Shown here: in pieces, positions 1-64,000 of the stretch
Position numbering within the stretch: position 1 is the stretch's first letter
How the letters are laid out: each line of letters starts with the position of its first letter
DNA from: Candidatus Latescibacterota bacterium
GTDB lineage: Bacteria > Latescibacterota > UBA2968 > GCA-2709665
Reading direction: 5' to 3'
Assembly: GCA_965248435.1 (NCBI GenBank)
Contig: OZ252100.1
Coordinates: 4,608,001 to 4,672,000 of the forward strand
Length of the DNA: 64,000 nt
Notes under the pieces: model-generated
What the model was told of the DNA's origin: nothing
Seen by the model: only the letters and a program-made list of their open reading frames with translations
Database searches by the model: none
Translations under genes and position numbers: made by a program

Positions 1-243
1 CTCGTAGACCAGAGAGGATCCGGGACCTTCGATCTGTTCCCAGGCACCATCATCCATCAACGGATACCGGACCTTCACTTCAGCCTGCTTGCCGTCTGTC
101 TGGAGATCGCCATCCATCTCCAACTTATACCCGCTCGGCTGTGTGACCGTCACCCGGGCAGTGAGCTTTTCCCAGTGTCTCGGGTTGCCTGGCAGGTGAA
201 GTTTGAGCACCTGTGTCATATAGTCGGCTTGAGTGACTTGCAT
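1..243 (-). CDS. hypothetical protein, partial (runs off window start)
   Basis: Manual translation from ATG at 243 gives MQVTQADYMTQVLKLHLPGNPRHWEKLTARVTV... open to base 1; GGAGG upstream; follows the RelA/SpoT gene on the same strand. Confidence 0.6.
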   Translation of the reverse strand, partial: MQVTQADYMTQVLKLHLPGNPRHWEKLTARVTVTQPSGYKLEMDGDLQTDGKQAEVKVRYPLMDDGAWEQIEGPGSSLVYE

Positions 244-272
244 CGGGAGCCTCCATAGCCTAGCGGCGTGGT

Positions 273-1724
273 TTATTCGAACATCAGGCCTTCGGATGAT
301 TCGGTGCGGCTTAGATGCCTTCGAATCAGTCGCCGGGCCCTGTAGGTCTTGACGTATCGCAGCCAGTGCTTCTTGGGCACCTGCGCTTTGGAAGATTTGA
401 TTTCTACCGTGTCCCCCCAGCTCAACGCGGAGAAAGGTGAGGTCCACTTCCCATTCACATTGCCTCCCTTGCAGTGCAGGCCAAGGTCGGTGTGCACGGC
501 GAACGCGAAGTCCATCAGGGTGGCGCCTTCGGGGAGGATGATCGGGTCCCCCTCGGGCGTAAAGACGGCGATCTCTTGGACGAAGAGGATACGCTTGATC
601 TCCCTCAAGAAACGGTCCTCCGGGGCAACATACTGCTGCCAATCGGAGAGCTCCTGGAGCCATCGTTCGCGGCGTTCTTCCTGAAGTCGATCTCCGCTCA
701 ATGTGGCCACGCCGAGCTCGCCCAGACGGTACATGGACGGCGTCTGGATGTGGATCTCGAACCGCGTGCCCCGATGCAGAACCATTGTATGGAGCGCCTG
801 ATATCGATTCCGCTTAGGAAGGGCGATGAAATCCTTGAAGAATTCCATGTCCGGAACGAAATGGCCGTGGATAACCCCAAGGACACGGTAGCAGGCATCG
901 CGATTGGATACGATGAGACGGATCGAGTACCGGTCGTGAATCTCGATGATCGGGACCTTGCTCCCCGTGACTTTTCGATAGATGCTCGTCAGACTCTTTA
1001 CCTGTAAGGCCGCTCGGGTCCGAATTCCCTGATCGCCTACGACCTTCTCGAGCTCCCGCCGGAAATCCGCGAAGTGGTGGGGTGGGTCCGTATCCATAGC
1101 CTCTACGAGCTCACCGTAGACCTGAGGCTCCAGGCAGCTCAGACTTAGATCCTCCAGCTCACGTCGGATCCGCCCCATTCCGAGGAGGTGAGACAGCGGG
1201 GCATAGATGTCCGCCGTCTCCTGGGCGATACGGTTACGACGCCTGGGCTCCTTCAGGCCGCCGATGCTGCGCATGTTGTGCACGCGGTCTGCTAGCTTGA
1301 GGATCAGGACGCGGGGGTCTTCGCGGGCCGCCGTGAAGAGTGCTTGCAGTGTTGCGGCGCGCCTGGCGGCGCGGCCGCGGGTTCGTGCACCTTCTTTCGT
1401 GACTCCCTTTACAAGATCGGCCACGGCAGGACCGAAGGCGGGCGCGATATCATCCAGACTGAGCGCAGTGTCTTCAACAGCATCGTGAAGCAGCGCCGCC
1501 ACAATCATCTCCATGTCTTTTGAGAATCCGAGCTCTGACGCCAGGATCAGGGCGACCCCGATGGGGTGCGTGATGTAAGGCTGCCCTTCATCCCTGCTCT
1601 GCCCTTCGTGGCTGGCGCTGGCGATGTGGTAGGCCTGGCCTACCAGCGGGTGACCGGCCTGCGGCACACGCGCGAGCAGTTTCTGCAGGGGTTCCCTGAT
1701 TGCTGATCTTCCTGCGGAATCCAA
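273..1724 (-). CDS. RelA/SpoT (RSH) family protein, HD hydrolase + degenerate synthetase + TGS, no ACT domain
   Basis: HEGQSRDEGQPYITHP, LLHDAVEDT, KLADRVHNMR hydrolase motifs; KDFIALPKRNRYQALHT synthetase-like segment; VFTPEG..LPEGATLMDFAFAVHTDLG TGS. Confidence 0.9.
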   Translation of the reverse strand: MDSAGRSAIREPLQKLLARVPQAGHPLVGQAYHIASASHEGQSRDEGQPYITHPIGVALILASELGFSKDMEMIVAALLHDAVEDTALSLDDIAPAFGPAVADLVKGVTKEGARTRGRAARRAATLQALFTAAREDPRVLILKLADRVHNMRSIGGLKEPRRRNRIAQETADIYAPLSHLLGMGRIRRELEDLSLSCLEPQVYGELVEAMDTDPPHHFADFRRELEKVVGDQGIRTRAALQVKSLTSIYRKVTGSKVPIIEIHDRYSIRLIVSNRDACYRVLGVIHGHFVPDMEFFKDFIALPKRNRYQALHTMVLHRGTRFEIHIQTPSMYRLGELGVATLSGDRLQEERRERWLQELSDWQQYVAPEDRFLREIKRILFVQEIAVFTPEGDPIILPEGATLMDFAFAVHTDLGLHCKGGNVNGKWTSPFSALSWGDTVEIKSSKAQVPKKHWLRYVKTYRARRLIRRHLSRTESSEGLMFE

Positions 1725-1745
1725 AGATGGGTCTCCAACGAAGTT

Positions 1746-4610
1746 TTAGCCTATTTCGGGTTCGCTCGCTCCGTTCGTCTTCACAAACCAGTCTCGAATC
1801 TTGTGGATCATCTCCAGCCTGGAATCGAAGATGTGATGTCCGACAGGCAGGGATTCGAGGAAGGCGCGTCCGTAGCCAGTGCTGAGCACGCGGCTGTCCA
1901 GGATGAGGACCGCGCCACGATCCGTCCGGTTTCGGATCAGTCTACCGAAACCCTGTCTGAACTTCAAGATGGCTTCCGGAACGGAGTAGTTCAAGAAAGG
2001 GTCTTTGCCCTGTTTTTCCAATTCCTCCATCTGAGCCGCCACGAGCGGTTCGGTGGGCACTGCGAAGGGCAGTCTGGCGATGCCAAGGATTTCCAGAGTT
2101 TCTCCAGGGAGATCGATCCCCTCCCAGAAGCTATCCGTGCCCAAAAGCACCGCCTGTCCGTTCAGCCTGAACCGCTCCGTGATGTTGGTGGGCGATCCAT
2201 CGATACCCTGGCCCAGCAGGAGGATGCCTTCCGATTGGAGATCCGGCTTGATGGCATTGTAGGTGCGATTCAACATGCCGTATGAGGTGAAGAGGATCAT
2301 CGTGCTCCTCTGAACACCCAGCGCGAGATCCCGAGAAAGGGCTTCGACCGATTCCTGATACTCGGCGGATTTGGGGGACGGGATGAAGGTGGGCGCACAT
2401 ACGAGGGCCTGCGCCTCGTAGTCGAATGGAGAGCCCAGGCAAAGCAAGCTCACGTGATCTTCCGGAAGCAGGTCCAGGCCCATCCGCCGGACGAAGTAGT
2501 CCAGTTTCCCGCGAATGCCGAGGGTGGCCGACGTAAAGACGATGGTCTGCATGCCTTCATACAAGGTTTCCACGAGACGATCGGACACTTTCAGGGGAAC
2601 GCCGAAGATGCGGGTGTCGGTGCTGTTTTCGCGTGTCGGGAGCTCCATCCAGTAGACTGTCATTTCATCGCTCGCCGTTGTGAGGAAGCCCAGGTCGAAG
2701 AGGATCTCATCGCATTCCTCAGTCCTGCCCTCCAGTTCTCCACGGAGGTCGTCCCGGTTCGGAAAGGCATCTTCAGAGAGATCCCGAAGCCATCCGGACA
2801 GGGACTTGAGCCGATCCACCAGCTCGTGAAGGGCCGCTTCGAACGTCTGGCACTCTTCACTTACGGCATCGAACGTAGACTCTCCTGGCCGGTAACGGAA
2901 CTTTTCCGTGTACGGGCCGTTGTCCTTCCCCTGCCTCTGGCGAACCACCTGGGTGAGGGCCTCGAAGAATGACTGAGTCTTCTGCCATAGCGCCTCCGCC
3001 GATTCGCTGGCGGACCGAATCCCGGTATCGAAGGCCTTCAACGTGGCTGTGTCCACGCGTGCGAAGGAGAGCCAGTGCTGGAGCGCGGGTAGGGTCCCGG
3101 CGCTGATCGCCCCGGAGCTCCTGAGCTGGTCAGTCAAGTTCTTCACCCGCCAGGTGTTCAGCTCCCTTCCGAGGAAGTGTGAGGCGACCCTTTCGATATG
3201 ATGGGCCTCGTCCAGGATGAGGTGCTGGTAGTCTCCCAGGATGCCCTTCTGGGTGCTGAGGTCTGAGAAGAGGAGCGCGTGGTTTACGACGACGACGTGC
3301 GCCTTTTGTGCCGCTTTTCGGATGTTGTTCGCAAAACAGAGCGAGTTGGTCCGGCAGCGCTGGCTTCGGCAGTGTCCGCTGTCGGAACAAATCTTCGCCC
3401 AGAGGCCGGCCGAACGCTGCCTGTTGAAGCCGGTGTTTTCAGTGATGTCCCCGGTCGACGTCTCGTTTGCCCAGATGACGAGGGGGAGCGCGGCGATCCG
3501 TTCCTCTTCTGTGAAGACCGATGCCGGATTCTGCAGGGCGGTCTTCCAACGGTTGAGACAGATATAGTTGTTGCGTCCCTTCAGGATGGCGTAGCGGAAG
3601 GAGACGTTCAGAAGGGCTTCCAGATCCGGCAGGTCTTTGAAAAAGAGCTGATCCTGAAGGTTTCGGGTGTTCGTGGAGATGATGACCCGCGAGCGGTTCT
3701 GAACGGCGTGAAGCACGGCCGGTACCAGGTAGGCCATCGATTTCCCAATCCCGGTGCCCGCCTCGACGGCGAGGAACTGAGCGCCGTTAAAGGCCTCCGC
3801 CACGCCTCGGGACATCTGGGTCTGTTCCGTACGGACTTCGTACCCTTCCATCCCAGCTTCGAAGATGCCGCCTTCAGCGAAGATCTGCCCGATCGCCTCG
3901 ACATCCAGGGGCTGCCCGGGTTCGTCCGTCGTCTGGATCTCTTCCCCGACAAGGTTCACGGGCGGACGACCGTCATCGGTTGCGGTTCGATCGTGCGCGC
4001 GCCTTGCGGGAAGTTCGGATTCGTTGTTCAGGTCCAACAGGATAGGGAGGAGGTCGGACCGCGTCCCGAGGAGGAGTTGGAGCAGCTGCTCTTTAACGTT
4101 TTGGGGGGTATCCTGAAGGGCTTCGACAGTCCCCAGATAGACGGCCGCCACCTCTGATGCGTCTCGCAGTGCTTTGTGGGGGCCTTCACCCTTCACGTTG
4201 AATCGGGAGGCCAGTGTTTCCAGTCGATGATCGGGCAGTCGAGGGAAGGAAGCGCGAGCCAGGTTTCTGACGCTGTGGATCCGCCCGAATCTATCGGACG
4301 AGAAGGCGCCGAGAAATCGCTCCTCGAACCGTCCGTGAAACGCGATGACGGGTGCTGCGGCGACGAATATCTGGAGCGATGCCAGGACCGAATTCACGTC
4401 GGGCGCACCGCTCACCTGAGCTTCTGTGATTCCGGTGAACCGGGTGGAGACATCCGAAATCCCCTTCGACGGCTTCACGAAGCTGTGGAAATGTTCGGCC
4501 ATCCGCCCGTTTTTGACCTGGACAGCACCCACCTCGAGGATTTCGGAGTCTTTCGGGTTCAGTCCAGACGTCTCGATGTCCAGCGCGATGAAGGTGTTCA
4601 GGATCGACAT
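1746..4610 (-). CDS. dinG: DnaQ-like exonuclease fused to DinG family helicase
   Basis: N-terminal ALDIETSG...HKALRDA exonuclease; EAGTGIGKS Walker A, DEAH, SATL, FWEGIDLPG, QGFGRLIR helicase motifs. Confidence 0.9.
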   Translation of the reverse strand: MSILNTFIALDIETSGLNPKDSEILEVGAVQVKNGRMAEHFHSFVKPSKGISDVSTRFTGITEAQVSGAPDVNSVLASLQIFVAAAPVIAFHGRFEERFLGAFSSDRFGRIHSVRNLARASFPRLPDHRLETLASRFNVKGEGPHKALRDASEVAAVYLGTVEALQDTPQNVKEQLLQLLLGTRSDLLPILLDLNNESELPARRAHDRTATDDGRPPVNLVGEEIQTTDEPGQPLDVEAIGQIFAEGGIFEAGMEGYEVRTEQTQMSRGVAEAFNGAQFLAVEAGTGIGKSMAYLVPAVLHAVQNRSRVIISTNTRNLQDQLFFKDLPDLEALLNVSFRYAILKGRNNYICLNRWKTALQNPASVFTEEERIAALPLVIWANETSTGDITENTGFNRQRSAGLWAKICSDSGHCRSQRCRTNSLCFANNIRKAAQKAHVVVVNHALLFSDLSTQKGILGDYQHLILDEAHHIERVASHFLGRELNTWRVKNLTDQLRSSGAISAGTLPALQHWLSFARVDTATLKAFDTGIRSASESAEALWQKTQSFFEALTQVVRQRQGKDNGPYTEKFRYRPGESTFDAVSEECQTFEAALHELVDRLKSLSGWLRDLSEDAFPNRDDLRGELEGRTEECDEILFDLGFLTTASDEMTVYWMELPTRENSTDTRIFGVPLKVSDRLVETLYEGMQTIVFTSATLGIRGKLDYFVRRMGLDLLPEDHVSLLCLGSPFDYEAQALVCAPTFIPSPKSAEYQESVEALSRDLALGVQRSTMILFTSYGMLNRTYNAIKPDLQSEGILLLGQGIDGSPTNITERFRLNGQAVLLGTDSFWEGIDLPGETLEILGIARLPFAVPTEPLVAAQMEELEKQGKDPFLNYSVPEAILKFRQGFGRLIRNRTDRGAVLILDSRVLSTGYGRAFLESLPVGHHIFDSRLEMIHKIRDWFVKTNGASEPEIG

Positions 4611-4633
4611 TGGTCCACGATTTCAATCAGGAT

Positions 4634-4662
4634 TTGACAACGTGAAAGAGATATCCTATCAT
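4634..4662 (+). promoter_or_regulatory. sigma70-type promoter for the small ORF at 4710
   Basis: TTGACA (4634-4639), 17-bp spacer, TATCAT (4657-4662). Confidence 0.6.
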
Positions 4663-4709
4663 ATTCGATCGTTGAATTGAAGGCCCCATCTCACCTGTGG
4701 AGGATGAAT

Positions 4710-4901
4710 ATGCCCAAAGATAAGGCCACTTTCGAGCTTGAGCTGGAAAAACATCAGATGACTTTCCTGGAAGAGATGGCACAGAATTATGGTCTGGAAG
4801 GTGCCTCGAAAGCGGCACGGTGTCTGGTCAACTTCGTGATTGAGGAAGAGGCGGAACGTGACCGCGTCTTCAGCGAGATCCGGTGTCTGGACTGCGGGTG
4901 A
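4710..4901 (+). CDS. small hypothetical protein with C-terminal CxxC
   Basis: GGAGG RBS at 4699-4703, upstream promoter, downstream hairpin; MPKDKATFELEL...EIRCLDCG. Confidence 0.7.
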   Translation: MPKDKATFELELEKHQMTFLEEMAQNYGLEGASKAARCLVNFVIEEEAERDRVFSEIRCLDCG

Positions 4902-4926
4902 AATCGGATTCAAAACGTTGTTTTGA

Positions 4927-4956
4927 AGCCGACCGGTGACCGCTCGCCGGTCGGCT
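4927..4956 (+). terminator. GC-rich hairpin, probable terminator
   Basis: AGCCGACCGGTGA-ccgc-TCGCCGGTCGGCT inverted repeat directly after the ORF. Confidence 0.5.
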
Positions 4957-5242
4957 ATCCGTTTCTGGCGGGTTTGAAAAAATTATACGCTAGCACCGGG
5001 TGAATTTCAAGGCATAAAGACCGGGTACCGGGGTACGGCAGATCGGCTACAGAGACCTGACGGTTTTGGGGCGACGCAGGCGTCGCCCCGGGAAAGCAAA
5101 AGACGGGTACCGTAAACCCCGTGGATCGTTCGTCGGTCGAAGAACGCGCCGCCGTATGCGTGAATCTTGTGTTCGTCCGGATAAGTACCTCGGTCGCCTG
5201 GCGGTTTGGTCGCTTAGAAAAAATGCAACTGTGGAACCCATC

Positions 5243-5301
5243 TGCGCGGGAATGAATTCCCGCGCTGGGTAATCGCAAAGTCCGCCTCTGCGGCGGACTC
5301 A
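5243..5301. repeat. REP-like element, copy 1
   Basis: GCGGGAATGAATTCCCGCGCTGG..CGCAAAGTCCGCC..GGCGGACTC; near-identical copy at 14313-14368. Confidence 0.7.
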
Positions 5302-5401
5302 GGCCAACGCATCCTACGTAGGATAGACCTGAAAGGGACGGTACGCCGTTTCCGTCCGCCCTGAATCGCCGCGAGATACGAGATACGCTGACTGAAGGAG
5401 G

Positions 5402-6424
5402 ATGATTGTGAAGGCCTTGATCTATCTGGGAAACGAAACAGTCGAGCTCCAGGAGATCGACCGGTCCCGGCGGGCAGATAATGAGGTCGTCATCCGGGTC
5501 GCACACGCCGGGATCTGCGGTACGGACCTGCATATCTTTCTCGGAGACATGACACAGCGCGTGACGCCTCCGCACGTGATGGGTCACGAGATGTGCGGTG
5601 AAGTGGCGGAGGCGCCGCCGGATTCGGATGTGTCGGTGGGCGACCGGGTGATTGTGGAGCCGACGGTCTTCTGCGGACGTTGCCCGGCGTGCCGTCGTGG
5701 ACATACACACGTCTGCCAGAACCTGAATTTCATGGGGTGCGACAGCCCCGGCGCCTTCCAGGAGTACTGGGCCGTTCCCGCCGATCGCCTTCACAAGGTG
5801 CCGGACTCGCTGAGCGATGAAGAAGGCGCGATGATCGAGCCGCTGACCGTCGCCGTTCACGACGTGCGTCGCGTGGGTGTGACGCTGGGGGACCGCGCCG
5901 TGGTGATCGGGGGCGGTCCGATCGGCCTGCTCGTGGCCATGATGGCCCGCCTTGACGGCGCGGAGGTGATCATCTCGGAAGTCAATCCGTTCCGGGTTGA
6001 GCAAGCAGAGGCTTTCGGGTTCCGCGCGGTGAATCCTCAAGGGGAGGACCTTTCGCAGATCGTCGATGATTGGACAGGGGGCGCGGGGGCCGACCTGGTG
6101 TTCGAGGTGAGCGGGAGCGCAGGAGGAGCACGCGTGATGACAGATCTCGTGCGCGTGAGGGGGACGATCGGTCTCGTGGGTGTTCACGCAACGCCTCCTC
6201 CAGTGGATCTGCATCAGTTCTTCTTTCGGGAGCTTTCGCTCGTGGCGTGCAGGGTCTATGAACCGGTGGATTTCGATCGGGCGATTCGGATCGCCGCTTC
6301 CGGACAGATCGACCTCAAGGCGATGATATCGAAGGTGATCCCACTGGCGGATGCCCAGTGGGGGTTTGAAGAGATGAAAAACGGCGGCGATGTGATGAAG
6401 GTGCTGCTGGATTGTCGGGCATGA
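5402..6424 (+). CDS. Zn-dependent sugar/alcohol dehydrogenase (MDR family)
   Basis: GICGTDLH, GHEMCG, CGRCPACRRG..C structural Zn site, GGGPIG NAD-binding. Confidence 0.9.
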   Translation: MIVKALIYLGNETVELQEIDRSRRADNEVVIRVAHAGICGTDLHIFLGDMTQRVTPPHVMGHEMCGEVAEAPPDSDVSVGDRVIVEPTVFCGRCPACRRGHTHVCQNLNFMGCDSPGAFQEYWAVPADRLHKVPDSLSDEEGAMIEPLTVAVHDVRRVGVTLGDRAVVIGGGPIGLLVAMMARLDGAEVIISEVNPFRVEQAEAFGFRAVNPQGEDLSQIVDDWTGGAGADLVFEVSGSAGGARVMTDLVRVRGTIGLVGVHATPPPVDLHQFFFRELSLVACRVYEPVDFDRAIRIAASGQIDLKAMISKVIPLADAQWGFEEMKNGGDVMKVLLDCRA

Positions 6425-7236
6425 GGCGGACCCCACCGGGGTCGGCAAGTAGACGCGGCCAACGTATCCCGATCCTCGTTTACCATCACGTTTACCCCGA
6501 AAAAACACCTGAGCTCGAATCGTCTTCGGAGACGGGCGCCGCCGGCATCATCGGTGAAGAGGAGTTCAGGCGACAGATCGGGTACGTGGCGGACGAGGGT
6601 TGGGACGCAGTGTCGACGACGAAGGTCGTCGATTGGATTGGGGTAGGCACGCCGATGCGGGGAAAAGTGGTCGCGTTTCACTTCGACAACGGATGGCTCG
6701 ACACGGCCACCGTTGCCCTGCCGATCTTGCAGGAGTTCGGGATGACGGCTACCTGCTTTCCGATCACGAACGGCGTCGAGGCGGCGTCGGAGAACAGATC
6801 GATCTCGACGCGTACGCTGACCGAAGGCGTGATCGAAAAGCCGTTCATGACCTGGGACCAGGTAGGGGAACTGGCGGAAGCGGGTTGGGAGATCGGGGCT
6901 CACACCGCTACGCACTGCAAGGTTGCCGAAAAGCACGCTGCTGAGGGAGACGATGGCGTGACCTGGGAGGCAGAGACTTCGAACGAACGGTTCAAGCGAC
7001 GTCTTGGCTTCGTGCCCGATCACTTCGCCTACCCCAGCGGGTCCCGCAACGACCGCACGGATGCGCTGCTTACGCGCTATTACAGGTCACTTCGCCTATG
7101 GCGTTTTGAGTGGCCGATTCGCTGGATGTTCACAGACCGCAGCGTTTCCCTTCTGGCCCTCGAATGCCAGAACGTCGACAGCCGCGTTCCGTTCGAAGAT
7201 TTCAAGCGCATCTTCAGCGAAGCCCTGGCGAGTTGA
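6421..7236 (+). CDS. polysaccharide deacetylase (NodB/CE4) family protein
   Basis: IPILVYHHV, FHFDNGW, MTWDQV..L...GWEIGAHTATH, FAYPSG; ATGA overlap with the upstream stop. Confidence 0.85.
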   Translation: MRRTPPGSASRRGQRIPILVYHHVYPEKTPELESSSETGAAGIIGEEEFRRQIGYVADEGWDAVSTTKVVDWIGVGTPMRGKVVAFHFDNGWLDTATVALPILQEFGMTATCFPITNGVEAASENRSISTRTLTEGVIEKPFMTWDQVGELAEAGWEIGAHTATHCKVAEKHAAEGDDGVTWEAETSNERFKRRLGFVPDHFAYPSGSRNDRTDALLTRYYRSLRLWRFEWPIRWMFTDRSVSLLALECQNVDSRVPFEDFKRIFSEALAS

Positions 7237-7245
7237 TCCGGTCCC

Positions 7246-7329
7246 TGCAGGGTGTATGAACCCGTGGATTTTGACCGCGCGACTCGGATTGCCACCTCGG
7301 GACAGATCGACCTCAAGGCGATGATATCG
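7246..7329 (+). pseudogene. 84-bp diverged duplicate of a 3' segment of the upstream dehydrogenase
   Basis: Encodes CRVYEPVDFDRATRIATSGQIDLKAMIS versus CRVYEPVDFDRAIRIAASGQIDLKAMIS at 6248-6331. Confidence 0.85.
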
Positions 7330-7334
7330 CATAG

Positions 7335-7460
7335 GGCGGACGGCGGACGACAGACCGCAGACCGCGGGATGAACAGAGTGATATTTCACGTTTTTTAGCC
7401 GTCTGTGGTCCGTGGACTACGGTCATGGATAGATGCTTTTTACTCACGGCCGCGGTCCGT
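7335..7460 (+). repeat. ~130-bp dispersed MITE/REP-like element, copy 1
   Basis: Matches the reverse complement of 60546-60678 (GACCGCAGACCGC.GGATGAA.AG.GTGATAT..GTTTTTT.GCCGTCTGTGGTCCGT..CGGTCA.GGATAG). Confidence 0.75.
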
Positions 7461-7531
7461 TGTCCGCGGTCGGCGGTCAAGGGTAGCTTCTTTTCACGTT
7501 ACAGCCGCGGTCAGCTCCTGAGGAGCGCTGA

Positions 7532-8302
7532 ATGTCATCGATTCTGGACAAGTTTCGTTTAGACGGTAAGACGGCCCTGGTGACCGGCGCGAGTTTCGGT
7601 CTGGGACGCGCCATGGCCGAGGGGCTCGCTGAGGCGGGCGCGGACGTCGTGGTGGTGAGCCGGAATCTCGAGAATCTTCAGGAGGTGCGGAAGACGATTC
7701 AGGGGTTGGGTCGCCGGTGCGAGGGGATCGCCTGCGATGTGGGTGACGCCGACGAGATCCGCTCGATGGTGGCTCAGGCGAAATCGGTCACCGGCCAGAT
7801 CGACATCGCCGTCAACAACGCCGGGACGATGTTTCGCTCGCCCGCCGAGGCATTCCCTGAGGAGGAGTGGCGCCGCGTCATCGACGTGAACATGCACGGC
7901 GTCTGGTTCTGCTGTCAGGAGACGGGAAGGTTGATGATCGAACAGGGGAGCGGAAAGATCATCAACACGGCTTCGCTTTTGAGTTTTCAGGGAGGGTTCA
8001 CCGTTTCGGCCTACGCGGCGGCCAAGGGTGCAGTCTCGTCGCTTACGATGGCGCTTTCAAACGAATGGGCCCAATATAATGTACAGGTGAATGCCGTTGC
8101 CCCCGGTTACTTCGCGACCGAGATGACCAAACCGCTGAGGGAAGACGCCATAAGGACAAAATCGATTCTGGACCGGATTCCGGCCGGCAGGTATGGAGAT
8201 CCCGCCGACCTCAAGGGGGCCGTTGTCTACCTGGCTTCGGCGGCATCCGATTATGTATCGGGCCATCTGCTGGTCGTCGACGGGGGATGGATGGGTCGTT
8301 GA
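7532..8302 (+). CDS. SDR oxidoreductase, KduD/gluconate 5-dehydrogenase-like
   Basis: TGASFGLG, NNAG, ASLLSFQGG, YAAAKG, NEWA..VNAVAPGYFAT, VDGGWMGR. Confidence 0.85.
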   Translation: MSSILDKFRLDGKTALVTGASFGLGRAMAEGLAEAGADVVVVSRNLENLQEVRKTIQGLGRRCEGIACDVGDADEIRSMVAQAKSVTGQIDIAVNNAGTMFRSPAEAFPEEEWRRVIDVNMHGVWFCCQETGRLMIEQGSGKIINTASLLSFQGGFTVSAYAAAKGAVSSLTMALSNEWAQYNVQVNAVAPGYFATEMTKPLREDAIRTKSILDRIPAGRYGDPADLKGAVVYLASAASDYVSGHLLVVDGGWMGR

Positions 8303-8362
8303 CGCTTGTCAATCGGCTCGATTCGCGTAACTTTTTTCAGTCGAACAAGGAAGTGATCTGAA

Positions 8363-8587
8363 ATGGCGGAATTCTCGAGCCTCGGAAAGATCTTGATGAT
8401 CGTCGGCGGCACACTCTTTTTGATCGGAGTGCTCGTCTTCTGGGGCCACAAGATTCCATTATTGGGACGCCTTCCCGGAGACATCTTCATCCAGCGTAAG
8501 GGATTCAGTTTCTACTTTCCTGTCGTGACCTGCGTTGTCCTGAGCATCCTGGCTACGCTCATCCTGAATATCATCTCTCGCAAGTAG
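8363..8587 (+). CDS. DUF2905 family small membrane protein
   Basis: LGRLPGDIFI...FYFPVVTCVVLS signature; typical position upstream of queA. Confidence 0.85.
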   Translation: MAEFSSLGKILMIVGGTLFLIGVLVFWGHKIPLLGRLPGDIFIQRKGFSFYFPVVTCVVLSILATLILNIISRK

Positions 8588-8595
8588 ACCTCCGC

Positions 8596-9663
8596 TTGGA
8601 TATTCCAAAAACGGCCGACTTCGGCGCGAAGCTTTCCGACTACGACTACGATCTCCCGACGTCGTCTATCGCTCTGTATCCAACGGCTGAGCGAGATCAG
8701 TCCAAGTTGATGGTGCTGCACCGTCAGGAACAGAGGGTCGAGCACAGGGTTTTCCGCGATCTGCCCGAGTTCCTGGCGGCGGGGGACTGTCTCGTCATCA
8801 ACGAGACGAAGGTCTTTCCCGCGCGGCTCAGGGGCGTCCGAGCAGAGACCGGGGGCGCGATAGAGCTCCTCTTGCTCAGGCGAGATGGTGATCTGTGGGA
8901 GGCGCTTGCTCGTCCCGCGAGAAGACTGAAAGTGGGGGCCGAGGTGAGGCTTGAGGATGGCTCGCTCACGGCGGTGGTTGAAGCGGTCTGTCCCTCTGGA
9001 CGTCGACTCATTCGATTCGTTTTAGACGGTGCGCTCGAGGAGGTGCTGGACCGGATCGGGGAGGTGCCGCTCCCTCCCTACATCCATAGAGAGGCGGAGG
9101 CAGATGACCGGCAGCGATATCAAACCGTCTACGCTCGCAAGACGGGCGCTGTCGCCGCTCCTACAGCCGGACTCCATTTCACAGATGGTCTTCTGGCGCA
9201 GATAGGGGAAGCAGGCGTGGAAGTGGCGCCGATCGTCCTCCACGTCGGTCCTGGGACCTTTCGCCCCGTAGCGGAGGAGGACCCCGCGGACCACGAGATG
9301 GAGGCGGAGTCCTTCGAGGTGAGCTCCGAGTCCGCCGAACGGATCAACCTGTGTCGGCGTAAGGGCGGGCGTGTCGTGGCCGTGGGAACGACTTCAGTGC
9401 GCACTCTCGAGTCGGTCGTCGAAAAGGAAGGGGAAGATTGGGTCGCGAGGCCCGACTCGGGGTGGACAGAGCTCTTCATCAGGCCTCCGTACCCGTTTGT
9501 GATGGTGGACGCGCTGATTACCAATTTTCACCTGCCTCGCTCCACACTGCTGATGCTGGTTTCCGCGTTTGCCGGCAGGCAGTTTGTTATGGAGGCGTAT
9601 GCGCAGGCGATCAGGGAGGGATATCGGTTTTACAGTTACGGTGATGCGATGTTGATCCTGTAA
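8596..9663 (+). CDS. queA: S-adenosylmethionine:tRNA ribosyltransferase-isomerase
   Basis: DYDYDLP, PLPPYI, YQTVYA..GAVAAPTAGLHF, TNFHLPRSTL, YRFYSYGDAMLIL. Confidence 0.97.
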   Translation: MDIPKTADFGAKLSDYDYDLPTSSIALYPTAERDQSKLMVLHRQEQRVEHRVFRDLPEFLAAGDCLVINETKVFPARLRGVRAETGGAIELLLLRRDGDLWEALARPARRLKVGAEVRLEDGSLTAVVEAVCPSGRRLIRFVLDGALEEVLDRIGEVPLPPYIHREAEADDRQRYQTVYARKTGAVAAPTAGLHFTDGLLAQIGEAGVEVAPIVLHVGPGTFRPVAEEDPADHEMEAESFEVSSESAERINLCRRKGGRVVAVGTTSVRTLESVVEKEGEDWVARPDSGWTELFIRPPYPFVMVDALITNFHLPRSTLLMLVSAFAGRQFVMEAYAQAIREGYRFYSYGDAMLIL

Positions 9664-9682
9664 AGAAAAGAGGCGCTAAGGT

Positions 9683-9800
9683 TGGAGTAATGGAGTAATG
9701 GAGTAATGGAGTAATGGAAGACCAGAGCCAAGAACCTGCCTAAGTGTTTCCCAATACTCCAACACTCCAGTACTGCAACACTCCAGAATCGCAGAGCTGA
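9683..9800. repeat. (TGGAGTAA)4 array with downstream complementary CTCCA repeats, element copy 1
   Basis: 4 octamer units at 9683-9714, then CCAATACTCCAACACTCCAGTACTGCAACACTCCAGAATCGCA, shared with 12288-12335. Confidence 0.8.
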
Positions 9801-9848
9801 TAGAATGACAAGCCGCGCAGTCTTTCAAATCATGACGAGGAGCTAATT

Positions 9849-10703
9849 ATGCTGACGTTTCCAATCGTGGATTGCCATGTACACTTCTGGGATATGAACC
9901 GGCTCACGTATCGCTGGCTGGATGACGCCCCCAAGATCAACCGGCCTTTTCTCCCGAAGGATTATAAGGAGGCGTGCGGGGATGTGGAGGTGGAACGCAT
10001 CGTGTTCCTCCAGGCTGAGGTGGATCCAGCCCAGTTCATGGGTGAGGCCGACTGGGTGACGTCGCTGGCGAAAGAAGATCCAAGGATCGAAGGCATGGTG
10101 CCGTGGGCACCTCTGGAGAATGGCGACGCTGCCAGGGATGATCTGGAGACGCTGGCACAAAATCGCCTCGTAAAGGGCGTCCGAAGGATTATCCAGTTCG
10201 AGCAGGACATCGAATTCTGTCTCCGCCCGGATTTCGTGAAGGGCGTTCAGGCAGTGGAAGATTTCGGATTGAGTTTCGACATCTGTATTCTCCATCCACA
10301 GCTTGCGAACACGATCGAGATGGTTCGTCAGTGTCCGAACGTGCGCTTCATGCTCGACCATATCGCAAAGCCGGGCATCAAGGACGGGCTGGTGGAGCCG
10401 TGGAAGCAGGAGCTGAAGACCCTGTCGGAGATGGAGAACGTCTGGTGCAAGATTTCGGGCGTCGCTACGGAGGCGGACCACGACAACTGGACGCGTGATG
10501 ACCTGAGACCGTATATCGAACACGTCGTGGACTGCTTCGGGTTCGACAGAGTTGCCTTTGGGAGTGATTGGCCGGTGGCGACGTTGGCCATAACGTATCC
10601 GACCTGGGTCGAGACGATCTGCTGGGCACTGGAGGGATGTTCAGAGGAAGAACTGCGAAAGTTGTTCCACGATAATGCGATGGCATTTTACCGGCTAGGG
10701 TAG
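9849..10703 (+). CDS. amidohydrolase family protein (L-fuconolactonase-like)
   Basis: IVDCHVHFW, LDHIAKP, CKISG, FGFDRVAFGSDWPV. Confidence 0.85.
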   Translation: MLTFPIVDCHVHFWDMNRLTYRWLDDAPKINRPFLPKDYKEACGDVEVERIVFLQAEVDPAQFMGEADWVTSLAKEDPRIEGMVPWAPLENGDAARDDLETLAQNRLVKGVRRIIQFEQDIEFCLRPDFVKGVQAVEDFGLSFDICILHPQLANTIEMVRQCPNVRFMLDHIAKPGIKDGLVEPWKQELKTLSEMENVWCKISGVATEADHDNWTRDDLRPYIEHVVDCFGFDRVAFGSDWPVATLAITYPTWVETICWALEGCSEEELRKLFHDNAMAFYRLG

Positions 10704-10709
10704 AAAGGC

Positions 10710-10769
10710 CGGGTACCGGGGAACCAAAACACGGGTACCGGGGAACCGAAACACGGGTACCGGGGAACC
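10710..10769. repeat. 22-bp tandem repeat (2.7 copies)
   Basis: CGGGTACCGGGGAACC(A/G)AAACA units at 10710, 10732, 10754. Confidence 0.85.
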
Positions 10770-10800
10770 TGGCCCAGTTCACGACGCCCTCCACTGGGCC

Positions 10801-10824
10801 GTAGAGACGCCCCGTGGGGCGTCT
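10801..10824. repeat. GTAG-type REP palindrome
   Basis: GTAGAGACGCCCCGTGGGGCGTCT; sister copy at 14219-14246; related palindrome at 58019-58045. Confidence 0.7.
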
Positions 10825-10847
10825 TCGGAAAGATAAAAAGAGACGTC

Positions 10848-12062
10848 ATGACAGACGAGCGACGATCGACGATCGACGAGCGACGGACTTGCGCGATCAT
10901 CTTAGCCGCGGGTTCCGGACGCCGGATGGGGTCAGAGGAGGCCAAGCAGTTTCGATCGCTCGCGGGCAAGCCGGTGCTGGCCCACACGCTTGGCGCCTTC
11001 GAATCGGCGGAGAGCGTGGACCGCGTGGTGGTTGTTGCCAGGGCGGAAGAGATCGACCGATGCCGGGACGAGGTCGTGGACCGGTTCGGGTTCGAGAAAG
11101 TCTTTGCCGTTGTCGAAGGGGGAAAGGAACGGCAGGATTCAGTCGCCGAGGGGCTCAAGGAGGCGAGTGACGCTGAGGTGATCGTGATCCACGACGGGGT
11201 TCGGCCGCTGATTCGGTCGGCACAGATCAATGCCGTCGTGGCCGTTGGATCGCGAGACGGGGCGGCCGTGCTGGCCGTGCCCGTGTCCAGCACGATCAAG
11301 GGCGTGGAGGACGAGTGGGTGCAGGAGACGCTGGATCGTTCGCGGCTCTGGAGCGTGCAGACGCCTCAAGCCTTCCGCGCAGATGTGATCAGGAAGGCGC
11401 ACGAAGAGGCAAGGCGAGACGGTTTTCTGGGGACGGACGATGCGGCGCTCGTGGAGAGGATTGGGGAGCCGGTGAGGGTGGTTGAAGGCCGGTGGGACAA
11501 TTTGAAGCTGACGACGCAAGAGGACTTCGAGATGGCGGAACAGATCGTGATGCATCGGGCCGGGACGAGCGCGCTCCGGATCGGACACGGCTATGACGTC
11601 CACCGGCTTGAATCGGGTCGGCCGCTCATCCTGGGGGGCGTTGAGGTTCCGCACGAGCGTGGGCTCGCCGGCCACTCGGACGCAGACGTCCTGTCGCACG
11701 CGGTCACGGACGCGATCCTGGGCGCGCTGAGCCTCGGCGATATCGGCCGTCATTTTCCCGATACCGATCCGAAGTATGCCGGGATCTCGAGTCTGAAGCT
11801 GCTGGCGCAGGTGACGGAAAAGGTGAAGGCGGCCGGGGCGGTAATCGTGAACGTGGATGCGACCGTGATGGCTCAGCGCCCGAAGCTCTCGCCCCATATT
11901 CCGGAGATGGAATCCCGCATCGCTAAGGCGTTGGGAATCGGCTCCGAGCTCATTTCCGTAAAAGCGACGACGACGGAGGGGCTCGGTTTCGTGGGGACGG
12001 AGGAGGGGATGGCGGCGCAGGCTGTGGCGCTGCTTGGAGTGGGCAAGCCTGGAGAGGGATAG
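10848..12062 (+). CDS. ispDF: bifunctional IspD/IspF (MEP pathway)
   Basis: [39 protein letters not shown]; then [34 protein letters not shown]. Confidence 0.95.
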
Positions 12063-12082
12063 AAGCGCGAGAATTGGGGGAA

Positions 12083-12335
12083 TGGAGTAATGGAGTAGTG
12101 GAGTAATGGAGTAATGGAGTAATGGAGTAATGGAGTAGTGGAGTAGTGGAGTAATGGAGTAATGGAGTAGTGGAGTAATGGAGTAATGGAGTAATGGAGT
12201 AATGGAGTAATGGAGTAATGGAGTAATGGAGTAATGGAGTAATGGAGTAATGGAGTAATGGGAGGCGGAGCTAAGATTCTGGTTTTTCCAATACTCCAGC
12301 ACTCCAGTACTGCAATGCTCCAGAATCGCAAAGCT
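12083..12335. repeat. (TGGAGTAR)22 octamer array with complementary CTCCA tail, element copy 2
   Basis: 22 contiguous units at 12083-12258; tail CCAATACTCCAGCACTCCAGTACTGCAATGCTCCAGAATCGCA matches the 9751-9793 tail. Confidence 0.9.
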
Positions 12336-12370
12336 GTAAGGATGATTCTAAACTGAGGAAGAAACTCGAT

Positions 12371-13066
12371 TTGGAATATTTCGCAGAGCTCTGGACCGAA
12401 TTTCTCGAATTCCTGAGGACTCAGCCTCCGGCGGGGATCTATTTTTTCCTCTTCCTTGGCGCGTTTTTGGAGAACCTCGTTCCCCCCATCCCGGGCGATA
12501 CGCTGATCGTCTTCGGGGCATACCTGGCCGGGATCGGGATCATTCGAGCGATGCCGGCCTACCTCTCGATGTTCGCTGGAAGTGCGTTGGGATGCATGCT
12601 GGTCTACGTGCTGGCCTATTTAAAAGGTCGCGAGCTGTTCATGAAGTGGGAGCCGCGCATCTTCACGGAAGACCGAATGCGGCGCGGTGAGGCCTGGTTC
12701 GATCGCTACGGTCCGCGCGTGGTGATTTTCAACCGCTTCCTGCCCACGGTGCGGGCCTTCATCGGGGTGGTGGCCGGCTTGAGCAGGATGCATCCGGTTC
12801 GGATGTTTGCCTACGTGCTTTTGGCTACCCTTTTGTGGAACAGCCTGCTCGTCTATTTCGGGTTGATGGTGGGTGAAAACTGGGGTCTGGTCGTCGATGT
12901 GCTGAAGGCCTATAATCGGGTACTGATCGTCCTGATGGTGATCGCCGTGGCAGGCTATTTCCTGTGGTGGCGGAAGCGGAAGCGACCGAAGGCTGGCGAG
13001 GAAACGGAGTCGGAATCAGCATCGGAACCTGTGGACCGCCAGGCCGAGTCGGGAGGAGCGACATGA
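12371..13066 (+). CDS. DedA family membrane protein
   Basis: ENLVPPIPGD, FDRYG..VVIFNRFLPTVR..I..VAG. Confidence 0.9.
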   Translation: MEYFAELWTEFLEFLRTQPPAGIYFFLFLGAFLENLVPPIPGDTLIVFGAYLAGIGIIRAMPAYLSMFAGSALGCMLVYVLAYLKGRELFMKWEPRIFTEDRMRRGEAWFDRYGPRVVIFNRFLPTVRAFIGVVAGLSRMHPVRMFAYVLLATLLWNSLLVYFGLMVGENWGLVVDVLKAYNRVLIVLMVIAVAGYFLWWRKRKRPKAGEETESESASEPVDRQAESGGAT

Positions 13067-14178
13067 AGAAGAAGGTTCGGGTCGGAGTGCTTTTCGGAGG
13101 GAAATCGGCCGAGCACGAGATCTCACTGCTTTCTGCCAGGAATGTGGTCGAGTCGATCGACAGGCAGAAGTATGACGTTGTCCTCATCGGGGTCGACAAG
13201 ACGGGGCAGTGGTCTCTGAGCGATGGCGCGGGCCTTCTGGAGGAGGCCAACCCGGACCGTCTCCCCGCACTGAAGGAGGGGAGCGAAGCGGAGGGAGTGA
13301 CCCTCGTTCCCACCTCGGGGGGAGGAGAGCTTCTTCGGACCTCTGATGGGGGGGCGGCGCCACCGGTGGACGTGATCTTTCCGGTAATGCACGGGCCGTT
13401 CGGCGAAGACGGCACGGTGCAGGGGCTCTTGAAGCTGGCCGACATCCCGTTCGTCGGGGCGAGCGTGCTGGGTTCCGCTGTTGCGATGGACAAGGATGTG
13501 ATGAAGCGCCTGCTGCGCGATGCGGGGATCCCGATTCCGGCCTTTTTGGCCGTGACCCGCTCGCAGCGATCAGACCTGAGCTACAGCGCGGTCGCGGATC
13601 AGCTCGGCGTGCCGTTTTTCGTGAAGCCGGCCAACCTGGGTTCTTCTGTGGGCATCAGCAAAGTGCACGAGGAGGGGGAATTTCTTCCGGCGATCGCGGA
13701 TGCGTTCGAATACGACGACAAGATTCTGATCGAGGAAAACATTCTCGGACGGGAGATCGAGTGTTCTGTCCTTGGCAACGAGGACCCGATCGCGTCTAGG
13801 ATCGGAGAGATTATTCCGAAGCACGAATTCTACTCTTACGAAGCGAAATACCTGGATGAAAACGGCGCGATTCTGAAGATCCCCGCCGAGCTTCCCGAAG
13901 ATACCGTCAAGGAAGTGCAGGACGTCGCGATCAGAAGCTTCAAGGTGCTCTGCTGTGAAGGCATGGCCCGCGTAGATCTGTTCCTGACGGAGAAGAACGA
14001 AGTGGTTCTGAACGAGCTGAACACAATTCCGGGATTCACGCGGATCAGCATGTATCCAAAGCTCTGGGAGGCGAGCGGCATGTCTTACACGGAGCTGGTT
14101 GACCGATTGATTCAGCTGGCGATAGATCGGTACGAGAGGGAGCAGAAACTAAAGACCTCTTATGATGACGAGGGGTAG
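13063..14178 (+). CDS. ddl: D-alanine--D-alanine ligase
   Basis: FGGKSAEHEISL, HGPFGEDGTVQG, KPANLGSSVG, FYSYEAKY, NELNTIPGFT; ATGA overlap with dedA. Confidence 0.96.
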   Translation: MKKKVRVGVLFGGKSAEHEISLLSARNVVESIDRQKYDVVLIGVDKTGQWSLSDGAGLLEEANPDRLPALKEGSEAEGVTLVPTSGGGELLRTSDGGAAPPVDVIFPVMHGPFGEDGTVQGLLKLADIPFVGASVLGSAVAMDKDVMKRLLRDAGIPIPAFLAVTRSQRSDLSYSAVADQLGVPFFVKPANLGSSVGISKVHEEGEFLPAIADAFEYDDKILIEENILGREIECSVLGNEDPIASRIGEIIPKHEFYSYEAKYLDENGAILKIPAELPEDTVKEVQDVAIRSFKVLCCEGMARVDLFLTEKNEVVLNELNTIPGFTRISMYPKLWEASGMSYTELVDRLIQLAIDRYEREQKLKTSYDDEG

Positions 14179-14183
14179 AGGCC

Positions 14184-14386
14184 GTGAATCGTGGATCGTG
14201 GATGGTCGTTCCTAGCCTGTAGAGACGCCCCGGTGGGGCGTCTCTATGGCGATTTTAGGCGCCCGGGTGGGCGGCGACCGGTGTCTAGATCGGCCGGGGT
14301 GGGTCGTTCGGCAGCGGGGGAATGAATTCCCGCGCTGGATAGCGCAAAGTCCGCCCTCGGGCGGACTCGCCAGCTGGATCGTGGAT
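14184..14386. repeat. composite intergenic REP cluster
   Basis: GTGGATC/GTGAATC heptamers, GTAG REP (14219-14246) and GGAATGAATTCC element (14313-14368). Confidence 0.65.
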
Positions 14387-14433
14387 CAGAAAAACGCGGC
14401 GTTCGGTTCCATTATCAGGTAAGAATTCATCAC

Positions 14434-15852
14434 ATGGCCATTCAATTTTATAATACGCTTACTCGCACAAAAGAGACGTTGAAACCCATAAGGCCCGAAG
14501 TGGTTACGTTTTACAGCTGCGGGCCGACGGTCTACGATTACAGCCACATCGGAAACTTCCGCGCCTTCCTGACAGCTGACCTGGTCAAGCGCTACCTGAA
14601 GTATCGCGGTTTCCAGGTCAAGCACGTGATGAACATTACCGACGTGGACGACAAGACGATTCGGAATTCAAGGGCTGAGGGGGTGACCCTCGAGGCGCTG
14701 ACCGGGCGCTACACAGATGCATTCTTCGAGGATCTGAAGCGGCTGAACATCCAACCCGCGGACGAATACCCCAGAGCGACGGAGCATATCCAGGAGATGG
14801 TCGAGATGGTGACCGGGCTGATCGAGGATGGATACGCTTACCGGCGCGACGGCTCAGTCTACTTTTCCATCCAGAAGTTCCAGACCTACGGAGAGCTGGC
14901 GAACCTGGACGTAAAAAACCTGAAGATGGGCGCGAGCGGGGTGGATGCGGACGAATATGACAAAGAGAACGCAAGGGATTTCGTGGTCTGGAAGGGGTGG
15001 CAGGAGGAAGACGGGGAGGTGTTCTGGGACACGGACCTGGGCAAAGGGCGCCCGGGGTGGCACCTGGAGTGCTCCTGCATGTCGATGAAGTATCTGGGCG
15101 AGACGATCGATATCCACGCAGGCGGCGAAGACCTGGTTTTTCCGCACCATCAGAACGAGATCGCCCAAAGCGAGGCGGCAACAGGGAATAAGTTTGCGAA
15201 CACGTGGCTGCATAATGCCTACATGAAGATCGATGAGCAGAAGATGTCCAAGAGCACGGGGAATTTTCTGAGGCTCCAGGACGTCGCAAGCTCGCCGGAC
15301 GATGTCCGCGCGCTTCGCTACCTGGTCGTGGCTTCTCATTATCGGATGCCGCTCAACTTTACGATGGAGGTGCTGCAGGGGGCAAAGGGGGCGCTGCGCC
15401 GACTGAATAATTTTCGCACCCGACTGAAGGAAGTCGAGCTGAAGGCCGGCGGGACGGATCCCTCCGAGCTCGTCGAAACGGCGAAGACCGAATTCGTCCG
15501 TCATATGGATGACGATCTGAACAGCCCGCGTGCGGTGGCGGCCCTGTTCGATCTGGTGAACGAGCTGGAGCCGCTGTTGAATGAAGGAAAGCTGGACCGG
15601 TCGGTCGCCGGTCAGGTGGATGCCTTGATCGAGGAGGTGGACCAGGTGCTGGGCGTGTTCTACGCGCTGCCGGAGGAGGGAGAGGAGGAGGCGCTTCCAG
15701 AGGAGGTAAAGACGCTGATCTCAGAGCGCGAAGCGGCACGCGTGGCCCGCGACTGGGCGAAGGCGGACGAGATTCGTGATCAGGTTCTAGAGCTTGGATA
15801 TGTCCTGGAAGACACGCCGGAAGGGACGGAGTGGAAGAGAAGTGGAACGTAA
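14434..15852 (+). CDS. cysS: cysteine--tRNA ligase
   Basis: CGPTVYDYSHIGN, NITDVDDK, GRPGWHLECS, DIHAGGEDL.FPHH.NE, KMSKS. Confidence 0.97.
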   Translation: MAIQFYNTLTRTKETLKPIRPEVVTFYSCGPTVYDYSHIGNFRAFLTADLVKRYLKYRGFQVKHVMNITDVDDKTIRNSRAEGVTLEALTGRYTDAFFEDLKRLNIQPADEYPRATEHIQEMVEMVTGLIEDGYAYRRDGSVYFSIQKFQTYGELANLDVKNLKMGASGVDADEYDKENARDFVVWKGWQEEDGEVFWDTDLGKGRPGWHLECSCMSMKYLGETIDIHAGGEDLVFPHHQNEIAQSEAATGNKFANTWLHNAYMKIDEQKMSKSTGNFLRLQDVASSPDDVRALRYLVVASHYRMPLNFTMEVLQGAKGALRRLNNFRTRLKEVELKAGGTDPSELVETAKTEFVRHMDDDLNSPRAVAALFDLVNELEPLLNEGKLDRSVAGQVDALIEEVDQVLGVFYALPEEGEEEALPEEVKTLISEREAARVARDWAKADEIRDQVLELGYVLEDTPEGTEWKRSGT

Positions 15853-16031
15853 TCGGAAAAGCTGGATCACTAAAAGACACGAAATCCCACGAAAACACAC
15901 GAAGCCCCACCTCCCCCGCATACTTATGAGCTGATTGCGATTCACGATCGACGAACGACGCAATCGGAATATAGGAAGGAAGAGCAAAAAGTTTACTGAA
16001 GGGCGAATTGACTCGCTGCGTACCTACCGAA

Positions 16032-16104
16032 GCCGCCTTAGCTCAACCGGTAGAGCAACGGATTTGTAATCCGTAGGTTGGGGGTTCGAGTCCCCTGGGC
16101 GGCT
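16032..16104 (+). tRNA. tRNA-Thr(UGU), CCA not encoded
   Basis: GCCGCCT/GGGCGGC acceptor stem, D-arm GCTC..GAGC, anticodon arm ACGGA-TTTGTAA-TCCGT, T-arm GGGGG-TTCGAGT-CCCCT. Confidence 0.95.
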
Positions 16105-17493
16105 TTAAAACACGTGGATCGTGGATCGTCGCTCGTCGTTCGCAAGCAGAAGTCAGTTCACCGCTTGGACCTTGCCCGGGAGTGGGCTCAGACGGTTAAA
16201 GCGGATGCCATTCGCGGCGAGATTCGCGGAAATAGGAAGCTGGAGCCCATACCGTTTGGCACATTCGCTGATGAATACCTGAAGGTCTGGGGTCTTAAGC
16301 GGAAACCAAGCACTGTTGAACGAGAGAAGACCCGCATTGATGGAATCCTAAAACCATATTTCGGACAGAAACCCATCCATACCATTTCCCGCAAGGATAT
16401 TGACGTCTATATTGCCAGGCGCATGAGCGGCGAATTTCGCATACGCATCTCCGGAGGTATCTCCAAGGCAACCGCGAACAGAGAACTTTGTCGTTTGAAG
16501 AACATGCTTCAGAAAGCTGTCGAGTGGGCATACCTACCGAGTAATCGAGCCGAAGGGATCAAGCAGGAACCGGAGAATGTTGAGGAAGCTGACCTTCTAA
16601 GCGAGGAGGAAGTAGCCAGCCTGTTGGAGGCCTGTGACGAAAATATTCAAGCCCTGGTGGTAGCAGCTGTTAATACTGGTATGAGATGGGGAGAGTTAAT
16701 GGCGCTCGAATGGAGGGATATTGACTTTGAGCGGACGCTGATAACTGTGCGGGATTCCAAGAATAATGAGACACGTTATGTACGAATGAATACGGCTGTC
16801 AGCCAAGCCCTGGAATCTCATCAGCGAAATCAGGCACAGAAAGCTGGGGGCATCGGTCCGATTGTCTTCGCAAACCAAGATACAGGCAAGCCCTATCGGG
16901 ACATCCGCGGACCTTTTTACAGAGCTCTACGCAAGGCTGGAATAGCTCGGCACTTTGCTTTTTACGGCCTTCGGCACACAGCTGCCAGCCATCTGGTCAT
17001 GGCAGGTGTTGATCTCCGAACAGTAGGGAAGATCCTTGGACATAAGACGGCTCAGATTACCCTTCGATATGCCCACCTTGCCGAAGACCATCTGAAGGGC
17101 GCCGTTGACAAGCTCGATTTCTCACCCGCAAGGTTCGAAGCGAATCGCGTGGATAAAAGCCTATAAAGACTCCAGGGATTTTCGTTCGAAAGAATCAGGG
17201 CCTTCACTCCTTTGTGATGGCCCTACTTGTATGTCCCTCTAAGCACCTCATGAATGCCATTTATATTCAGGCTTTTCAGGTTATTTCGTCTAGTTTCATA
17301 AGCGTTTGTGCTGTATAGACAAAGGCCGAGGACATTTGTATATTGATTCGTGGTATTTCGGCCGGTTTTGGCTTGGCTTGTTAGAAAATTGTTAGAAAAC
17401 CCCGTGCTGGTTCTATAAGTAGCATTCACGAACAGGTTCAGATTATTTCCCTGTGGGGTGGATTCTGCGAAGTTCGTGATATACCCCGCTTCA
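16060..17493 (+). repeat. ~1.43-kb direct repeat, left copy
   Basis: Aligns with 41821-43260 apart from scattered substitutions and two small indels. Confidence 0.95.
16114..17166 (+). CDS. tyrosine integrase, probably 5'-truncated and catalytically impaired (HxxR His to Tyr)
   Basis: TGMRWGE, DSKN, FYGLRH, LGHK, RYAH; no clear RBS or start outside the tRNA. Confidence 0.75.
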   Translation: MDRGSSLVVRKQKSVHRLDLAREWAQTVKADAIRGEIRGNRKLEPIPFGTFADEYLKVWGLKRKPSTVEREKTRIDGILKPYFGQKPIHTISRKDIDVYIARRMSGEFRIRISGGISKATANRELCRLKNMLQKAVEWAYLPSNRAEGIKQEPENVEEADLLSEEEVASLLEACDENIQALVVAAVNTGMRWGELMALEWRDIDFERTLITVRDSKNNETRYVRMNTAVSQALESHQRNQAQKAGGIGPIVFANQDTGKPYRDIRGPFYRALRKAGIARHFAFYGLRHTAASHLVMAGVDLRTVGKILGHKTAQITLRYAHLAEDHLKGAVDKLDFSPARFEANRVDKSL

Positions 17494-17946
17494 ACAGTCT
17501 CGCACTCAAAGAGCCGCTACGCAGAGCCGGTGCCGGCGTTTGAAGTGGAGATTTTGGACACGGTAGAGGGAATGACGGTTGTCCGTTATGCCGGGGCGTC
17601 CAAGACACGTTCCCAAGAGAAGCTTGAGGAGGCCAAGGAGTTCATTCTGCAGCTTGCTGCTGGCGGCGAGACGCACCTTAGGATGGAAATTATCGAAAAG
17701 GGCACAATGGCAGGCCACAAGCGGGATGCCCTGGACGCCGCTCGTAAGGACCTGATAGGCGCAAAGGAAGTCATTTCGGTCGAGCAGGGCAGGAAAAAGG
17801 GCATACGGCTTCCTTCCGATGTTCCTGAGGATATATATACTTCCGGAAAGTCGGAAGATTGTTTGGTAAATGATCAGACAGACGAGGACACACCGGAGGT
17901 TGTGCAAGAAGAGAGTGCGGATGACCTGCTTAGGAGTGCGGTGTGA
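17494..17946 (+). pseudogene. C-terminal fragment of a mobile-element protein (possibly replication/AAA-associated)
   Basis: Open frame without a credible start, beginning at the repeat junction; winged-helix-like EAKEFILQLA..R.EIIEKG..G segment. Confidence 0.35.
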
Positions 17947-17962
17947 AAAGGATTTTAGACCA

Positions 17963-18187
17963 ATGAATAAAAGGCCTACCCCTATGAAGGCCATACGAGC
18001 AAAATGCCTCGATTGTTGTTGCGGATCGACAAAGGAAGTTCGGCTTTGTCACATTACAGATTGCGGCCTATGGCCATTCCGGATGGGCCGAAGGCCAAGG
18101 CCCGATGATTTGACAGAAAATCCTGAGATAGCAAAGAGATTTTTCGGTTCTGAGGCAAATGAGGGGCGGCCTCGGGATTCTGGCTAA
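17963..18187 (+). CDS. small Cys-rich mobile-element protein
   Basis: MNKRPTPMKAIRAKCLDCCCGSTKEVRLCHITDCGLWPFRMG; putative Zn-binding motif seen in phage/satellite ORFs. Confidence 0.6.
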   Translation: MNKRPTPMKAIRAKCLDCCCGSTKEVRLCHITDCGLWPFRMGRRPRPDDLTENPEIAKRFFGSEANEGRPRDSG

Positions 18188-18349
18188 GTCCTGAGATTGT
18201 AAGGGTTGCCCGTCGGTCCAAACTTTCCGCATTTGGTGTCCATAAAACGTCTGCCAAATTGATCACCTAAGTCCTTGACTTACTTGGTCAATTTTTTGTG
18301 CCTTGGGTGCCCAAGAAACTACAGATTAATGGACAGAGAGGAGGCAGAA

Positions 18350-18503
18350 ATGGCAGCCAATGTAGGCAATAGAGCGGTCATATACGCTCGTGTGTCAACC
18401 CGTTGAAGAGATACGCAGGCTGCGTAGACAAGAGAAACTCAGCCTGAGAGAGGTAGGGAAGAGGCTATCAGTTTCGAAAAGTACTGTTGAGAACTACGCC
18501 TAG
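18350..18503 (+). pseudogene. internally deleted serine resolvase
   Basis: GAGGAGG RBS; MAANVGNRAVIYARVST N-terminus joined out of frame to the C-terminal HTH EEIRRLRRQEKLSLREVGKRLSVSKSTVENYA*; res-like TGTCCAT..ATGGACA inverted motif upstream. Confidence 0.75.
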
Positions 18504-18717
18504 ACCGCCGTGCCTAGACCACCCTGGGGGGAGCCCCCGGGGTGGGGGGCCCTTCGACAGGGGGGCGTGGGGTACGTGTAGAAAAACGATAGGGAGCAAA
18601 AGCAGTTCCCCACCCCCATTTCCGTACATCTATGAAAATTCCTGCAAATCCGGACTGAGAGAATTGATTTGGCAGTAATCGTTGTGCTGAGTTATGTTGG
18701 CCACTAACTTGCAAGAC

Positions 18718-18900
18718 ATGACACCGGAACAGAAAGCAATCCAGGGCCACGGCACCGATAGGTCAGGCGCAGAGCTTCCCACGCGATTCATCGCCATTGC
18801 GTTCTTTCTTACGATCGCGGCGATGGTTGGCCTGGGGTACCAGGTGTGGCGATCCTATGAAAACCTGAGTTCAATCCAGCGTTCGATCGTTGAGTCGTAG
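18718..18900 (+). pseudogene. truncated N-terminal transmembrane segment, probably of a sensor protein
   Basis: RFIAIAFFLTIAAMVGLGYQVWRSY transmembrane helix followed by an early stop. Confidence 0.35.
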
Positions 18901-19096
18901 CATTTCGTCCGGTGTATCAATTTGACACCAGCGATTAGAAGGCTTTAGCGCAGAGTGCCGCCGCTAATAGGCGATTATATCGGTTGCGCTATCCTATGTA
19001 TCGTGAGCAACGCTGGATGACAACCTGACGAGTTCTTAAGGCAGCGTTCGCCACGCTTTACCAGGGCGGGTTGCTTGAAAGCAAAGGACGTCGGCT

Positions 19097-21802
19097 ATGA
19101 TTTACTTCCGAAAGTTCCTTCTGCCAACAATCGTGTTTCTCTTTGTGCTCGGCATTGGGGCCGCACTCCTGATCATCGTTGAACACGACCGGATCGGCGA
19201 ACTGCGCGAGGCGGTCAACGAGGTTGGCATTGGACAGGCCTACACGCTGCAGCGTCAACTGGATCGCTCGCTCTCTTCGACCGTTGCGCTTGCAGTGCTT
19301 TTGCGTCAAGACAATGAGCACAAGTTACACAACTTTGACGAACTCGCGGCCCACATGATCGAAAGCTACGGTGGTATCAGTAGCTTACAACTGGCGCCCG
19401 ATGGCATCGTTACCCGGATCTATCCGTTAGCAGGCAACGAGGCGGCGATAGGCCACGACCTGCTAAATGACCCTGGACGCCGGACTGAGGCCTTGGCGGC
19501 GATTGAATCGAGGAAGCTGACACTCGCCGGGCCGTTCGCCCTGATCCAGGGGGGCGTTGCTGTCATCGGTCGCCTGCCGGTTTTTGTCTCCGACGATGCC
19601 GGGGGAGAACGCTTCTGGGGGTTCACGATCGCCCTGATTGGCCTGTCCGACTTACTCGAAGCGAGTAAGTTAGGCAGGCTTGTGGAGCGTGGGTATGACT
19701 ACGAGCTTTCCCGGATTCATCCTGACAGCGGCGAGCGCGTCGTGCTTGATCGGTCATCGGAGGAGGATCTTCGGGAGCCACTCCAGTTCGAGATTGAGGT
19801 GCCGAATGGAATGTGGTCACTGTCCGTTGCGCCCAGAGCCGGATGGCGGCCGGAAACCATCTTCTCGCTGCAGGTGATTCTGGTGGTCTTTTGCGGCATG
19901 TTCTTTTCCCTTCTCACGTACGCCCTGCAGAATAGAGTTGCCGGACACCAACAGCAGGCAGAGGAAACTCAAAAGTACAAAGCGTATCTCTTACGGAATG
20001 TTTCTGATGCCGTTATTGCCACAGATATAGACCTCAGGGTAACAAGCTGGAATAGAGCGGCTGAAAAGATCTACGGCTGGCGTGAAGATGAAGTTATCGG
20101 TCGAGATATAGATGAAGTTTGTGCGACAGAATTTGTCGGTGTCGAGCAAGAGGCAGCTCAAAAACAGCTTCTTGATACCGGTGAATGGCGAGGCGAGGTT
20201 ACTCAGAAAGGCAGAAACTCCGAAACGATCTACGTCATGGCATCGGTATCGTTGCTGAAAGACGCACGTGGAAATCCAAGTGGTGGGGTCACGGTAAATC
20301 GTGACATCACCGAGCGCAAGCAAGCAGAAGAAGCCCTTCAGAAAGCGCACGATGAACTGGAAGCAAAGGTCGAGGAACGAACCGCAGAACTGCACGCTGC
20401 CTACCGCTCTGTCGAGGAACGCGAGGCGATCACACGGACGCTCCTCGATGCACCGGCCGATGCCATCGTGCTTGTGGACAGGGCAGGGAACATCGTCGAT
20501 GCAAACCAGACAGTGGCTGACCGATTCGGAATGAGGTTGTGCGATATTCTTGGTGGCAGTATCTGGGATCTGGTGCCGGCGGACGTGGCCGCCAGTCGGA
20601 TCAAGTACATGGAGCAGACGCTCCAATCGTGCGAACCGGTGCGGTGGGAGGATGAGCTGGCAGGGATGTGGTTCGACAACGCCATGTATCCCATCCTTGG
20701 TGCAGAGGGAGAGGTGTTGATGATCGCCCTCTTGGCCCGGGACATCAGCGAGCGCAGAAAGATGGAGGAGGACCTCCGGACCAAAGATCTGGCTATCGAA
20801 TCCGCCATCAACGGCATCGGGATAGCGGACATGAATGGGATGGTCACCTACGTAAACGACGCCGTAGTGAAGATGTGGGGATATGATGATGGCAAGGAGA
20901 TCATAGGACGCGCGATTACGGAGTTCTGGGAGGGCGAGCGGATCTACGAGACGCTTCGAGCGCTCAACGAGGAAGGCGGCAGGATCGGCGAGGATACCGG
21001 GAAGCGTAGGGATGGTTCTCTGTTTCCAGTCGAGTTTTCTGCCACCGTGATCAGGGATGACACAGGAAAGCCGCTCTGCATGTTCGGCTCATTCATCGAC
21101 ATCACGGCCCGCAAGCGGACCGAGGCTACTTTGAAGGAAACCCAGCGACAGCTGCACGCGCTTGCTGCGCACCTTCACTCCGTTCAGGAACAGGAGCGGC
21201 GGACCATTGCGAGAGAAATGCACGATGAGCTCGGGCAGATACTGACCTCGGCGAAGATCGATCTCAGGATGATCTCCAGTGATCTCGCGGACGAGTCAGT
21301 GGAACGGGAGCAGCTGATACCTGAGATCGAGACCGTGCTCCAGCATCTGGATTCGACGATAAAGCAAACAAGAACGCTTGTCACGCAGCTGAGGCCGAAG
21401 ATTCTGGATGATCTGGGACTCCTGCCGGCGATCGAATGGCAGCTGGACGAGTTCGGTCGTCGCACCTCGCTTCAGTGCTCACTGACTTCGATGCTGGAGC
21501 AAGTGGACCTCGATGTGGAACGGGCGACCCCTGTCTTCAGGATCTTCCAAGAGGCTTTGACGAACATCGCACGGCACGCACAAGCGACGGAAGTCCGGGT
21601 TATCCTGGACAGCGACGATGGGAAGATGCGACTGGAGATTACCGACAACGGCGTCGGATTCGAAGAGGACAAACGGGGCGGCGAACTGACCTTCGGCCTG
21701 CTCGGCATGAAAGAACGTGCTTCGATGTTGAGTGGAGATCTGGAGATTATCAGCCGTGGAGGCGAAGGAACGACCGTTCGGCTGACAGTCCCCATCCCGT
21801 AG
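19097..21802 (+). CDS. CHASE + 3xPAS sensor histidine kinase (HisKA_3, NarX/UhpB type)
   Basis: TM-CHASE (YPLAGNEAAIGHDL..GPFALIQGG)-TM, three PAS/PAC, ERRTIAREMHDELGQ, QEALTNIARHA, DNGVGF, GLLGMKER. Confidence 0.92.
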   Translation: MIYFRKFLLPTIVFLFVLGIGAALLIIVEHDRIGELREAVNEVGIGQAYTLQRQLDRSLSSTVALAVLLRQDNEHKLHNFDELAAHMIESYGGISSLQLAPDGIVTRIYPLAGNEAAIGHDLLNDPGRRTEALAAIESRKLTLAGPFALIQGGVAVIGRLPVFVSDDAGGERFWGFTIALIGLSDLLEASKLGRLVERGYDYELSRIHPDSGERVVLDRSSEEDLREPLQFEIEVPNGMWSLSVAPRAGWRPETIFSLQVILVVFCGMFFSLLTYALQNRVAGHQQQAEETQKYKAYLLRNVSDAVIATDIDLRVTSWNRAAEKIYGWREDEVIGRDIDEVCATEFVGVEQEAAQKQLLDTGEWRGEVTQKGRNSETIYVMASVSLLKDARGNPSGGVTVNRDITERKQAEEALQKAHDELEAKVEERTAELHAAYRSVEEREAITRTLLDAPADAIVLVDRAGNIVDANQTVADRFGMRLCDILGGSIWDLVPADVAASRIKYMEQTLQSCEPVRWEDELAGMWFDNAMYPILGAEGEVLMIALLARDISERRKMEEDLRTKDLAIESAINGIGIADMNGMVTYVNDAVVKMWGYDDGKEIIGRAITEFWEGERIYETLRALNEEGGRIGEDTGKRRDGSLFPVEFSATVIRDDTGKPLCMFGSFIDITARKRTEATLKETQRQLHALAAHLHSVQEQERRTIAREMHDELGQILTSAKIDLRMISSDLADESVEREQLIPEIETVLQHLDSTIKQTRTLVTQLRPKILDDLGLLPAIEWQLDEFGRRTSLQCSLTSMLEQVDLDVERATPVFRIFQEALTNIARHAQATEVRVILDSDDGKMRLEITDNGVGFEEDKRGGELTFGLLGMKERASMLSGDLEIISRGGEGTTVRLTVPIP

Positions 21803-21916
21803 CCGCCCAGGCGGGCCTCTTAGGCATCTGTAACCTCGCAGATTGCAGAGGCGGCTGCTGCGGCTCAAAGTCGCAGAATAACCAGGAACCACTGAACGAC
21901 GCAGGAGAAATCAGCA

Positions 21917-22549
21917 ATGATCCGGACTCTGATCGCCGATGACCACGTACTGATCCGCGAGGGATTCAAAAAGCTGATCGGCAAGGAGCCGGGCATGTCG
22001 GTGGTGGCTGAGTGCGCGAATGGGTCCGAGGTTCTCGGGGCGGTCGAAAGGACCGGCTGCGATGTGGTCGTGCTGGATCTCAACATGCCCGGCAAGAACG
22101 GCCTGGATGTGCTCGCAGAACTCAGGAACGTGAGCCGGTCGCCAAAGGTCATTGTCCTGAGCATTTCCCCTGAAGAGCAGTTTGGCGTGAGGGTGATGAA
22201 GGCGGGTGCCTGGGGCTACCTGACCAAGGAGAGCGCACCGGAGGAGTTGCTTAATGCAATCCGAAAAGTCAGCAGTGGTCACAAGTATGTCAGCGAGGGG
22301 CTGGCCGAGAGGATGGCGTTCGATCTGGCCGGGCAGTCGGACGCAAAGCTGCACGAGAGGCTCTCGGACAGAGAGTTCCAGGTGCTTCGGTTGCTCGGCG
22401 CGGGAAAGACGACGGCGGAGATAGGCGAGCAGCTGTCGTTGAGCATTAACACGATCAACACCTACCGCAAGCGGATCCAGGAGAAGACGGGATTGCGTTC
22501 GAACGGAGAGATGGTGAGATACGCGGTGGAGAACGGACTGGTAGATTAG
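21917..22549 (+). CDS. NarL/UvrY-family DNA-binding response regulator
   Basis: IADDH, LDLNMPG, GYLTK, LSDREFQV LuxR HTH. Confidence 0.93.
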   Translation: MIRTLIADDHVLIREGFKKLIGKEPGMSVVAECANGSEVLGAVERTGCDVVVLDLNMPGKNGLDVLAELRNVSRSPKVIVLSISPEEQFGVRVMKAGAWGYLTKESAPEELLNAIRKVSSGHKYVSEGLAERMAFDLAGQSDAKLHERLSDREFQVLRLLGAGKTTAEIGEQLSLSINTINTYRKRIQEKTGLRSNGEMVRYAVENGLVD

Positions 22550-22920
22550 GCTAAGGCGAGTATCGCGCAAGGGCGCGAATGATCGGAAAGGAGAGCCACG
22601 ACATGCAGAGCGTGAAGAGGTAAGTTGGGGTTAATGAGGTAACGCGAGAAGGCCAAGGTCGAGGGCGCTGGATGAGTTCCGGCGCTTTTCTTGTGCCAGC
22701 GTGCTGGTAGGACTTCCAGGAGCGGGATCGGCAGTATGATCCTGCTCCTTTTTTCGTGCCTGCAAGCCTGTCACAGATCGTGTGACAGTAGAATCAACGT
22801 TTTGGTGACTGCAGAATCGACACTCCGGTGACAGTTGCTGCACGTTGGAAGCGATATCTTTGTCGGAGCTCGTAGACCGAGGTTTGGCTCTATGCGTTGG
22901 ACACGCGGACAGGAGGCAGG

Positions 22921-23283
22921 ATGAAGGTGCTCGTCGCGGAAGATTCCACGACCGTCCTCAGGAGTATGATCAGGGTAATCCTCCTGATGGACGGTGTCGA
23001 GATCGTGGGGCGGGCTCGGACCGCCTCGGAGGGCATTGCGCTCACGGACGATATGAGGCCAGACGTGGTCGTGCTGTCGATTTCGTTGTCGCAGGGATCC
23101 GGGTTCGACGTGCTGAGGCACATACGAGAGAAGAAGATGGCGACGCACGTGATCCTGCTTGCAGACAGCGTGTCCGAGCAGTACAGGCACAAGGGCCTGA
23201 AGGAGGGCGCTGACATGGTGTTCGACAAGGCTACGGAGATCGACAAGATTGTGGAAGCTGTCGGGCTGCAGTTGGACGTGTAG
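22921..23283 (+). CDS. stand-alone receiver domain lacking the phospho-Asp
   Basis: AGGAGG RBS; VAEDS...RPDVVVLSISL (Ser at the acceptor Asp position)...VFDK. Confidence 0.8.
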   Translation: MKVLVAEDSTTVLRSMIRVILLMDGVEIVGRARTASEGIALTDDMRPDVVVLSISLSQGSGFDVLRHIREKKMATHVILLADSVSEQYRHKGLKEGADMVFDKATEIDKIVEAVGLQLDV

Positions 23284-23322
23284 AGGTGAGGACCCCAGCA
23301 TGCTCATTCGCCGAGGAGAGCA

Positions 23323-24696
23323 GTGGATTCCGGAGCTCGGCTCACGTCGGCCAGGTGGACACCATTCTTCCGGTTTGGCCGCGGTGTAGAAACCGATAAG
23401 GAGACCGTCTTGGAGCGATTCAGCAGCATTGCCTCCGCTGCTTTGATCGTGCTTCTAGTATGCAGCGTTGCGGTGTCCGCTGAGCCTGCGGCCGAGACGG
23501 TGACGGTTCAGCTCAAGTGGTCCCACCACTTCCAATTCGCAGGCTTCTACGCCGCCGTGGAGAAGGGCTTCTATGCCGAGGAAGGGCTGGAGGTCACACT
23601 CAGGGAACGAGATTCAGAGAAGAGCCACATCCAGTCGGTCCTCCATGGAGAAGCCCAGTACGGTGTGGCAGATGCCGGGCTGCTCTTGGACTATCTGCAG
23701 GGAGAGGACGTTGTCCTCCTCAAACAGATCTTTCAGCACTCGCCCCTGGTTCTGCTCTCACTGAAGAATTCGGGTATTGCGGCTGCGCACGATCTGGTGG
23801 GCCGGACGGTGATGGTGGATATCGAAGGTCGCAGCAGCGCCCCGATTCTGGCTATGCTGCTCAACACGATGGGCGACATTGGCCAGGTCCAGTTTGTGCC
23901 GCAGTCGTTCAGTCTGGAGGACCTGACCTCCGGCGGATTCGACCCTGATGCCGTGCGCTTCGATCCGGCGTCGGTCCTAGTAGTGGATGACGTGGAAGCC
24001 AACCGTCAACTGGTGAGCGCGTTCCTCTCGCCCTACGGTCTTGCCGTGATGGAAGCGGCAGACGGTGAGGAAGGTGTGGAGCAGACCCGGACGCATCGTC
24101 CGAACCTGGTTCTGATGGATATCCGCATGTCGGGGATGGACGGGCTGACCGCCACGCGTGTGCTGAAGGAAGATGGTGAGACAGCGGACATCCCGATCGT
24201 GGCCCTGACGGCGTCCGTGATGAAAGAGGACGAGGACGAGATCCGGGAAGGCTTCGACGGGTTCCTTCGGAAGCCTGTCAACCGTGCGGCGTTGATGGCT
24301 GAACTGGCGCGCTTCCTTCCCCACGAGATGAAGGAGACCCTCAGCCCGGAGCCTGCAGTGCCGACCGAAGAAGCGTGGGAGCCCGGACTCCTGGATGAGG
24401 CGTCGTTGACGAAGCTGACCGGTCTCGTGGAAGCGCTCGAGTCCGACGTTCTACCGGTCTGGGAGGGCGTTCGGGGAACCGCCAACGTGACGGCTGTGGA
24501 GGAGTTCGCGGAGCTGTTGGCGCGGGTGGTGGACGGGACGCTGTTCCCTCCGCTCCAGAGCTGGACGGAGAAGCTGAAGGGACAGGCGGCTGGCTTCCAA
24601 ATGGATCTCCTGCCGCAGACACTCGAGGAGTTTCCGAATCTGGTCGCCGATCTGAAGCAGATCGCGACGGCAGGCGCCCGGAAGCTTGAAGCATGA
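23323..24696 (+). CDS. chimeric NMT1/THI5-like binding-domain fragment fused to REC + C-terminal helical domain (deletion derivative of a hybrid kinase)
   Basis: QLKWSHHFQFAGFYAAVEKGFY..IFQHSP N-terminus joined directly to a REC nearly identical to 27429-28150; start codon uncertain. Confidence 0.75.
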   Translation: MDSGARLTSARWTPFFRFGRGVETDKETVLERFSSIASAALIVLLVCSVAVSAEPAAETVTVQLKWSHHFQFAGFYAAVEKGFYAEEGLEVTLRERDSEKSHIQSVLHGEAQYGVADAGLLLDYLQGEDVVLLKQIFQHSPLVLLSLKNSGIAAAHDLVGRTVMVDIEGRSSAPILAMLLNTMGDIGQVQFVPQSFSLEDLTSGGFDPDAVRFDPASVLVVDDVEANRQLVSAFLSPYGLAVMEAADGEEGVEQTRTHRPNLVLMDIRMSGMDGLTATRVLKEDGETADIPIVALTASVMKEDEDEIREGFDGFLRKPVNRAALMAELARFLPHEMKETLSPEPAVPTEEAWEPGLLDEASLTKLTGLVEALESDVLPVWEGVRGTANVTAVEEFAELLARVVDGTLFPPLQSWTEKLKGQAAGFQMDLLPQTLEEFPNLVADLKQIATAGARKLEA

Positions 24697-24773
24697 CCGG
24701 ACTTCCGAGTCGGCTCCGTCAACAGGATGCCGGTTTGACACAACCCAGCGAGTCTGTTTAACACTCTGGAGGA

Positions 24774-27700
24774 ATGGGTAGGGTGAGGAACTTCGTGCCA
24801 ATACACAGAAACCTGCCGATGAGCCTGTGCATCATTCTACGGCACCTGAGTCTTGCCTCGCTTGCGTTGCTAGGCACAAGGGGACTCGCCGATGCGCAGT
24901 CGCCGTCACCGGTCCAGGTGAAAGGCGCGTACGTTCTCAATTTCCTGAAGTACGTCGAATGGAAAGACGAGGGTTCGGTGTCTCGCTTTGTTGTGGGCAT
25001 GTACGGAGAGGACGAGGCACTCTACCGCGAGCTTTCCACGGCACTTCCCAAGATGAAGGCAAAACAGAAGGGAATCCAGGTCGTACAGGTGTCGGATATC
25101 GAGCAGGCGAAGTCGGTGCATCTGCTGATGGTGGCCGGGTCTGAAAACACCGACATCAGAGCGATCGCAAATGGCGTTCGCCGCACGAATACGCTGCTGG
25201 TGACAGACAACTGCGGCGACAAGCAGTCGATCATGATCAACCTCACCGCCTTCGGAGGGGATCGGATTGGGTTCGAAGTCAACAAACCCAACATCGTGTA
25301 CGAGGGGCTGAAACTATCTCCGGACATCCTGTTCCTGGGGGGTACCGAACTGGATGTGGCCGAGCTCTACCGCGAAATGGAGGCCTCCCTTCAGAATACA
25401 CGGGAAACGGTAGGGGTTCAGCAAGCCGAACTGGAGAGACAGCGAGACGAAATTGAGGAGCGAGGTCGAGAGATTGAGACTCAGAACGCCCGCCTGGCGA
25501 AACAGAACCGTGAGATCGAGGAGAAGCAAGCGTTGTTGGGTAGCCTTGAGAAGCGGCTCGCGGATGAACGTTCTGTGCTCAGAGCGAACCAGAGCCGAAT
25601 GGAGGCGTATGAATCTGAACTGAGGTCCAAGCTGAATACGCTGGCGGCGAGAGAGATCCAGGTGGAAACCCTGGCCGCTGAGATCAATGCCAACAGGGAG
25701 GTGCTTGAGAAGCAGAGGGGGCAGATTAGCGCCCAGGCGGAGCAGATCGAACAGCAGCAAGAGAACCTGGAGACACAGGACTCGACCATACAAAGACAGG
25801 AAGCGCTGCTACTGGGCGGAGGCATCATCCTGCTTCTGGTGATAACTCTGGGTGGGGTGATCTCCTGGGGCTACAGGCTTAACCGAAAGACTTCCGCAGC
25901 GCTCAGGCAGAGCGAGGCCGACTTCAGATCCCTCGTCCTCAACACTCCCGGGGTCGTCTACCGCTGTGCCCTGGATGAGCACTGGACCATGATGTACATG
26001 AGCGACCGCATCGAGGACCTTTCTGGTTATCCCAGCTCAGACTTCATCGGAAACGAAGCGCGTTCTTTCGCAAGCATCATTGCTCCTGAAGATGTGGAGA
26101 TGGTCGATCGCGTCGTCCAGGAAGGGGTCGAGCGGAGGCAGCCCTACATCATAGAGTATCGCATTCAACACCGGGATGGTTCTCTGCGATGGGTCTATGA
26201 ACAGGGAAGCGCCGTGTTCGAGGAGAAAGGGGATGTCAGTTATCTGGACGGTTTCATCATGGACATCACGGAGCGTAAGGAGAAGGATCGGTTTCTGCGG
26301 TTTGCGACGCACGCCATGGACAATAGCGCGGATATCGCGCTCTGGCTCGACGCTGATACTGCGCAGTTACGATTCGTCAACAAGGCTGCGTGCGAGCAGC
26401 TTGGGTATACCAAAGAAGAACTCCTCGAACTCACCATTCCCGACATCGACCCGTTGTTCCCCCAAGAGCGGTGGCCGGCATTCTCTAGTTCCCTCCGCGA
26501 ACAGGGCTTCATGCAGTTCGAGACGCAACAGCAAAGAAAAAACGGGGAGATCTATCCGGCCGAGGTGACGGTCAGTTCGGTGGACTTCGAACGGGTAACT
26601 TACTTCATATCCTTCTCCCGTGACATTACAGACCGCAAGAAGGCCGATGCAGAGCTTCTTGCCGCGAAAGAGGCGGCTGATGAGGCCAACAGCGCCAAGA
26701 GCATGTTTCTTGCCAACATGTCGCACGAGATCCGCACGCCCATGAACGCCGTGCTTGGATTCTCAGAAGTGCTGCGCACACTCGTCAAGGGAGAGCAGGA
26801 GAAGCAGTATCTGGATTCTATCCAGTCGAGCGGGAAGGCCTTGCTTGGATTGATCAACGACATCCTGGATCTGTCGAAGGTGGAGGCCGGCAAGCTCGAG
26901 CTGGAATACGCGGCCGTGGACGCGCCCGCGGTGTTCCAGGATATGGAGGCCGTGTTCGGCCAGCGCATGGACGAGAAAGGGCTCACCTTCATCCTCGATC
27001 TGGATCCGGACCTGCGTAAGGCGCTGATCCTGGACGAGGTGAGGCTGCGCCAGGTCCTGATCAACCTGATCGGCAACGCGATCAAGTTCACGGAGGAGGG
27101 GCACGTCCGGCTGGCCGCTGCGGCCGTCTCGGAACGAGAAACCGGCAGCCGGATGGATCTTATGATCTCAGTCGAGGATACGGGGATCGGGATCCCGGAG
27201 GATCAGCAGGGAAAGATCTTCGGGGCGTTCGAGCAGACGGTGGGACAGAGCCATATCCGCTTCGGAGGAACGGGTCTGGGGCTGGCGATCACCAAGAGAC
27301 TGGTCGAATTGATGGGCGGTGAGATTTCCGTCGAAAGCCAGGTGGGCAAGGGAAGCACGTTCCACATTCGGCTGAAACATGTGGCCGTCGCTTCGGTGGA
27401 CGATTTGGCAGAGACGGACACGGGCATAGACCCGGATGCCTTGCAGTTCGATCCAGCGTCGGTCTTAGTCGTGGATGACGTGGAAGCCAACCGTCAACTG
27501 GTGAGCGCGTTCCTCTCGCCCTACGGTCTTGCCGTGATGGAAGCGGCGGACGGTGAGGAAGGTGTGGAGCAGACCCGGGCGCATCGTCCGAACCTGGTTC
27601 TGATGGATATCCGCATGTCGGGGATGGACGGGCTGACCGCGACGCGTGTGCTGAAGGAAGATGGTGAGACAGCGGACATCCCGATCGTGGCCCTGACGGC

Positions 27701-28193
27701 ATCCGTGATGAAGGAGGACGAGGACGAGATCCGGGAGAGCTTCGACGGCTTCCTCCGGAAGCCTGTCAACCGTGCGGCATTGATGGCTGAGCTGGCGCGC
27801 TTCCTTCCGCACGAGACGGCGGCGTCGATCAGTCCGGAGCCTGCCGCGTCCCCAGCGGCAGAAGTGTGGCAGCCGGAGGATCTGGATGGAGAATCGCTCG
27901 CGAAGCTGTCCGCTCTGGTGGACGTGCTGGAGTCCGACGTTCGGCCGGTCTGGGAGGGCGTTCGGGGAACCGCCAACGTGTCGGCTGTGGAGGAGTTCGC
28001 GGAGCTGTTGGGGCGGGTGGTGGACGGGACGCTGTTCCCTCCGCTCCAGAGCTGGACGGAGAAGCTGAAGGGACAGGCGGGTACCTTTCAGATGGACCTC
28101 CTGCCGCAAACCCTCGAGGAGTTCCCGGATCTGGTCGAGAATCTGAAGCAGGTCACAACACACACGACGGCAAAGGAGAAGCACGAAGGATGA
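24774..28193 (+). CDS. YfiR/DUF4154-domain hybrid histidine kinase (YfiR-coiled coil-TM-PAS-PAS-HisKA-HATPase-REC)
   Basis: VKGAYVLNFLKYVEW, LLVTD, MINL, IGFEVN..GLKLSPDIL YfiR; FLANMSHEIRTPMN; NAIKFT; GGTGLGL; LMDIRM; start uncertain. Confidence 0.9.
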   Translation: MGRVRNFVPIHRNLPMSLCIILRHLSLASLALLGTRGLADAQSPSPVQVKGAYVLNFLKYVEWKDEGSVSRFVVGMYGEDEALYRELSTALPKMKAKQKGIQVVQVSDIEQAKSVHLLMVAGSENTDIRAIANGVRRTNTLLVTDNCGDKQSIMINLTAFGGDRIGFEVNKPNIVYEGLKLSPDILFLGGTELDVAELYREMEASLQNTRETVGVQQAELERQRDEIEERGREIETQNARLAKQNREIEEKQALLGSLEKRLADERSVLRANQSRMEAYESELRSKLNTLAAREIQVETLAAEINANREVLEKQRGQISAQAEQIEQQQENLETQDSTIQRQEALLLGGGIILLLVITLGGVISWGYRLNRKTSAALRQSEADFRSLVLNTPGVVYRCALDEHWTMMYMSDRIEDLSGYPSSDFIGNEARSFASIIAPEDVEMVDRVVQEGVERRQPYIIEYRIQHRDGSLRWVYEQGSAVFEEKGDVSYLDGFIMDITERKEKDRFLRFATHAMDNSADIALWLDADTAQLRFVNKAACEQLGYTKEELLELTIPDIDPLFPQERWPAFSSSLREQGFMQFETQQQRKNGEIYPAEVTVSSVDFERVTYFISFSRDITDRKKADAELLAAKEAADEANSAKSMFLANMSHEIRTPMNAVLGFSEVLRTLVKGEQEKQYLDSIQSSGKALLGLINDILDLSKVEAGKLELEYAAVDAPAVFQDMEAVFGQRMDEKGLTFILDLDPDLRKALILDEVRLRQVLINLIGNAIKFTEEGHVRLAAAAVSERETGSRMDLMISVEDTGIGIPEDQQGKIFGAFEQTVGQSHIRFGGTGLGLAITKRLVELMGGEISVESQVGKGSTFHIRLKHVAVASVDDLAETDTGIDPDALQFDPASVLVVDDVEANRQLVSAFLSPYGLAVMEAADGEEGVEQTRAHRPNLVLMDIRMSGMDGLTATRVLKEDGETADIPIVALTASVMKEDEDEIRESFDGFLRKPVNRAALMAELARFLPHETAASISPEPAASPAAEVWQPEDLDGESLAKLSALVDVLESDVRPVWEGVRGTANVSAVEEFAELLGRVVDGTLFPPLQSWTEKLKGQAGTFQMDLLPQTLEEFPDLVENLKQVTTHTTAKEKHEG

Positions 28194-28283
28194 CGTTCCG
28201 TCGGGATACTCTGTATTCGGGAAGCACGAAACGTGTGTAGAGCTTCCTGAGAGCGTTCGACACACACAACGCGGAGATAGCTG

Positions 28284-31187
28284 GTGCAGACGCCCGAAAA
28301 ATCGATGATTGACATCCTGTGGATGCTGGTTGCAGCGGGTCTGGTGTTCCTGATGCAGGCGGGTTTCACGTGTCTGGAGTCCGGACTGACCCGGGCGAAG
28401 AACAGCATCAATGTGGCGGTCAAGAACCTGACCGACGTGACAATCTGTATCGTGCTGTTCTGGGCGTACGGATTCGCCCTGATGTTCGGGCAGAGCGCGG
28501 GTGGATGGATCGGGCTCACCGGCTTCTTTGCCCCAGTGGACGAAAGGACGGGTTGGCTGGGTGCGTTCTTTCTCTACGAAGCAGTCTTCTGTGGCACCGC
28601 CGTGACCATCATCTCCGGGGCTGTGGCGGAACGTATGCGATTCAAGGCCTACATTATCGTCGCCGTGGTTGTCTCGTCTCTGGTCTACCCGATCTACGGC
28701 CACTGGGCGTGGGGAGGAACCTTTCAGGGAACATCCGGTTGGCTCAAAGCCCTCGGCTTCGTCGACTTCGCGGGTTCGACCGTAGTCCACAGCCTTGGAG
28801 GCTGGATCGCCCTGGTCCTTGTGATCATCATCGGACCCCGGCGGGGTCGCTTCGGCCCGGACGGTCTGCCGCGGGAGATCGAGGGAGCCAACCTGTCGAT
28901 GTCGGTGCTGGGCGTACTAATCCTGTGGTTCGGCTGGTTCGGATTTAACGGCGGGGGTCTGTTCGGGATGAGCGAAAGGGTGCCTGGTATTCTGGCAAAC
29001 ACCTTCCTGGCGGGTGCCTCGGGTGCCATCGCCTCGCTGTCCCTTGGATGGTACGTCAAGGGACAGTCACAGGTTCGGGAGCTCATCAATGGCGTTCTGG
29101 CGGGACTCGTCGCGATCACGGCCAGCTGCCACGCCGTGAGTCCCAAGATGGCCGTACTGATTGGGGCGGTCGGCGGTGTGACGATGCTTGGGGTGAGCCA
29201 TCTGCTCGTCCGTCTTCGGGTTGACGACGCCGTAGACGCCGTGGGCGTCCACCTGGGGGCGGGGTTGTGGGGTACGCTGGCGGTCGGTTTATTCGGTGAC
29301 CTCGAACGTCTCGCCACGGGACTCACTCGCACCGAACAGATTGGCGTGCAGCTGCTCGGGGCGCTGGTCTGCGCCGTCTTAGCCTTTTGTTTCGGATCGA
29401 TCGTGTTCCGTCTGATCAACCGGTTCTACCCGTACCGCGTCACGCCCGAAGAAGAAGACCTCGGCCTCAATGTGTCCGAGCACGGTGCGGCTACGGCACT
29501 GCTCGACATGTATGAAGCGATGGACGAGCAGGCAGCGGCGGGCGACGTGTCGATGCGCCTTCCCGTGGACCCCTTCTCCGAGGCGGGCGGGATCGCGATG
29601 CACTACAACCGGGTGATGAGCGGGCTTGAGAAGACGCGGAAGGAGCTCATCAACGCGAAAGAGGCAGCCGAGCGAAGTGCGCGCGAGGCCGAGGCTGCCA
29701 ATCAGTCGAAGAGCGTCTTCCTTGCAAACGTGTCCCATGAAATCCGAACGCCGATGAATGCGATTCTGGGCTTCGCCGAGATCTTGAGCGGCCGCCTTCC
29801 TAACGAGCAGGATCGGGAGTACCTGGACTCAATCCAGGCGTCAGGGAAGTCGCTTCTCAGCATGATCAACGACATTCTCGACCTGTCCAAAGTCGAGGCC
29901 GGAAGGACTGAAGCCTTTCTCGCTCCGGTCGAGGCACATACCGTGCTGTGGGACATGGAGACCCTCTTCCGACCGGGGGCGGAAGAAAAGGGACTCGCCT
30001 TTCACGTCGAGATCGATGACGCGCTGCCCGAGGTGATGCTTCTGGACGAGGCGCTCCTCCGCCAGACGCTGCAGAACCTGATCGACAATGCGATCAAGTT
30101 CACGCACCAGGGCTACGTGAGGGTCCTGGCGAAGCCGGTCTTTGCTTCCGCTGACGACTCGCAGCTGGACCTGGTTCTAACGGTCGCCGACAGCGGCATC
30201 GGGATCGCGGAAGACCAGCGTGAAGAGATTTTCGGGACATTCAGCCAGCAGAGGGACCATGACGTGAACGTGTATAGGGGCGCCGGCCTCGGGCTGGCGA
30301 TCACCAAACGGACCGTGGAAGTGATGGGGGGCGAGATCAGGCTGACGAGCGAGGTCGGGAAAGGGAGCACGTTTACGGTCAAGATCGGAGACGTAAACGT
30401 TGCCGCTGTGCAGGATCTGGCTGCGCCGGACGAAGAGATCGATGCGAATGTCATCCGCTTTGGGCGATCGACCGTCCTTGTCGCGGACGATATCTCCGCC
30501 AATCGTCTTCTCGTGAAAGGTTACCTCGAAGAATCGCCCCTGACCGTCCTGGAAGCCGAGGATGGCTCAAAGGCGCTGGAGATGACCCGGAGGGAGCGGC
30601 CCGACCTCATCCTGATGGACATCAAGATGCCCGTACTTGACGGGTTCAAGGCCACGAGGATGCTCAAGGCGGATCCAGAACTCAGACAGATCCCTGTCAT
30701 CGCACTGACAGCGTCCGTGATGCGGGAATCAGAGGCCGAGGTCAGGGAGATCAGTGACGGCTATCTCCGAAAGCCCGTCAGTCGAGCGGACCTGATTCGC
30801 GAGCTGGTCAAGTACCTACCTCATTCATTAGATGTCGAGGAGCCCGACGCGCCCACCTCAACGCCGGAACCGGAGTCGGCGTGGTCAGGCGAGTCGCTGG
30901 ACGGGGCGACGATCGAGCGGTTGCGCAGTCTGGCGGAAGCGATTGATGCAGAACTGCACCCGGCCTGGGAAAGCGTACGAGCAGGGGCCAACGTGACGGC
31001 CGTGGAAGCCTTCGCAGATCAGGTCGAGTCGCTGATGGCGGGGTGCAGCTACCCTCCCCTGTCCGATTGGACGAAGGCGCTGAAGGCACAGGCCAGGACG
31101 TTTCAGGTGGATCTTCTTCCCCAGACACTCCACCGCTTCCCGGATCTCGTGGAGGAAATGCGGGCGTTGGGCGGAGGTGGTGCATAA
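28284..31187 (+). CDS. ammonium transporter (Amt) fused to hybrid histidine kinase
   Basis: MQAGF..LESG, SGAVAER, HWAWGG, DFAGSTVVH, WFGFN, DDAVDA..VH; then SHEIRTPMN, NAIKFT, GAGLGL, LMDIKMP. Confidence 0.93.
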   Translation: MQTPEKSMIDILWMLVAAGLVFLMQAGFTCLESGLTRAKNSINVAVKNLTDVTICIVLFWAYGFALMFGQSAGGWIGLTGFFAPVDERTGWLGAFFLYEAVFCGTAVTIISGAVAERMRFKAYIIVAVVVSSLVYPIYGHWAWGGTFQGTSGWLKALGFVDFAGSTVVHSLGGWIALVLVIIIGPRRGRFGPDGLPREIEGANLSMSVLGVLILWFGWFGFNGGGLFGMSERVPGILANTFLAGASGAIASLSLGWYVKGQSQVRELINGVLAGLVAITASCHAVSPKMAVLIGAVGGVTMLGVSHLLVRLRVDDAVDAVGVHLGAGLWGTLAVGLFGDLERLATGLTRTEQIGVQLLGALVCAVLAFCFGSIVFRLINRFYPYRVTPEEEDLGLNVSEHGAATALLDMYEAMDEQAAAGDVSMRLPVDPFSEAGGIAMHYNRVMSGLEKTRKELINAKEAAERSAREAEAANQSKSVFLANVSHEIRTPMNAILGFAEILSGRLPNEQDREYLDSIQASGKSLLSMINDILDLSKVEAGRTEAFLAPVEAHTVLWDMETLFRPGAEEKGLAFHVEIDDALPEVMLLDEALLRQTLQNLIDNAIKFTHQGYVRVLAKPVFASADDSQLDLVLTVADSGIGIAEDQREEIFGTFSQQRDHDVNVYRGAGLGLAITKRTVEVMGGEIRLTSEVGKGSTFTVKIGDVNVAAVQDLAAPDEEIDANVIRFGRSTVLVADDISANRLLVKGYLEESPLTVLEAEDGSKALEMTRRERPDLILMDIKMPVLDGFKATRMLKADPELRQIPVIALTASVMRESEAEVREISDGYLRKPVSRADLIRELVKYLPHSLDVEEPDAPTSTPEPESAWSGESLDGATIERLRSLAEAIDAELHPAWESVRAGANVTAVEAFADQVESLMAGCSYPPLSDWTKALKAQARTFQVDLLPQTLHRFPDLVEEMRALGGGGA

Positions 31188-31216
31188 AGACGGAGCGTGA
31201 GGAGTCTGGAGCATCT

Positions 31217-33343
31217 GTGAAATCGAAAACGATAAAAAAATCAACAGTTAGTATCGCTTGCTTATTCATCCTGACAGATTTCATGCCTTCGTTGGCGGCA
31301 GAATCAGACGATTCACTCAAGGTGGATCAAATGTATAGTCTGAGCTTGGAACAACTGATGCAGGTCCGCGTTGTAACCGCCTCCAGGCGAACTCAAAGGA
31401 TTAGTGAGGCCCCCTCTATCATTTCAGCTTTTGGCCGGCAGGACATCGACAACATGTCGGTGACCTCCCTCATTGACGTGATTAAACACGCACCAGGCAT
31501 AGAAACGAGCATGGATCCCGATGGTCATTGGCGGGTCTCCATTCGCGGGGTGCGCAAAGATGGCAATATATTGCTGTTGATTGATGGTCAGCCCTTCAAT
31601 GACTTCTACGATGGGCGTGCACTGTTTGACTTGCCCACTGAATTTATCGATAGAATTGAAATTATCCGTGGGCCTGGCTCAGCCTTGTATGGCACCAATG
31701 CAGTGGCTGGCATTATTAATGTCTTTACCATACAAGAACAAAATAGAGCCAGCCTCAGTATTGGCAATAACACCACCTACAGAACAAGTTTCAGCCACCA
31801 CACAGAATTCGGCAATGAGGCCATCCTGTCGATTAGTGTTGGTGCCTCTGATACCGATGGCGCCAATGTCACCGATGACCAGGACTCTGCTGACGGCTTC
31901 GGTCTCGATACAGGCACCACCAACCGTCACAAAAGGGAACTCTTTTTAACCACTGCCTACAGCCAAAACAATCTCAAACTGTCATTAATGGGATTTAGAC
32001 AGCGACGAGGTCCCTGGGCCGGCCCCCAATTTCAATGGGGCCCAGAAACGAGAGTAGATAAAAGTCAGTACTACTTAAGATTCATTTATCGATTTGAACC
32101 GAGTGAATCACTAAGCATTACCCCCAGAATTCATTTGGATGTCACCGATCATGATGCACTCAATGAAGATGTGGCAGCCGGTCGTACTCTATTGGGCAAT
32201 ACATTCACCGAAAGCGGTTTCACCAGAGAAAGCTACAAAACTCTCAATATTGGCACAGAAATCCTGGCTGAATACTCCCATAATGAAAATACCTTCTTGT
32301 TGGGCGGTTTTGGCTTTGAAAACACGAAAATGACCAACTTTGACCTACAGAGAAACTATCGAGTAATTGGCTTTATCCCCAGAGCGAATTTTGGGAATCA
32401 CGACAACTTAACCTTTGAACAAAACAACCAAGATAGACAAATCTACGCCGTTTTTGGGCAAGCTGAATTTCAATGGAGAGCTTTGTCGTTTACTCTAGGA
32501 ACCAGATTGGATCACTATAGTAGCTTCGGTAACAGCGTCAATCCACGATTGGGTCTGGTTTATCATGCCAGCGAAAAGCTGCGTATTAAAGCACTGTTTG
32601 GCTCTGCCTTCAGAGCGCCAACCTTCAAAGAACTCTACGACAATACCCGAATTGGGGCTGAAGGAATCCGTGGAAATAATGACCTTAAGCCGGAAGAAAG
32701 CCAGAGTTTTGAACTCGCACTTGAATATCAATCAAATTCGTATCTATTGAAACTAAATCTGTACGATACCCGTAATGGTAATGTGATAGGAAGCTTTGAT
32801 CCCAGTGGAGGAGGCGCTAGAGCCACGACAGAAAATATCGGAGATATAGATATTAAAGGTGCAGAGGTCGAAGTCACTTTCCAATTGTCAGACTCCGGTC
32901 AGATGTTTTTCAACCTGGCTCGTTACCGTTCGTATTTCAACTGGAGTTCTGGCAGCTTGTTCGACAATCAGAGACGTTTCCTTGCAGGAAGAGGCCAAAA
33001 CGAACTATTCAACCAACCAAGGACCCGGGCTAATCTTGGATTAACCTTGTCTGGCAACAACTGGAAACTTTTCGCAAGCCTTAACTATGGCGGCAAAGCG
33101 AGTAATAACAGTACGTCTCCCATTGCAAGCTTGCGGAATCTGGAAGTCGATGCATACGTGCATTTTAGTGCCAGTATTCGTTATCAGTTTAACTCTAAGC
33201 TTGGTATCAAATTTGCCGCCAACAATCTCGGTGATGAGAAAAATTCGGATCCGGAAGGTTTCGAACAAAGTGAAAATTTCGGCTTTAAGGGCATTTTGCA
33301 ACCTGATGAAAGCTATATGCTGACGCTCGATTACCGATTTTAG
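31217..33343 (+). CDS. TonB-dependent outer-membrane receptor
   Basis: LSLEQLMQVRVVTASR, plug IDRIEIIRGPGSALYGTNAVAGIIN, AFRAPTF..LY, LKPEES, terminal YRF; lower GC than flanks. Confidence 0.92.
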   Translation: MKSKTIKKSTVSIACLFILTDFMPSLAAESDDSLKVDQMYSLSLEQLMQVRVVTASRRTQRISEAPSIISAFGRQDIDNMSVTSLIDVIKHAPGIETSMDPDGHWRVSIRGVRKDGNILLLIDGQPFNDFYDGRALFDLPTEFIDRIEIIRGPGSALYGTNAVAGIINVFTIQEQNRASLSIGNNTTYRTSFSHHTEFGNEAILSISVGASDTDGANVTDDQDSADGFGLDTGTTNRHKRELFLTTAYSQNNLKLSLMGFRQRRGPWAGPQFQWGPETRVDKSQYYLRFIYRFEPSESLSITPRIHLDVTDHDALNEDVAAGRTLLGNTFTESGFTRESYKTLNIGTEILAEYSHNENTFLLGGFGFENTKMTNFDLQRNYRVIGFIPRANFGNHDNLTFEQNNQDRQIYAVFGQAEFQWRALSFTLGTRLDHYSSFGNSVNPRLGLVYHASEKLRIKALFGSAFRAPTFKELYDNTRIGAEGIRGNNDLKPEESQSFELALEYQSNSYLLKLNLYDTRNGNVIGSFDPSGGGARATTENIGDIDIKGAEVEVTFQLSDSGQMFFNLARYRSYFNWSSGSLFDNQRRFLAGRGQNELFNQPRTRANLGLTLSGNNWKLFASLNYGGKASNNSTSPIASLRNLEVDAYVHFSASIRYQFNSKLGIKFAANNLGDEKNSDPEGFEQSENFGFKGILQPDESYMLTLDYRF

Positions 33344-33425
33344 CGACTAACTGAGCGGAGGAACCCTCCGGCTTTGCAGGGGTCATGACTAAACATAAAC
33401 GGCACAACAGAACGGAGAAGAGCTC

Positions 33426-34208
33426 GTGAATGCACCCTTTGTGAAAGTGTTACTGACCTTTGCTCTGAGTATAGCACTCGTTGCGTGTGACAATACTGTT
33501 AATAGACCTGAAACCTCCGACATTGTCATAGGCTTTACTAACGTTCCACTAGACGCTCAGAGAGATGTAATAAGAAACGAAGAAGCTGCTCTTGGTAACC
33601 TTATCACTGATGCGATGCTTGCCTATGTAGTAGGCCTGGGAGAGCCCATCGACGGCGTACTAATAAACGGTGGAGGCATTCGTTACAATATTCAACGGCA
33701 TCCAGACGGCATTTATCCCGCTGGAGAGTTAACCGAGGATGATATCAAAGAAATGCTCCCCTTTGGCAATACTGGATTTATTGTACAAATGACAGGCAGT
33801 GAATTGAAATCGACGTTAGAGCGGAGTGTTCATGCCCTACCTGTACTCGAAGGAAGCTTCGGCACCGGTGCATTTTTGCAAGTTTCCGCCAACTTCAGGA
33901 TTATCGTAGACCTTGATCAGGCTGCTCAGGTTCTAAATGAGCTCGATGCAGAAACCACTATAGCTTCTCCAGGTGGACGAATAGTTAGCGTTCTGATTAA
34001 TGGACAACAATTAAGCCCAGATGAGAGCTATCAGATTTTCCTGCCTTCCTTTATTGCCTCAGGGGAGGATGGTTACCTGGCTGTAGGCGCAATACCTGAT
34101 AACGACAAAAAAGATCTGGGTCTTGATCTTGCCGTTCCGCTCGCGAGCTATTTTCGCAGTCAAGAAATCGTGACGCCTATCATTGAAGGAAGAATCATCA
34201 TTAATTGA
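33426..34208 (+). CDS. lipoprotein with stand-alone 5'-nucleotidase C-terminal (substrate-binding) domain
   Basis: Lipobox LVAC; RNEEAALGNLITDAM, NGGGIR, LPFGN, FLQVS, GEDGY, EGRI; no metallophosphoesterase domain. Confidence 0.85.
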   Translation: MNAPFVKVLLTFALSIALVACDNTVNRPETSDIVIGFTNVPLDAQRDVIRNEEAALGNLITDAMLAYVVGLGEPIDGVLINGGGIRYNIQRHPDGIYPAGELTEDDIKEMLPFGNTGFIVQMTGSELKSTLERSVHALPVLEGSFGTGAFLQVSANFRIIVDLDQAAQVLNELDAETTIASPGGRIVSVLINGQQLSPDESYQIFLPSFIASGEDGYLAVGAIPDNDKKDLGLDLAVPLASYFRSQEIVTPIIEGRIIIN

Positions 34209-34434
34209 TCCTGACACAGGAGACACAGTCATTGTGGATCGGCTCGAACAAACGGAATGGCCCGTTGAATTCTTGGATGTTTTTGGCTCGGGTCCAGATC
34301 TTGACGTCTTGCAATTGTGTGCTTCGTGACAGACATCCAGCTCTGCCGGACACCCTCGATCAGCTTCCGGCACTGACGGATCAGATCGCAGCACTTGTGG
34401 ATACGGATAGGAAAAGTACTCCGGAGGAGATGGC

Positions 34435-36360
34435 ATGAGCGCAACGGACGGTGCACACATCCTGATTGTCGACGACACCCTGAAGAACATCCAGCTGCTG
34501 GGCACCATCCTCCGCGAACGCAATTACCAGATCAGTGTTGCCCAGAACGGCAAGCAGGCACTGCAGATCGCGGGGGGGGATGCCGCGTTGCCGGATCTGA
34601 TCCTTCTCGATGTGATGATGCCCGAGATGGACGGGTTCGAGACGTGTGAACGGCTGAAGGCCGACCCGAAGACGAGAGATATACCGGTTATTTTTCTGAC
34701 GGCCAGGGTGGAGTCGGACGACATCGTTCGCGGCTTCGAGCTCGGCGCGGTGGACTACGTCACGAAGCCGTTCAACCAAGTCGAGCTTCTTCGACGGGTG
34801 AGCACACACTTGGAGCTGAAAGCGGCACGGGAGGCGGCCATCGCCGCAAACCGGGCGAAGTCCGCCTTCCTGGCAAATATGTCACACGAGATCCGGACGC
34901 CAATGAACAGCATTCTCGGGTTTGCGGAAATCCTGAACAGCATTGTCGAGGATACCCAGGCCAGAGAATACCTCAATTCCATCCAGGCCAGCGGCAGAAC
35001 TCTGCTCACCCTAATCAACGACATCCTGGATCTTTCGAAGGTGGAAGCCGGGAAGCTTGACATGGAATACACGGCGGTGAACGTCCGCTCGGTGTTTTAC
35101 GATATGTCGCAGGTTTTCGCTCAGAAGGTCGATGAGATAGGTCTCGAATTCAGGTCCGACATCCATCCGGACCTGCCCGAAGCGCTGATGCTGGACGAAG
35201 TGCGCCTGCGGCAGTGCCTGATCAACCTCATCGGCAATGCGGTCAAGTTCACAGACGAGGGGCATATCACATTGTCGGTCCGGAGCGAGGCTTCAGAGTG
35301 CGTGAACCGGGTAGACCTGCACATTGTCGTGGAAGATACCGGCATCGGGATACCGGCAGATCAGATCGACAGGATTTTCGAGGCATTCGAGCAGACCGTC
35401 GGGCAGAGCTACACGAAGTATGGGGGAACGGGTCTTGGGCTGGGGATTGTGAAAGGGCTGGTGGAGATGATGAATGGGGAAATCATGGTGGAGAGCGAAG
35501 AAGGTGAGGGGAGCACCTTCCGGATCACGCTCAGGGAGGTGGCGCTGGCATCGGCAGATGATCTGGATACTGAGAAGGAAAGCGCGGTTGATACAGACTC
35601 CGTGAGCTTTGCTCCGGCCACGGTTCTGGTCACCGACGATGTGGCGGACAATCGCAACCTGGTGATAGGATATCTGCAGGGGTATGATCTGGCCGTGCTG
35701 GAGGCGGAGAACGGGGCAGAGGCCGTGCAAGCGGCGCGGAGGCATCGTCCGGATCTGGTGATTATGGATATTAAGATGCCGGTGATGGATGGGTTCAAGG
35801 CGACTCGGATACTGAAGGCGGATGCGGAGCTGCGAGCCATCCCGGTGATCGCAGTGACCGCATCGGGGATGGGGGAATCCAAGCAGCAGGTCAGTCAGGC
35901 GTTTGACGGTTACTTAATAAAGCCAGTTAGCAGAGGTGAGTTGATTGCCGCATTAGCGCAATTCCTGCACCACACCAAGGTTGAGTCGGATTCCGAGCCT
36001 GCGGAATCGCCAGTCACGGTGGACGCCGTGGACACGTGGTCGCCTGAATCTATGGATGCTGACACTGTGGCACGTCTACCAGGTCTGGTGGAAATTCTGG
36101 AAGGTGAGCAACAAGCCACCTGGGAAGGTCTGCGCGGCGCCCTGGTGATAGACAAGCTGGAAACGTTTGCGGATCGGATCCGAAAACTTGGTGAGGAATA
36201 CGGGTATCCTCCGCTGGCGTCGTGGGGAGAACGGCTGATGCAGCAGGCAGAGATGTTTGACCTTGATGGGCTGCCAAAGACGCTGGAGGGATTCCCGAAC
36301 ATGATCGGGGAGATCCAGGCGCTTGTGGCGGAAGGACGGGTGGCAGGGGATAGCACGTAG
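34435..36360 (+). CDS. cytoplasmic hybrid kinase REC-HisKA-HATPase-REC
   Basis: LLDVMMP, FLANMSHEIRTPMN, NAVKFT, GGTGLGL, IMDIKMP. Confidence 0.92.
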   Translation: MSATDGAHILIVDDTLKNIQLLGTILRERNYQISVAQNGKQALQIAGGDAALPDLILLDVMMPEMDGFETCERLKADPKTRDIPVIFLTARVESDDIVRGFELGAVDYVTKPFNQVELLRRVSTHLELKAAREAAIAANRAKSAFLANMSHEIRTPMNSILGFAEILNSIVEDTQAREYLNSIQASGRTLLTLINDILDLSKVEAGKLDMEYTAVNVRSVFYDMSQVFAQKVDEIGLEFRSDIHPDLPEALMLDEVRLRQCLINLIGNAVKFTDEGHITLSVRSEASECVNRVDLHIVVEDTGIGIPADQIDRIFEAFEQTVGQSYTKYGGTGLGLGIVKGLVEMMNGEIMVESEEGEGSTFRITLREVALASADDLDTEKESAVDTDSVSFAPATVLVTDDVADNRNLVIGYLQGYDLAVLEAENGAEAVQAARRHRPDLVIMDIKMPVMDGFKATRILKADAELRAIPVIAVTASGMGESKQQVSQAFDGYLIKPVSRGELIAALAQFLHHTKVESDSEPAESPVTVDAVDTWSPESMDADTVARLPGLVEILEGEQQATWEGLRGALVIDKLETFADRIRKLGEEYGYPPLASWGERLMQQAEMFDLDGLPKTLEGFPNMIGEIQALVAEGRVAGDST

Positions 36361-36454
36361 AAGGGCATTGAGCGGAGTCCACCAGGGCCGGTTGCGAAGG
36401 TTTGTGAACGTACGGAGGGAACTGATGAACGAGGTCTATCCAGGAGATGAAGCT

Positions 36455-37447
36455 ATGGAAGCACAAAACGCGGACCCACAGATTCTGATTGTGGACGACA
36501 CCCCCAAGAACCTCCAAGTGCTGGGAACAGTGCTGAAAAAGGAAGGTTACAGCATTATTGTTGCTCAAAACGGGCTGCAGGCTCTGGAAGCCACTGAGAA
36601 AGTGCCTCCGGACTTGATCCTGCTGGACGTGATGATGCCGGAACTGGACGGGTTCGAGACGTGCAAACGGCTCAAGGAGAACCCGGAAACCCGGGAGATT
36701 CCCGTCATCTTCCTGACGGCGAGAATCGAAACAGAAGACATCGTCAAAGGGTTCGATTTTGGGGCGGTGGATTACGTGACGAAGCCGTTCAATGCCACGG
36801 AACTGCTGGCTCGATGCAGAACGCATCTGACGCTGCGGAGGCTGCAACTGCACCTGGGGCAACTTGTGGACGAACGGACCCGGGAGCTGCAGCTGGCCGT
36901 GGCGGCATTGAGGGGACGCGATGCCCTCTTGAAGCACATGCTCTACCTGCACAAGCCGGAGGAGACGCTGGGCATGGCGGTGAAGCTGGCGCTAGAACTG
37001 TGCGGCTGCGAAACAGGAGCGCTGTACACGCTGGATACGGACGGACGCATGGTGCTGAGGACAGCCGTGGGGTTCCAGCAACCCGGCGTGCCGGTGGAAG
37101 ATCCGGGCAGCCTGGGGCTGGAGGGGGCCGACGAAGCGACGTTCACGGAAGCCATAGAGAACCTGAAGCCGTCGCTGACGCAAGATCCGAGTGCCGCTCG
37201 GAGAAGGTTCGACATCCACAGCTTCGGAGTGCTGCCGATATGCCGGGGAGAGGAACTTCTCGCCCTGCTGGAGTTGGGGCGGAATCGGCAGAACGCGCTG
37301 GTGGAAGCGGTCCAGCTGGAAGCGCTCGAGGAGTTTCTCCCCTACGTGGTCATGGCCGTCGTAGACTGCAGGCTGCAGGAAGAGGTGCCGGACTGGAGCG
37401 GGGACGTGGATGAGATTTTGAGGGAGACGGACGAGTGGACGGAGTGA
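36455..37447 (+). CDS. response regulator with C-terminal GAF-like domain
   Basis: IVDD..LLDVMMP..KPF REC; CETGALY..SFGVLPI..LLALLEL GAF-like segment. Confidence 0.8.
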   Translation: MEAQNADPQILIVDDTPKNLQVLGTVLKKEGYSIIVAQNGLQALEATEKVPPDLILLDVMMPELDGFETCKRLKENPETREIPVIFLTARIETEDIVKGFDFGAVDYVTKPFNATELLARCRTHLTLRRLQLHLGQLVDERTRELQLAVAALRGRDALLKHMLYLHKPEETLGMAVKLALELCGCETGALYTLDTDGRMVLRTAVGFQQPGVPVEDPGSLGLEGADEATFTEAIENLKPSLTQDPSAARRRFDIHSFGVLPICRGEELLALLELGRNRQNALVEAVQLEALEEFLPYVVMAVVDCRLQEEVPDWSGDVDEILRETDEWTE

Positions 37448-37513
37448 ACGAGCAGGTGTGGGGGGCGCGGGTTCAGCGGAGGGAAAGCGGAATAGCACGA
37501 GGATACTGAGCAT

Positions 37514-40270
37514 ATGAGCAAGTCACAGAAAAGCGGCGACACCGCGGACGGTAGCGACCACGACGAGGCCCTGGAGAAGTTCCTGGAGCGTGCGTCGGAG
37601 GAGATGGAGGGGTCAGGGGGTGGAGAGGTCGACCTGAGACGGCTTCCAGGGGAGCCGGGACACCGGCGGCTGAAGGTGATGGTGTCGGAGGACCGGATGG
37701 AAGCGCATCTGGAGGCCGTGTTTCCTGACACCAGGCTTGAGGAAGCGGCAGAGGCGCTGAGGCGGGAAGGGATCGTGCAGGGTATTCAGGAAGAGGTGCT
37801 GAAGGGGGCGCTTGAGCTTGCGGACCGGTCGGGCCGGCTGCACCGGGACGTGCTTGCGGCGAAAGGCCGGCCGGCCGTTTACAGGAAGCGCAAGGAAGTC
37901 AGCTATCCTTTCCTGGAGGAATTGAGGGACCTGAAGACCGGGGAAACGCTGCACCTGGCTTCCGCCCCCTTTCGTGAGGTCGAGGGGGTGATGGATAGCC
38001 CGAACATCGAAATGGTTCGGGGATACGGACACCCTGTGGCGGCGGCGATTTCCGGGGAAGTGCTGATGCTGGTGCGGGGAGAGGAAGAGATCGAACCCGG
38101 CGTGGACGTGTTCGGCAAAGAGATCCGGGAAGTGGTGGAAGACGAGCAGTCCATGATGAAGGCCGGTGAGAGGGTGGACGAAGACGAGAGCGGAACGCTG
38201 ATGTCTTTGTCCTTCGGGTATATCTCGGTGAGAAGGAGCCGGCTATCGACGCTCTCCCCGATCTGGATTTCTCAGGACCGGATGGAAGCCTACTTCGTCA
38301 ATCCCCCCCAAATAGGGGAGCGCAAGTGTCCGAGTCCGGAAGCGATCCTGAAGCTGCTGGAGGAGCAGGGCGTCTGTTTTGGAATCGACCGGAAGGTGAT
38401 CGATGAGATGTGCCGGGACCTGCAGCGAGGGAACCTACGGGAGTCGTGCGTTCGGGTGGCTGCGGGGAAGCGCCCCAATCTGAATAAGGGAGAGGTCGGG
38501 TTTACATTCGAGCCCGTTCCCCCGGCCCGGTTCGAGGCCGTGGTGGATGCGTTTCGGGCCCTGAGCCTGGAGGACGTGCTGGCGTGCTCGACGGAGGTGC
38601 AGGCCGTACACGCAGGGCAAGTGCTTGCCGAGCAGGCCGAAGGCGGAGGGGGACCTGAGCCCGGAAAGGACCTGTTCGGCGAAACCGTGGCACCACCCGA
38701 GACCACGCGGGACCGGAACGTATTCAAGGCGGGGGTCAACGTGCGGCGCGAGGTAGGGGAAGGGCACGTGCGCTTCATATCGGAGATTTACGGCTACGCC
38801 GGTGTGTTGAAGGACCAGATCCGGGTGGCATCGCCCATCTGGTTATCTCGGGACCGGATGGCAGCCCACTTCGTGGCGCTGTCCCAGCCCGAATCGGACA
38901 AACGTCCGACGGAACTGGAGATAGAGGCGCTGCTGGATCGGGCGCAGGTGCGGCACGGGGTGGATCGTGATGCAATCGCCGAGCTCTGCACGGTAGACGC
39001 AGAAGAGGAGACGCAGGAGGCGCGTTCGGTTTTGCTCGCTCGGGGCATGGCCCCCGAACCGGGGCAGGATGGGGTTGTGGAACTGCTTTACAAGCAGATG
39101 CCGGATCCCGGCAAGCTCCTGGAGGGGGGCAGGATGGATTTCAGAGAACGGGACACGGTGCCCCAGGTGAGCGTCGGGCAGCTCCTGGCGCGACGCGCGT
39201 TTCCCACGCCCGGCAATCCGGGGATGGATGTGAGGGGACGGGAAGTACCGCCGCCAAAGACCAGTCGAGGGTTGCTCTACGCAGGCGCGAATGTAGTGGC
39301 TGAAGAAAAGACCGGGGATGGGGGCAAAGAACAGCTTTTCTATGCCACAGGAGGAGGCTGGCCGCGCGTGGTAAAGGACACCCTGGCGGTGATGCAGCGA
39401 TTCCGCCAGAATGGCGATGTGGACTACCAGGTCGGCAACATCAAAATGGAAGGGGATGTGGAGATCGAGGGAACGGTGAAATCGCGGTTCACGGTGGAGG
39501 CCACCGGTGATGTGCTGATCGACGGAGCCGTGGAGCGGGGTGCCAGGGTGGTTGCGGGCGGGAACTTGGTAGTGCAAAGGGGTATCATCGGGGCACGGGT
39601 GAAGGCAGGGGGCAATCTCTATGCGCTGTTCATCCAGGACTCGGAGGTGACGGTTGGGGGCGACCTGCTGGTGCGGAAGTACTGCCAGAATTCGGAGGTT
39701 CAGGTCCAAGGAAAAGCTACGATACAGGGCGACCAGGGCGGCCAGCGTCAGCTCTGTCTGTTGGGGGGCACGCTGCTGGCGGCTCAGGAGATCGATGCGG
39801 CGTCCATCGGATCTTCCTACGGACGGGATACACGCGCAGTTGTCGGGGTGGACCCGGAAGTAGAAGCCAGGTTGGAGAAGTACAGTAAGGGGCTTTCGTT
39901 CTGCGACATCCGGATGCAGCGGGCGATGCGGACGCTTGAATCGCAGATCGGACCGCTGGACAGGAAAGGTGCAGTCGTGGGCGCCATCCAGAACGCTCGG
40001 CCGGGACAACGGGAATTCATGCGGACACAGTTGAAGGAGATCAGCGGCAACCAGAAGCTCAAAGTGAGCCTGGAGCACCACCTGGAGGACTTGAGAATCC
40101 AGCGCGTGGCGGCGGCCGCTCGGGCGCAGATCCGGGTTTCAGAGACGGCGTTTCAGCGGACCAACCTGCAGATCGGGCGGGTGTATCAGGCGCTTGACGA
40201 GAACATCCAGGGGGGGGTCTTCCAGTTGGATGAGGAACGCGAAAGAATCGTGTACAGAGGCCCGGGTTGA
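37514..40270 (+). CDS. FapA/DUF342 family protein with repeated N-terminal modules
   Basis: Three (V/I/L)S.DRM.A..GV..GID modules; MDFRE, PG.PGMDVRG, GDVDYQVGNI..GDVEI.G.V beta-helix, VGVDP. Confidence 0.85.
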   Translation: MSKSQKSGDTADGSDHDEALEKFLERASEEMEGSGGGEVDLRRLPGEPGHRRLKVMVSEDRMEAHLEAVFPDTRLEEAAEALRREGIVQGIQEEVLKGALELADRSGRLHRDVLAAKGRPAVYRKRKEVSYPFLEELRDLKTGETLHLASAPFREVEGVMDSPNIEMVRGYGHPVAAAISGEVLMLVRGEEEIEPGVDVFGKEIREVVEDEQSMMKAGERVDEDESGTLMSLSFGYISVRRSRLSTLSPIWISQDRMEAYFVNPPQIGERKCPSPEAILKLLEEQGVCFGIDRKVIDEMCRDLQRGNLRESCVRVAAGKRPNLNKGEVGFTFEPVPPARFEAVVDAFRALSLEDVLACSTEVQAVHAGQVLAEQAEGGGGPEPGKDLFGETVAPPETTRDRNVFKAGVNVRREVGEGHVRFISEIYGYAGVLKDQIRVASPIWLSRDRMAAHFVALSQPESDKRPTELEIEALLDRAQVRHGVDRDAIAELCTVDAEEETQEARSVLLARGMAPEPGQDGVVELLYKQMPDPGKLLEGGRMDFRERDTVPQVSVGQLLARRAFPTPGNPGMDVRGREVPPPKTSRGLLYAGANVVAEEKTGDGGKEQLFYATGGGWPRVVKDTLAVMQRFRQNGDVDYQVGNIKMEGDVEIEGTVKSRFTVEATGDVLIDGAVERGARVVAGGNLVVQRGIIGARVKAGGNLYALFIQDSEVTVGGDLLVRKYCQNSEVQVQGKATIQGDQGGQRQLCLLGGTLLAAQEIDAASIGSSYGRDTRAVVGVDPEVEARLEKYSKGLSFCDIRMQRAMRTLESQIGPLDRKGAVVGAIQNARPGQREFMRTQLKEISGNQKLKVSLEHHLEDLRIQRVAAAARAQIRVSETAFQRTNLQIGRVYQALDENIQGGVFQLDEERERIVYRGPG

Positions 40271-40290
40271 GAGGCAAGGAGGCCGGTGCT

Positions 40291-41430
40291 ATGGACGAGC
40301 TGAACAGAGGTCTGCTGATCCTCATCGTAGACGACACCCCCAGGAACCTCCAGGTGCTGGGAACTATGCTGAGAAAGGAAGGCTACAGCATTATTCTTGC
40401 TCAAAACGGGCTTCAGGCTCTGGAAGCCACTGAGAAAGCGCCTCCGGACCTGATCCTGCTGGACGTGATGATGCCGGAACTGGACGGGTTCGAGACGTGC
40501 AAACGGCTCAAGGAGAACCCGGCAACCCGGGAGATTCCCGTCATCTTCCTGACGGCGAGAATCGAAACAGAAGACATCGTCAAAGGGTTCGAACTGGGGG
40601 CGGTGGATTACGTGACCAAGCCGTTCAACGCCACGGAACTGCTGGTGAGGGTCGGTTCCCATCTGGCGCGAATCCTGTTGCAGCGGGCGCTTGCGGAGCG
40701 TATGGAGGAGATCGCACGGATGAAAAGGGAGCACGAAGCCTTCCTGCGCCACGAGCTTAAGAACCGAATTACGCCCATTCTAGGCTATTCAGAACAGCTC
40801 TCACAGTTGGGTGGGGACAAGCTGAGCGATTACGAGCAGGAATGGTTGGCCGCCATCTTTGAGGGTGCCAAGAACGTGGTAGGGCTTATCAACGCGATGA
40901 AGCAGTTGCAGGACTTCGAAGCGGGCAAGTTCCAGCTTAATAAACGCCGCATCGGGCTGGGGATGCTTGTCAAACAGGTCATCGCAGACCTGAAGACTGT
41001 GTATGGGAACCTGGTGGAGATCTGCTGCGAGGATAAGCTGACGAATGAATCTGTGGAGGCAGATGAGAACCTTCTGATCGGGGTGTTTCAGAATCTAGTC
41101 AAGAATGGTGTCGAACACATTATGGAACAGGAAGACGACACAGAACGACGGACGGACGTTCGGCTTTACAATGAGAACGGGTATGTCGTCGTGGAGGTCA
41201 ACAACGGCGGGGAACCCATCCCTGCCGAGAGATTGGGGTCGTTCTTTGAGAAGTTCAACACGGATAAGAAAGGGAAACACGGAACGGGGCTTGGGACAAC
41301 GTATGCCTATCTCGTGACCAGGGCCCACGTCGGCGAGATTTCGGTGACATCCAACGAAGCAGACGGCACCACGGTGACGGTAAGACTGCCACAGGCTCGC
41401 GGAGGAGAGGATGCAGGAGGCGCGATATGA
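40291..41430 (+). CDS. REC-histidine kinase
   Basis: REC nearly identical to that of 36455; LRHELKN, NLVKNG.EH, NNGG, GTGLG. Confidence 0.88.
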   Translation: MDELNRGLLILIVDDTPRNLQVLGTMLRKEGYSIILAQNGLQALEATEKAPPDLILLDVMMPELDGFETCKRLKENPATREIPVIFLTARIETEDIVKGFELGAVDYVTKPFNATELLVRVGSHLARILLQRALAERMEEIARMKREHEAFLRHELKNRITPILGYSEQLSQLGGDKLSDYEQEWLAAIFEGAKNVVGLINAMKQLQDFEAGKFQLNKRRIGLGMLVKQVIADLKTVYGNLVEICCEDKLTNESVEADENLLIGVFQNLVKNGVEHIMEQEDDTERRTDVRLYNENGYVVVEVNNGGEPIPAERLGSFFEKFNTDKKGKHGTGLGTTYAYLVTRAHVGEISVTSNEADGTTVTVRLPQARGGEDAGGAI

Positions 41431-41467
41431 GGCGGAGCAGCAAAGACAGCGTTTCTTCCGCACGAGT

Positions 41468-41559
41468 GGGCGATTGATACAAACACTCGGCTTCCATCGC
41501 CAGCGTATCGTAATCGCATAAGCAGGAGGTCACGGGTTCGAGTCCAGTATCGCCCACCA
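41468..41559 (+). pseudogene. tRNA-Val-like relic (att fragment)
   Basis: AGCAGGAGGTCACGGGTTCGAGTCCAGTATCGCCCACCA resembles a tRNA-Val(UAC) 3' half; GGGCGAT acceptor complement at 41468; no proper D or anticodon arm. Confidence 0.6.
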
Positions 41560-41874
41560 GTCAATGAAATCATGGCAAAGCTCTGTAATTAGGGCTTTGC
41601 CTTTTCTGTTGCGGGGGAATCAATCTGAAGGAAGCTTTGACTGGACAGACTGTCCTCCCAAAGTTCAGCTCTGGGTCTCCATAAAGTCTCCATCGAAATG
41701 TACAAACCGGTTGTATTGCATTTTCCTTGATTTAATTTCATTAAAGTCATATCCTTTTGGGCATCAGCGAGTTGTGGATAAACTTGTTGCAGCCCAATGA
41801 GTTACATAATCCTTCAGAGTGGATTTGTAATCCGTAGGTTGGGGGTTCGAGTCCCCTGGGCGGCTTTAAAACAC

Positions 41875-42919
41875 GTGGATCGTGGATCGTCGCTCGTCGT
41901 TCGCAAGCAGAAGTCAGTTCACCGCTTGGACCTTGCCCGGGAGTGGGCTCAGACGGTTAAAGCGGATGCCCTTCGCGGCGAGATTCGCGGAAAGAAGAAG
42001 CTGGAGCCCATACCGTTTGGCACATTCGCTGATGAATACCTGAAGGTCTGGGGTCTTAAGCGGAAACCAAGCACTGTTGAACGAGAGAAGACCCGCATTG
42101 ATGGAATCCTAAAACCATATTTTGGACAGAAACCCATTCAAACCATTTCTCGCAAGGACATTGACCTCTATATTGCTAAACGGCTGAGCGGCGAATTTCG
42201 CATACGGCTCTCCGGAGGTATCTCCAAAGCTACCGCGAACAGAGAACTTTGTCGTTTGAAGAACATGCTTCAGAAAGCTGTCGAATGGGGATACCTACCG
42301 AGTAATCCAGCTGAAGGGGTCAAGCAGGAACCAGAGAAAGTTGAGGAAGCTGACTTTCTAAGTAGTAGCCAGCCTGTTGGAGGCCTGTGACGAAAATATT
42401 CAAGCCCTGGTGGTAGCAGCTGTTAATACAGGCATGAGATGGGGAGAGTTAATGGCGCTCGAATGGAGGGATATTGACTTTGAGCGGACGCTGATAACTG
42501 TGCGGGATTCCAAGAACAATGAGACACGTTATGTACGAATGAATACGGCTGTCAGCCAAACCCTGGAATCTCATCAGCGAAATCAGGCACAGAAGGCCGG
42601 CGGCATTGTTCCGATTGTCTTCGCAAACCCGGATACTGGCAAGCCCTATCGGGACATCCGCGGGCCTTTTTACAGAGCTCTGCGCAAGGCTGGAATTGCT
42701 CGACACTTTTCTTTTCACGGTCTTCGGCACACAGCCGCCAGTCATCTAGTCATGGCAGGTGTTGATCTCCGAGCAGTAGGGAAGATCCTTGGGCACAAGA
42801 CCGCACAGATTACCCTTCGATACGCCCATCTTGGTCATGACTATCTGAAGGGGGCAGTTGACAGGCTCGATTTCTCACCCGCAAGATTCGAAGCAAATCG
42901 TGCGGATAAAAGCCTATAA
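41875..42919 (+). pseudogene. frameshifted tyrosine integrase (copy 2)
   Basis: Net 8-bp deletion near 42362 relative to copy 1 splits it into ORFs 41797-42390 and 42377-42919; FHGLRH intact. Confidence 0.9.
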
Positions 42920-42990
42920 AGACTCCAGGGATTTTCGTTCGAAAGAATCAGGGCCTTCACTCTTTTGTGAAGGCCCTACTTGTATGTCCC

Positions 42991-43027
42991 TCTAAGCGGG
43001 TGGAAAGCATGACCTCATGAATGCCAT
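42991..43027 (-). pseudogene. degenerate tRNA-Ala(GGC) 3' fragment (att relic)
   Basis: Reverse complement ATGGCATTCATGAGGTCATGCTTTCCACCCGCTTAG resembles the tRNA-Ala(GGC) anticodon-to-T-arm region; a shorter version at ~17239-17261. Confidence 0.5.
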
Positions 43028-43451
43028 TTATATTCAGGCTTTTCAGGTTATTTCGTCTAGTTTCATAAGCGTTTGTGCTGTATAGACAAAGGCCGAGGAC
43101 ATTTGTATATTGATTCGTGGTATTTCGGCCGGTTTTGGCTTGGCTTGTTAGAAAATTGTTAGAAAACCCCGTGCTGGTTCTATAGGTAGCATTCACGAAC
43201 AGGTTCAGATTATTTCCCTGTGGGGTGGATTCTGCGAAGTTCGTGATATACCCCGCTTCAGCCAATATTGCGAACTGGTTCGCTAATGCAGTAGTTGAAC
43301 TAAACCGCTTCGCGGTGGCCTGCTGCAAGGCCTTTGCTCTTTGACAACCAGGATATGATACCGTGCAAGTCCGGAGCCACTTTGCAAATGGCTCTGTGCT
43401 TTGCATCCTCCTTCTGCTAACAACGTCCACCATCAGCAGAAGGAGAGAGCC

Positions 43452-44303
43452 ATGACCAAGCATCGGAAGCGAATGATCCGGGACATGCAGTTGAAAGGTT
43501 TAGATCCGGATACGCAGAAGGCGTACGTGAGCGGAGTGGCCGGGCTGTGTCGTTACTGCAAGACACCGCCCGACCGGCTCAGCGAAGAAGAGATCCGCGC
43601 CTATCTGCACTATCTGATCACTGAGCGGAAGCTGTCCCAAAGCTATGTCAACCAGGTATACAGCGGGCTGAAGTTTCTGTTCCAAACGACGTTGAAGCGT
43701 GACTGGGTCGAGTGGGGCATCCCTCGTGCGAAGAAGGCAAAGAAGCTCCCGGTGGTACTCTCCACAGAGGAAGTGCAGCGGCTGATCGACAGGACCAACA
43801 ACCTGAAACACCGTACGCTGCTGATGGTCATTTACTCTGGCGGGCTCAGACTGAGTGAGGCCATCGGGCTAAAGCTTTCCGATATCGACAGTGACCGGAT
43901 GCTGATCCGTGTGCGGGGCAAAGGCCAAAAAGAGCGAGAGACGCTTCTGGCCCAGGAGGCCTTAAAGGCACTCCGCGTCTATTGGCGCACCAACCCGTCT
44001 CGCGATTGGCTGTTCCCCGGCGAAAGACCGGACGCGCCGCTCCATGCTCGCACTGTCCAGAAAGTCTTCGAGCAGGCCTGCCGACGCGCGGAGATACAAA
44101 AGCGTGCGAGTGTCCACTCGCTGCGTCACAGCTTCGCCACGCATCTTCTGGACAACGGAGTCGACATCCGCTTCGTCCAACAACTGTTGGGTCACACGAG
44201 CATTCGAACCACCACCGTCTACCTCCACGTCACCACCCGGGACCTCACGCGTATCAGAAGCCCCCTGGACCTTTTGGGAGATGAAGACAAGCCGACTTCG
44301 TAG
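43452..44303 (+). CDS. IS91-associated tyrosine recombinase (SAM_4 N-domain)
   Basis: AAGGAG RBS; T..AY..V, KKLPVVLS.EEV, GLRLSE, GKGQKER, HSLRHSFATHLL, LGH, TTVYLH; all catalytic residues present. Confidence 0.92.
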   Translation: MTKHRKRMIRDMQLKGLDPDTQKAYVSGVAGLCRYCKTPPDRLSEEEIRAYLHYLITERKLSQSYVNQVYSGLKFLFQTTLKRDWVEWGIPRAKKAKKLPVVLSTEEVQRLIDRTNNLKHRTLLMVIYSGGLRLSEAIGLKLSDIDSDRMLIRVRGKGQKERETLLAQEALKALRVYWRTNPSRDWLFPGERPDAPLHARTVQKVFEQACRRAEIQKRASVHSLRHSFATHLLDNGVDIRFVQQLLGHTSIRTTTVYLHVTTRDLTRIRSPLDLLGDEDKPTS

Positions 44304-44315
44304 CGGAGGTCGGCC

Positions 44316-45500
44316 ATGTCACAGGCTCTCGAAGTCGCCGACATCTTCCGGGCCCACGGAGACAGCTATCAAGTAGAATACGGTGATCACATGCCGCTTC
44401 GGCAGAAGCGGGCCATGCGGGCTATCCAGATCTGCCGAACAGCTGCGCTGGGCGGACACGTGGAAGTGTGCGGACACTGCGGAGCGAAGCGGATCGCCTA
44501 CAACTCCTGCCGCAACCGGCACTGTACGAAGTGCCAGTTCCTGACGACCGAACGATGGATCGACGCTCGTAAAGAGGATCTCCTTCCGATCCCATACTTC
44601 CACGTCGTCTTCACGTTGCCCGAGCCCCTGCGGCCGCTTGCTCTGCGGAACCAGAAGCTGATCTACAACCTGGTGTTTAAAGCCGCATCGCAGAGTCTTC
44701 TGGAGCTGGCGCGGGAACGGAAGTATCTTGGAGCGCAGATCGGCTTTACCGCCGTGCTTCATACATGGTCTCAGACACTCATCGACCACCCGCATCTGCA
44801 CTGTATCGTAACTGGAGGTGGGCTGACCCACGACGGTCAGGAATGGAAGGCGGCGCGACGGGGCTTCTTTCTACCCGTAAAAGTTCTGTCCCGACTGTTC
44901 CGGGGGAAGTTCCTTGCGTTCCTGAAGGACGCGCACCAGGAAGGCCTTCTGGCGTTCCCGGGATTGAGTGCTCCACTGGAAGATGCGTTCTTCGATCTGC
45001 TTCGGGGTCTTTACCAGAGAGAATGGACCGTTTACGTCAAGCCGACTTTTGCGGATCCAGAACGCGTCGTGGCCTATCTGGGACGATACACACACCGGAT
45101 CGCCATCTCCAACCACCGGCTGGTCGCCTGTGAGGGCGACCGGGTCTCATTCCACTACCGGGACCGCCAGGACGGCAACCGACGGAAGCTGATGACCGTC
45201 GATGCCTACGAGTTCATCCGGCGGTTCCTGCTTCACATCCTGCCGGATGGCTTCGTGAAGATCCGGCACTACGGACTGCTCAGCAATCGGGGTCGCCGGA
45301 AAAAGCTCGCACGATGCCGTAGGCTCCTGGGCACTGTATGCACGACGGCTTCCGCAGCCACAAAGGCGACCTGGCAGGACCTTCTGCTCCGGGTAACAGG
45401 CATCGATCTTCAGGTCTGTGCGCAGTGCGGAGGCCCTATGCTCACAGTCGGAACCCTCGCGCCTCTGCGAGCGCCTCCGGCACATGTTGCCGTAGCTTGA
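44316..45500 (+). CDS. IS91 family (HUH Y2) transposase
   Basis: CGHCG..YNSCRNRHC.KCQ Zn domain, FHVVFTLP, HTW..HPHLH, YLGRY, FIRRFLLH.LP.GF.KIRHYG. Confidence 0.95.
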   Translation: MSQALEVADIFRAHGDSYQVEYGDHMPLRQKRAMRAIQICRTAALGGHVEVCGHCGAKRIAYNSCRNRHCTKCQFLTTERWIDARKEDLLPIPYFHVVFTLPEPLRPLALRNQKLIYNLVFKAASQSLLELARERKYLGAQIGFTAVLHTWSQTLIDHPHLHCIVTGGGLTHDGQEWKAARRGFFLPVKVLSRLFRGKFLAFLKDAHQEGLLAFPGLSAPLEDAFFDLLRGLYQREWTVYVKPTFADPERVVAYLGRYTHRIAISNHRLVACEGDRVSFHYRDRQDGNRRKLMTVDAYEFIRRFLLHILPDGFVKIRHYGLLSNRGRRKKLARCRRLLGTVCTTASAATKATWQDLLLRVTGIDLQVCAQCGGPMLTVGTLAPLRAPPAHVAVA

Positions 45501-45705
45501 GCTCCTACACCATCCCTTGCCCGCAAGCCCAACCACCCAACACGGCAGTAGTCTGTCCACTCTTTGAGCTTGGTAGAGCGACTATGGGATCCTGCGACAT
45601 CGGCCCCTCCAAACAGCTTCAAATACGGTCCGATGACTGGGCCAGCCCAGCGGTCCTTACACAAGAATCACTCATCCAATCCCCATAGGCAGGTGAAGCG
45701 GCTTC

Positions 45706-45780
45706 GTTCAACACCGTGTATCCGGAATCCCGCTCCCATCCACGCTTCTCCGACTCCGGATACACGCTTAATCGTTATAC
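45706..45780 (+). other. attC-like recombination site 1
   Basis: R'' GTTCAAC (45706-12), stem CGTGTATCCGGA/TCCGGATACACG, R' GTTATAC (45774-80). Confidence 0.7.
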
Positions 45781-45814
45781 GGCATTGGCCGGGGAATGAA
45801 TCCAGTAACCACCA

Positions 45815-46375
45815 ATGGCAGAGCAACCTAACCTAGAAACCGACAGACTTCTCCTTCGTCCATTTGTGGAGAAAGATGCGCCGAGAGTCCACAAACTCGC
45901 GGGCGATCGGGAGATCGCAGCCACCACTCTCAACATCCCACATCCATACGAAGCGGGAGACGCGGAGAAGTGGATCTCAACCCATAGGAAGGCCTTCGAT
46001 TCCGGAAATGAAGTGATCTTCGCGGTAACCCTCAAGTTAGATGGATTGCTCATTGGCGCGATCGGGCTTGTAATCAGCCGACCACATGACAGAGGGGAGA
46101 TGGGATACTGGATCGGCAAGGAATACTGGGGAAGCGGTTACTGCACAGAAGCTGCGAAGGCTGTTTTGCACTACGGTTTTGACGAACTCGGGTTGAACAA
46201 GATTCACGCGAGGCACATGGACACCAATCCGGCCTCTGGGCGAGTCCTAGAGAAGATCGGTATGGGCTACGAGGGGTGTTTGAAGCAACATTACAAGAAG
46301 TGGGATGCCTTCGGTGATTACCACGTTTACGGAATCCTGCGAGACGAATACCAACAGCAAAGAACAAAATCATAG
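45815..46375 (+). CDS. RimJ/RimL-type GNAT acetyltransferase (gene cassette)
   Basis: LETDRLLLRPF, EMGYWIGKEYWGSGY.TEA, N.ASGRVLEKIGM..EG. Confidence 0.92.
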   Translation: MAEQPNLETDRLLLRPFVEKDAPRVHKLAGDREIAATTLNIPHPYEAGDAEKWISTHRKAFDSGNEVIFAVTLKLDGLLIGAIGLVISRPHDRGEMGYWIGKEYWGSGYCTEAAKAVLHYGFDELGLNKIHARHMDTNPASGRVLEKIGMGYEGCLKQHYKKWDAFGDYHVYGILRDEYQQQRTKS

Positions 46376-46390
46376 AACCTGGCCAACGCC

Positions 46391-46534
46391 GTATAACACG
46401 CCGGGCTGCGGCTCCGGCGCATTCGCGCCTCCGCCTAACCTGCCTATCGCTGTCACGCCGCTTGCTTTATCAAAACCGTGGGGGGCAAGCGCCGCGCCAG
46501 CTTGGCAGGTTCGCAGCCCGCGAGACCGTTAAGC
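46391..46534 (+). other. attC site 2
   Basis: R'' GTATAAC 15 bp after the GNAT stop; stems CGGGCTGCG/CGCAGCCCG, AACCTGCC/GGCAGGTT, GCTTGC/GCAAGC; R' GTTAAGC. Confidence 0.8.
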
Positions 46535-46737
46535 GCACATGTTGTTTTTTGTGTAATGGAAACTATAAGGGAGCAAATGCAGCCTCGAACCACACACAAA
46601 TCTGCATATTTCCTGTCTAACTGGACTAAGGGTATTCATTTAGCGTTGAAACCGTGTATGAGCGTGCCCGATTGAGCCTGTCGGATCACCAGTGGATGGA
46701 GCACTTCATTATCGCCTTCAAGTCTGAGTAAGATCCG

Positions 46738-47904
46738 ATGACTATAACACAAGCATCCGTTGAGGCGCTCACGCGTGGCCCAAAGTATCATTGGTTCGGC
46801 TACTACGATAAGTGCCAGTTCGACCCCACTGGCAGATACGTGCTTGGCATGGAAGTCGACTTTGAACACCGGTCGCCCACGACAGACGATGTCATTTCAA
46901 TCGGGATGATCGATCTGCAGGATGGCAATCGCTGGACCGACCTAGGTCATAGCTCGGCTTGGTGCTGGCAACAGGGCTGCATGCTGCAGTGGCTCCCCGG
47001 CTCCGACACACAGATTGTCTGGAACGATCGGCAGGATGATCGCTTTATCTGCCACGTACTCGACATACGTTCCAGTGAGAAGAAGACGATCCCTTCCCCC
47101 ATCTATACCGTTGCCCCCGACGGCACAACCGCCTTCGCCACGGATTTCAGTCGCAATAACGACACGCGGCCCGGTTATGGCTATCCGGGCATCCCCGACC
47201 CCAACGGGGACTGCCTCGCACCGGACAACTCGGGCATCTGGCGAGTGGACCTCGAGAGCGGAAAAAACGAACTGATTCTCACCATCGCCGACGTCGTGGC
47301 ACTCCCCTACCCGCACGGAGACCTGACCAGGGCAAAGCACTGGTTCAACCACCTGCTGGTCAGTCCCGACGCCTCACGCCTCGAGTTCTTGCATCGATGG
47401 CAAGAGGAGGGCACGCCGAGCCGTCGAACCCGAATGCTGACGTGTGCGCCCGACGGAAGTGATGTGCGCGTCGTGGATGACTGCGGCGTGACATCACATT
47501 TTATATGGCACGATGCTGAGCACATTCTGGCGTGGTCCCAGGCACATTCCTCCCGCGGGAATTTCTGTCTGTTCAACGAGCGTACGGGCAGCTACGAGCC
47601 CATTGGCAGTGACCTGATGACGCGGGATGGTCACGTCAATTGCCTGCCGCAAGCCGAGTGGCTCGTGAACGACACCTATCCGAACGAAGACAGAGTGCGA
47701 AGCCTGTACCTATATCACCTACCAAGTGCTCTACGAATTGACATAGGAGGATTCTTTACGCCCCCGGAATACGACGGCAAGTGGCGTTGTGACCTCCATC
47801 CAAGACTGAGTCCCGACGGCTACAAAGTGATCGTTGACTCTGCGCACGGAGGGAATGGCAGGCAGATGTACCTGATGGATATTGGCGATATCATCGCGCA
47901 TTGA
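46738..47904 (+). CDS. beta-propeller protein (oligogalacturonate lyase/TolB-like)
   Basis: FGYYDK, AWCWQQGCMLQW, HWFNHLL.SPD, SHFIW, DGH, DTYP, RCDLHPR.SPDG. Confidence 0.7.
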   Translation: MTITQASVEALTRGPKYHWFGYYDKCQFDPTGRYVLGMEVDFEHRSPTTDDVISIGMIDLQDGNRWTDLGHSSAWCWQQGCMLQWLPGSDTQIVWNDRQDDRFICHVLDIRSSEKKTIPSPIYTVAPDGTTAFATDFSRNNDTRPGYGYPGIPDPNGDCLAPDNSGIWRVDLESGKNELILTIADVVALPYPHGDLTRAKHWFNHLLVSPDASRLEFLHRWQEEGTPSRRTRMLTCAPDGSDVRVVDDCGVTSHFIWHDAEHILAWSQAHSSRGNFCLFNERTGSYEPIGSDLMTRDGHVNCLPQAEWLVNDTYPNEDRVRSLYLYHLPSALRIDIGGFFTPPEYDGKWRCDLHPRLSPDGYKVIVDSAHGGNGRQMYLMDIGDIIAH

Positions 47905-47932
47905 TCGTGAGCGTGTGGAAGAGGAGATGATG

Positions 47933-48056
47933 ATGGACGTCTATGGCCGACTGGGAGTCAGGAAGACTAATCAATACGTGCGGCTATGCCACGGATCTGG
48001 GTGGCTCGCTCATGTCGCCGGAGGTCCTCGAGGCGATGGCCGAGGCGTCTCGGTCG
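47933..48056 (+). pseudogene. frameshifted N-terminal remnant of a SelA/DgaE-like PLP enzyme
   Basis: MDVYGRLGVRK then, in another frame, INTCGYATDLGGSLMSPEVLEAMAEAS; GAGGAG RBS. Confidence 0.65.
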
Positions 48057-48157
48057 AACAAGAAAAATCCGATTTCTGATGGCCACCCAGTAATAAAGCA
48101 TAATCGGAAATGTGCCTCAAAGTCATGCCAGAAAACATATGGATTGAAGGAGCGACA

Positions 48158-48532
48158 ATGAGTAACAAGCTAGGTGACAACCTGATCCTGCCGGCCAAGG
48201 ACGCGGTCGTGCAGGCGTTTGATTGGGGTCAGTTGAGTTGGTTCGCGAACGCGGAAATTGGCAACACACAGGCCATGACTGTGGGGCAATGCATCCTGAA
48301 ATCAGGCTGTGAAAACCCACGACATAGCCACCCCAACTGCGAGGAGATTTTGCTGGTCGTTCAGGGAACGATCATGCATTCTTTGGCAGATGAAGAATTC
48401 GAGATGGGGCCTGGCGATACGATCGTTATCCCGCCCAACCTCATTCATAACGCCCGCAATGTGGGGTCCACGGATGCGGTTTTGACCATTGTCTTCTCGT
48501 CGGCACAGCGCCAGACAGTGGGAGAATTCTAA
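48158..48532 (+). CDS. cupin domain protein
   Basis: HSHPNCEE..V.QG, GDTIVIP..H.ARN. Confidence 0.88.
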   Translation: MSNKLGDNLILPAKDAVVQAFDWGQLSWFANAEIGNTQAMTVGQCILKSGCENPRHSHPNCEEILLVVQGTIMHSLADEEFEMGPGDTIVIPPNLIHNARNVGSTDAVLTIVFSSAQRQTVGEF

Positions 48533-48686
48533 TTCAAAAGGGGTCTTTGGAATCTCATTGGGCACCGAGTGAAACGTGAAGCGTGAAACGTGATGTAGCA
48601 AATCACGAATCACCTTTCACGCTTCACGGTATGTGCATCCCCGATTCCTTTCGAGCCCGCAAATCAGACCTAAAAAGAGGAAAACC

Positions 48687-49904
48687 ATGTCAAAAACTGT
48701 CGTCTTGATCGGTGCGCTGGACACAAAAGGACAGGAATTTGCCCTCATCAAACAATTGATTGAAGCTACCGGACTCCAGACGCTGACCGTGGACTTCGGG
48801 GTGATGGGCGAGCCGGCCTTTGAGCCGGACGTGAAACGGGATGCGGTGGCAGCGGCCGGCGGCGGCGATCTGACTCATCTGGCCTCTGGTGACCACAAGG
48901 ATGAAGCGATGCAGACGATGGCTACTGGATTGGCTGTCGTGGTACGCCGGCTGTATGACGAGGGCAAGCTGGACGGGATCATCGGCATGGGCGGCACGGG
49001 TGGCACCTCGATTGCTACCACGGGCATGCGCACGCTGCCGGTCGGTGCGCCCAAGGTCATGGTCTCGACGGTCGGCAGCGGCGATGTGAGCGCCTACGCC
49101 GGTACGAAAGACATCACGTTCATGCCCTCCATCGTGGATGTGGCCGGCATCAACAGCATCAGCCGCGTCATTTACACCAATGCGGCCGGCGCCATCGCCG
49201 GCATGGTCCAGGCCGAAGCGCCGGCCTCCGACGACCAGAAGCCGCTGATCACCGCCTCCATGTTTGGTAACACCACCACCAGCGTGGATCAGGCGCGCAG
49301 CGTCATGGAAGCGCGTGGATACGAGGTGCTGGTCTTCCACGCCACCGGCGTTGGTGGCCGCACGATGGAAAGTTTGATTAGCGATGGTTACATCGTCGGG
49401 TCGCTAGACATCACCACCACCGAATTGGCCGATCATGTTTGCGGTGGTGTCTTTAGCGCCGGCCCAGAGCGTTGTATGGCCGCGTCACTGGCCGGCATTC
49501 CAGCGGTGATCGTGCCCGGCTGTGTCGACATGGCAAATTTTGATGGCATAGAGACCGTGCCAGACAAGTACAAAGACCGGACGCTTTATGAATGGAATCC
49601 CAACGTGACCCTGTTGCGCACCAATGTCGAAGAAAACCGTGTGATGGGCCAGCTGATTGCCGCAGCTGCCAATGCCGCCACGGCCCCGGTCGCGATTGTG
49701 CTCCCGCTCAAGGGCGTCTCCATGTTGGACAGTCCCGGCGGCCAATTTTGCGATCCAGCTGCGGATCAGGCCTGCTTCGATGCTATCAAGCAGAATCTGC
49801 GCAGTGGCATCCCCGTATACGAGCTGGATCACAATATCAACGACCCTGAGTTTTCCGACAAGGTCGCCAACACGCTGTTGGAGATGTTAAGGAATGAGAA
49901 TTAA
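48687..49904 (+). CDS. Tm-1-like ATP-binding domain protein (UPF0261)
   Basis: GALDTKGQE, GGTGGT, LPVGAPKVMVST, SMFGNTT, VFHATG.GG, DITTTELAD, PGCVDMANF, HNINDPEF. Confidence 0.92.
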   Translation: MSKTVVLIGALDTKGQEFALIKQLIEATGLQTLTVDFGVMGEPAFEPDVKRDAVAAAGGGDLTHLASGDHKDEAMQTMATGLAVVVRRLYDEGKLDGIIGMGGTGGTSIATTGMRTLPVGAPKVMVSTVGSGDVSAYAGTKDITFMPSIVDVAGINSISRVIYTNAAGAIAGMVQAEAPASDDQKPLITASMFGNTTTSVDQARSVMEARGYEVLVFHATGVGGRTMESLISDGYIVGSLDITTTELADHVCGGVFSAGPERCMAASLAGIPAVIVPGCVDMANFDGIETVPDKYKDRTLYEWNPNVTLLRTNVEENRVMGQLIAAAANAATAPVAIVLPLKGVSMLDSPGGQFCDPAADQACFDAIKQNLRSGIPVYELDHNINDPEFSDKVANTLLEMLRNEN

Positions 49905-50033
49905 ACAACAGACCCAAATGGATTAAGAGAGATTGGAGATTGGCGATTTAGGCTAATCTCCAATCTCTGATCTCCTGACCACGAACGAGTAGGTTGTTAG
50001 TTCTTGGCACTAAACCAATAAGCAGGAGGCAGA

Positions 50034-50864
50034 ATGTCAATTGCACGCGCAGAAATTCTGAAACGGCTCCACGCTCAGGTTGCAGCGGGCAAGCCGATTG
50101 TCGGTTGCGGGGCCGGCACGGGCATCTCGGCCAAGCTGGCAGAGGCCGGCGGCGCCGACCTGATCATCATCTACAATTCCGGGCGCTACCGCATGGCTGG
50201 ACGCGGCTCGTTGGCCGGCATGATGCCCTATGGCGACGCCAACGGGATCGTCGTCGAGATGGCCTCCGAGGTGCTGCCGGTCGTCAAAGACGTGCCTGTC
50301 TTGGCGGGCGTCTGCGGGACCGATCCCTTCCGCCTGATGCCGATTTTTCTCAAGCAGGTAAAGGAAATCGGCTTTTCGGGCGTACAAAACTTCCCGACGG
50401 TCGGCTTGATTGACGGCACATTTCGGGACAACCTGGAGGGCACGGGCATGGGCTACGACAAAGAGGTGGAGGCTATCCGCCTGGCCCACGAGATCGATCT
50501 CTTTACGTCGCCCTACGTCTTTAATCCGGATGAAGCCACAGCGATGGCCCAGGCTGGGGCTGATGTGTTGGTGGCCCATGTGGGGCTAACCACCGCCGGC
50601 ACGATTGGCGCGGCTGTCGCGTTTACCCTCGATGAGGCGATTGAGCGGGCCATGGAAATGGCCGAGGCCGGACGCCGGATACGTCAGGATATTTTGGTCA
50701 TTTGTCACGGCGGGCCCTTTGATGAGCCGGAGAACGTGGGCCAGGCGTTGGCCCGCATGCCCGGTATTGCCGGCTTCTTTGGCGCATCAAGCATTGAACG
50801 GCTGCCCACTGAACGGGCCATCATTGGTCAGGTGACGGCCTTCAAAGCGCTCAAGTTGGGTTAG
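50034..50864 (+). CDS. TIM-barrel signal transduction / PEP-hydrolase-like protein
   Basis: [50 protein letters not shown]. Confidence 0.92.
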
Positions 50865-50901
50865 CAAGAGATACGACTCAATAATCGGAGAGGTTAGAAC
50901 G

Positions 50902-51864
50902 ATGACGAATATTGGTATAGAATTTCCAGCGCTGGGTGAAATGGGATTCCTTGACCTGCCTGAGCCGCCTGATCCTGGACCAACAGAGATACTGATTCTC
51001 ACGCACTATTCTGGTGTGGTGAACGGCACCGAGCGGCATGCACTGATGGCTGATTTTGGTAAGGGTTACCCAAGCCGGCCTGGATATCAGCATGTAGGCG
51101 TCATCGAAGCCGTGGGGAGTAAGGTGAACACATTTGCCGAGGGCGATATCGTCTTCCTCGGCAATCACGGGGGGCATCGGGGCTGGCACATCGCCGATGT
51201 GGCAGCCACCAATGAGAGACAACGACTCTGCATTAAACTGTCGGATGATGTTGAGCACGAATTTTGCGCGCTCTTTGGTGCTGCCGGCGTTGGTATGCAG
51301 CACTCCCGACGTATCCGTGTCGCCCCCGCGATGAATGTGTGGGTCGCCGGCCTAGGACTCGTTGGTCAGTCCGTGGCTCAAGCATCCCGAGCTTTGGGCG
51401 CGCGTGTCACGGTGACAGATATTAACCCGCAGCGGCTTGAGGTCGCCAAAGAACTCGGTGCACATCAGGTGATAAACATCTCCGAGAAATCCGGGATCGA
51501 GTTGCTTGTGCAGGGTGGGCCTTATGACCGCATTATTGACGCTTGCGGTGCCTGCCAGTTATTCGATGATATCCGAGAGAACGAACTCCTTGCACTTCAC
51601 GGCACCATCGGCGCATTGGCTGGCCGGCATGAGACGATATTCCACCAGACGATGCTTCACGCATTGAGGGCATCAATCGAAGGGTCATCTCACTTCACGG
51701 TTGAAGATCTGCGTATGGTGCGGCATTTTCTTCATCTAGGTACGATCCAGATCGAGCCTCTGGTGACCCATCGCGTCCCGATAACCGAAGCACCGCGTAT
51801 TTACGAAACCATGCGGGATAAGCCGGCGGATCTGCTTGGTGTGATATTCAACTGGCAGTCTTGA
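50902..51864 (+). CDS. MDR-family dehydrogenase (Zn-ligand-poor subtype)
   Basis: GTE..PGYQHVG.I..VG, GLGLVGQ, LVTH. Confidence 0.75.
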   Translation: MTNIGIEFPALGEMGFLDLPEPPDPGPTEILILTHYSGVVNGTERHALMADFGKGYPSRPGYQHVGVIEAVGSKVNTFAEGDIVFLGNHGGHRGWHIADVAATNERQRLCIKLSDDVEHEFCALFGAAGVGMQHSRRIRVAPAMNVWVAGLGLVGQSVAQASRALGARVTVTDINPQRLEVAKELGAHQVINISEKSGIELLVQGGPYDRIIDACGACQLFDDIRENELLALHGTIGALAGRHETIFHQTMLHALRASIEGSSHFTVEDLRMVRHFLHLGTIQIEPLVTHRVPITEAPRIYETMRDKPADLLGVIFNWQS

Positions 51865-52150
51865 TAAGAAGCTACAGCTGGCGACTTGTGCACGGGGATC
51901 AGCCACATGCCCCGCGTCGCGTTGCTTATTCCCGCTGATTCGGCGACCGTGATCGGAATTTGGTAGTTGCGATACAGATGGATTACGAGCTTGTATTCCT
52001 TTGTATTGTATTTGCGATTATCTTGTCTGCGGTTCACGACGTGGATTCTGCTCCGTGGTCTCCCAGCTATCGGGAAGCTGATAACATGGAATTAACGGCG
52101 ACGACAAGAGTGAATCAAGGCTCCAACCCCTTTAAGAGAAGGAATTGAAC

Positions 52151-53086
52151 ATGAGCGCAACGTCAAAACGATACGAATTCAAGATGGGGATGTACCTGGG
52201 CGAGCTGCAGCAGCCCTTCGAGCAGTCGCTCGGCACCGCCCGCGACATCGGCGCCAAATACCTTTGGTGCGGCAATTACTCCCAAAACCAGATGATGTGC
52301 GAGCTTCCGGACAAAGATCTCGACAAGGCGGTGGAGCAGGTGGCCGCCCACAACCTCGAGATCTTTCTGCTCGATGGCGGGGGGCTGTTGAAGGGCGTGC
52401 ATCTGGCCGAGCTGCAACCGGGCAAGATGCTGGAGCACGAGAAGTTCAAACAGGAGCTCGATACTCTTGAGCGCTCGATGGAGGTCTCCTCGCGGTTAGG
52501 GGTGGGCGCGGTATCGTGCTCCAGCTTCGCCTGGCCAGCGGAGTACACGGCGGGCAAACCGACCTGGCCGATGCGCTGGGCGACGCGCGGCGGGATCATC
52601 TCCGATGGCGATATGGAGAAGCTGGTGGAGGCGCTTTCGATGGTCGCCGATCTGGCCGAAAAATACGACATCGACGTTGCCTTCCTCATGATGCAGTGGA
52701 ACTTCGGAAATACCAGCAGGAACTTCCGGCGTATAGCCGAGGCGGTGGGTTCGCGCCGCTTCAAAGCGCTCTGGTGTCCGGCGGACGCCCTCAATTGCGG
52801 CGAGGCGGACAATGCCACTGCGGGGTTCGAGAATCTGCGACCGTACCTCCACGGGGTGCATGGCAAGGATATGCACACGATCAACGGCGAGAAGCTCGAG
52901 TTCGAGTACCTGCCGATTGGAGAAGGGGACGTGGATTATCCGACAATTCTGAGGAACCTGCGGGACAACAACTGCGATGTGGTGCTGTCGATCGCGACCC
53001 ACTTCTCGCCACCCAGCGGTTCGAAGATCGAGGCGATGGAGACGAACTACACCAACATTCGTCGGCTGATCAGCGAGTTGGACTAG
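52151..53086 (+). CDS. sugar phosphate isomerase/epimerase (AP-endonuclease-2 TIM barrel)
   Basis: HGVHGKD, PIGEGDVDY..IL..L motif. Confidence 0.7.
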   Translation: MSATSKRYEFKMGMYLGELQQPFEQSLGTARDIGAKYLWCGNYSQNQMMCELPDKDLDKAVEQVAAHNLEIFLLDGGGLLKGVHLAELQPGKMLEHEKFKQELDTLERSMEVSSRLGVGAVSCSSFAWPAEYTAGKPTWPMRWATRGGIISDGDMEKLVEALSMVADLAEKYDIDVAFLMMQWNFGNTSRNFRRIAEAVGSRRFKALWCPADALNCGEADNATAGFENLRPYLHGVHGKDMHTINGEKLEFEYLPIGEGDVDYPTILRNLRDNNCDVVLSIATHFSPPSGSKIEAMETNYTNIRRLISELD

Positions 53087-53159
53087 GTCAACGTGAACGA
53101 ATTGCGAAGTTCCATGGTGTCCCCCTCAGATGTAGACAAACCCCACTGTGGCGGGAATG

Positions 53160-53380
53160 CTACTCCAAGACAAAAGCGGTGCCATCTTCCTTCGAAATCT
53201 CCCACTTTTGGTTGGTCCCGCCATGACAATCCCATTGGTGGACAGTGCCGCCGTTTGCCTGGCTGGCAACCGCAACGTCCAGGCATTTGCCGCTGTGGAC
53301 TCCCTTGACCTGGTAATTCGGCCCGTCGGATACCAGTTCCCAATCTTGGTTGGTCCATCTGTGACGCACCGCGATGTTCA
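53160..53380 (-). pseudogene. orphan ricin-B lectin domain fragment
   Basis: NQDW...HSGKCLDV..ASQANG..VHQWDCHGGTNQKW QxW repeats; no credible start; interrupted by the next gene. Confidence 0.7.
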
Positions 53381-53395
53381 CGCAGGGGTAACGAG

Positions 53396-54760
53396 ATGTC
53401 TCCAGATGACGAGGCGACACGGTCCCTCCCGAGGGACCTGGGCGATGGGCTGATCCTAAGACAGGCCACCGCTGAGGATACTGAGGCTGCCGCGGAGTTT
53501 CAGTCTCAGGTCCACCTTCCACACACGTTCGCTGAGTCATTCAGAATCTGGACCAGGGACCTGATGAGCGGCGCCCTTCCAAGATTCCAGCCAGGCGACT
53601 TTACCCTGGTGGAGGACACGAGCACCGGGGCCATCGTGTCGATGCTGAACCTGATCCCACAAACATGGTCCTACGGCGGCATTGAAGTAGGCGTAGGCCG
53701 TATCGAGCTTGTGTCCACACATCCCGGCTACCGAAGACGCGGGCTAGTGCGGGCTCAGATGGACGCCGTCCATGAGATGAGTGCGAGGCGTGGCGAGAAG
53801 ATGCAGGTGATCTCCGGCATACCCTGGTACTATCGCCAGTTCGGCTACGACACGGCGCTGGAGCTCGAGGCAGGGTACTCGTGCCCCGTCTCCAATGGGC
53901 CCGCGCCTCACGATGCCCTCCGGGAGCCTTACACGGTAAGTCCCGCGACCGAGGGCGACCTACCATTCATAGCTCGCCTCTACGACGAGGCGATGGGGCG
54001 CTACCTGGTCTCCTGCGTGCGCGACGAGAGGCTGTGGAGGTACGAGCTCAACGGGAGGAGCGAGAACACCTATGGCGAGCTGGAGATGTGCGTAGTGAAG
54101 GCCGCGACCGGTGAATCGATGGGACTCCTTGTACACTTCCAGGGGCTCTGGGATGGTGAACTCCGCGCTCTTCTCTACGAGCTAAAGGGCGCCGCGTCCT
54201 GGCTCGAGGTGACTCCCAGCGTCGTGGGGTATCTCCAGAGGATGGGCGAGACGTACGCCGCGCGAGAGAAGCGGAGTGCGTTTCGTAACGTGGCGTTCGA
54301 GCTGGGTACAGAGCACCCGGTGTATCAGGTCGTGAACGGCAGGTCGCCTCGCTTGAAGAGGATGCGTGCGTGGTACGTCCGGGTGCCCGACATCGCCGGC
54401 TTCTTAGGGCATGTCAGACCAGTTCTGGAATGTCGGATGGCGGATTCGGCGGTGGCGGGTTACACCGGCAGGCTTACGATAGGCTTCGTCGACTACGGCG
54501 TGGACCTTTCGTTCGACAGCGGACGCCTGGCACAGGTTGAGCGATTAGCCAGACCGCGAAAGGGCGATAGCTGGCTGAGCTCTGGGACGTGCGACGCACT
54601 CTTGCCTGGGCTGATCTTCTTGCAGCTGCTCTTCGGGTTCCGCTCCGCGGATGAGCTCGAGTACGCCTTTCCCGACTGCGATATCGGGTCCCCAAAGACG
54701 CGCGGGTTACTTAACGTAGTATTCCCCAAACTGCCGTCGCATATATGGGGTATCTGGTGA
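53396..54760 (+). CDS. Eis-like multi-domain GNAT acetyltransferase
   Basis: VSTHPGYRRRGLVR, GIPWYYRQFGY; C-terminal SCP2-like region. Confidence 0.8.
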   Translation: MSPDDEATRSLPRDLGDGLILRQATAEDTEAAAEFQSQVHLPHTFAESFRIWTRDLMSGALPRFQPGDFTLVEDTSTGAIVSMLNLIPQTWSYGGIEVGVGRIELVSTHPGYRRRGLVRAQMDAVHEMSARRGEKMQVISGIPWYYRQFGYDTALELEAGYSCPVSNGPAPHDALREPYTVSPATEGDLPFIARLYDEAMGRYLVSCVRDERLWRYELNGRSENTYGELEMCVVKAATGESMGLLVHFQGLWDGELRALLYELKGAASWLEVTPSVVGYLQRMGETYAAREKRSAFRNVAFELGTEHPVYQVVNGRSPRLKRMRAWYVRVPDIAGFLGHVRPVLECRMADSAVAGYTGRLTIGFVDYGVDLSFDSGRLAQVERLARPRKGDSWLSSGTCDALLPGLIFLQLLFGFRSADELEYAFPDCDIGSPKTRGLLNVVFPKLPSHIWGIW

Positions 54761-55025
54761 CGTCTCCAACGCGTGAATCGTGGTTCGTGGATAGTAAAAC
54801 CGGTGGAATAGAGCGCGAAGGTAAAGGGCCGGATCCGGCTCTTCTTATTTTGGTGAAAGGTTTTCGTGCTACTGGCCTAGCTTTTTGCGGAGCTTAGTCG
54901 CCAGACCATCCACGAACGACGAGTCGGTCGTGTCCCCCAGGACACGACCTGAGACGAACGACGGAATGGCGGCTTTTTCTTTTTTCATTTGCCGACCGCC
55001 GGCATCCATCTGAGAGGCCTCTGCA

Positions 55026-55934
55026 ATGCCACGATTCGATCACATGAAGGGCCTGTTCGGGCTGCTTCCGACGCCGTATACCGACGACCTCGAAATCCAC
55101 ACGCGGGACCTCCGCGCTGCCGCGGACTTCTGCTGCAGGACCGGGCAGCACGGTATCGTGTGGCCCGTGATGGTGGGCGAGTTCTACTTCCTGGGTGAGG
55201 AGGAACGCATCCGCAATCTCAACGAGGTGCTCGAAGAGGTGGACAGTCGGTTGCCCTTCGTGTTCGGATGTTCGGGAATCTCCGTGCCGCAGGCTGTCGT
55301 CTTCGCGCGCGCCGCGCAGGCGGCCCAACCCGATGCCATCATCGCCATGGCGCCTGCCCAAACGAATGCCGACGTGGCCATCGACATGTATCACCGGCTG
55401 GCCGATGCCTTCGACGGTCCGATCATGGTCCAGAATGCTGACGCCTACAGCCCGCTCACCGGTGAACAGATCAACAGGCTCGTAGACGACATTCCGCAGA
55501 TCCAGTATATCAAGGAGGAACGCCAGCCGTACCCGAGGCACGTCAGCGAAGTTGTCAACCTCGTCGGGGACAAGATCAAGACCGTCTTTGGCGGAGCGGC
55601 GGGCATGTTCATCCCGGACGAGCTGCGAAGGGGAGCTAACGGCTGCATGCCGGCGTGCGATCTCGGCGATGTCCTGGCGCAGGTCTTCGAGCTCTGGTGG
55701 GAGGACAGGGAGGATGAGGCCAGAGACCTGCATCGCCGCATGCTGCCCCTCATCAACCTGAAATCGCACGCCTTCATGCGATACATGCTCAAGCGGCGGG
55801 GGGTCTTCACCTCGTTGGCCGAACGTTCACCTTCGGGCGTGATGGACATCGGCGAGGAGGAGAAACGCGAAATATCCATCCTCCTGAAGGCCATCGAGGC
55901 CGAGATCAGGTCGTTCCCCTTCGGCCCAGAATAG
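55026..55934 (+). CDS. dihydrodipicolinate synthase (DapA/NanA) family aldolase
   Basis: LPTPY, VGEF..L..EER, MVQNA, YIKEE Schiff-base Lys, GCMP. Confidence 0.85.
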   Translation: MPRFDHMKGLFGLLPTPYTDDLEIHTRDLRAAADFCCRTGQHGIVWPVMVGEFYFLGEEERIRNLNEVLEEVDSRLPFVFGCSGISVPQAVVFARAAQAAQPDAIIAMAPAQTNADVAIDMYHRLADAFDGPIMVQNADAYSPLTGEQINRLVDDIPQIQYIKEERQPYPRHVSEVVNLVGDKIKTVFGGAAGMFIPDELRRGANGCMPACDLGDVLAQVFELWWEDREDEARDLHRRMLPLINLKSHAFMRYMLKRRGVFTSLAERSPSGVMDIGEEEKREISILLKAIEAEIRSFPFGPE

Positions 55935-56174
55935 GTCGCCTGCAGATGAACTTTACTTCGCTCGAGGAATATTAGTGAAGGCGAAAATGCCTTGAAGAAG
56001 GCGACACCGTATTGTAGGGCCGAGGTCGATGGGATCGACCTTTCGCAGCCGGTCGTATCTTTCGTCGTTCGAAAGGCAACCTCACCGCAGAGCCGCAGAG
56101 TTCGCAGAGAAAATCCAATGAATGGAAAATGTAGCGCCGAGGTAAGACGCGAGGTCTTCACGCGATTACAGGGG

Positions 56175-56210
56175 TTGACTTGCCTGTATAAACTGCCTAT
56201 ATTGCAGGCA
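56175..56210 (+). promoter_or_regulatory. leaderless sigma70 promoter with palindromic operator
   Basis: TTGACT-17bp-TATATT, ATG 6 nt downstream; TGCCTG..CAGGCA inverted repeat. Confidence 0.65.
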
Positions 56211-56467
56211 TGAAAAAGAGGCAAATACAATACACCCTCAGAAAGGTCCCGCCACAGGTCGATCAGAAAATCAGGGAGCGGGCACACGACCAGCGTCGTA
56301 GTCTGAACGAGGTCGCACTTGAAGCGCTTGAGCGCGGATTGGGACTCACTGCGAGGCCGGTACGCCATCACGACCTGGACGACCTGGCTGGCACCTGGGT
56401 AGACGATCCGGAATTCGACCGGGCCGTCGAGGACATGGATCAGATCGATCCGGAACTCTGGAAGTGA
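56210..56467 (+). CDS. antitoxin (FitA-like ribbon-helix-helix)
   Basis: QYTLRKVP..VD..IRERA...SLN..AL; DLDDLAGTW; overlaps the PIN gene. Confidence 0.8.
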   Translation: MKKRQIQYTLRKVPPQVDQKIRERAHDQRRSLNEVALEALERGLGLTARPVRHHDLDDLAGTWVDDPEFDRAVEDMDQIDPELWK

Positions 56468-56856
56468 ACCTCGCCATCGACACGAATCGTTATCGCGACT
56501 TTTGCGACAACGACCCGGTGGCGCTCGATTGCCTTCAGACGGCGGACCACATCACCCTGCCTTTTGTCTCGGTTGCGGAACTCCGGGCCGGATTCCTGTG
56601 CGGTACAAGAGCTCGAGAGAACGAGCAGGTTTTGACGCGGTTTTTGAATCGACCCCGTGTCTCCGGCCTCTTTCCTTCCGAGCGTACCGTTCGCCACTAC
56701 GCTCAACTTTTTTACCAGCTGCGCCAGCAGGGTACGCCCATCCCCACAAACGACATCTGGGTCGCTGCACTTGTGCTGGAAAATGACCTCGTGCTTTTTT
56801 CGCGGGATCGTCACTTCGATCATCTGCCTCAACTTTCGAGAGTGTCCGGTGTTTAG
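56464..56856 (+). CDS. vapC: PIN-domain toxin
   Basis: IDTN, AEL..G, PIPTNDIWVAA, SRDRHF. Confidence 0.9.
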   Translation: MNLAIDTNRYRDFCDNDPVALDCLQTADHITLPFVSVAELRAGFLCGTRARENEQVLTRFLNRPRVSGLFPSERTVRHYAQLFYQLRQQGTPIPTNDIWVAALVLENDLVLFSRDRHFDHLPQLSRVSGV

Positions 56857-56865
56857 GATCAAATA

Positions 56866-57591
56866 TTGCTGACAACACAGATGATCCTGTATGCAAGCGG
56901 TGTCATGTGGGTGGCCGCGAGCCTTCAGGGCGTGACCGGCTTCGGGTTCATGCTCCTTGCGATCCCCGGGCTGATCCTGTGGCTACCGGCACAGGTGGTA
57001 GTGCCGGCGTTGATCCTGGTATGGATCCCCCTCGGCACCGTGCAGGTCCTGCATCTTCGGAAGGATGTCGACTGGAAACTGCTGAGCCACCTCGTGCTGA
57101 GCGCAGTCGCTGGCCTTCCATTGGGGGCGGTCATCCTCCTGGAGACAGACAGGCTGTGGATGCAGCGTGGTATCGGCGCGATGATGGTGGTGATGGCATT
57201 ACTTCTGTTTGTGAATCCCGGGTCGCCTTTTCAACGTCGCCGGCTTGTGAGGACCGTTGCTGGCCTCATCTCCGGTGTGCTCGCGGCCAGTACTTCGGCT
57301 GCCGGCCCACCCGTAGCTTTTCTGGGGTTGAAACAGCGCTGGGAGACAAGCCTCTTCCGGGCGACGCTGCCGGCCTATTTCGTGGCGATCTCCTTGTGCT
57401 GCCTTCCGCTCCACTGGGAGATGGACCTGCTCGGTCGGCAAAGCGTTGAAGTCGCAGTGTCCGGTCTGCCCGGCGTGGCCGTCGGTTATCTGACAGGCAT
57501 TTGGCTCAAAGGACGAGTGCGTGGGGAAGGGTTTCGGTGGGTGGTTTTGGCCATGGTGATGGGAGGGGGGCTCGCTGCGGTGATCCTCTAG
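56866..57591 (+). CDS. TauE/SafE family membrane protein
   Basis: QGVTGFGF, GLISG....AGPP, FRATL; multiple transmembrane helices. Confidence 0.88.
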   Translation: MLTTQMILYASGVMWVAASLQGVTGFGFMLLAIPGLILWLPAQVVVPALILVWIPLGTVQVLHLRKDVDWKLLSHLVLSAVAGLPLGAVILLETDRLWMQRGIGAMMVVMALLLFVNPGSPFQRRRLVRTVAGLISGVLAASTSAAGPPVAFLGLKQRWETSLFRATLPAYFVAISLCCLPLHWEMDLLGRQSVEVAVSGLPGVAVGYLTGIWLKGRVRGEGFRWVVLAMVMGGGLAAVIL

Positions 57592-57790
57592 GGACGCGAG
57601 CCCGTGGATCGCAAAAAAAGTGGGTGACGGTTGGATCACTTCATTCTACTTGTGCAAAAGTGCCATTCTTGGTATCTTTAACTCGAAGAAAGGCTACATA
57701 GCAGGCGTATATGAGCCACTCGGTTATGCAAAGGGCTGTCGCCGAGTATGTTACGAACATGCGATGTCCGATGCCCTTTTAGGGATCGAA

Positions 57791-57988
57791 ATGAATCAGA
57801 ACTACAAACAGCCAAGTCGCAAAGAGGCCGAGCTGGCAGAGCGGAGGAAGCGAGGCAGGCTGATTACCCGGGCACGCAAGGGTGACGACAAGGCTCTGTC
57901 CGAACTGCGGAAGAAGCACAGCGTTACGAAGGTCTGGACGGACAAAGAGATCAAAGGGTACACCGATAACGGGTCGGAACAGGACTGA
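57791..57988 (+). CDS. small basic hypothetical protein
   Basis: MNQNYKQPSRKEAELAERRKRGRLITRARKGDDKAL...; coding-like composition; start uncertain. Confidence 0.5.
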   Translation: MNQNYKQPSRKEAELAERRKRGRLITRARKGDDKALSELRKKHSVTKVWTDKEIKGYTDNGSEQD

Positions 57989-58201
57989 AGATCAGCTGAA
58001 CTATGAAGACAGGAGCAATAGGGGCACGGCACACCGTGCCCCTATTTGCGTGTATGGACCATATCGGATTAAGGAAAAGAGCAGTGACGGTACCAAGCGC
58101 ACCCTTTAGAGTACCAATAGTGGCCGCCGCAGCCACACTTCTTCTTTGTTTACTTGATACCTGATCTCGTTCCTGTGAAACGTATCTCGTCGAAAGCGGG
58201 C

Positions 58202-59314
58202 TCAGGTCACCACGTATCGCGCGACCGCTTCACGGTCGAGTTCCACCCCCAGACCGGGCTTTTCGGGTGGGCGGACACCGCCGTCGCTCAAAAGCCACGG
58301 TTCGCCCATGATCAGGTCATCTGTCATCCAGTCGATCAGGGTTTGTGAAGGTCGTTCGAGGTCGGGGAAGGCCATTCCGAGGTGGCACATGGCGGCCCAG
58401 GAGATGCCCAGCTCCCACATAGAGCGCAGCCAGCAAGCCCGGCCCTGAGCGCTCACGGCCTTCATCAAATCGATGGTTCCCTGTATGCCGCCGGGCAGAT
58501 CGATGTCGGGGACGACGGCATCGATCTGGGGGTAGGGTTTTAGAGCGTCGAGATTGATGCAGTGGGTTGAGACAGGAACGTCGAACTCGGCGCGCAGTTG
58601 AGCCAGATCGGCCAGATCGGCCACAGGCTCCTCGATGTTGGCGAGACCCGCTTTCGCCACGCCGTCGAGCAAGCGTCTTGCTCCGTCCAGACTGAATCCC
58701 ATGTTGGCGTCGGCTGCGAGCGCGACGTCCGGACCCAGGGCATCGCGCAGGGCGCAGATGGTCGAAATATCGCAGTCCACAGAATGGCGTCCAACTTTGA
58801 ACTCGAACAGTGACGCGCCGGTTTCAGCAATGGATCGGGAGGCGATTTCGGCCATGATATCCGGCACCTCGGCCTCGGTGTGACCTTCATCGGGATCGAC
58901 GGTGTATGCGTAGGCTCCGAATGGGGCCCGCTCACGCACGGGGCCGCCGAGCAAGCGGAACAGGGGCAGATCGGCCTGCTTGCCGAGGAGATCCCAAAGC
59001 GCCAGTTCTATACCGGAAAATGCGCTTTGATCGAGCAGATGTTCGGGATGGCCGTAGTCCAGGTGGATTTGCAGGCAAAGGGCACGTGCCCTTTGCCGCT
59101 CCTCGACGGGCAGTCCGATCAGGGCGGGCGCAAAACGCTCATTTATGATGGCCGCGGCCCATACACCGCGCGTCTCTCCAAGACCGATCAGGCCTGTGTC
59201 GGTAGTGATCTCGACGATCGTACGTGATGCGTGGGTGGCCTTTCTAATAGACATCGTGCCAGTTCGCGTCCCCGGTACGCTCACCGGCGTGGCCTGGATC
59301 GACTCGATTTTCAT
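58202..59314 (-). CDS. enolase superfamily (mandelate racemase/glucarate dehydratase-like) enzyme
   Basis: G..GLGET, IELALWDLLGK..LP...LLGG, DANM, IEEP, PGLGVELD. Confidence 0.85.
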   Translation of the reverse strand: MKIESIQATPVSVPGTRTGTMSIRKATHASRTIVEITTDTGLIGLGETRGVWAAAIINERFAPALIGLPVEERQRARALCLQIHLDYGHPEHLLDQSAFSGIELALWDLLGKQADLPLFRLLGGPVRERAPFGAYAYTVDPDEGHTEAEVPDIMAEIASRSIAETGASLFEFKVGRHSVDCDISTICALRDALGPDVALAADANMGFSLDGARRLLDGVAKAGLANIEEPVADLADLAQLRAEFDVPVSTHCINLDALKPYPQIDAVVPDIDLPGGIQGTIDLMKAVSAQGRACWLRSMWELGISWAAMCHLGMAFPDLERPSQTLIDWMTDDLIMGEPWLLSDGGVRPPEKPGLGVELDREAVARYVVT

Positions 59315-59461
59315 TCCTGAGTCCTTTCGCGATCCTGTTTTGAACGCCTGAATCGATCGCCGAAGGAAGACCCTGTTGCGCGGGAACAGATTCGCGCAAC
59401 AGGAGCTGTCCGATAAGCCACATCATTTATGAAGTGATTGGATTGGGGCGATCCTTGCGAT

Positions 59462-60517
59462 CTACAGACTCTCCAGAAAGCCCCACAGCTCGTCGAATCG
59501 TTCGCCGACGATCGGTTTGTGCCGGAGGATAGAGTCGGTGTCCCTTTCGGCCATAAACTGAGGCGTGAACTCCAGCCCCTTCTTCAGTTCCTCGCGAGAC
59601 AGGCCCATTTCCGATGGGCGAATCCGGACCTTGCATTTCTTCATTCGATCAGTGAGTTTCTCCAGTCCGATTCCTGCCTGCCAGGCGATCATTACCGCGC
59701 CCAGGGCGACTAGTTCTCCGTGTATCCATGCGCGATCGTTGATCTGCTCCAGGGCCAGCCAGAAGGGGTGATCTCCGCTCTTGACCTGCAGCTTCTGACT
59801 GTCGCGCTGCTGCAGCGAGGTCATGATGTGCTTGACGCTGTCCGCGGTCAGTTCCCCCTGTGTGTCGAGCGTCGGAACAAACCCGTTGACCAGCCCATCG
59901 TAGTATGTCTCCAAACCGGCGATCGTGGACGCGTCGACCGGTTCTCCGGTGCCCTGCTGTACCTTCCATTCCGCTTCGATGATCCCGGCGCCGGTGCAAA
60001 GGATGTCGCCGATCCCGGCGGTGTTGAAGTAATAGGGCGCGGCCAGCACTGTCTCATAGTCGATCAGGACGTGGTCGCAGTCGACCCAACACCAGTCGTC
60101 CACATCACCGATGAGTTTCCGACCATCCCATTTGGCGACCTGACCCCGCACGATTGCCCCGGTGGAGACGATGGTTGGTACGAGGATCAGAGGCAGGCCT
60201 TTGTGGATCGCGGCGTATTTCGAGTTATCGAGTGCCCGGCCGCCTCCCAGACCGACGACGAGCTCGATGTCGTCGGGCAATTGCTCAGCCAGGTCTCGCT
60301 GGTGCTGCGAATCCAGCCAGTCGGCGTAGACCACGCCCTCGGGATCCCGGGCGAGCGCCGGACGTGCTGTCTTTATCGCACTGGCAGTGGTGACGATGCC
60401 GTAGCGAGGCCAACCCTCGCTTTCACGCTTCAGCAATTCGCTTCCGAACCGGATTTCTATTTCAGTACCTGGTTTTGCGCGGGAGCCCTGATCCCAACCG
60501 CGAGCTGATAGCGCCAT
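59462..60517 (-). CDS. glycerol-1-phosphate dehydrogenase / iron-containing ADH family protein
   Basis: GLGGG..LDNSKY, VPT..STG, AGIGD, SGDH, HGELVALG. Confidence 0.8.
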   Translation of the reverse strand: MALSARGWDQGSRAKPGTEIEIRFGSELLKRESEGWPRYGIVTTASAIKTARPALARDPEGVVYADWLDSQHQRDLAEQLPDDIELVVGLGGGRALDNSKYAAIHKGLPLILVPTIVSTGAIVRGQVAKWDGRKLIGDVDDWCWVDCDHVLIDYETVLAAPYYFNTAGIGDILCTGAGIIEAEWKVQQGTGEPVDASTIAGLETYYDGLVNGFVPTLDTQGELTADSVKHIMTSLQQRDSQKLQVKSGDHPFWLALEQINDRAWIHGELVALGAVMIAWQAGIGLEKLTDRMKKCKVRIRPSEMGLSREELKKGLEFTPQFMAERDTDSILRHKPIVGERFDELWGFLESL

Positions 60518-60545
60518 GTTAGCCCTCCCAAAGAAAAGTTATCTA

Positions 60546-60678
60546 GGACCGCGGACCACGGCCGTGACGTAGAAAGAAGCTATCCGTGACCGCAGACGAC
60601 GGACCACAGACGGCCAAAAAACATTAGATATCACGCTATTCATCCTGCGGTCTGCGGTCCGCTGTCTGTCGTCTGCCT
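60546..60678 (-). repeat. ~130-bp dispersed MITE/REP-like element, copy 2
   Basis: Reverse complement matches 7335-7460. Confidence 0.75.
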
Positions 60679-60890
60679 TGAGGCGGTCTGCCTCCGCAAT
60701 ATGGGCAGAAGCACATCCGGAGACAAGAAGAGATCAGTGGCGCCCACGTTCTAACATGTGTCGATTCTCCATTCCTGGCCGGCTGGTAATCGAACTTTGT
60801 CTTTGAAGCAGATTGCGTATTTTTTAGGTGTTGGATAAAGGACGGATCATACCGCTTTTGCCAGAGAGGTCCTCTTTCGTGTCGAACAGG

Positions 60891-63800
60891 ATGCTCAGAA
60901 AATTGCTCTTTATCTCGGTGATCGGCCTGCCGAGCGCCACAGCCGCGGACACGCTGGGAGATATGGCCGACATCCAGACGGTGGCAGACTGGCTGATCGA
61001 CCAGCAGTACACCGATTCTGCTCACCCTGGCTACGGTGCTATCAAGATCCACCACGATCCTGGCCATATCGATACGGTGGCAGCCCAGAGCTACTGGCAC
61101 GTCGTGCCCTACTTCTCGAACCTGGCTGTGACCGGGCTGCTTCAGTCTCCGGTTTCTGACAAGCTGGAGGTGGCTGAGCGGTGGATCGACTGGTATTTAG
61201 ACCACCTCGACCCGAGTAGTACGCCTTCCGGCGTCGTCCTGGACCACTGGTACCTCAGCGACGGATCGGGAGAGACGACCTGTCCCACGGGGATCGATTC
61301 GCTCTTGTGCGACTATGACGACGCATCGGACAGCTACGCGGCAACCTTTCTCGGCGCGGCGCGCGTCTATTACGAGGAAGGCGGAAACACCGCCTTCCTG
61401 AATGCCGCTGGCAACAAAGAGAAGTTCGAGACGATCGCAGATCTGATTCTGGCTCTCCAAGAACCGGATGGGCTGACCTGGGCTAAGGATTCGTATCACG
61501 TCAAGTTCTTGATGGACAACAGCGAGGTCTACTGGGGGCTCAAATCGATGGCGGTGTTGGAGGCGGAGGTGTTCGGAGACCCTACTGCGGCCAAGACCTA
61601 CGATGTGGCGGCCGATTCGGTGCGGAGCGCTATTTTACAACTGCTCTACAATCCGGACAGCTCGCGCTACCGCACGGCAAAACTGAATGACGATAGCTTT
61701 CAGGAGGCCAATCTGGATGTCTGGTATCCTGGCCGAACCGACACGACCGGCTTTACCCTGCATCTGGTCTGGCCCCACCTCTTTGGGATTGAACCGGCCG
61801 GCTCTGCGAGGACGCTCTCACAGATGGCAGAATTGAACGCAAGCTGGGATGGATCACCCAACCCGGACTGGACGAGCGCGTTCGTAAAACCTCCACCGGA
61901 CGAATTCCCGTTTCACTCTGTCGGGCACGCCTCCTTGCTTGCGGGGGACGAGACTCGAGCGGTGAGTCACGCCGATTTTGTGAAAAGCGAGAAGTTCCCG
62001 ATTGTGGGTGACGACTTTGCGTGGCCCTTCACGGTCTACGATGCGGGCTGGCTTTTGCGGACCTGGAGTGCCTCACGTGAGCTTTCCCTGTCATCCAATG
62101 CGATCGATTTTGGAGATGTCGAGGTGGGACAGTCCGTCCAGCAGACGATCCAGATCAAGAATACGAACTTCCGGCTGTTTACCGTCTCTGGAGTATCCGA
62201 TGACTCAGATCAGTTCAGTTTTTCGCCCACGGTGCCCCCAGACCTCACCCTCTATGCCGGGGACAGCGCGGCGGCGACCGTGACTTTTGCACCGACCCTG
62301 GGAGGAGACAAGGAAGGGACGATCACGATCACACACGATGCGGAAGGTGGGACGACTCAGATTTTTCTTTTCGGCTCCGGGATCGATACAACGCCGCCCG
62401 CTGCTCCAACAGGTCTGACTGCCATACTGGGCAATCACCAGGTAGATCTGTCGTGGACGGTCAACACCGAACTGGACTACTCATACACGACCGTCTACCG
62501 GAGCGAGACCGAGTCGGCACTTGGGGACTCGGTGGCGAGGGTGGAAAAGCCGGATTCGACGTTCTCGGATACCGGCCTGGTCGCAGGGACCTACACCTAT
62601 CGGCTCAAGGCGGTGGACGGTACTGGCAATCCGAGCGAGGCGTCCAGCGAGCTGTCGGTCACGCTCGCTCAGGGCTACAGCCAGTCGACACAGTCCCTGT
62701 CATTTGGAGAGGTGGATGTCGCTTCATCGACGACTTTGACGTTCACCGTTTCCAACACAGGTCAGACCGATCTGACCGTATCGGATATGATGGTGGACGG
62801 GTCGGACGGAACGCATTTCACGGCGGGCCCGACCTCCTTTTCGATCCCTTCGGGTGGAGATTCGCAGGATGTGACCGTAACATTTACTCCGAGCGGATCG
62901 GGAGCCATCTCTGCCGTCCTTTCTGTCGTCCACGATGCAGAGGGAAGTCCTGCCGAGGTGTCGTTGAGCGGGACGGGCGTTCAGGCGGTGATCGAAGTCA
63001 CCCCAGCGCCGCTGGCGTTCGGAACGGTTGGGATAGGAGAAACGCTGGAACTGGACCTGTCCATCTCGAACGCGGGAAACAAGACGCTGCTCATCAACAC
63101 GGTCGCCATCGCGGGAACGGACGCCTCCGAGTTCCCCCTGGTCACCGTCCACGCGATCCCCTTTCTAGCCGTTCCGGCAAACGCGCACGGGTCGATTACC
63201 GTGCCGTTTGTGCCTGCGACGTTCGGGGCGAAGTCGGCGGTGCTGACCCTGACGCACAACCACACGCCGACCGGAACGACGACGGAGGTTTCCCTCACCG
63301 GAGAAGGGGCTGTGGTTACCAGCGTCCCTGAGATCACGTTCCTCCCATCGGTTCTGGATCTTGGGGATGGAGTAGGACCGGGAGATTCGGTGGAAGCGAC
63401 GCTGGTCGTTTCGAACCCTGGCGATCGGACCCTGGTTGTCTCAGGGGTCGGTTCCGTTTTTGGGGGTGAGTCGGTGGCTACAGTTACGCCCGACGCGTTC
63501 GAACTGGCGCCGGGAGACAGCATATCGCTCCTCGTTCGGTTCAGTCCGCACGCCCCGGGTGCGTATGCCGACGCGCTGATTTTCGAGACGAACATCGAGC
63601 TTGAGGATCCATCCGTTCCAAGGCCGACCGTTTCGCTCAGTGGGCTGGTGAACGGGCCGGACATTCAGGTGGTGCCTCAGCGTCTCACATTCGAGAGCCA
63701 GGGGATCGGCCTCCCTGACACGCAGCAGGTGGGGATTTCGAACGTTGGCAACGACACGCTGCGGATCGCCGGATTGACGCTGAGCGATTCGGTCCGCTTT

Positions 63801-64000
63801 CGCGCAAGTGCCGACACGTTGATTCTGCCCGAAGGCGAGACGCGCGAGTTGAACGTGGTCTACACGCCGGACAGCACCCGGGCGCGTGTGGAAACGCTGG
63901 AAATCGAGAGCGATGATTTTACCGAGGGGTTGCTCGTCGTCACTCTGGAGGCACTTGAGGTCCCAAAAGACATCGGTGCCGCCCGCTTGAGCCTGGACCG
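60891..64000 (+). CDS. large secreted protein, partial: helical-barrel enzyme-like domain + FN3 + multiple ASH/choice-of-anchor-D Ig domains
   Basis: Missing from the ORF track, consistent with no stop in the window; signal peptide MLRKLLFISVIGL..AA; PYFSNLA, DDASDSYAATFL, FLMDNSEVY; repeated FG.V..G....N.G..L.V..F.P..G..H..L.G.G modules; PAAPTGL FN3. Confidence 0.85.
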   Translation, partial: MLRKLLFISVIGLPSATAADTLGDMADIQTVADWLIDQQYTDSAHPGYGAIKIHHDPGHIDTVAAQSYWHVVPYFSNLAVTGLLQSPVSDKLEVAERWIDWYLDHLDPSSTPSGVVLDHWYLSDGSGETTCPTGIDSLLCDYDDASDSYAATFLGAARVYYEEGGNTAFLNAAGNKEKFETIADLILALQEPDGLTWAKDSYHVKFLMDNSEVYWGLKSMAVLEAEVFGDPTAAKTYDVAADSVRSAILQLLYNPDSSRYRTAKLNDDSFQEANLDVWYPGRTDTTGFTLHLVWPHLFGIEPAGSARTLSQMAELNASWDGSPNPDWTSAFVKPPPDEFPFHSVGHASLLAGDETRAVSHADFVKSEKFPIVGDDFAWPFTVYDAGWLLRTWSASRELSLSSNAIDFGDVEVGQSVQQTIQIKNTNFRLFTVSGVSDDSDQFSFSPTVPPDLTLYAGDSAAATVTFAPTLGGDKEGTITITHDAEGGTTQIFLFGSGIDTTPPAAPTGLTAILGNHQVDLSWTVNTELDYSYTTVYRSETESALGDSVARVEKPDSTFSDTGLVAGTYTYRLKAVDGTGNPSEASSELSVTLAQGYSQSTQSLSFGEVDVASSTTLTFTVSNTGQTDLTVSDMMVDGSDGTHFTAGPTSFSIPSGGDSQDVTVTFTPSGSGAISAVLSVVHDAEGSPAEVSLSGTGVQAVIEVTPAPLAFGTVGIGETLELDLSISNAGNKTLLINTVAIAGTDASEFPLVTVHAIPFLAVPANAHGSITVPFVPATFGAKSAVLTLTHNHTPTGTTTEVSLTGEGAVVTSVPEITFLPSVLDLGDGVGPGDSVEATLVVSNPGDRTLVVSGVGSVFGGESVATVTPDAFELAPGDSISLLVRFSPHAPGAYADALIFETNIELEDPSVPRPTVSLSGLVNGPDIQVVPQRLTFESQGIGLPDTQQVGISNVGNDTLRIAGLTLSDSVRFRASADTLILPEGETRELNVVYTPDSTRARVETLEIESDDFTEGLLVVTLEALEVPKDIGAARLSLD

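Follow-up and report, generated by a model that had tools for sequence, protein, structure and literature searches.

A compositionally foreign receptor-lipoprotein cassette beside a native YfiR-fold hybrid kinase: a possible trans-envelope sensing module for a nucleotide-like ligand in a Latescibacterota bacterium

In the FecA-FecR-FecI system, ligand loading of a TonB receptor in the outer membrane is signalled to an inner-membrane protein that extends through the periplasm. The YfiBNR system (TpbB/DgcN; Pseudomonas aeruginosa, E. coli) joins a periplasmic YfiR-fold protein to an OmpA/Pal-like outer-membrane component, YfiB, and to the inner-membrane sensor YfiN, whose output is a GGDEF cyclase and whose periplasmic domain is classed as CHASE8 (PMC8085984). 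A grouping of TonB receptor, YfiR-like protein, and kinase, like that of the locus described below, can be read from the names of three NCBIfam models, NF053590 (TOL_0244 TonB receptor), NF053591 (TOL_0243 YfiR-like), and NF053592 (kinase). No functional paper on this trio was found, the entries being curated names only; the one paper found to name TOL_0244 reports its sevenfold induction on n-C28 alkane (PMC6304351). In BtuB-BtuG and SusC-SusD of Bacteroidetes, a receptor gene is followed by the gene of a ligand-binding surface lipoprotein with a beta-propeller or TPR fold. The ecto-5′-nucleotidases (CD73, T. thermophilus 2Z1A, E. coli UshA) combine a dimetal catalytic N-domain with a C-domain carrying base-stacking, ribose- and phosphate-binding residues. 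Lastly, RcsF-IgaA signalling hinges on periplasm size (PMC5736177).

The locus described here lies in a 64,000-nucleotide stretch of a Candidatus Latescibacterota genome (the window). The original prediction placed a TonB receptor, a lipoprotein consisting solely of a 5′-nucleotidase C-domain, and a kinase fused to a YfiR/DUF4154 domain within 24774..34208, a domain make-up that is borne out by Pfam. The features are as follows:

23323..24696, + strand: NMT1/THI5-like protein with a REC domain, directly 5′ of the DUF4154 kinase (Pfam)
24774..28193, + strand: DUF4154 hybrid sensor kinase, 1139 aa (Pfam, translation, AF2, Foldseek)
24915..25337, + strand: DUF4154 (YfiR-like) head of the kinase, residues 48-188 (Pfam, NCBIfam, Foldseek)
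25347..25808, + strand: predicted periplasmic helical stalk without proline, residues ~192-345 (AF2, 0 Pro)
25809..25877, + strand: predicted transmembrane segment, residues ~346-368 (first hydrophobic 19-mer past the head)
28284..31187, + strand: Amt (ammonium-transporter)-fused hybrid kinase, 967 aa (Pfam: Amt-HisKA-HATPase-REC)
31200..34300, no strand: island of low GC, matching the receptor-lipoprotein cassette in extent (GC, GC3, 0/40 relatives)
31217..33343, + strand: TonB-dependent receptor TBDR1, 708 aa (Pfam Plug and barrel)
31340..31372, + strand: N-terminal motif LSLEQLMQVRV of TBDR1, close behind the signal peptide and leading on into the TonB-box-like VRVVTAS
33426..34208, + strand: 5′-nucleotidase C-domain-only lipoprotein, 260 aa (Pfam 5_nucleotid_C)
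34435-36360, + strand: REC-HisKA-HATPase-REC protein, downstream of the cassette (Pfam)
36323-37447, + strand: REC-GAF protein, downstream of the cassette (Pfam)

The original prediction did not include the Amt kinase, whose gene follows that of the DUF4154 kinase and precedes the receptor. The two kinases share 50% identity over their transmitter, REC, and tail (BLASTP, 263/524 identities). On the other side, the 3′ half of the NMT1/THI5-like gene is nearly a copy of the REC and tail of the DUF4154 kinase, with 23941-24240 matching 27429-27728 at 96% and 24369-24668 matching 27860-28159 at 86%. Terminator-like sites on the + strand did not exceed chance from 23323 to 37447. The two downstream genes are possible phosphorelay partners.

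From its N-terminus, the DUF4154 kinase (24774-28193) consists of a signal peptide, the DUF4154 head, a helical stalk, one transmembrane segment, two PAS domains, HisKA, HATPase, REC, and a C-terminal tail common to it and the Amt kinase. Pfam assigns DUF4154 to residues 48-188 (E 4.5e-24), PAS_3 to 407-494, PAS_9 to 531-620, HisKA to 641-706, HATPase_c to 754-868, and Response_reg to 897-1007. As modelled, the head has a YfiR-like fold, which matches the YfiR structures 4zhy, 4yn9, 6ikk, and 5eb1 in Foldseek; the best 11 matches listed are all YfiR or YfiB-YfiR (target TM 0.75-0.80, rmsd 2.6-2.9 Å). A periplasmic YfiR fold, whether protein or domain, is thus shared with YfiBNR. In contrast to that system, the output here is a hybrid histidine kinase, the YfiR fold in the window is fused to the kinase by the 154-aa stalk and lacks a CHASE8 domain, and the head falls short of the YfiR equivalog of NCBIfam. 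Among the NCBIfam models, the head scores highest with the TOL_0243 YfiR-like family (76.5 bits against a cut-off of 125), and the receptor likewise reaches 124.5 against a cut-off of 645; the NCBIfam trio differs further in having neither the lipoprotein nor a fused form. Elsewhere, the DUF4154 protein of locus L195 does pass NF053591 (126.3, cut-off 125).

The stalk of ~154 aa would measure ~23 nm as an alpha-helix. AF2 renders residues 192-369 (174-351 in the model) as a single unbroken helix, including the transmembrane segment that prolongs it, with a pLDDT of 82-95 along most of its length. Its heptad periodicity was not significant in a crude test (z 0.18). Thus, of the long coiled coil first proposed, the long helix holds, being proline-free and continuous in the AF2 model, whereas a coiled coil does not follow from the heptad signal. 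In homologous fused DUF4154 kinases, the linker between head and membrane spans 135-194 aa (median 155), falls within 140-169 aa in 93/104, and contains no proline in 104/104. As in RcsF-IgaA, the sensor must bridge the distance between the membranes, and so its length matters; on the helical model, ~23 nm is long enough to span to the outer membrane. Rcs gains its reach from an outer-membrane lipoprotein with a flexible linker, whereas here it would be provided by a rigid helical stalk rising from an inner-membrane kinase.

The receptor ORF (31043-33343) encodes a Plug and a TonB-dependent barrel, and its most likely start is the GTG at 31217, since it is preceded by GGAG and opens a signal peptide that ends ...SLAA/ESDD. 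An STN signalling domain of the FecA type is absent from its N-terminus according to Pfam. TBDR1 is orthologous over its full length to the receptors ahead of the lipoprotein in other loci (58% identical in L001, 37% in L002, and 37% in L081), with ~27 full-length clusters at 50% identity. A motif of the LSLEQLMQVRV type occurs in all 15 receptors inspected from lipoprotein or DUF4154 loci, the pattern having been derived from these sequences. Within this genome, the same pattern, derived as stated, is found in 3/3 receptors at DUF4154 loci, namely TBDR1 and both native DUF4154-linked receptors, and in 0/4 other TBDR-like ORFs.

The lipoprotein carries a signal peptide and an L-V-A-C lipobox (Cys21, invariant in the family alignment) with Asp at +2, a residue that serves as an inner-membrane retention mark in E. 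coli lipoproteins. Pfam finds 5_nucleotid_C alone (residues 34-218, E 4.3e-30), which is the sole such match in the genome. The AF2 model (pLDDT 91.4) has the fold of a 5′-nucleotidase C-domain, with Foldseek matches to the C-domains of 2z1a, CD73, and UshA. R50, R86, F113, F209, and D215 align with CD73 R354, R395, F417, F500, and D506, so that all five contacts are kept; the counterparts of R354, R395, F417, and D506 are invariant in 28/28 family members, and that of F500 is kept in at least 90%. These residues suggest that the ligand is nucleotide-like; neither a riboswitch nor any other hint of its identity was found. Unlike the ecto-5′-nucleotidases, whose C-domain fold and binding residues it shares, the lipoprotein is lipid-anchored, has a TonB receptor as partner, and lacks the catalytic N-domain, for which reason hydrolysis is not expected.

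It could be argued that the lipoprotein is one half of a split 5′-nucleotidase, which would hydrolyze nucleotides at the surface or in the periplasm together with a separate metallophosphatase subunit. Adjacent gene pairs for a metallophosphatase and a C-domain occur in Bacteroidetes, many 5_nucleotid_C proteins in other databases are fused to Metallophos, and split forms are plausible in principle. Against this, none of the neighbouring ORFs scanned with Pfam (sets of 12, 11, and 36 of 91 listed) gave a Metallophos hit, a profile built from 25 5′-nucleotidase N-domains matched 0 ORFs of this 97.5% complete genome at E <= 1e-3, and the conserved neighbour of the lipoprotein is a TonB receptor rather than a phosphatase. 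We therefore regard a split enzyme as highly improbable.

Across the loci compared, the gene immediately 5′ of the lipoprotein encodes a TonB-dependent receptor (TBDR) in the same orientation in 14/14 evaluable cases, with gaps of -4 to 270 nt (L199 was left out of this count, as its sequence begins at the lipoprotein). Receptor and lipoprotein diverge in step (r = 0.90 between their pairwise identities, for 55 non-independent pairs from 11 loci), and the two genes form a conserved, co-varying cassette. The predicted co-occurrence with DUF4154 also extends beyond the window: a DUF4154 gene shares the locus in 12/15 distinct loci, and a CHASE8 kinase follows in nine of these 12. In Bacteroidota, TonB receptor, lipoprotein, and DUF4154 protein stand in this order on one strand at 10/10 loci, with a CHASE8 kinase next in line at 8/10. 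When L081/L082, where DUF4154 is also in line with the cassette, is considered with these, a kinase then follows in 9/11, which ties the pair to signalling at the level of the family. The inner-membrane CHASE8-HAMP sensor of these operons, and of the L165 locus in the same genome as the window, is homologous to that of YfiN; the L165 kinase passes the NCBIfam model 'sensor histidine kinase, YfiR-like protein-associated' (205.8, cut-off 194), and its next match is DgcN/YfiN. By analogy, the Bacteroidota operon resembles YfiR/YfiN with a kinase as output and a TonB receptor in place of YfiB.

The resemblance to YfiBNR extends to an outer-membrane component that is a putative sequestering partner of the YfiR-like part, here a TonB receptor with a predicted nucleotide-binding lipoprotein instead of an OmpA/Pal-like protein. 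The lipoprotein itself might take the role of YfiB from the periplasmic side: the receptor would import the ligand, and the loaded lipoprotein would sequester the YfiR-like head or protein and so switch the kinase. YfiR is sequestered by YfiB, itself a lipoprotein (PMC8085984), YfiB-YfiR complexes are among the Foldseek matches of the head, the lipoprotein gene is followed by DUF4154 in eight Bacteroidota loci, and the Asp at +2 in the window's protein is consistent with a periplasmic face. The C-X-K-(D/E)2 surface-export signal (PMC5080379) is absent from 22 of the 40 family members outside clade A, partial in six, and strictly matched in 12, which casts doubt on surface exposure in over half of the family. 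The 12 canonical signals, on the other hand, recall BtuB-BtuG and SusC-SusD and argue against a periplasmic YfiB, as does the receptor, which always precedes the lipoprotein even where DUF4154 is lacking (L002). A second receptor separates lipoprotein from DUF4154 in L202 and L081, and groups of TBDR, DUF4154, and kinase exist without any lipoprotein (L165 and L166 of the same genome, the TOL_0244/TOL_0243/HK models of NCBIfam, and 12/20 sampled loci). A YfiB-like lipoprotein is thus improbable. Most likely, by analogy with BtuG and SusD, the lipoprotein assists the receptor by capturing a nucleotide-like ligand, on whichever face of the outer membrane it may sit; it differs from them in its fold and in belonging to a pair that is wired to a kinase.

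In the window, the cassette stands out by composition. GC is 0.41-0.50 in 300-nt windows from 31200 to 34300 and 0.56-0.65 in the flanks (receptor 0.453, genome 0.566), and GC3 is 0.47 for the receptor and 0.39 for the lipoprotein against 0.71-0.76 in the flanks, whereas the DUF4154 kinase is native-like at 0.74. A lipoprotein family member is carried by 0/40 relatives, and on these sequence grounds the cassette is foreign and horizontally acquired. It lies within a tRNA-Thr genomic island with traces of recent recombination, bordered by tRNA-Thr/integrase repeats, so its adjacency to the kinase could be an accident of mosaic assembly. The cassette may then serve only the uptake of a nucleotide-like nutrient, having landed in a kinase-rich mobile island beside an orphaned kinase that would have lost its own upstream receptor and be deaf to the cassette. 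TBDR1 has no signalling domain, the cassette of Pleionea (L002, proteobacterial) has no DUF4154 within 8 kb, and the position just 5′ of the kinase, taken up by a different TonB receptor in orthologues, holds the recent duplication in the window. The other proteobacterial cassette, L001, has acetyl-CoA synthetase downstream, with its upstream side off-contig and no adjacent DUF4154 seen; both genomes have DUF4154 genes located away from the cassette. Uptake alone is nevertheless opposed by the in-line DUF4154 and kinase genes of the family, by the N-terminal motif of TBDR1, confined in this genome to DUF4154-linked receptors, and by the chance of ~0.011 that a random site falls within 10 kb of any of the genome's three DUF4154 genes, which makes chance adjacency unlikely. 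All three of these genes are near a TBDR, and in the phylum sample a TBDR occurs within the fetched 16 kb at 12/20 DUF4154 loci and directly upstream in 3/3 fused kinases of at least 600 aa. An uptake-only cassette is possible but doubtful.

The original prediction had further proposed that receptor and lipoprotein signal through the fused kinase as a relay from the outer membrane to the cytoplasm. This is partly upheld, in that the genes co-occur, no phosphatase partner was found, and the CD73 contacts and ~23 nm stalk length are conserved. It is weakened in that the cassette is elsewhere partnered by a DUF4154 protein that stands alone and by a CHASE8 kinase, no second cassette beside a fused kinase having been found among the loci examined; that the cassette here is foreign and separated from the fused kinase by the Amt kinase; and that the TonB receptor upstream of the kinase's relatives is missing here. 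That the acquired cassette talks to this native kinase is suggested by analogy and proximity, and a contact between head and receptor would likewise have to be supposed.

We consider it somewhat probable that the locus is a trans-envelope sensing module, a YfiBNR/FecAR-like relay for a nucleotide-like ligand, whose two parts differ in origin: an acquired cassette of TBDR1 and a non-catalytic, nucleoside/nucleotide-binding C-domain lipoprotein, and a native hybrid kinase with a YfiR-fold periplasmic sensor on its ~154-residue stalk. As in FecA-FecR-FecI, receptor occupancy would be read by an inner-membrane protein that spans the periplasm, but the receptor has no STN domain, the locus has no anti-sigma/ECF sigma pair, a YfiR fold serves as the periplasmic reader, and a two-component phosphorelay as the output. 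Ligand loading would alter the periplasmic N-terminus of the receptor, where the conserved LSLEEL motif lies beside the TonB box, and this element would be bound or released by the YfiR-like head. In the free form, the change in the YfiR-like protein would free the CHASE8 kinase, whereas in the fused form of the window it would travel down the stalk to the PAS-kinase core and then enter a multi-kinase phosphorelay common to the adjacent Amt kinase. Since the operon of the conserved pair elsewhere also encodes a YfiR-like protein and a sensor kinase, a nucleotide-like molecule from outside the cell is probably sensed here.

The signalling locus is arranged on the forward strand, and Pfam searches of its reading frames bear out the domain make-up described in the original prediction, which had left out the kinase with an Amt domain. 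The features are as follows:

16031-16105: tRNA-Thr(tgt), followed by a phage-type integrase
23323-24696, + strand: NMT1-like protein with a REC domain
24774-28193, + strand: fused hybrid kinase of 1139 aa, with DUF4154 (residues 48-188), two PAS, HisKA, HATPase and REC domains
28284-31187, + strand: Amt-HisKA-HATPase-REC kinase of 967 aa
31043-33343, + strand: open reading frame of the TonB-dependent receptor TBDR1, whose likeliest start (GTG at 31217) gives 708 aa with a signal peptide
33426-34208, + strand: lipoprotein of 260 aa, with 5_nucleotid_C as its sole domain and the lipobox L-V-A-C (Cys21)
34435-40270, + strand: genes for REC-HK-REC, REC-GAF and FapA proteins

The fused kinase and the Amt kinase share 50% identity over 524 aa covering the transmitter, REC and tail, a region that includes an unassigned tail of ~110 aa. 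Of the three DUF4154 loci in this genome, two contain an Amt-fused hybrid kinase, at 28284-31187 in the window and at 5924-9043 of L165. This shared identity and the recurrence at L165 suggest that the Amt and DUF4154 kinases are interchangeable sensors feeding one relay. Recent paralogous modules are abundant across the kinase array: the REC segments of the REC-GAF gene (36452-36751) and of a REC-HATPase gene (40288-40587) are 91% identical, and additional REC copies (34591-34776, 36608-36793, and 40444-40629) are 76% identical. The FapA protein (37514-40270), which lies in line with the kinase genes, is unusually long at 918 aa and carries three FapA_N-matching stretches before its beta-solenoid domain. 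Promoter and terminator scans gave site counts equal to or below those of shuffled sequence, and Rfam returned no match at E ≤ 1 between 22 and 38 kb of the window.

The receptor and the lipoprotein form one unit. TBDR1 contains a Plug (PF07715) and a barrel (PF00593), preceded by a signal peptide and a TonB-box-like N-terminus, VRVVTAS. Protein searches with the lipoprotein gave ~40 clusters of 218-272 aa containing 5_nucleotid_C only (E 1e-86 to 1e-38), beyond which scores fall sharply to 1e-21, and the lipobox cysteine is common to all 28 aligned family members. Fourteen more distinct loci holding this family were found (L001, L002, L081, which is identical to L082, L085, and L193-L202). 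Scans with whole-family alignments picked up the generic 5′-nucleotidase motif and were dominated by full-length enzymes, with L001 and L002 recovered among 80 loci and L081, L082, and L085 among 80; clade-specific alignments were better at recovering family loci (L193-L202), and a single-protein scan found none. A TonB receptor lies immediately upstream of the lipoprotein on the same strand in 14 of the 14 loci whose upstream side is on the contig, a count that leaves out L199, where the contig begins at the lipoprotein. The full-length TBDR1 orthologues in this position are 58% identical at L001 and 37% at L002 and L081, compared with only 26-27% in partial alignments to the two other DUF4154-adjacent receptors of its own genome. 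Across 55 pairs drawn from 11 loci, the identities of receptor and lipoprotein rise and fall together (r = 0.90, a descriptive value as the pairs are non-independent). The TBDR1 family comprises ~27 full-length clusters at 50% identity.

The lipoprotein is the only 5_nucleotid_C match in the genome. Its family profile matches the C-domains of the Thermus thermophilus 5′-nucleotidase (E 3.5e-34) and human CD73 (E 1.3e-31), and the AlphaFold2 model of the lipoprotein (pLDDT 91.4) matches these same domains. In CD73, R354 and R395 bind phosphate and ribose and D506 contacts the hydroxyls of the ribose; the adenine is stacked between F417 and F500 (PMC7508162). By profile alignment, numbered as the chain index plus 3, the residues R354, R395, D506, F417, and F500 correspond to R50, R86, D215, F113, and F209 of the window protein; four of the five are invariant in 28 of 28 family members and F209 is kept in at least 90%. 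Thus, the lipoprotein resembles UshA and CD73 in its C-terminal substrate-binding domain, base-stacking Phe pair, and ribose- and phosphate-binding Arg and Asp, but differs from them in lacking the N-terminal dimetal metallophosphatase domain, its 260 aa holding PF02872 only. An alternate explanation is that it serves as one half of a split 5′-nucleotidase, pairing with a separate metallophosphatase subunit. This was rejected, since Metallophos is absent from the neighboring ORFs of family loci scanned with Pfam (12, 11, and 36 of 91 listed ORFs) and a profile built from 25 nucleotidase N-domains finds no ORF in the genome. The simplest reading of the sequence is that the lipoprotein is a predicted non-catalytic binder of nucleosides or nucleotides. 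No riboswitch was found directly upstream of TBDR1 in 10 loci.

The cassette of receptor and lipoprotein is foreign to this genome. Across 31.2-34.3 kb, GC is 0.41-0.50 compared with 0.56-0.65 alongside (0.566 for the whole genome), and the drop coincides with the cassette, whose two genes have GC3 values of 0.47 and 0.39 compared with 0.71-0.76 for the kinase genes. A family-level lipoprotein match was found in none of 40 relatives, one genome of the same genus included; the best relative score was 87.7 bits, in ORFs of 401-1366 aa, compared with 339 bits for the window's own gene. Similarly, among 400 scored genomes from the class of Pleionea, the proteobacterium of L002, a family member occurs only in the center genome itself. 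Repeats flanking the cassette amount to short, chance-like matches. The Amt kinase has only ~42% matches among the relatives, to plain Amt genes in five of them. The 3′ end of the tRNA-Thr gene and the integrase are repeated 25.8 kb downstream with 96-100% identity (16060-17493 and 41821-43260). Since these two repeats bracket the whole signalling array, the array is taken to belong to a tandem tRNA-Thr genomic island, inside which the cassette is a still more foreign piece. The integrase copy in the right repeat is broken into two ORFs, and beyond it (43401-45497) lie a further tyrosine recombinase of 300 aa and an IS91-family transposase with Y2_Tnp and a zinc-binding domain.

The fused kinase begins with a signal peptide, which places its DUF4154 head in the periplasm, and a hydrophobic segment at residues 346-368 leads the chain back into the cytoplasm. 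The head scores 85.6 bits against PF13689 (cut-off 24.9), and the top 11 Foldseek matches listed for its model are all YfiR or YfiB-YfiR entries. An AlphaFold2 model of the periplasmic part, built on a 5-sequence alignment, has an alpha/beta head followed by a single unbroken helix (model residues 174-351, protein residues 192-369) with pLDDT of 82-95 across most of its length. With a rise of 0.15 nm per residue, the stalk of ~154 residues would be ~23 nm long. The original prediction had described this segment as a long coiled coil; the long continuous helix is supported by the model, but the coiled coil is not, as a crude heptad test on the window stalk was not significant (z 0.18; 195 of 500 shuffles scored at least as high). 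It is therefore referred to here as a helical stalk. Over 104 homologues, the same test gave a median z of 1.85, with values above 2 in 47.

These homologues, retrieved with residues 30-380, are proteins in which DUF4154 is fused to kinase modules, with one exception carrying a PP2C-type phosphatase domain in place of the kinase; named records come from Colwellia, Thalassotalea, Colwelliaceae, Kangiellaceae, Gemmatimonadetes, and Bacteroidota. The segment from the head to the first membrane span measures 135-194 aa in all 104 (median 155) and 140-169 aa in 93 of them, though the search scored this same region and may favor similar lengths. Proline is absent from the segment in all 104 proteins, and both its length and its proline-free state are kept although identity to the query drops to 26-35%. 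The stalks would span 20-29 nm at 0.15 nm per residue, which is of the same order as the distance between the inner and outer membranes in E. coli. Trans-envelope signalling has been reported to depend on this distance (PMC5736177). The closest relative of the window kinase, 74% identical over head and stalk, is found at L249, another DUF4154 locus of the phylum.

In other genomes, the cassette is accompanied by DUF4154 genes, present in 12 of 15 loci with the window counted, which agrees with the co-occurrence expected in the original prediction. All 10 Bacteroidota loci encode a free-standing DUF4154 protein (170-184 aa) downstream of the cassette and on its strand, the ORF being short (134 aa) in L199 and interrupted by the contig end in L201. 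A CHASE8(-HAMP)-HisKA-HATPase(-REC-Hpt) kinase comes next in eight of these ten; the two loci without it are L199, where gyrB on the opposite strand takes this place, and L201, where the contig ends too early. At L081/L082 and L202, a second receptor sits between the lipoprotein and DUF4154, and this type matches the L165 receptor of the window's own genome with 49% identity from end to end. Among the remaining loci, L002 has no DUF4154 within 8 kb, L001 has an acetyl-CoA synthetase gene downstream and its upstream side off the contig, and L085 is a 1.9-kb contig too short to judge. For the window's own locus, the chance of such proximity between cassette and DUF4154 is ~0.011. The periplasmic domain of YfiN is now classed as CHASE8 (PMC8085984). 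Thus, the Bacteroidota operon is equivalent to a YfiR/YfiN-like pair with kinase output, in which receptor and lipoprotein replace YfiB. The relay proposed in the original prediction, from receptor and half-nucleotidase lipoprotein to a YfiR-fused kinase, is supported at the family level on the two points it had singled out, as the genes recur together and no metallophosphatase partner of the lipoprotein was found among the ORFs scanned.

Several other features were observed around these loci. In the Bacteroidota genome of L194, the solo 5_nucleotid_C lipoprotein is present twice in tandem (8986-9735 and 9788-10537), with the receptor on one side and the DUF4154 gene on the other. Cobalamin riboswitches at L195 (2391-2591) and L197 (2394-2588) precede an ORF of 726-734 aa ~4 kb upstream of the cassette, from which it is separated by an opposite-strand gene; this ORF may be an unrelated B12 uptake gene. 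A match to the Flavo-1 small RNA (79 bits) occurs at L198 (360-442), upstream of a helicase gene adjoining the cassette locus.

The association of DUF4154 with receptors extends beyond the cassette. The window's genome encodes only 7 TBDR-like ORFs by a custom profile, and a receptor lies near each of its three DUF4154 genes. L165 is ordered as receptor, Amt-PAS kinase, REC-HATPase, free DUF4154, CHASE8 kinase, and kinase, while at L166 a receptor is directly followed by a fused DUF4154-PAS kinase. DUF4154 was detected in 34 of 168 genomes of the phylum. Among 20 loci from 8 genomes, a non-random sample picked for long contigs, 12 have a receptor inside the 16 kb retrieved, and the fused kinases of at least 600 aa (L241, L244, and L249) have one immediately upstream in three of three cases. 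The fused kinase of Pleionea is a counter-example, with no receptor within 8 kb. In the window, the position upstream of the fused kinase is occupied by the NMT1-REC gene, and the locus has therefore been rearranged exactly where a receptor is expected. The 3′ half of the NMT1-REC gene duplicates the REC and tail of the fused kinase (23941-24668 versus 27429-28159, in two stretches of 96% and 86% nucleotide identity), marking a recent duplication or recombination event just ahead of the kinase gene.

A motif, (L/M)S(L/I)xEL...(V/I), recurs in all 15 receptors compared from lipoprotein or DUF4154 loci, right behind the signal peptide and right ahead of the TonB-box-like segment. In the window's genome, it is present in three of three receptors at DUF4154 loci, the foreign TBDR1 included, and in none of the four other TBDR-like ORFs; since the pattern was written from these same sequences, only the latter count is informative. 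The motif is a candidate for the element read by the YfiR-like head. From the analogy with other loci, this motif, and proximity, we infer that the foreign cassette may be coupled to the native fused kinase.

Compared with the YfiBNR system, the window head shares the DUF4154/YfiR fold and periplasmic location of YfiR, but has no match at E ≤ 1e-8 to the YfiR equivalog NF053586 (cut-off 85), a model named "regulatory sequestration protein YfiR" against which the free DUF4154 proteins score 36.6-43.5 bits. The cyclase YfiN (CHASE8-HAMP-GGDEF) has no GGDEF counterpart in the locus, CHASE8 histidine kinases being found elsewhere. No YfiB-like OmpA-type domain occurs in the 11 window proteins scanned, among which the 5_nucleotid_C protein is the only lipoprotein recognized. 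The grouping of receptor, YfiR-like protein, and kinase has already been catalogued, as NCBIfam holds models named TOL_0244 TonB-dependent receptor, TOL_0243 YfiR-like periplasmic protein, and YfiR-like protein-associated sensor histidine kinase. The window proteins fall below all three: TBDR1 scores 124.5 bits against the receptor model NF053590 over its N-terminal part only (cut-off 645), the head scores 76.5 bits against NF053591, its best family (cut-off 125), and the kinase lacks the CHASE8 region and hence falls below NF053592 (194 bits). Elsewhere, NF053591 gives 126.3 bits at L195, which passes, 124.4 at L082, and 111.6 at L165, and NF053592 gives 205.8 for the L165 kinase, which passes, and 163 for that of L195. 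The only paper found to name TOL_0244 reports its induction on long-chain alkane (PMC6304351). Literature searches returned no functional study of the grouping, nothing on DUF4154 with TonB, on YfiR-like proteins, or on nucleotidase C-terminal domains with TonB-dependent receptors, and, judged by title, no paper on YfiR and TonB-dependent receptors concerning such a system.

Two further comparisons relate to the outer membrane. Unlike FecA-type transducers, TBDR1 lacks an STN domain, with ~20 residues from signal peptide to TonB box, and no sigma-factor genes occur in 19-41 kb of the window. In SusCD and BtuBG pairs, the lipoprotein is surface-exposed and caps the receptor. In the present family, the Bacteroidetes surface-export signal, C-X-K-(D/E)2 (PMC5080379), is strict in 12, partial in 6, and absent in 22 of 40 members outside the proteobacterial clade. 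The window lipoprotein, which is of the proteobacterial type, has Asp at +2, and the export rule is not confidently applicable to this host.

On balance, the evidence leans modestly toward a trans-envelope sensing module composed of the cassette and the fused kinase. In this module, the lipoprotein would capture a nucleotide-like ligand for its receptor, whose N-terminal LSLEEL element beside the TonB box would be read by the YfiR-fold head. To judge from our searches, the predicted nucleotide-binding lipoprotein partner has not been described before, and neither have the conserved stalk length of the fused kinases and the foreign origin of the cassette. A bolder and more doubtful proposal, which we advance tentatively, is that bacteria possess TonB-dependent outer-membrane sensing of extracellular nucleotides or dinucleotides, for example ATP/AMP, NAD, or cyclic dinucleotides. 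Under it, the catalytically dead half-nucleotidase lipoprotein would pass the ligand to its dedicated receptor, the exposed N-terminal LSLEEL/TonB-box element of the receptor would be read by the YfiR-fold head, and the ~23 nm stalk, of conserved length in >100 kinases, could act as a periplasm-spanning "ruler." YfiR-like proteins would then be general readers of TonB-receptor occupancy, with the classical YfiB-YfiR-YfiN system as one special case.

TonB-dependent receptors are known as importers, with the FecA class also signalling to sigma factors, and the established role of YfiR is to repress a single diguanylate cyclase. The loci described here suggest a broader circuit, in which YfiR-fold domains read receptor occupancy and pass it to two-component kinases; one subfamily adds to the receptor a non-catalytic lipoprotein predicted to bind nucleotides. 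Here, a foreign sensor cassette has been placed beside a native kinase with a matching type of reader domain. If this broader circuit is real, it would represent the first bacterial candidate for a nucleotide sensor or uptake system at the outer membrane and would provide a function for the widespread DUF4154 genes adjoining TonB receptors, and its rigid, length-conserved stalk would be well suited to testing the limits that periplasm width sets on signalling.

Follow-up and report, generated by a model that had tools for sequence, protein, structure and literature searches.

The window, by which is meant the whole stretch of 64,000 nucleotides that was analysed (Candidatus Latescibacterota bacterium, GCA_965248435.1 OZ252100.1:4608001-4672000), carries a tyrosine recombinase gene, int, directly upstream of a gene for an IS91-family transposase, tnpA, as in ISAzo26-like elements, and here with a gap of 12 nt between the two; the pair stands between an attI-like site and a GNAT gene cassette. 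The features, with a bar marking the junction within G|TT, are:

43161..43294, + strand: attI-like target of ~130 bp, its end reading ...GCTAATGCAGTA G|TT; insertion of the element is at the last G
43294..45774, + strand: mobile element, 2,481 nt, its first base the G of G|TTGAAC and its last the G that precedes |TT; 6 genomic copies
43294..43316, + strand: left end (terIS-like), the left terminal inverted repeat, GTTGAAC with subterminal palindrome ACCGC-TTC-GCGGT
43452..44303, + strand: Int, tyrosine recombinase, 283 aa, IntI/Xer-like, without the IntI-specific insertion
44316..45500, + strand: TnpA, IS91-family Y2 HUH transposase, 394 aa (NF033538, PF04986, PF14319)
45681..45712, + strand: CCCCATAGG box and right inverted repeat GTGAAGCGGCTTCGTTCAAC, read directly
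45713..45774, + strand: right-end hairpin, 11-bp stem GTGTATCCGGA/TCCGGATACAC, 28-nt loop, spacer GCTTAATC, terminal G
45775..46528, + strand: GNAT gene cassette, TTATAC...G (PF13302, 130.6 bits)
45815-46375, + strand: GNAT ORF (PF13302)
46391..46534, + strand: attC of the GNAT cassette, R'' GTATAAC 46391-46397, R' GTTAAGC 46528-46534

The recombinase, the HUH-Y2 transposase, the GNAT ORF, the second attC and a 10-bp complement listed in an earlier note on this DNA all lie where that note placed them; the unit, which it began at 43261, has its left boundary at 43294 instead.

The recombinase and the transposase

Int gives Pfam scores of 154 bits for PF00589 and 77 bits for PF13495 and falls just short of NF040815 (219 bits, cut-off 220). 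Against the IntI model TIGR02249 the whole protein reaches 195.5 bits, short of the cut-off of 265, as two separate stretches (104 and 93 bits), model positions 177-236 are without a match and alignment with four canonical IntI leaves a gap of ~45 aa, which bears out the earlier suggestion that the recombinase lacks the IntI insertion. The same note had seen no IntI in the window, and a TIGR02249 search of the whole genome (97.5% complete, 2 contigs) agrees, as no canonical IntI was found and the best matches are the six copies of Int itself, all below the cut-off. Int belongs to the group of closest IntI relatives, and in a tree the IS-borne Int proteins form a clade (support 100/99) apart from both IntI and Xer. 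Tyrosine recombinases of IS91 elements have been described as an integron-like subgroup without the IntI insertion, an insertion that IntI is reported to need for specific DNA recognition (bioRxiv 10.1101/542381). The two sublineages of copies described below differ in int at 18-20 synonymous and 8 non-synonymous codons; the gene is intact in 6/6 copies and under purifying selection.

TnpA is a Y2 HUH transposase with an N-terminal zinc-binding domain, as is characteristic of the IS91 family (NF033538 452.7 bits, cut-off 125; PF04986 208 bits; PF14319 110 bits); the motifs HPHLH and YLGRY are both there, and tnpA too is intact in all six copies.

The element, its ends and the cassette behind it

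A blastn search of the genome against itself gives six copies of the element (A to F) with 97.2-100% identity, each exactly 2,481 nt long and none with an indel. They form two sublineages, A/B/C and D/E/F, ~50 substitutions apart; A, B and C are separated from one another by no more than 2-4 substitutions, so their spread was recent. Every copy starts G|TTGAAC and finishes ...GCTTAATCG|TTA, with six different continuations beyond, so that G|TT borders both sides in cassette style in 6/6 copies, and of the two terminal heptamers GTTGAAC is the exact complement of GTTCAAC. As in the IS91 family the two ends are unlike and have subterminal palindromes, the right end carrying GAAGC-G-GCTTC and the 11-bp hairpin; the left end is complementary to 45693-45712 at 17/20 positions, and its motif of GTTGAAC and palindrome is also found at the left end of relatives. 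The sequence ...GGCTTCGTTCAAC lies at 45700-45712, and GTTCAAC, formerly read as the R'' box of an attC, is the last 7 nt of the right inverted repeat. Relatives from other phyla have kept the CCCCATAG(G) box and a repeat ending GTTC/GTCC. The non-coding ends have diverged less (0.6-0.7%) than the genes (1.8-3.3%), with one substitution among the six copies in the last 181 nt.

The hairpin beyond this repeat has its arms at 45716-45726 (GTGTATCCGGA) and 45755-45765 (TCCGGATACAC), followed by GCTTAATC and then GTTATAC at 45774-45780. Folded as DNA the top strand gives -15.8 kcal/mol (z -2.3) and the bottom strand -18.4 kcal/mol (z -2.7, 0/200 shuffles as good). The stem has no extrahelical bases and its spacers of 3 nt and 8 nt deviate from textbook attC geometry. 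Perfect stems of 10-11 bp, different in sequence, occupy the same place in 6/6 lineages examined, a conservation by covariation that extends to proteobacterial relatives, and the hairpin is found also in Aromatoleum and Sinorhizobium plasmid copies. A covariance model, R1, made from 13 attC sites of the genome itself, has no match at E<=1 in 45700-45790. The 75-bp hairpin is the element's own right end, of the type kept in ISAzo26, and not a captured attC, though the earlier note had called it attC-like; the proposal that the pair travels as its own attC-bearing cassette holds as far as the G|TT bounds and the complementary heptamers go, and fails on the hairpin.

The GNAT unit at 45775-46528 is a true cassette with a strongly supported attC. 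This 144-bp site scores 168.2 bits with R1 (E 5.6e-39), being itself among the 13 sites from which the model was built, so that of the two attC sites predicted earlier the model recovers the second and not the first; of its two strands the bottom one has the more stable fold (-48.2 kcal/mol, z -4.3), and GTTATACGGC (45774-45783) and GCCGTATAAC (46388-46397) are exact complements. A second copy of the cassette, 97% alike, is found in another array (C1:1443351-1442588) with the same G|TT boundaries and different neighbours. At the window locus the element's right end takes the place of an attC 3' end before the cassette. The local attC family shows compensatory changes in 12/24 pairs and has 76 clustered nhmmer matches genome-wide, there being >50 attC sites in the genome. 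A strict attC pattern (RYYYAAC ... GTTRRRY, ungapped L stem) was discarded as too strict for this family, with 6 places in the genome, and an Rfam scan of 42000-48000 found no attC family match, only a sub-threshold chance match resembling a snoRNA. Features such as these go far beyond what chance would give; the genome has the int-tnpA block in six places and members of the attC family in tens of places.

CALIN are defined as at least 2 attC sites with no intI nearby (PMC4889954). The window holds one attC, and with an attI-like site and one attC cassette but no intI it is not a complete integron either, whilst the arrays behind copies B, C and D (10, 6 and 5+5 attC) qualify as CALIN. A scan of 43100-46700 for promoters and terminators gave nothing above shuffles, and the Pc promoter search one promoter-like match with 1.4 expected.

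In public assemblies contigs break at 43293/4 and at 45777, and in the four public datasets compared the breaks fall at repeat boundaries; in another isolate one contig runs through 42000-46171 without change. No circle junction, excision product or empty site at the window locus was seen among the public assembled contigs. A single joint from 45777 to 46394 occurs in these contigs, its support being 20 letters only.

Target sites and relatives

Searched with an nhmmer profile built on the six left flanks, the genome yields 11 places (E<=2e-4), of which the element occupies six, and all six copies stand at the G|TT that ends the ~130-bp attI-like site, without target duplication. Empty sites read GAATGCAGAAG|TTAACAG in L009 and GAATGCCGTAG|TTAAGTG in L016, each followed by attC cassettes, and comparison of L016 (...CCGTAG|TTAAGTGCAATGCCGGTGCC) with the right flank of copy C (G|TTAAGTGTAATGCCGGTGCC) indicates precise insertion without duplication. 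One further attI-like site has an internally deleted remnant of the element. Cassettes with attC stand behind 5/6 copies, the R1 scan having found no attC downstream of copy E, and behind 3/4 unoccupied sites in other loci (L009, L015 and L016, not L017); a fifth unoccupied site, partial, at 17394-17492 of the window has no attC behind it.

The possibility that the left ~130 bp belong to the element was considered and rejected, as their divergence is far above that of the element copies (98-99.9% alike) and their kinship is discordant: the sites pair B with F and A with E, whereas the elements group A, B and C, and the element must therefore have entered sites that already existed, rather than replacing attI as had been proposed. 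Seven copies of the site, folded together in RNAalifold, have no long hairpin in common (-3 kcal/mol, 5 pairs). By eye only, a short palindrome can be recognised 6-10 nt before G|TT, different in each lineage (GCGCAC/GTGCGC, ATTACCG/CGGTAAT, ATACAG/CTGTAT). The site profile misses the element's right end, so that the two resemble each other in architecture (CCATAGG box, palindrome, spacer, then G|TT) and not statistically.

All six right ends are flanked by GTTA, the left end beginning GTTG, and the GTT of this GTTA is also formed by the integron crossover bases, so that an IS91 reading and an integron reading of the junction coincide. The genome contains 12,460 GTTA, of which at most 87 are integron-type positions, and placement at these by chance has a probability <1e-8 even with four independent events. 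With the copies in a related genome, G004, the integron crossover point holds 9/9 intact copies in two genomes, and two remnants. In G004 a canonical intI gene stands 185 bp before each of two copies, and the third copy splits a genuine attC, whose R'' GCCTAAC exactly matches the split R' G|TTAGGC (GCCTAAC...G|IS|TTAGGC). Integron-type G|TT sites are the only places where the lineage in the window is found.

Further afield, Int has relatives in 458 plasmid records at E<=1e-30, and tnpA lies directly downstream of int in six public loci (L021, L022, L023, L027, L030 and L031). The 3/3 related Int-TnpA copies on a Sinorhizobium plasmid have unrelated left flanks with only a GA|TTC-like junction in common, so the family needs no long site and the hairpin exists without an integron context. 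Genomes related to that of the window also carry a clade of stand-alone Int, sister to the IS91-borne one and again without the IntI insertion, in which the same ~130-bp site ending G|TTA comes right after the stop codon and is followed by co-oriented attC arrays; several of these genomes have no canonical IntI. In L160 the left end of an IS stands at the G|TT of such a site; its right end was looked for there and not found. A recombinase gene remnant of 82 aa, of the stand-alone type, precedes an empty site in the window's own genome (C1:4954353-4954601).

The observations support the int-IS91 pair being one mobile unit at the head of cassette arrays. The block 43294-45774 is an IS91-family element of ISAzo26 type, more probably than not from a lineage specialised for the integron recombination point (probability about 0.55).

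Possible mechanism and comparison with known systems

How the element comes to lie at G|TT can be explained in several ways. A proposal that falls only a little short of even odds is that TnpA forms a circle and Int recombines an attC-like fold at G|TT. TnpA would release the element in the form of a single-stranded circle, which has been shown for IS91; GTTCAAC would then pair with GTTGAAC beside the hairpin to give an attC-like fold, and Int would recombine this fold with the G|TT of attI-like or attC sites, as in cassette integration. IS91 is described as making single-stranded circles, of which the bottom-strand circle is the inserted form (PMC13181058). Points against the proposal are the failure of R1 to score the hairpin, the missing insertion in Int, the Sinorhizobium copies with their short target, the absence of attC behind copy E and the fact that no circle junction or excision product was seen among the assembled contigs. 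The conservation of Int, which is intact in all copies and kept in several phyla, speaks for an essential part in the life cycle of the element and tells against a serious, if less probable, explanation in which TnpA alone inserts by ordinary IS91 rolling-circle transposition, 5' to GTTA, and Int has some other role such as multimer or circle resolution. The hairpin and right inverted repeat would then be the oriIS palindromes, GTTG with ACCGC-TTC-GCGGT would be terIS, and TnpA would prefer origin-like targets (a hairpin or short palindrome, 5-10 nt, GTT) such as attC and attI-like sites offer. The unit matches the IS91 plan as described, with one palindrome beside the cleavage tetranucleotide at terIS, one or two at oriIS, no target duplication and the target tetranucleotide adjoining oriIS (PMC13181058); canonical insertion is reported to be 5' to a tetranucleotide (PMC10288648), and since canonical IS91 architecture fits the unit fully, such insertion 5' to GTTA explains G|TT equally well. 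Insertion by TnpA is also favoured by the GTTA behind 6/6 copies, by the unrelated sites of the Sinorhizobium relatives with their short common motif, by the lineage-specific sequence of the palindrome that precedes G|TT in attI-like sites, and by IS1111-attC elements and group IIC-attC introns, which are described as users of single strands or hairpins that target attC. Against it, IS91-type enzymes are known to need a tetranucleotide only, and the occupation of the crossover by every intact copy and both remnants is far more specific than this.

It would seem improbable that the block is a passive cassette moved in trans by a resident IntI or a stand-alone Int-like enzyme, its own genes being uninvolved in its placing. 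The cassette-like boundaries with their complementary heptamers, the position of two G004 copies directly behind canonical intI and the recombinase remnant before an empty site would all suit such an origin, yet the nearly complete genome has neither an intact IntI nor a stand-alone relative although A, B and C spread recently, the hairpin is that of the IS family and not of the local attC family, and a cassette would not be expected to span 2.5 kb, hold two genes and have ends of its own.

It is also conceivable, though doubtful, that recombinases such as this one, IntI-like without the insertion, are working integron-type integrases and that the element is a mobile integron head. Rolling-circle replication would give a folded single strand, Int would join this strand to G|TT, and an integrase and a recombination site would thereby be restored to the array that follows. 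If so, this would explain some integrase-less attC clusters and point to IS91-type single-strand elements as the root of attC recombination. The origin of folded-single-strand recombination by IntI and the mover of integrase-less cassette clusters are open questions that the locus touches, as the closest known IntI relatives travel with an enzyme that produces single-stranded circles. An element on the integron crossover in a genome with many attC and no IntI makes two ideas directly testable, namely that an IS-borne Int can use integron sites and that integrase-less arrays are not inert. Integron finders for which the IntI insertion is obligatory would label all such arrays integrase-less and miss stand-alone and IS-borne recombinases.

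The nearest known system is ISAzo26 of Aromatoleum aromaticum EbN1 plasmid 2, where RefSeq annotates the same pair in the same order, a 'tyrosine-type recombinase/integrase' and then an 'IS91-like element ISAzo26 family transposase'. Int of this type is 45-47% identical to that of the window, and its ends are of the same kind, with GTTGGAC/GTCCAAC inverted repeats, the CCCCATAG box and a hairpin past the right repeat; the three Sinorhizobium copies of the type use the short target GA|TTC, whereas the window lineage uses integron-type G|TT sites. Our literature search found no paper that names ISAzo26 and none that connects IS91 elements with integron sites; the position of the present element at such sites hints at a link.

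ISCR1 is located outside the 3' conserved segment and is not known to have a recombinase, whereas the window element occupies the point where cassettes are inserted and has Int. What the two share is that ISCR1, in complex class 1 integrons, is likewise described as an IS91-related rolling-circle element linked to integrons (PMC3575428). The same source describes an 'inverted integrase' group of integrons, which G004 and apparently G059 resemble in having canonical intI, site and insertion point in that order on the same strand, whilst the genome of the window has no intI at all. The element is like gene cassettes in its G|TT borders, its complementary end heptamers, the hairpin that would lie between them once circular and its place after an attI-like site, and unlike them in its two genes, its 2.5 kb, its IS91 ends, its own recombinase and transposase, and a hairpin that has no bulged bases in its stem and goes unscored by the local attC model. 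IS1111-attC elements and group IIC-attC introns are likewise described as mobile elements specific for attC (PMC3001079, PMC11187229), but these are an RNA-guided DEDD transposase or a retro-element where the present element has a Y2 HUH enzyme and an IntI-like recombinase, and its main target is the attI-like site, with insertion at the integron crossover itself.

The element, its ends and its copies

All of the features listed in the earlier note are present in the window sequence, and the element to which they belong or which they adjoin is a 2,481-nt IS91-family unit of the ISAzo26 type (43294-45774).

Features of the element and of the cassette behind it
43452-44303: Int, tyrosine recombinase, 283 aa
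44316-45500: TnpA, IS91 transposase, 394 aa
3' end at 45712: GGCTTCGTTCAAC
45716-45726 with 45755-45765: right-end hairpin, perfect 11-bp stem, then GCTTAATC, and GTTATAC from 45774
45815-46375: GNAT gene

TnpA scores 452.7 bits against NF033538 (cut-off 125) and has the motifs HPHLH and YLGRY. Six copies of the element, designated A (that in the window) to F, are found at 97-100% identity in its own genome (blastn; 5.67 Mb in 2 contigs, 97.5% complete), and each is exactly 2,481 nt long and free of indels when measured from the first G (G|TTGAAC) to the final G ahead of |TT. Copies A, B and C differ from each other by 2-4 substitutions and D, E and F by 3-8, with ~50 between the two groups, and the genes for Int and TnpA are intact throughout. 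Codon differences between these sublineages are 18-20 synonymous and 8 non-synonymous in Int, with 8-9 synonymous and 11 non-synonymous in TnpA; the non-coding ends are less diverged (0.6-0.7%) than the genes (1.8-3.3%).

On the left the edge of strong identity among the copies is G|TTGAAC, and on the right the end ...GCTTAATCG|TTA is common to all six, beyond which the sequences part, the right flanks being TTATAC in three copies and TTAAGT, TTAACT and TTAGCG in the others. Contigs from public runs end at 43293/4 and 45777, as is expected at repeat edges. The first 20 nt of the element (GTTGAACTAAACCGCTTCGC) and 45693-45712 (GTGAAGCGGCTTCGTTCAAC) form inverted repeats, with matches at 17 positions out of 20. 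The hairpin-bearing 62 nt are external to the right repeat, yet fall within the six-copy block.

The attI-like target and its cassette arrays

The ~130 bp to the left of every copy belong to one diverged family, CTATAGAAAGGCATTCACGAAC ... GCGAATGCAGAAG|TT, and a profile built from the six flanks matches the genome at 11 places (E<=2e-4), one of which also gives a reverse-strand echo. Six of the 11 are occupied by the element, one (L015) holds a remnant of it with an internal deletion, and two (L009 and L016) are complete and unoccupied. The empty sites end in GAATGCAGAAG|TTAACAG at L009 and in GAATGCCGTAG|TTAAGTGCAATGCCGGTGCC at L016, the latter being a near-match to the right flank of copy C, G|TTAAGTGTAATGCCGGTGCC; set against the flanks of filled sites these ends indicate that the element goes in precisely, at or within GTT, without any duplication. 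Divergence is far greater among the sites than among the elements, and the two disagree in kinship: the sites of B and F group together, as do those of A and E, whereas element A groups with B and C. The elements therefore entered sites that already existed.

At L015 (C1:5351200-5351310) the left-end motif CGCTTCGCGGTGGCC is fused directly to the right hairpin arm GACTCCGGAT, nearly the whole element having been lost by internal deletion, and a SIR2-family cassette with an attC follows. Elsewhere in the window an intact phage-type integrase (16078-17166) comes after a tRNA-Thr (16031-16105), and the same integrase recurs, broken into two ORFs, at 41797-42919. Direct repeats (17151-17493 and 42904-43260, 95% identical) flank ~25 kb that encodes histidine kinases, response regulators and a TonB receptor, and the region (16031-17493 with 41797-43260) looks like tandem integrative islands; the first direct repeat carries only positions 3-101 of the attI-like site.

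Behind the GNAT gene is a long imperfect palindrome ending in GTTAAGC (46528-46534), the bottom strand of which folds better (-48.2 kcal/mol, z -4.3). Iterated nhmmer searches with this 144-bp site gave 76 matches in about nine clusters; 13 full-length members align, with compensatory changes in 12 of 24 pairs, and from these an attC covariance model, R1, was built, which has 60 matches at E<=1 in 237 kb of the genome. Its sole attC-strand match in the window (46380-46543, 168 bits) is itself one of the 13 model-building sites and contains a weak reverse-strand echo; Rfam holds no matching family. The local attC family (alignment A2; 46415-46430) has a conserved side hairpin (CGGCGCATTCGCGCC) off the main stem, maintained by compensation (5 pairs, of which 3 have double changes), and the result is a three-way structure. 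Such a structure is unusual among attC sites.

The 10-bp complementary cassette ends described in the earlier note are exact, GTTATACGGC (45774-45783) being the complement of GCCGTATAAC (46388-46397), and the GNAT unit recurs as a 97% copy at C1:1443351-1442588 within another array, where a normal attC end (...GAGAACG|TTATACGG) stands before it and G|TTACACGC after it. Two copies with different neighbours place G|TT boundaries at both loci and indicate that the unit is a true cassette. In the window the position held by the attC end at the second locus is taken by the right end of the element.

Same-strand attC sites (R1) after each copy or site
Copy A (window): 1
Copy B: 10, within the stretch fetched
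Copy C: 6
Copy D: 5 downstream, another 5 upstream
Copy E: 0
Copy F: 1, and one weak match
Empty site L009: 5
Empty site L016: 1
Remnant site L015: 1
Partial site L017: 0

Copy D (L012, C1:2064001-2080000) thus sits in mid-array, and the HIT-domain gene before it has an attI-like site behind it in place of an attC; either two arrays have been joined here or the site is able to replace an attC. The array behind the empty site L009 includes a cassette (10714-11676) for a member of the phosphotransferase enzyme family (PF01636, 108.8 bits).

Int and its relatives

That the window has no IntI, as the earlier note had it, can be extended to the whole genome, in which a search with TIGR02249 found nothing over the 265-bit cut-off. 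The top matches are the six Int copies, each in two stretches (104 and 93 bits) that leave model positions 177-236 unmatched, and Int as a whole scores 195.5 bits; beyond these, IntI-like sequence is limited to an 82-aa C-terminal fragment immediately ahead of the empty site L009. Alignment with four canonical IntI from related genomes bears out the suspected lack of the IntI-specific insertion, a gap of ~45 aa, and the catalytic R, H-x-x-R, H and Y are kept. A maximum-likelihood tree of 29 proteins separates Xer, canonical IntI (100/99) and a third clade (91/88) that holds the IS91-linked Ints, with members from other phyla among them (100/99), and stand-alone Ints (91/88), the latter as their own clade beside those borne by the IS.

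Stand-alone Ints were examined at 14 loci with relatives that lack tnpA, the remnant at L009 being counted apart. The same kind of site, CCACCATAGGAAGCATTCC.GAAC ... palindrome ... CCCGTAG|TTA, lies directly after the stop codon at seven loci (L122, L152, L153, L154, L156, L159 and L009), and L158, L160 and L161 have by look a similar arrangement. With R1, in the 7-8 kb fetched, attC sites on the same strand are found downstream and none upstream at 10 of the 14 loci; one of the others has opposite-strand attC sites and three have none. A canonical IntI is lacking, at E<=1e-40, from six of the genomes (G003, G018, G038, G044, G047 and G057; 93-100% complete). An integrase without the insertion, a G|TTA site and a co-oriented attC array may therefore constitute a non-canonical integron platform, a pattern drawn from 14 loci and an attC model made from one genome's family.

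Stand-alone loci with a ~130-bp G|TTA site are L152, L153, L154, L156, L122, L123, L160, L161, L157 and L151, from genomes G018, G003, G047, G044, G038, G004, G057 and G060. At L160 (7530-7560, in G004) an IS left end (GTTGAACTAAGCCGCTTCGCGGCAG) lies exactly at the G|TT closing the site of the stand-alone Int, with neither int nor tnpA nor a right end after it, a truncated insertion into this kind of target. L155, from a genome of the same genus (G001), is unlike every other locus, its Int relative lying on the opposite strand within an attC array, flanked by attC to either side and followed by no site.

Matched stretches of public genome contigs contain 95 confirmed Int relatives, and among the best 11 of these (39-48% identity) tnpA is directly downstream in six, from MAGs of Pirellulales, Eremiobacteraceae, Terriglobia and Acidobacteriota; two have no tnpA despite room and three stretches are too short to judge. 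Int relatives at E<=1e-30 occur in 458 plasmid records, and Aromatoleum aromaticum EbN1 plasmid 2 carries the pair under the annotation of a recombinase and an 'IS91-like element ISAzo26 family transposase'. The ends are built alike in all examined members: a small palindrome accompanies the left repeat, and on the other side come a CCCCATAG box, a right repeat whose last bases are GTTC or GTCC, and finally a hairpin. The right-end stems are perfect, at 10-11 bp, and differ in sequence in all six lineages, which argues that the hairpin is a functional part of the IS group.

Right-end stem arms in six lineages
Window genome: GTGTATCCGGA / TCCGGATACAC
G004, first type: TTGTATACGGA / TCCGTATACAA
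G004, second type: TTGTTTGCGGA / TCCGCAAACAA
ISAzo26: TTTTTAGCCT / AGGCTAAAAA
Sinorhizobium plasmid: GAGGTCGCGC / GCGCGACCTC
Pirellulales MAGs: GTTTAATCCG / CGGATTAAAC

The earlier note had read this hairpin as a 75-bp attC-like structure; R1 does not match it (45713-45774), and conservation of the stem across the six lineages rules out a captured attC.

Close relatives of TnpA among 168 genomes of the same phylum are confined to the window's genome and G004, which has four copies of the element. Two of these lie 185 bp behind a canonical intI on the same strand, at ...AATTAATAG|TTGAAC, one of the intI genes being intact (464 bits, TIGR02249) and the other truncated. The third splits a genuine attC, with GCCTAAC, 86 nt and GCTTG before the element and TTAGGC after it, the split R' (GTTAGGC) being the exact complement of R''; the fourth has a truncated int and the same right-end plan. 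The copy behind the truncated intI (L121) is interrupted; its right end is ~1.7 kb more distant than in the sister copy, L120, with another transposase-like ORF in the intervening stretch. On the Sinorhizobium plasmid there are three full copies with unrelated left flanks, which share no more than GA|TT where they join on the left and ...CCCGATTC where they end on the right; in this lineage a short target suffices.

Placement of the insertions

The window's genome contains 12,460 GTTA tetranucleotides, yet the six copies and one remnant all occupy an identical position in a single site family; in G004 all three copies with a visible left junction are at integron crossover points. Such positions number 87 at most, which puts the chance of this placement at <1e-8 for four independent events. 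The tetranucleotide cannot explain placement at integron points, and something must therefore recognise integron recombination sites.

We prefer Int as the recogniser, with a probability of about 45%, and the plan of the putative stand-alone platforms raises the odds that an IS-borne Int acts on such sites. TnpA would make a single-stranded circle, in which the paired repeats GTTCAAC/GTTGAAC and the hairpin would form an attC-like fold, and Int would then exchange strands at the G|TT of an attI-like or attC site; we infer every one of these strand-transfer steps. The main rival, somewhat less probable, is that TnpA itself favours origin-like targets composed of palindrome, spacer and GTT, and that Int has another job. 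No long hairpin is conserved in the site according to RNAalifold, and by eye there is a short palindrome 6-10 nt ahead of G|TT in each, its sequence varying by lineage. That the element is a passive cassette is improbable, as this fits poorly with its recent spread in a genome where no further integrase of this kind exists. In the integron reading the element is TTGAAC...AATCG inserted at G|TT, and in the IS91 reading it is GTTGAAC...AATC placed 5' to GTTA; because three bases are shared, the two are indistinguishable from sequence alone.

In the open full-text literature searched, no IS91-family element at attI or attC is described, and within that scope we claim that a link between an IS91-type element and an integron recombination site is absent from print. 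The gene pair was already known, as was its kinship to IntI, the position of Int in the tree agreeing with Smyshlyaev, Barabas and Bateman (bioRxiv 10.1101/542381), who place recombinases of IS91 and IS3 elements in an integron-like subgroup without the IntI insertion. It is likewise established that the element conforms to the published IS91 plan (PMC13181058), which has a terIS with one palindrome beside the cleavage tetranucleotide, an oriIS with one or two palindromes, a target tetranucleotide adjoining oriIS with no duplication, and single-stranded circles with abutted ends, of which the bottom-strand circle is the inserted form; insertion 5' to the tetranucleotide is given for IS91 elements in PMC10288648.
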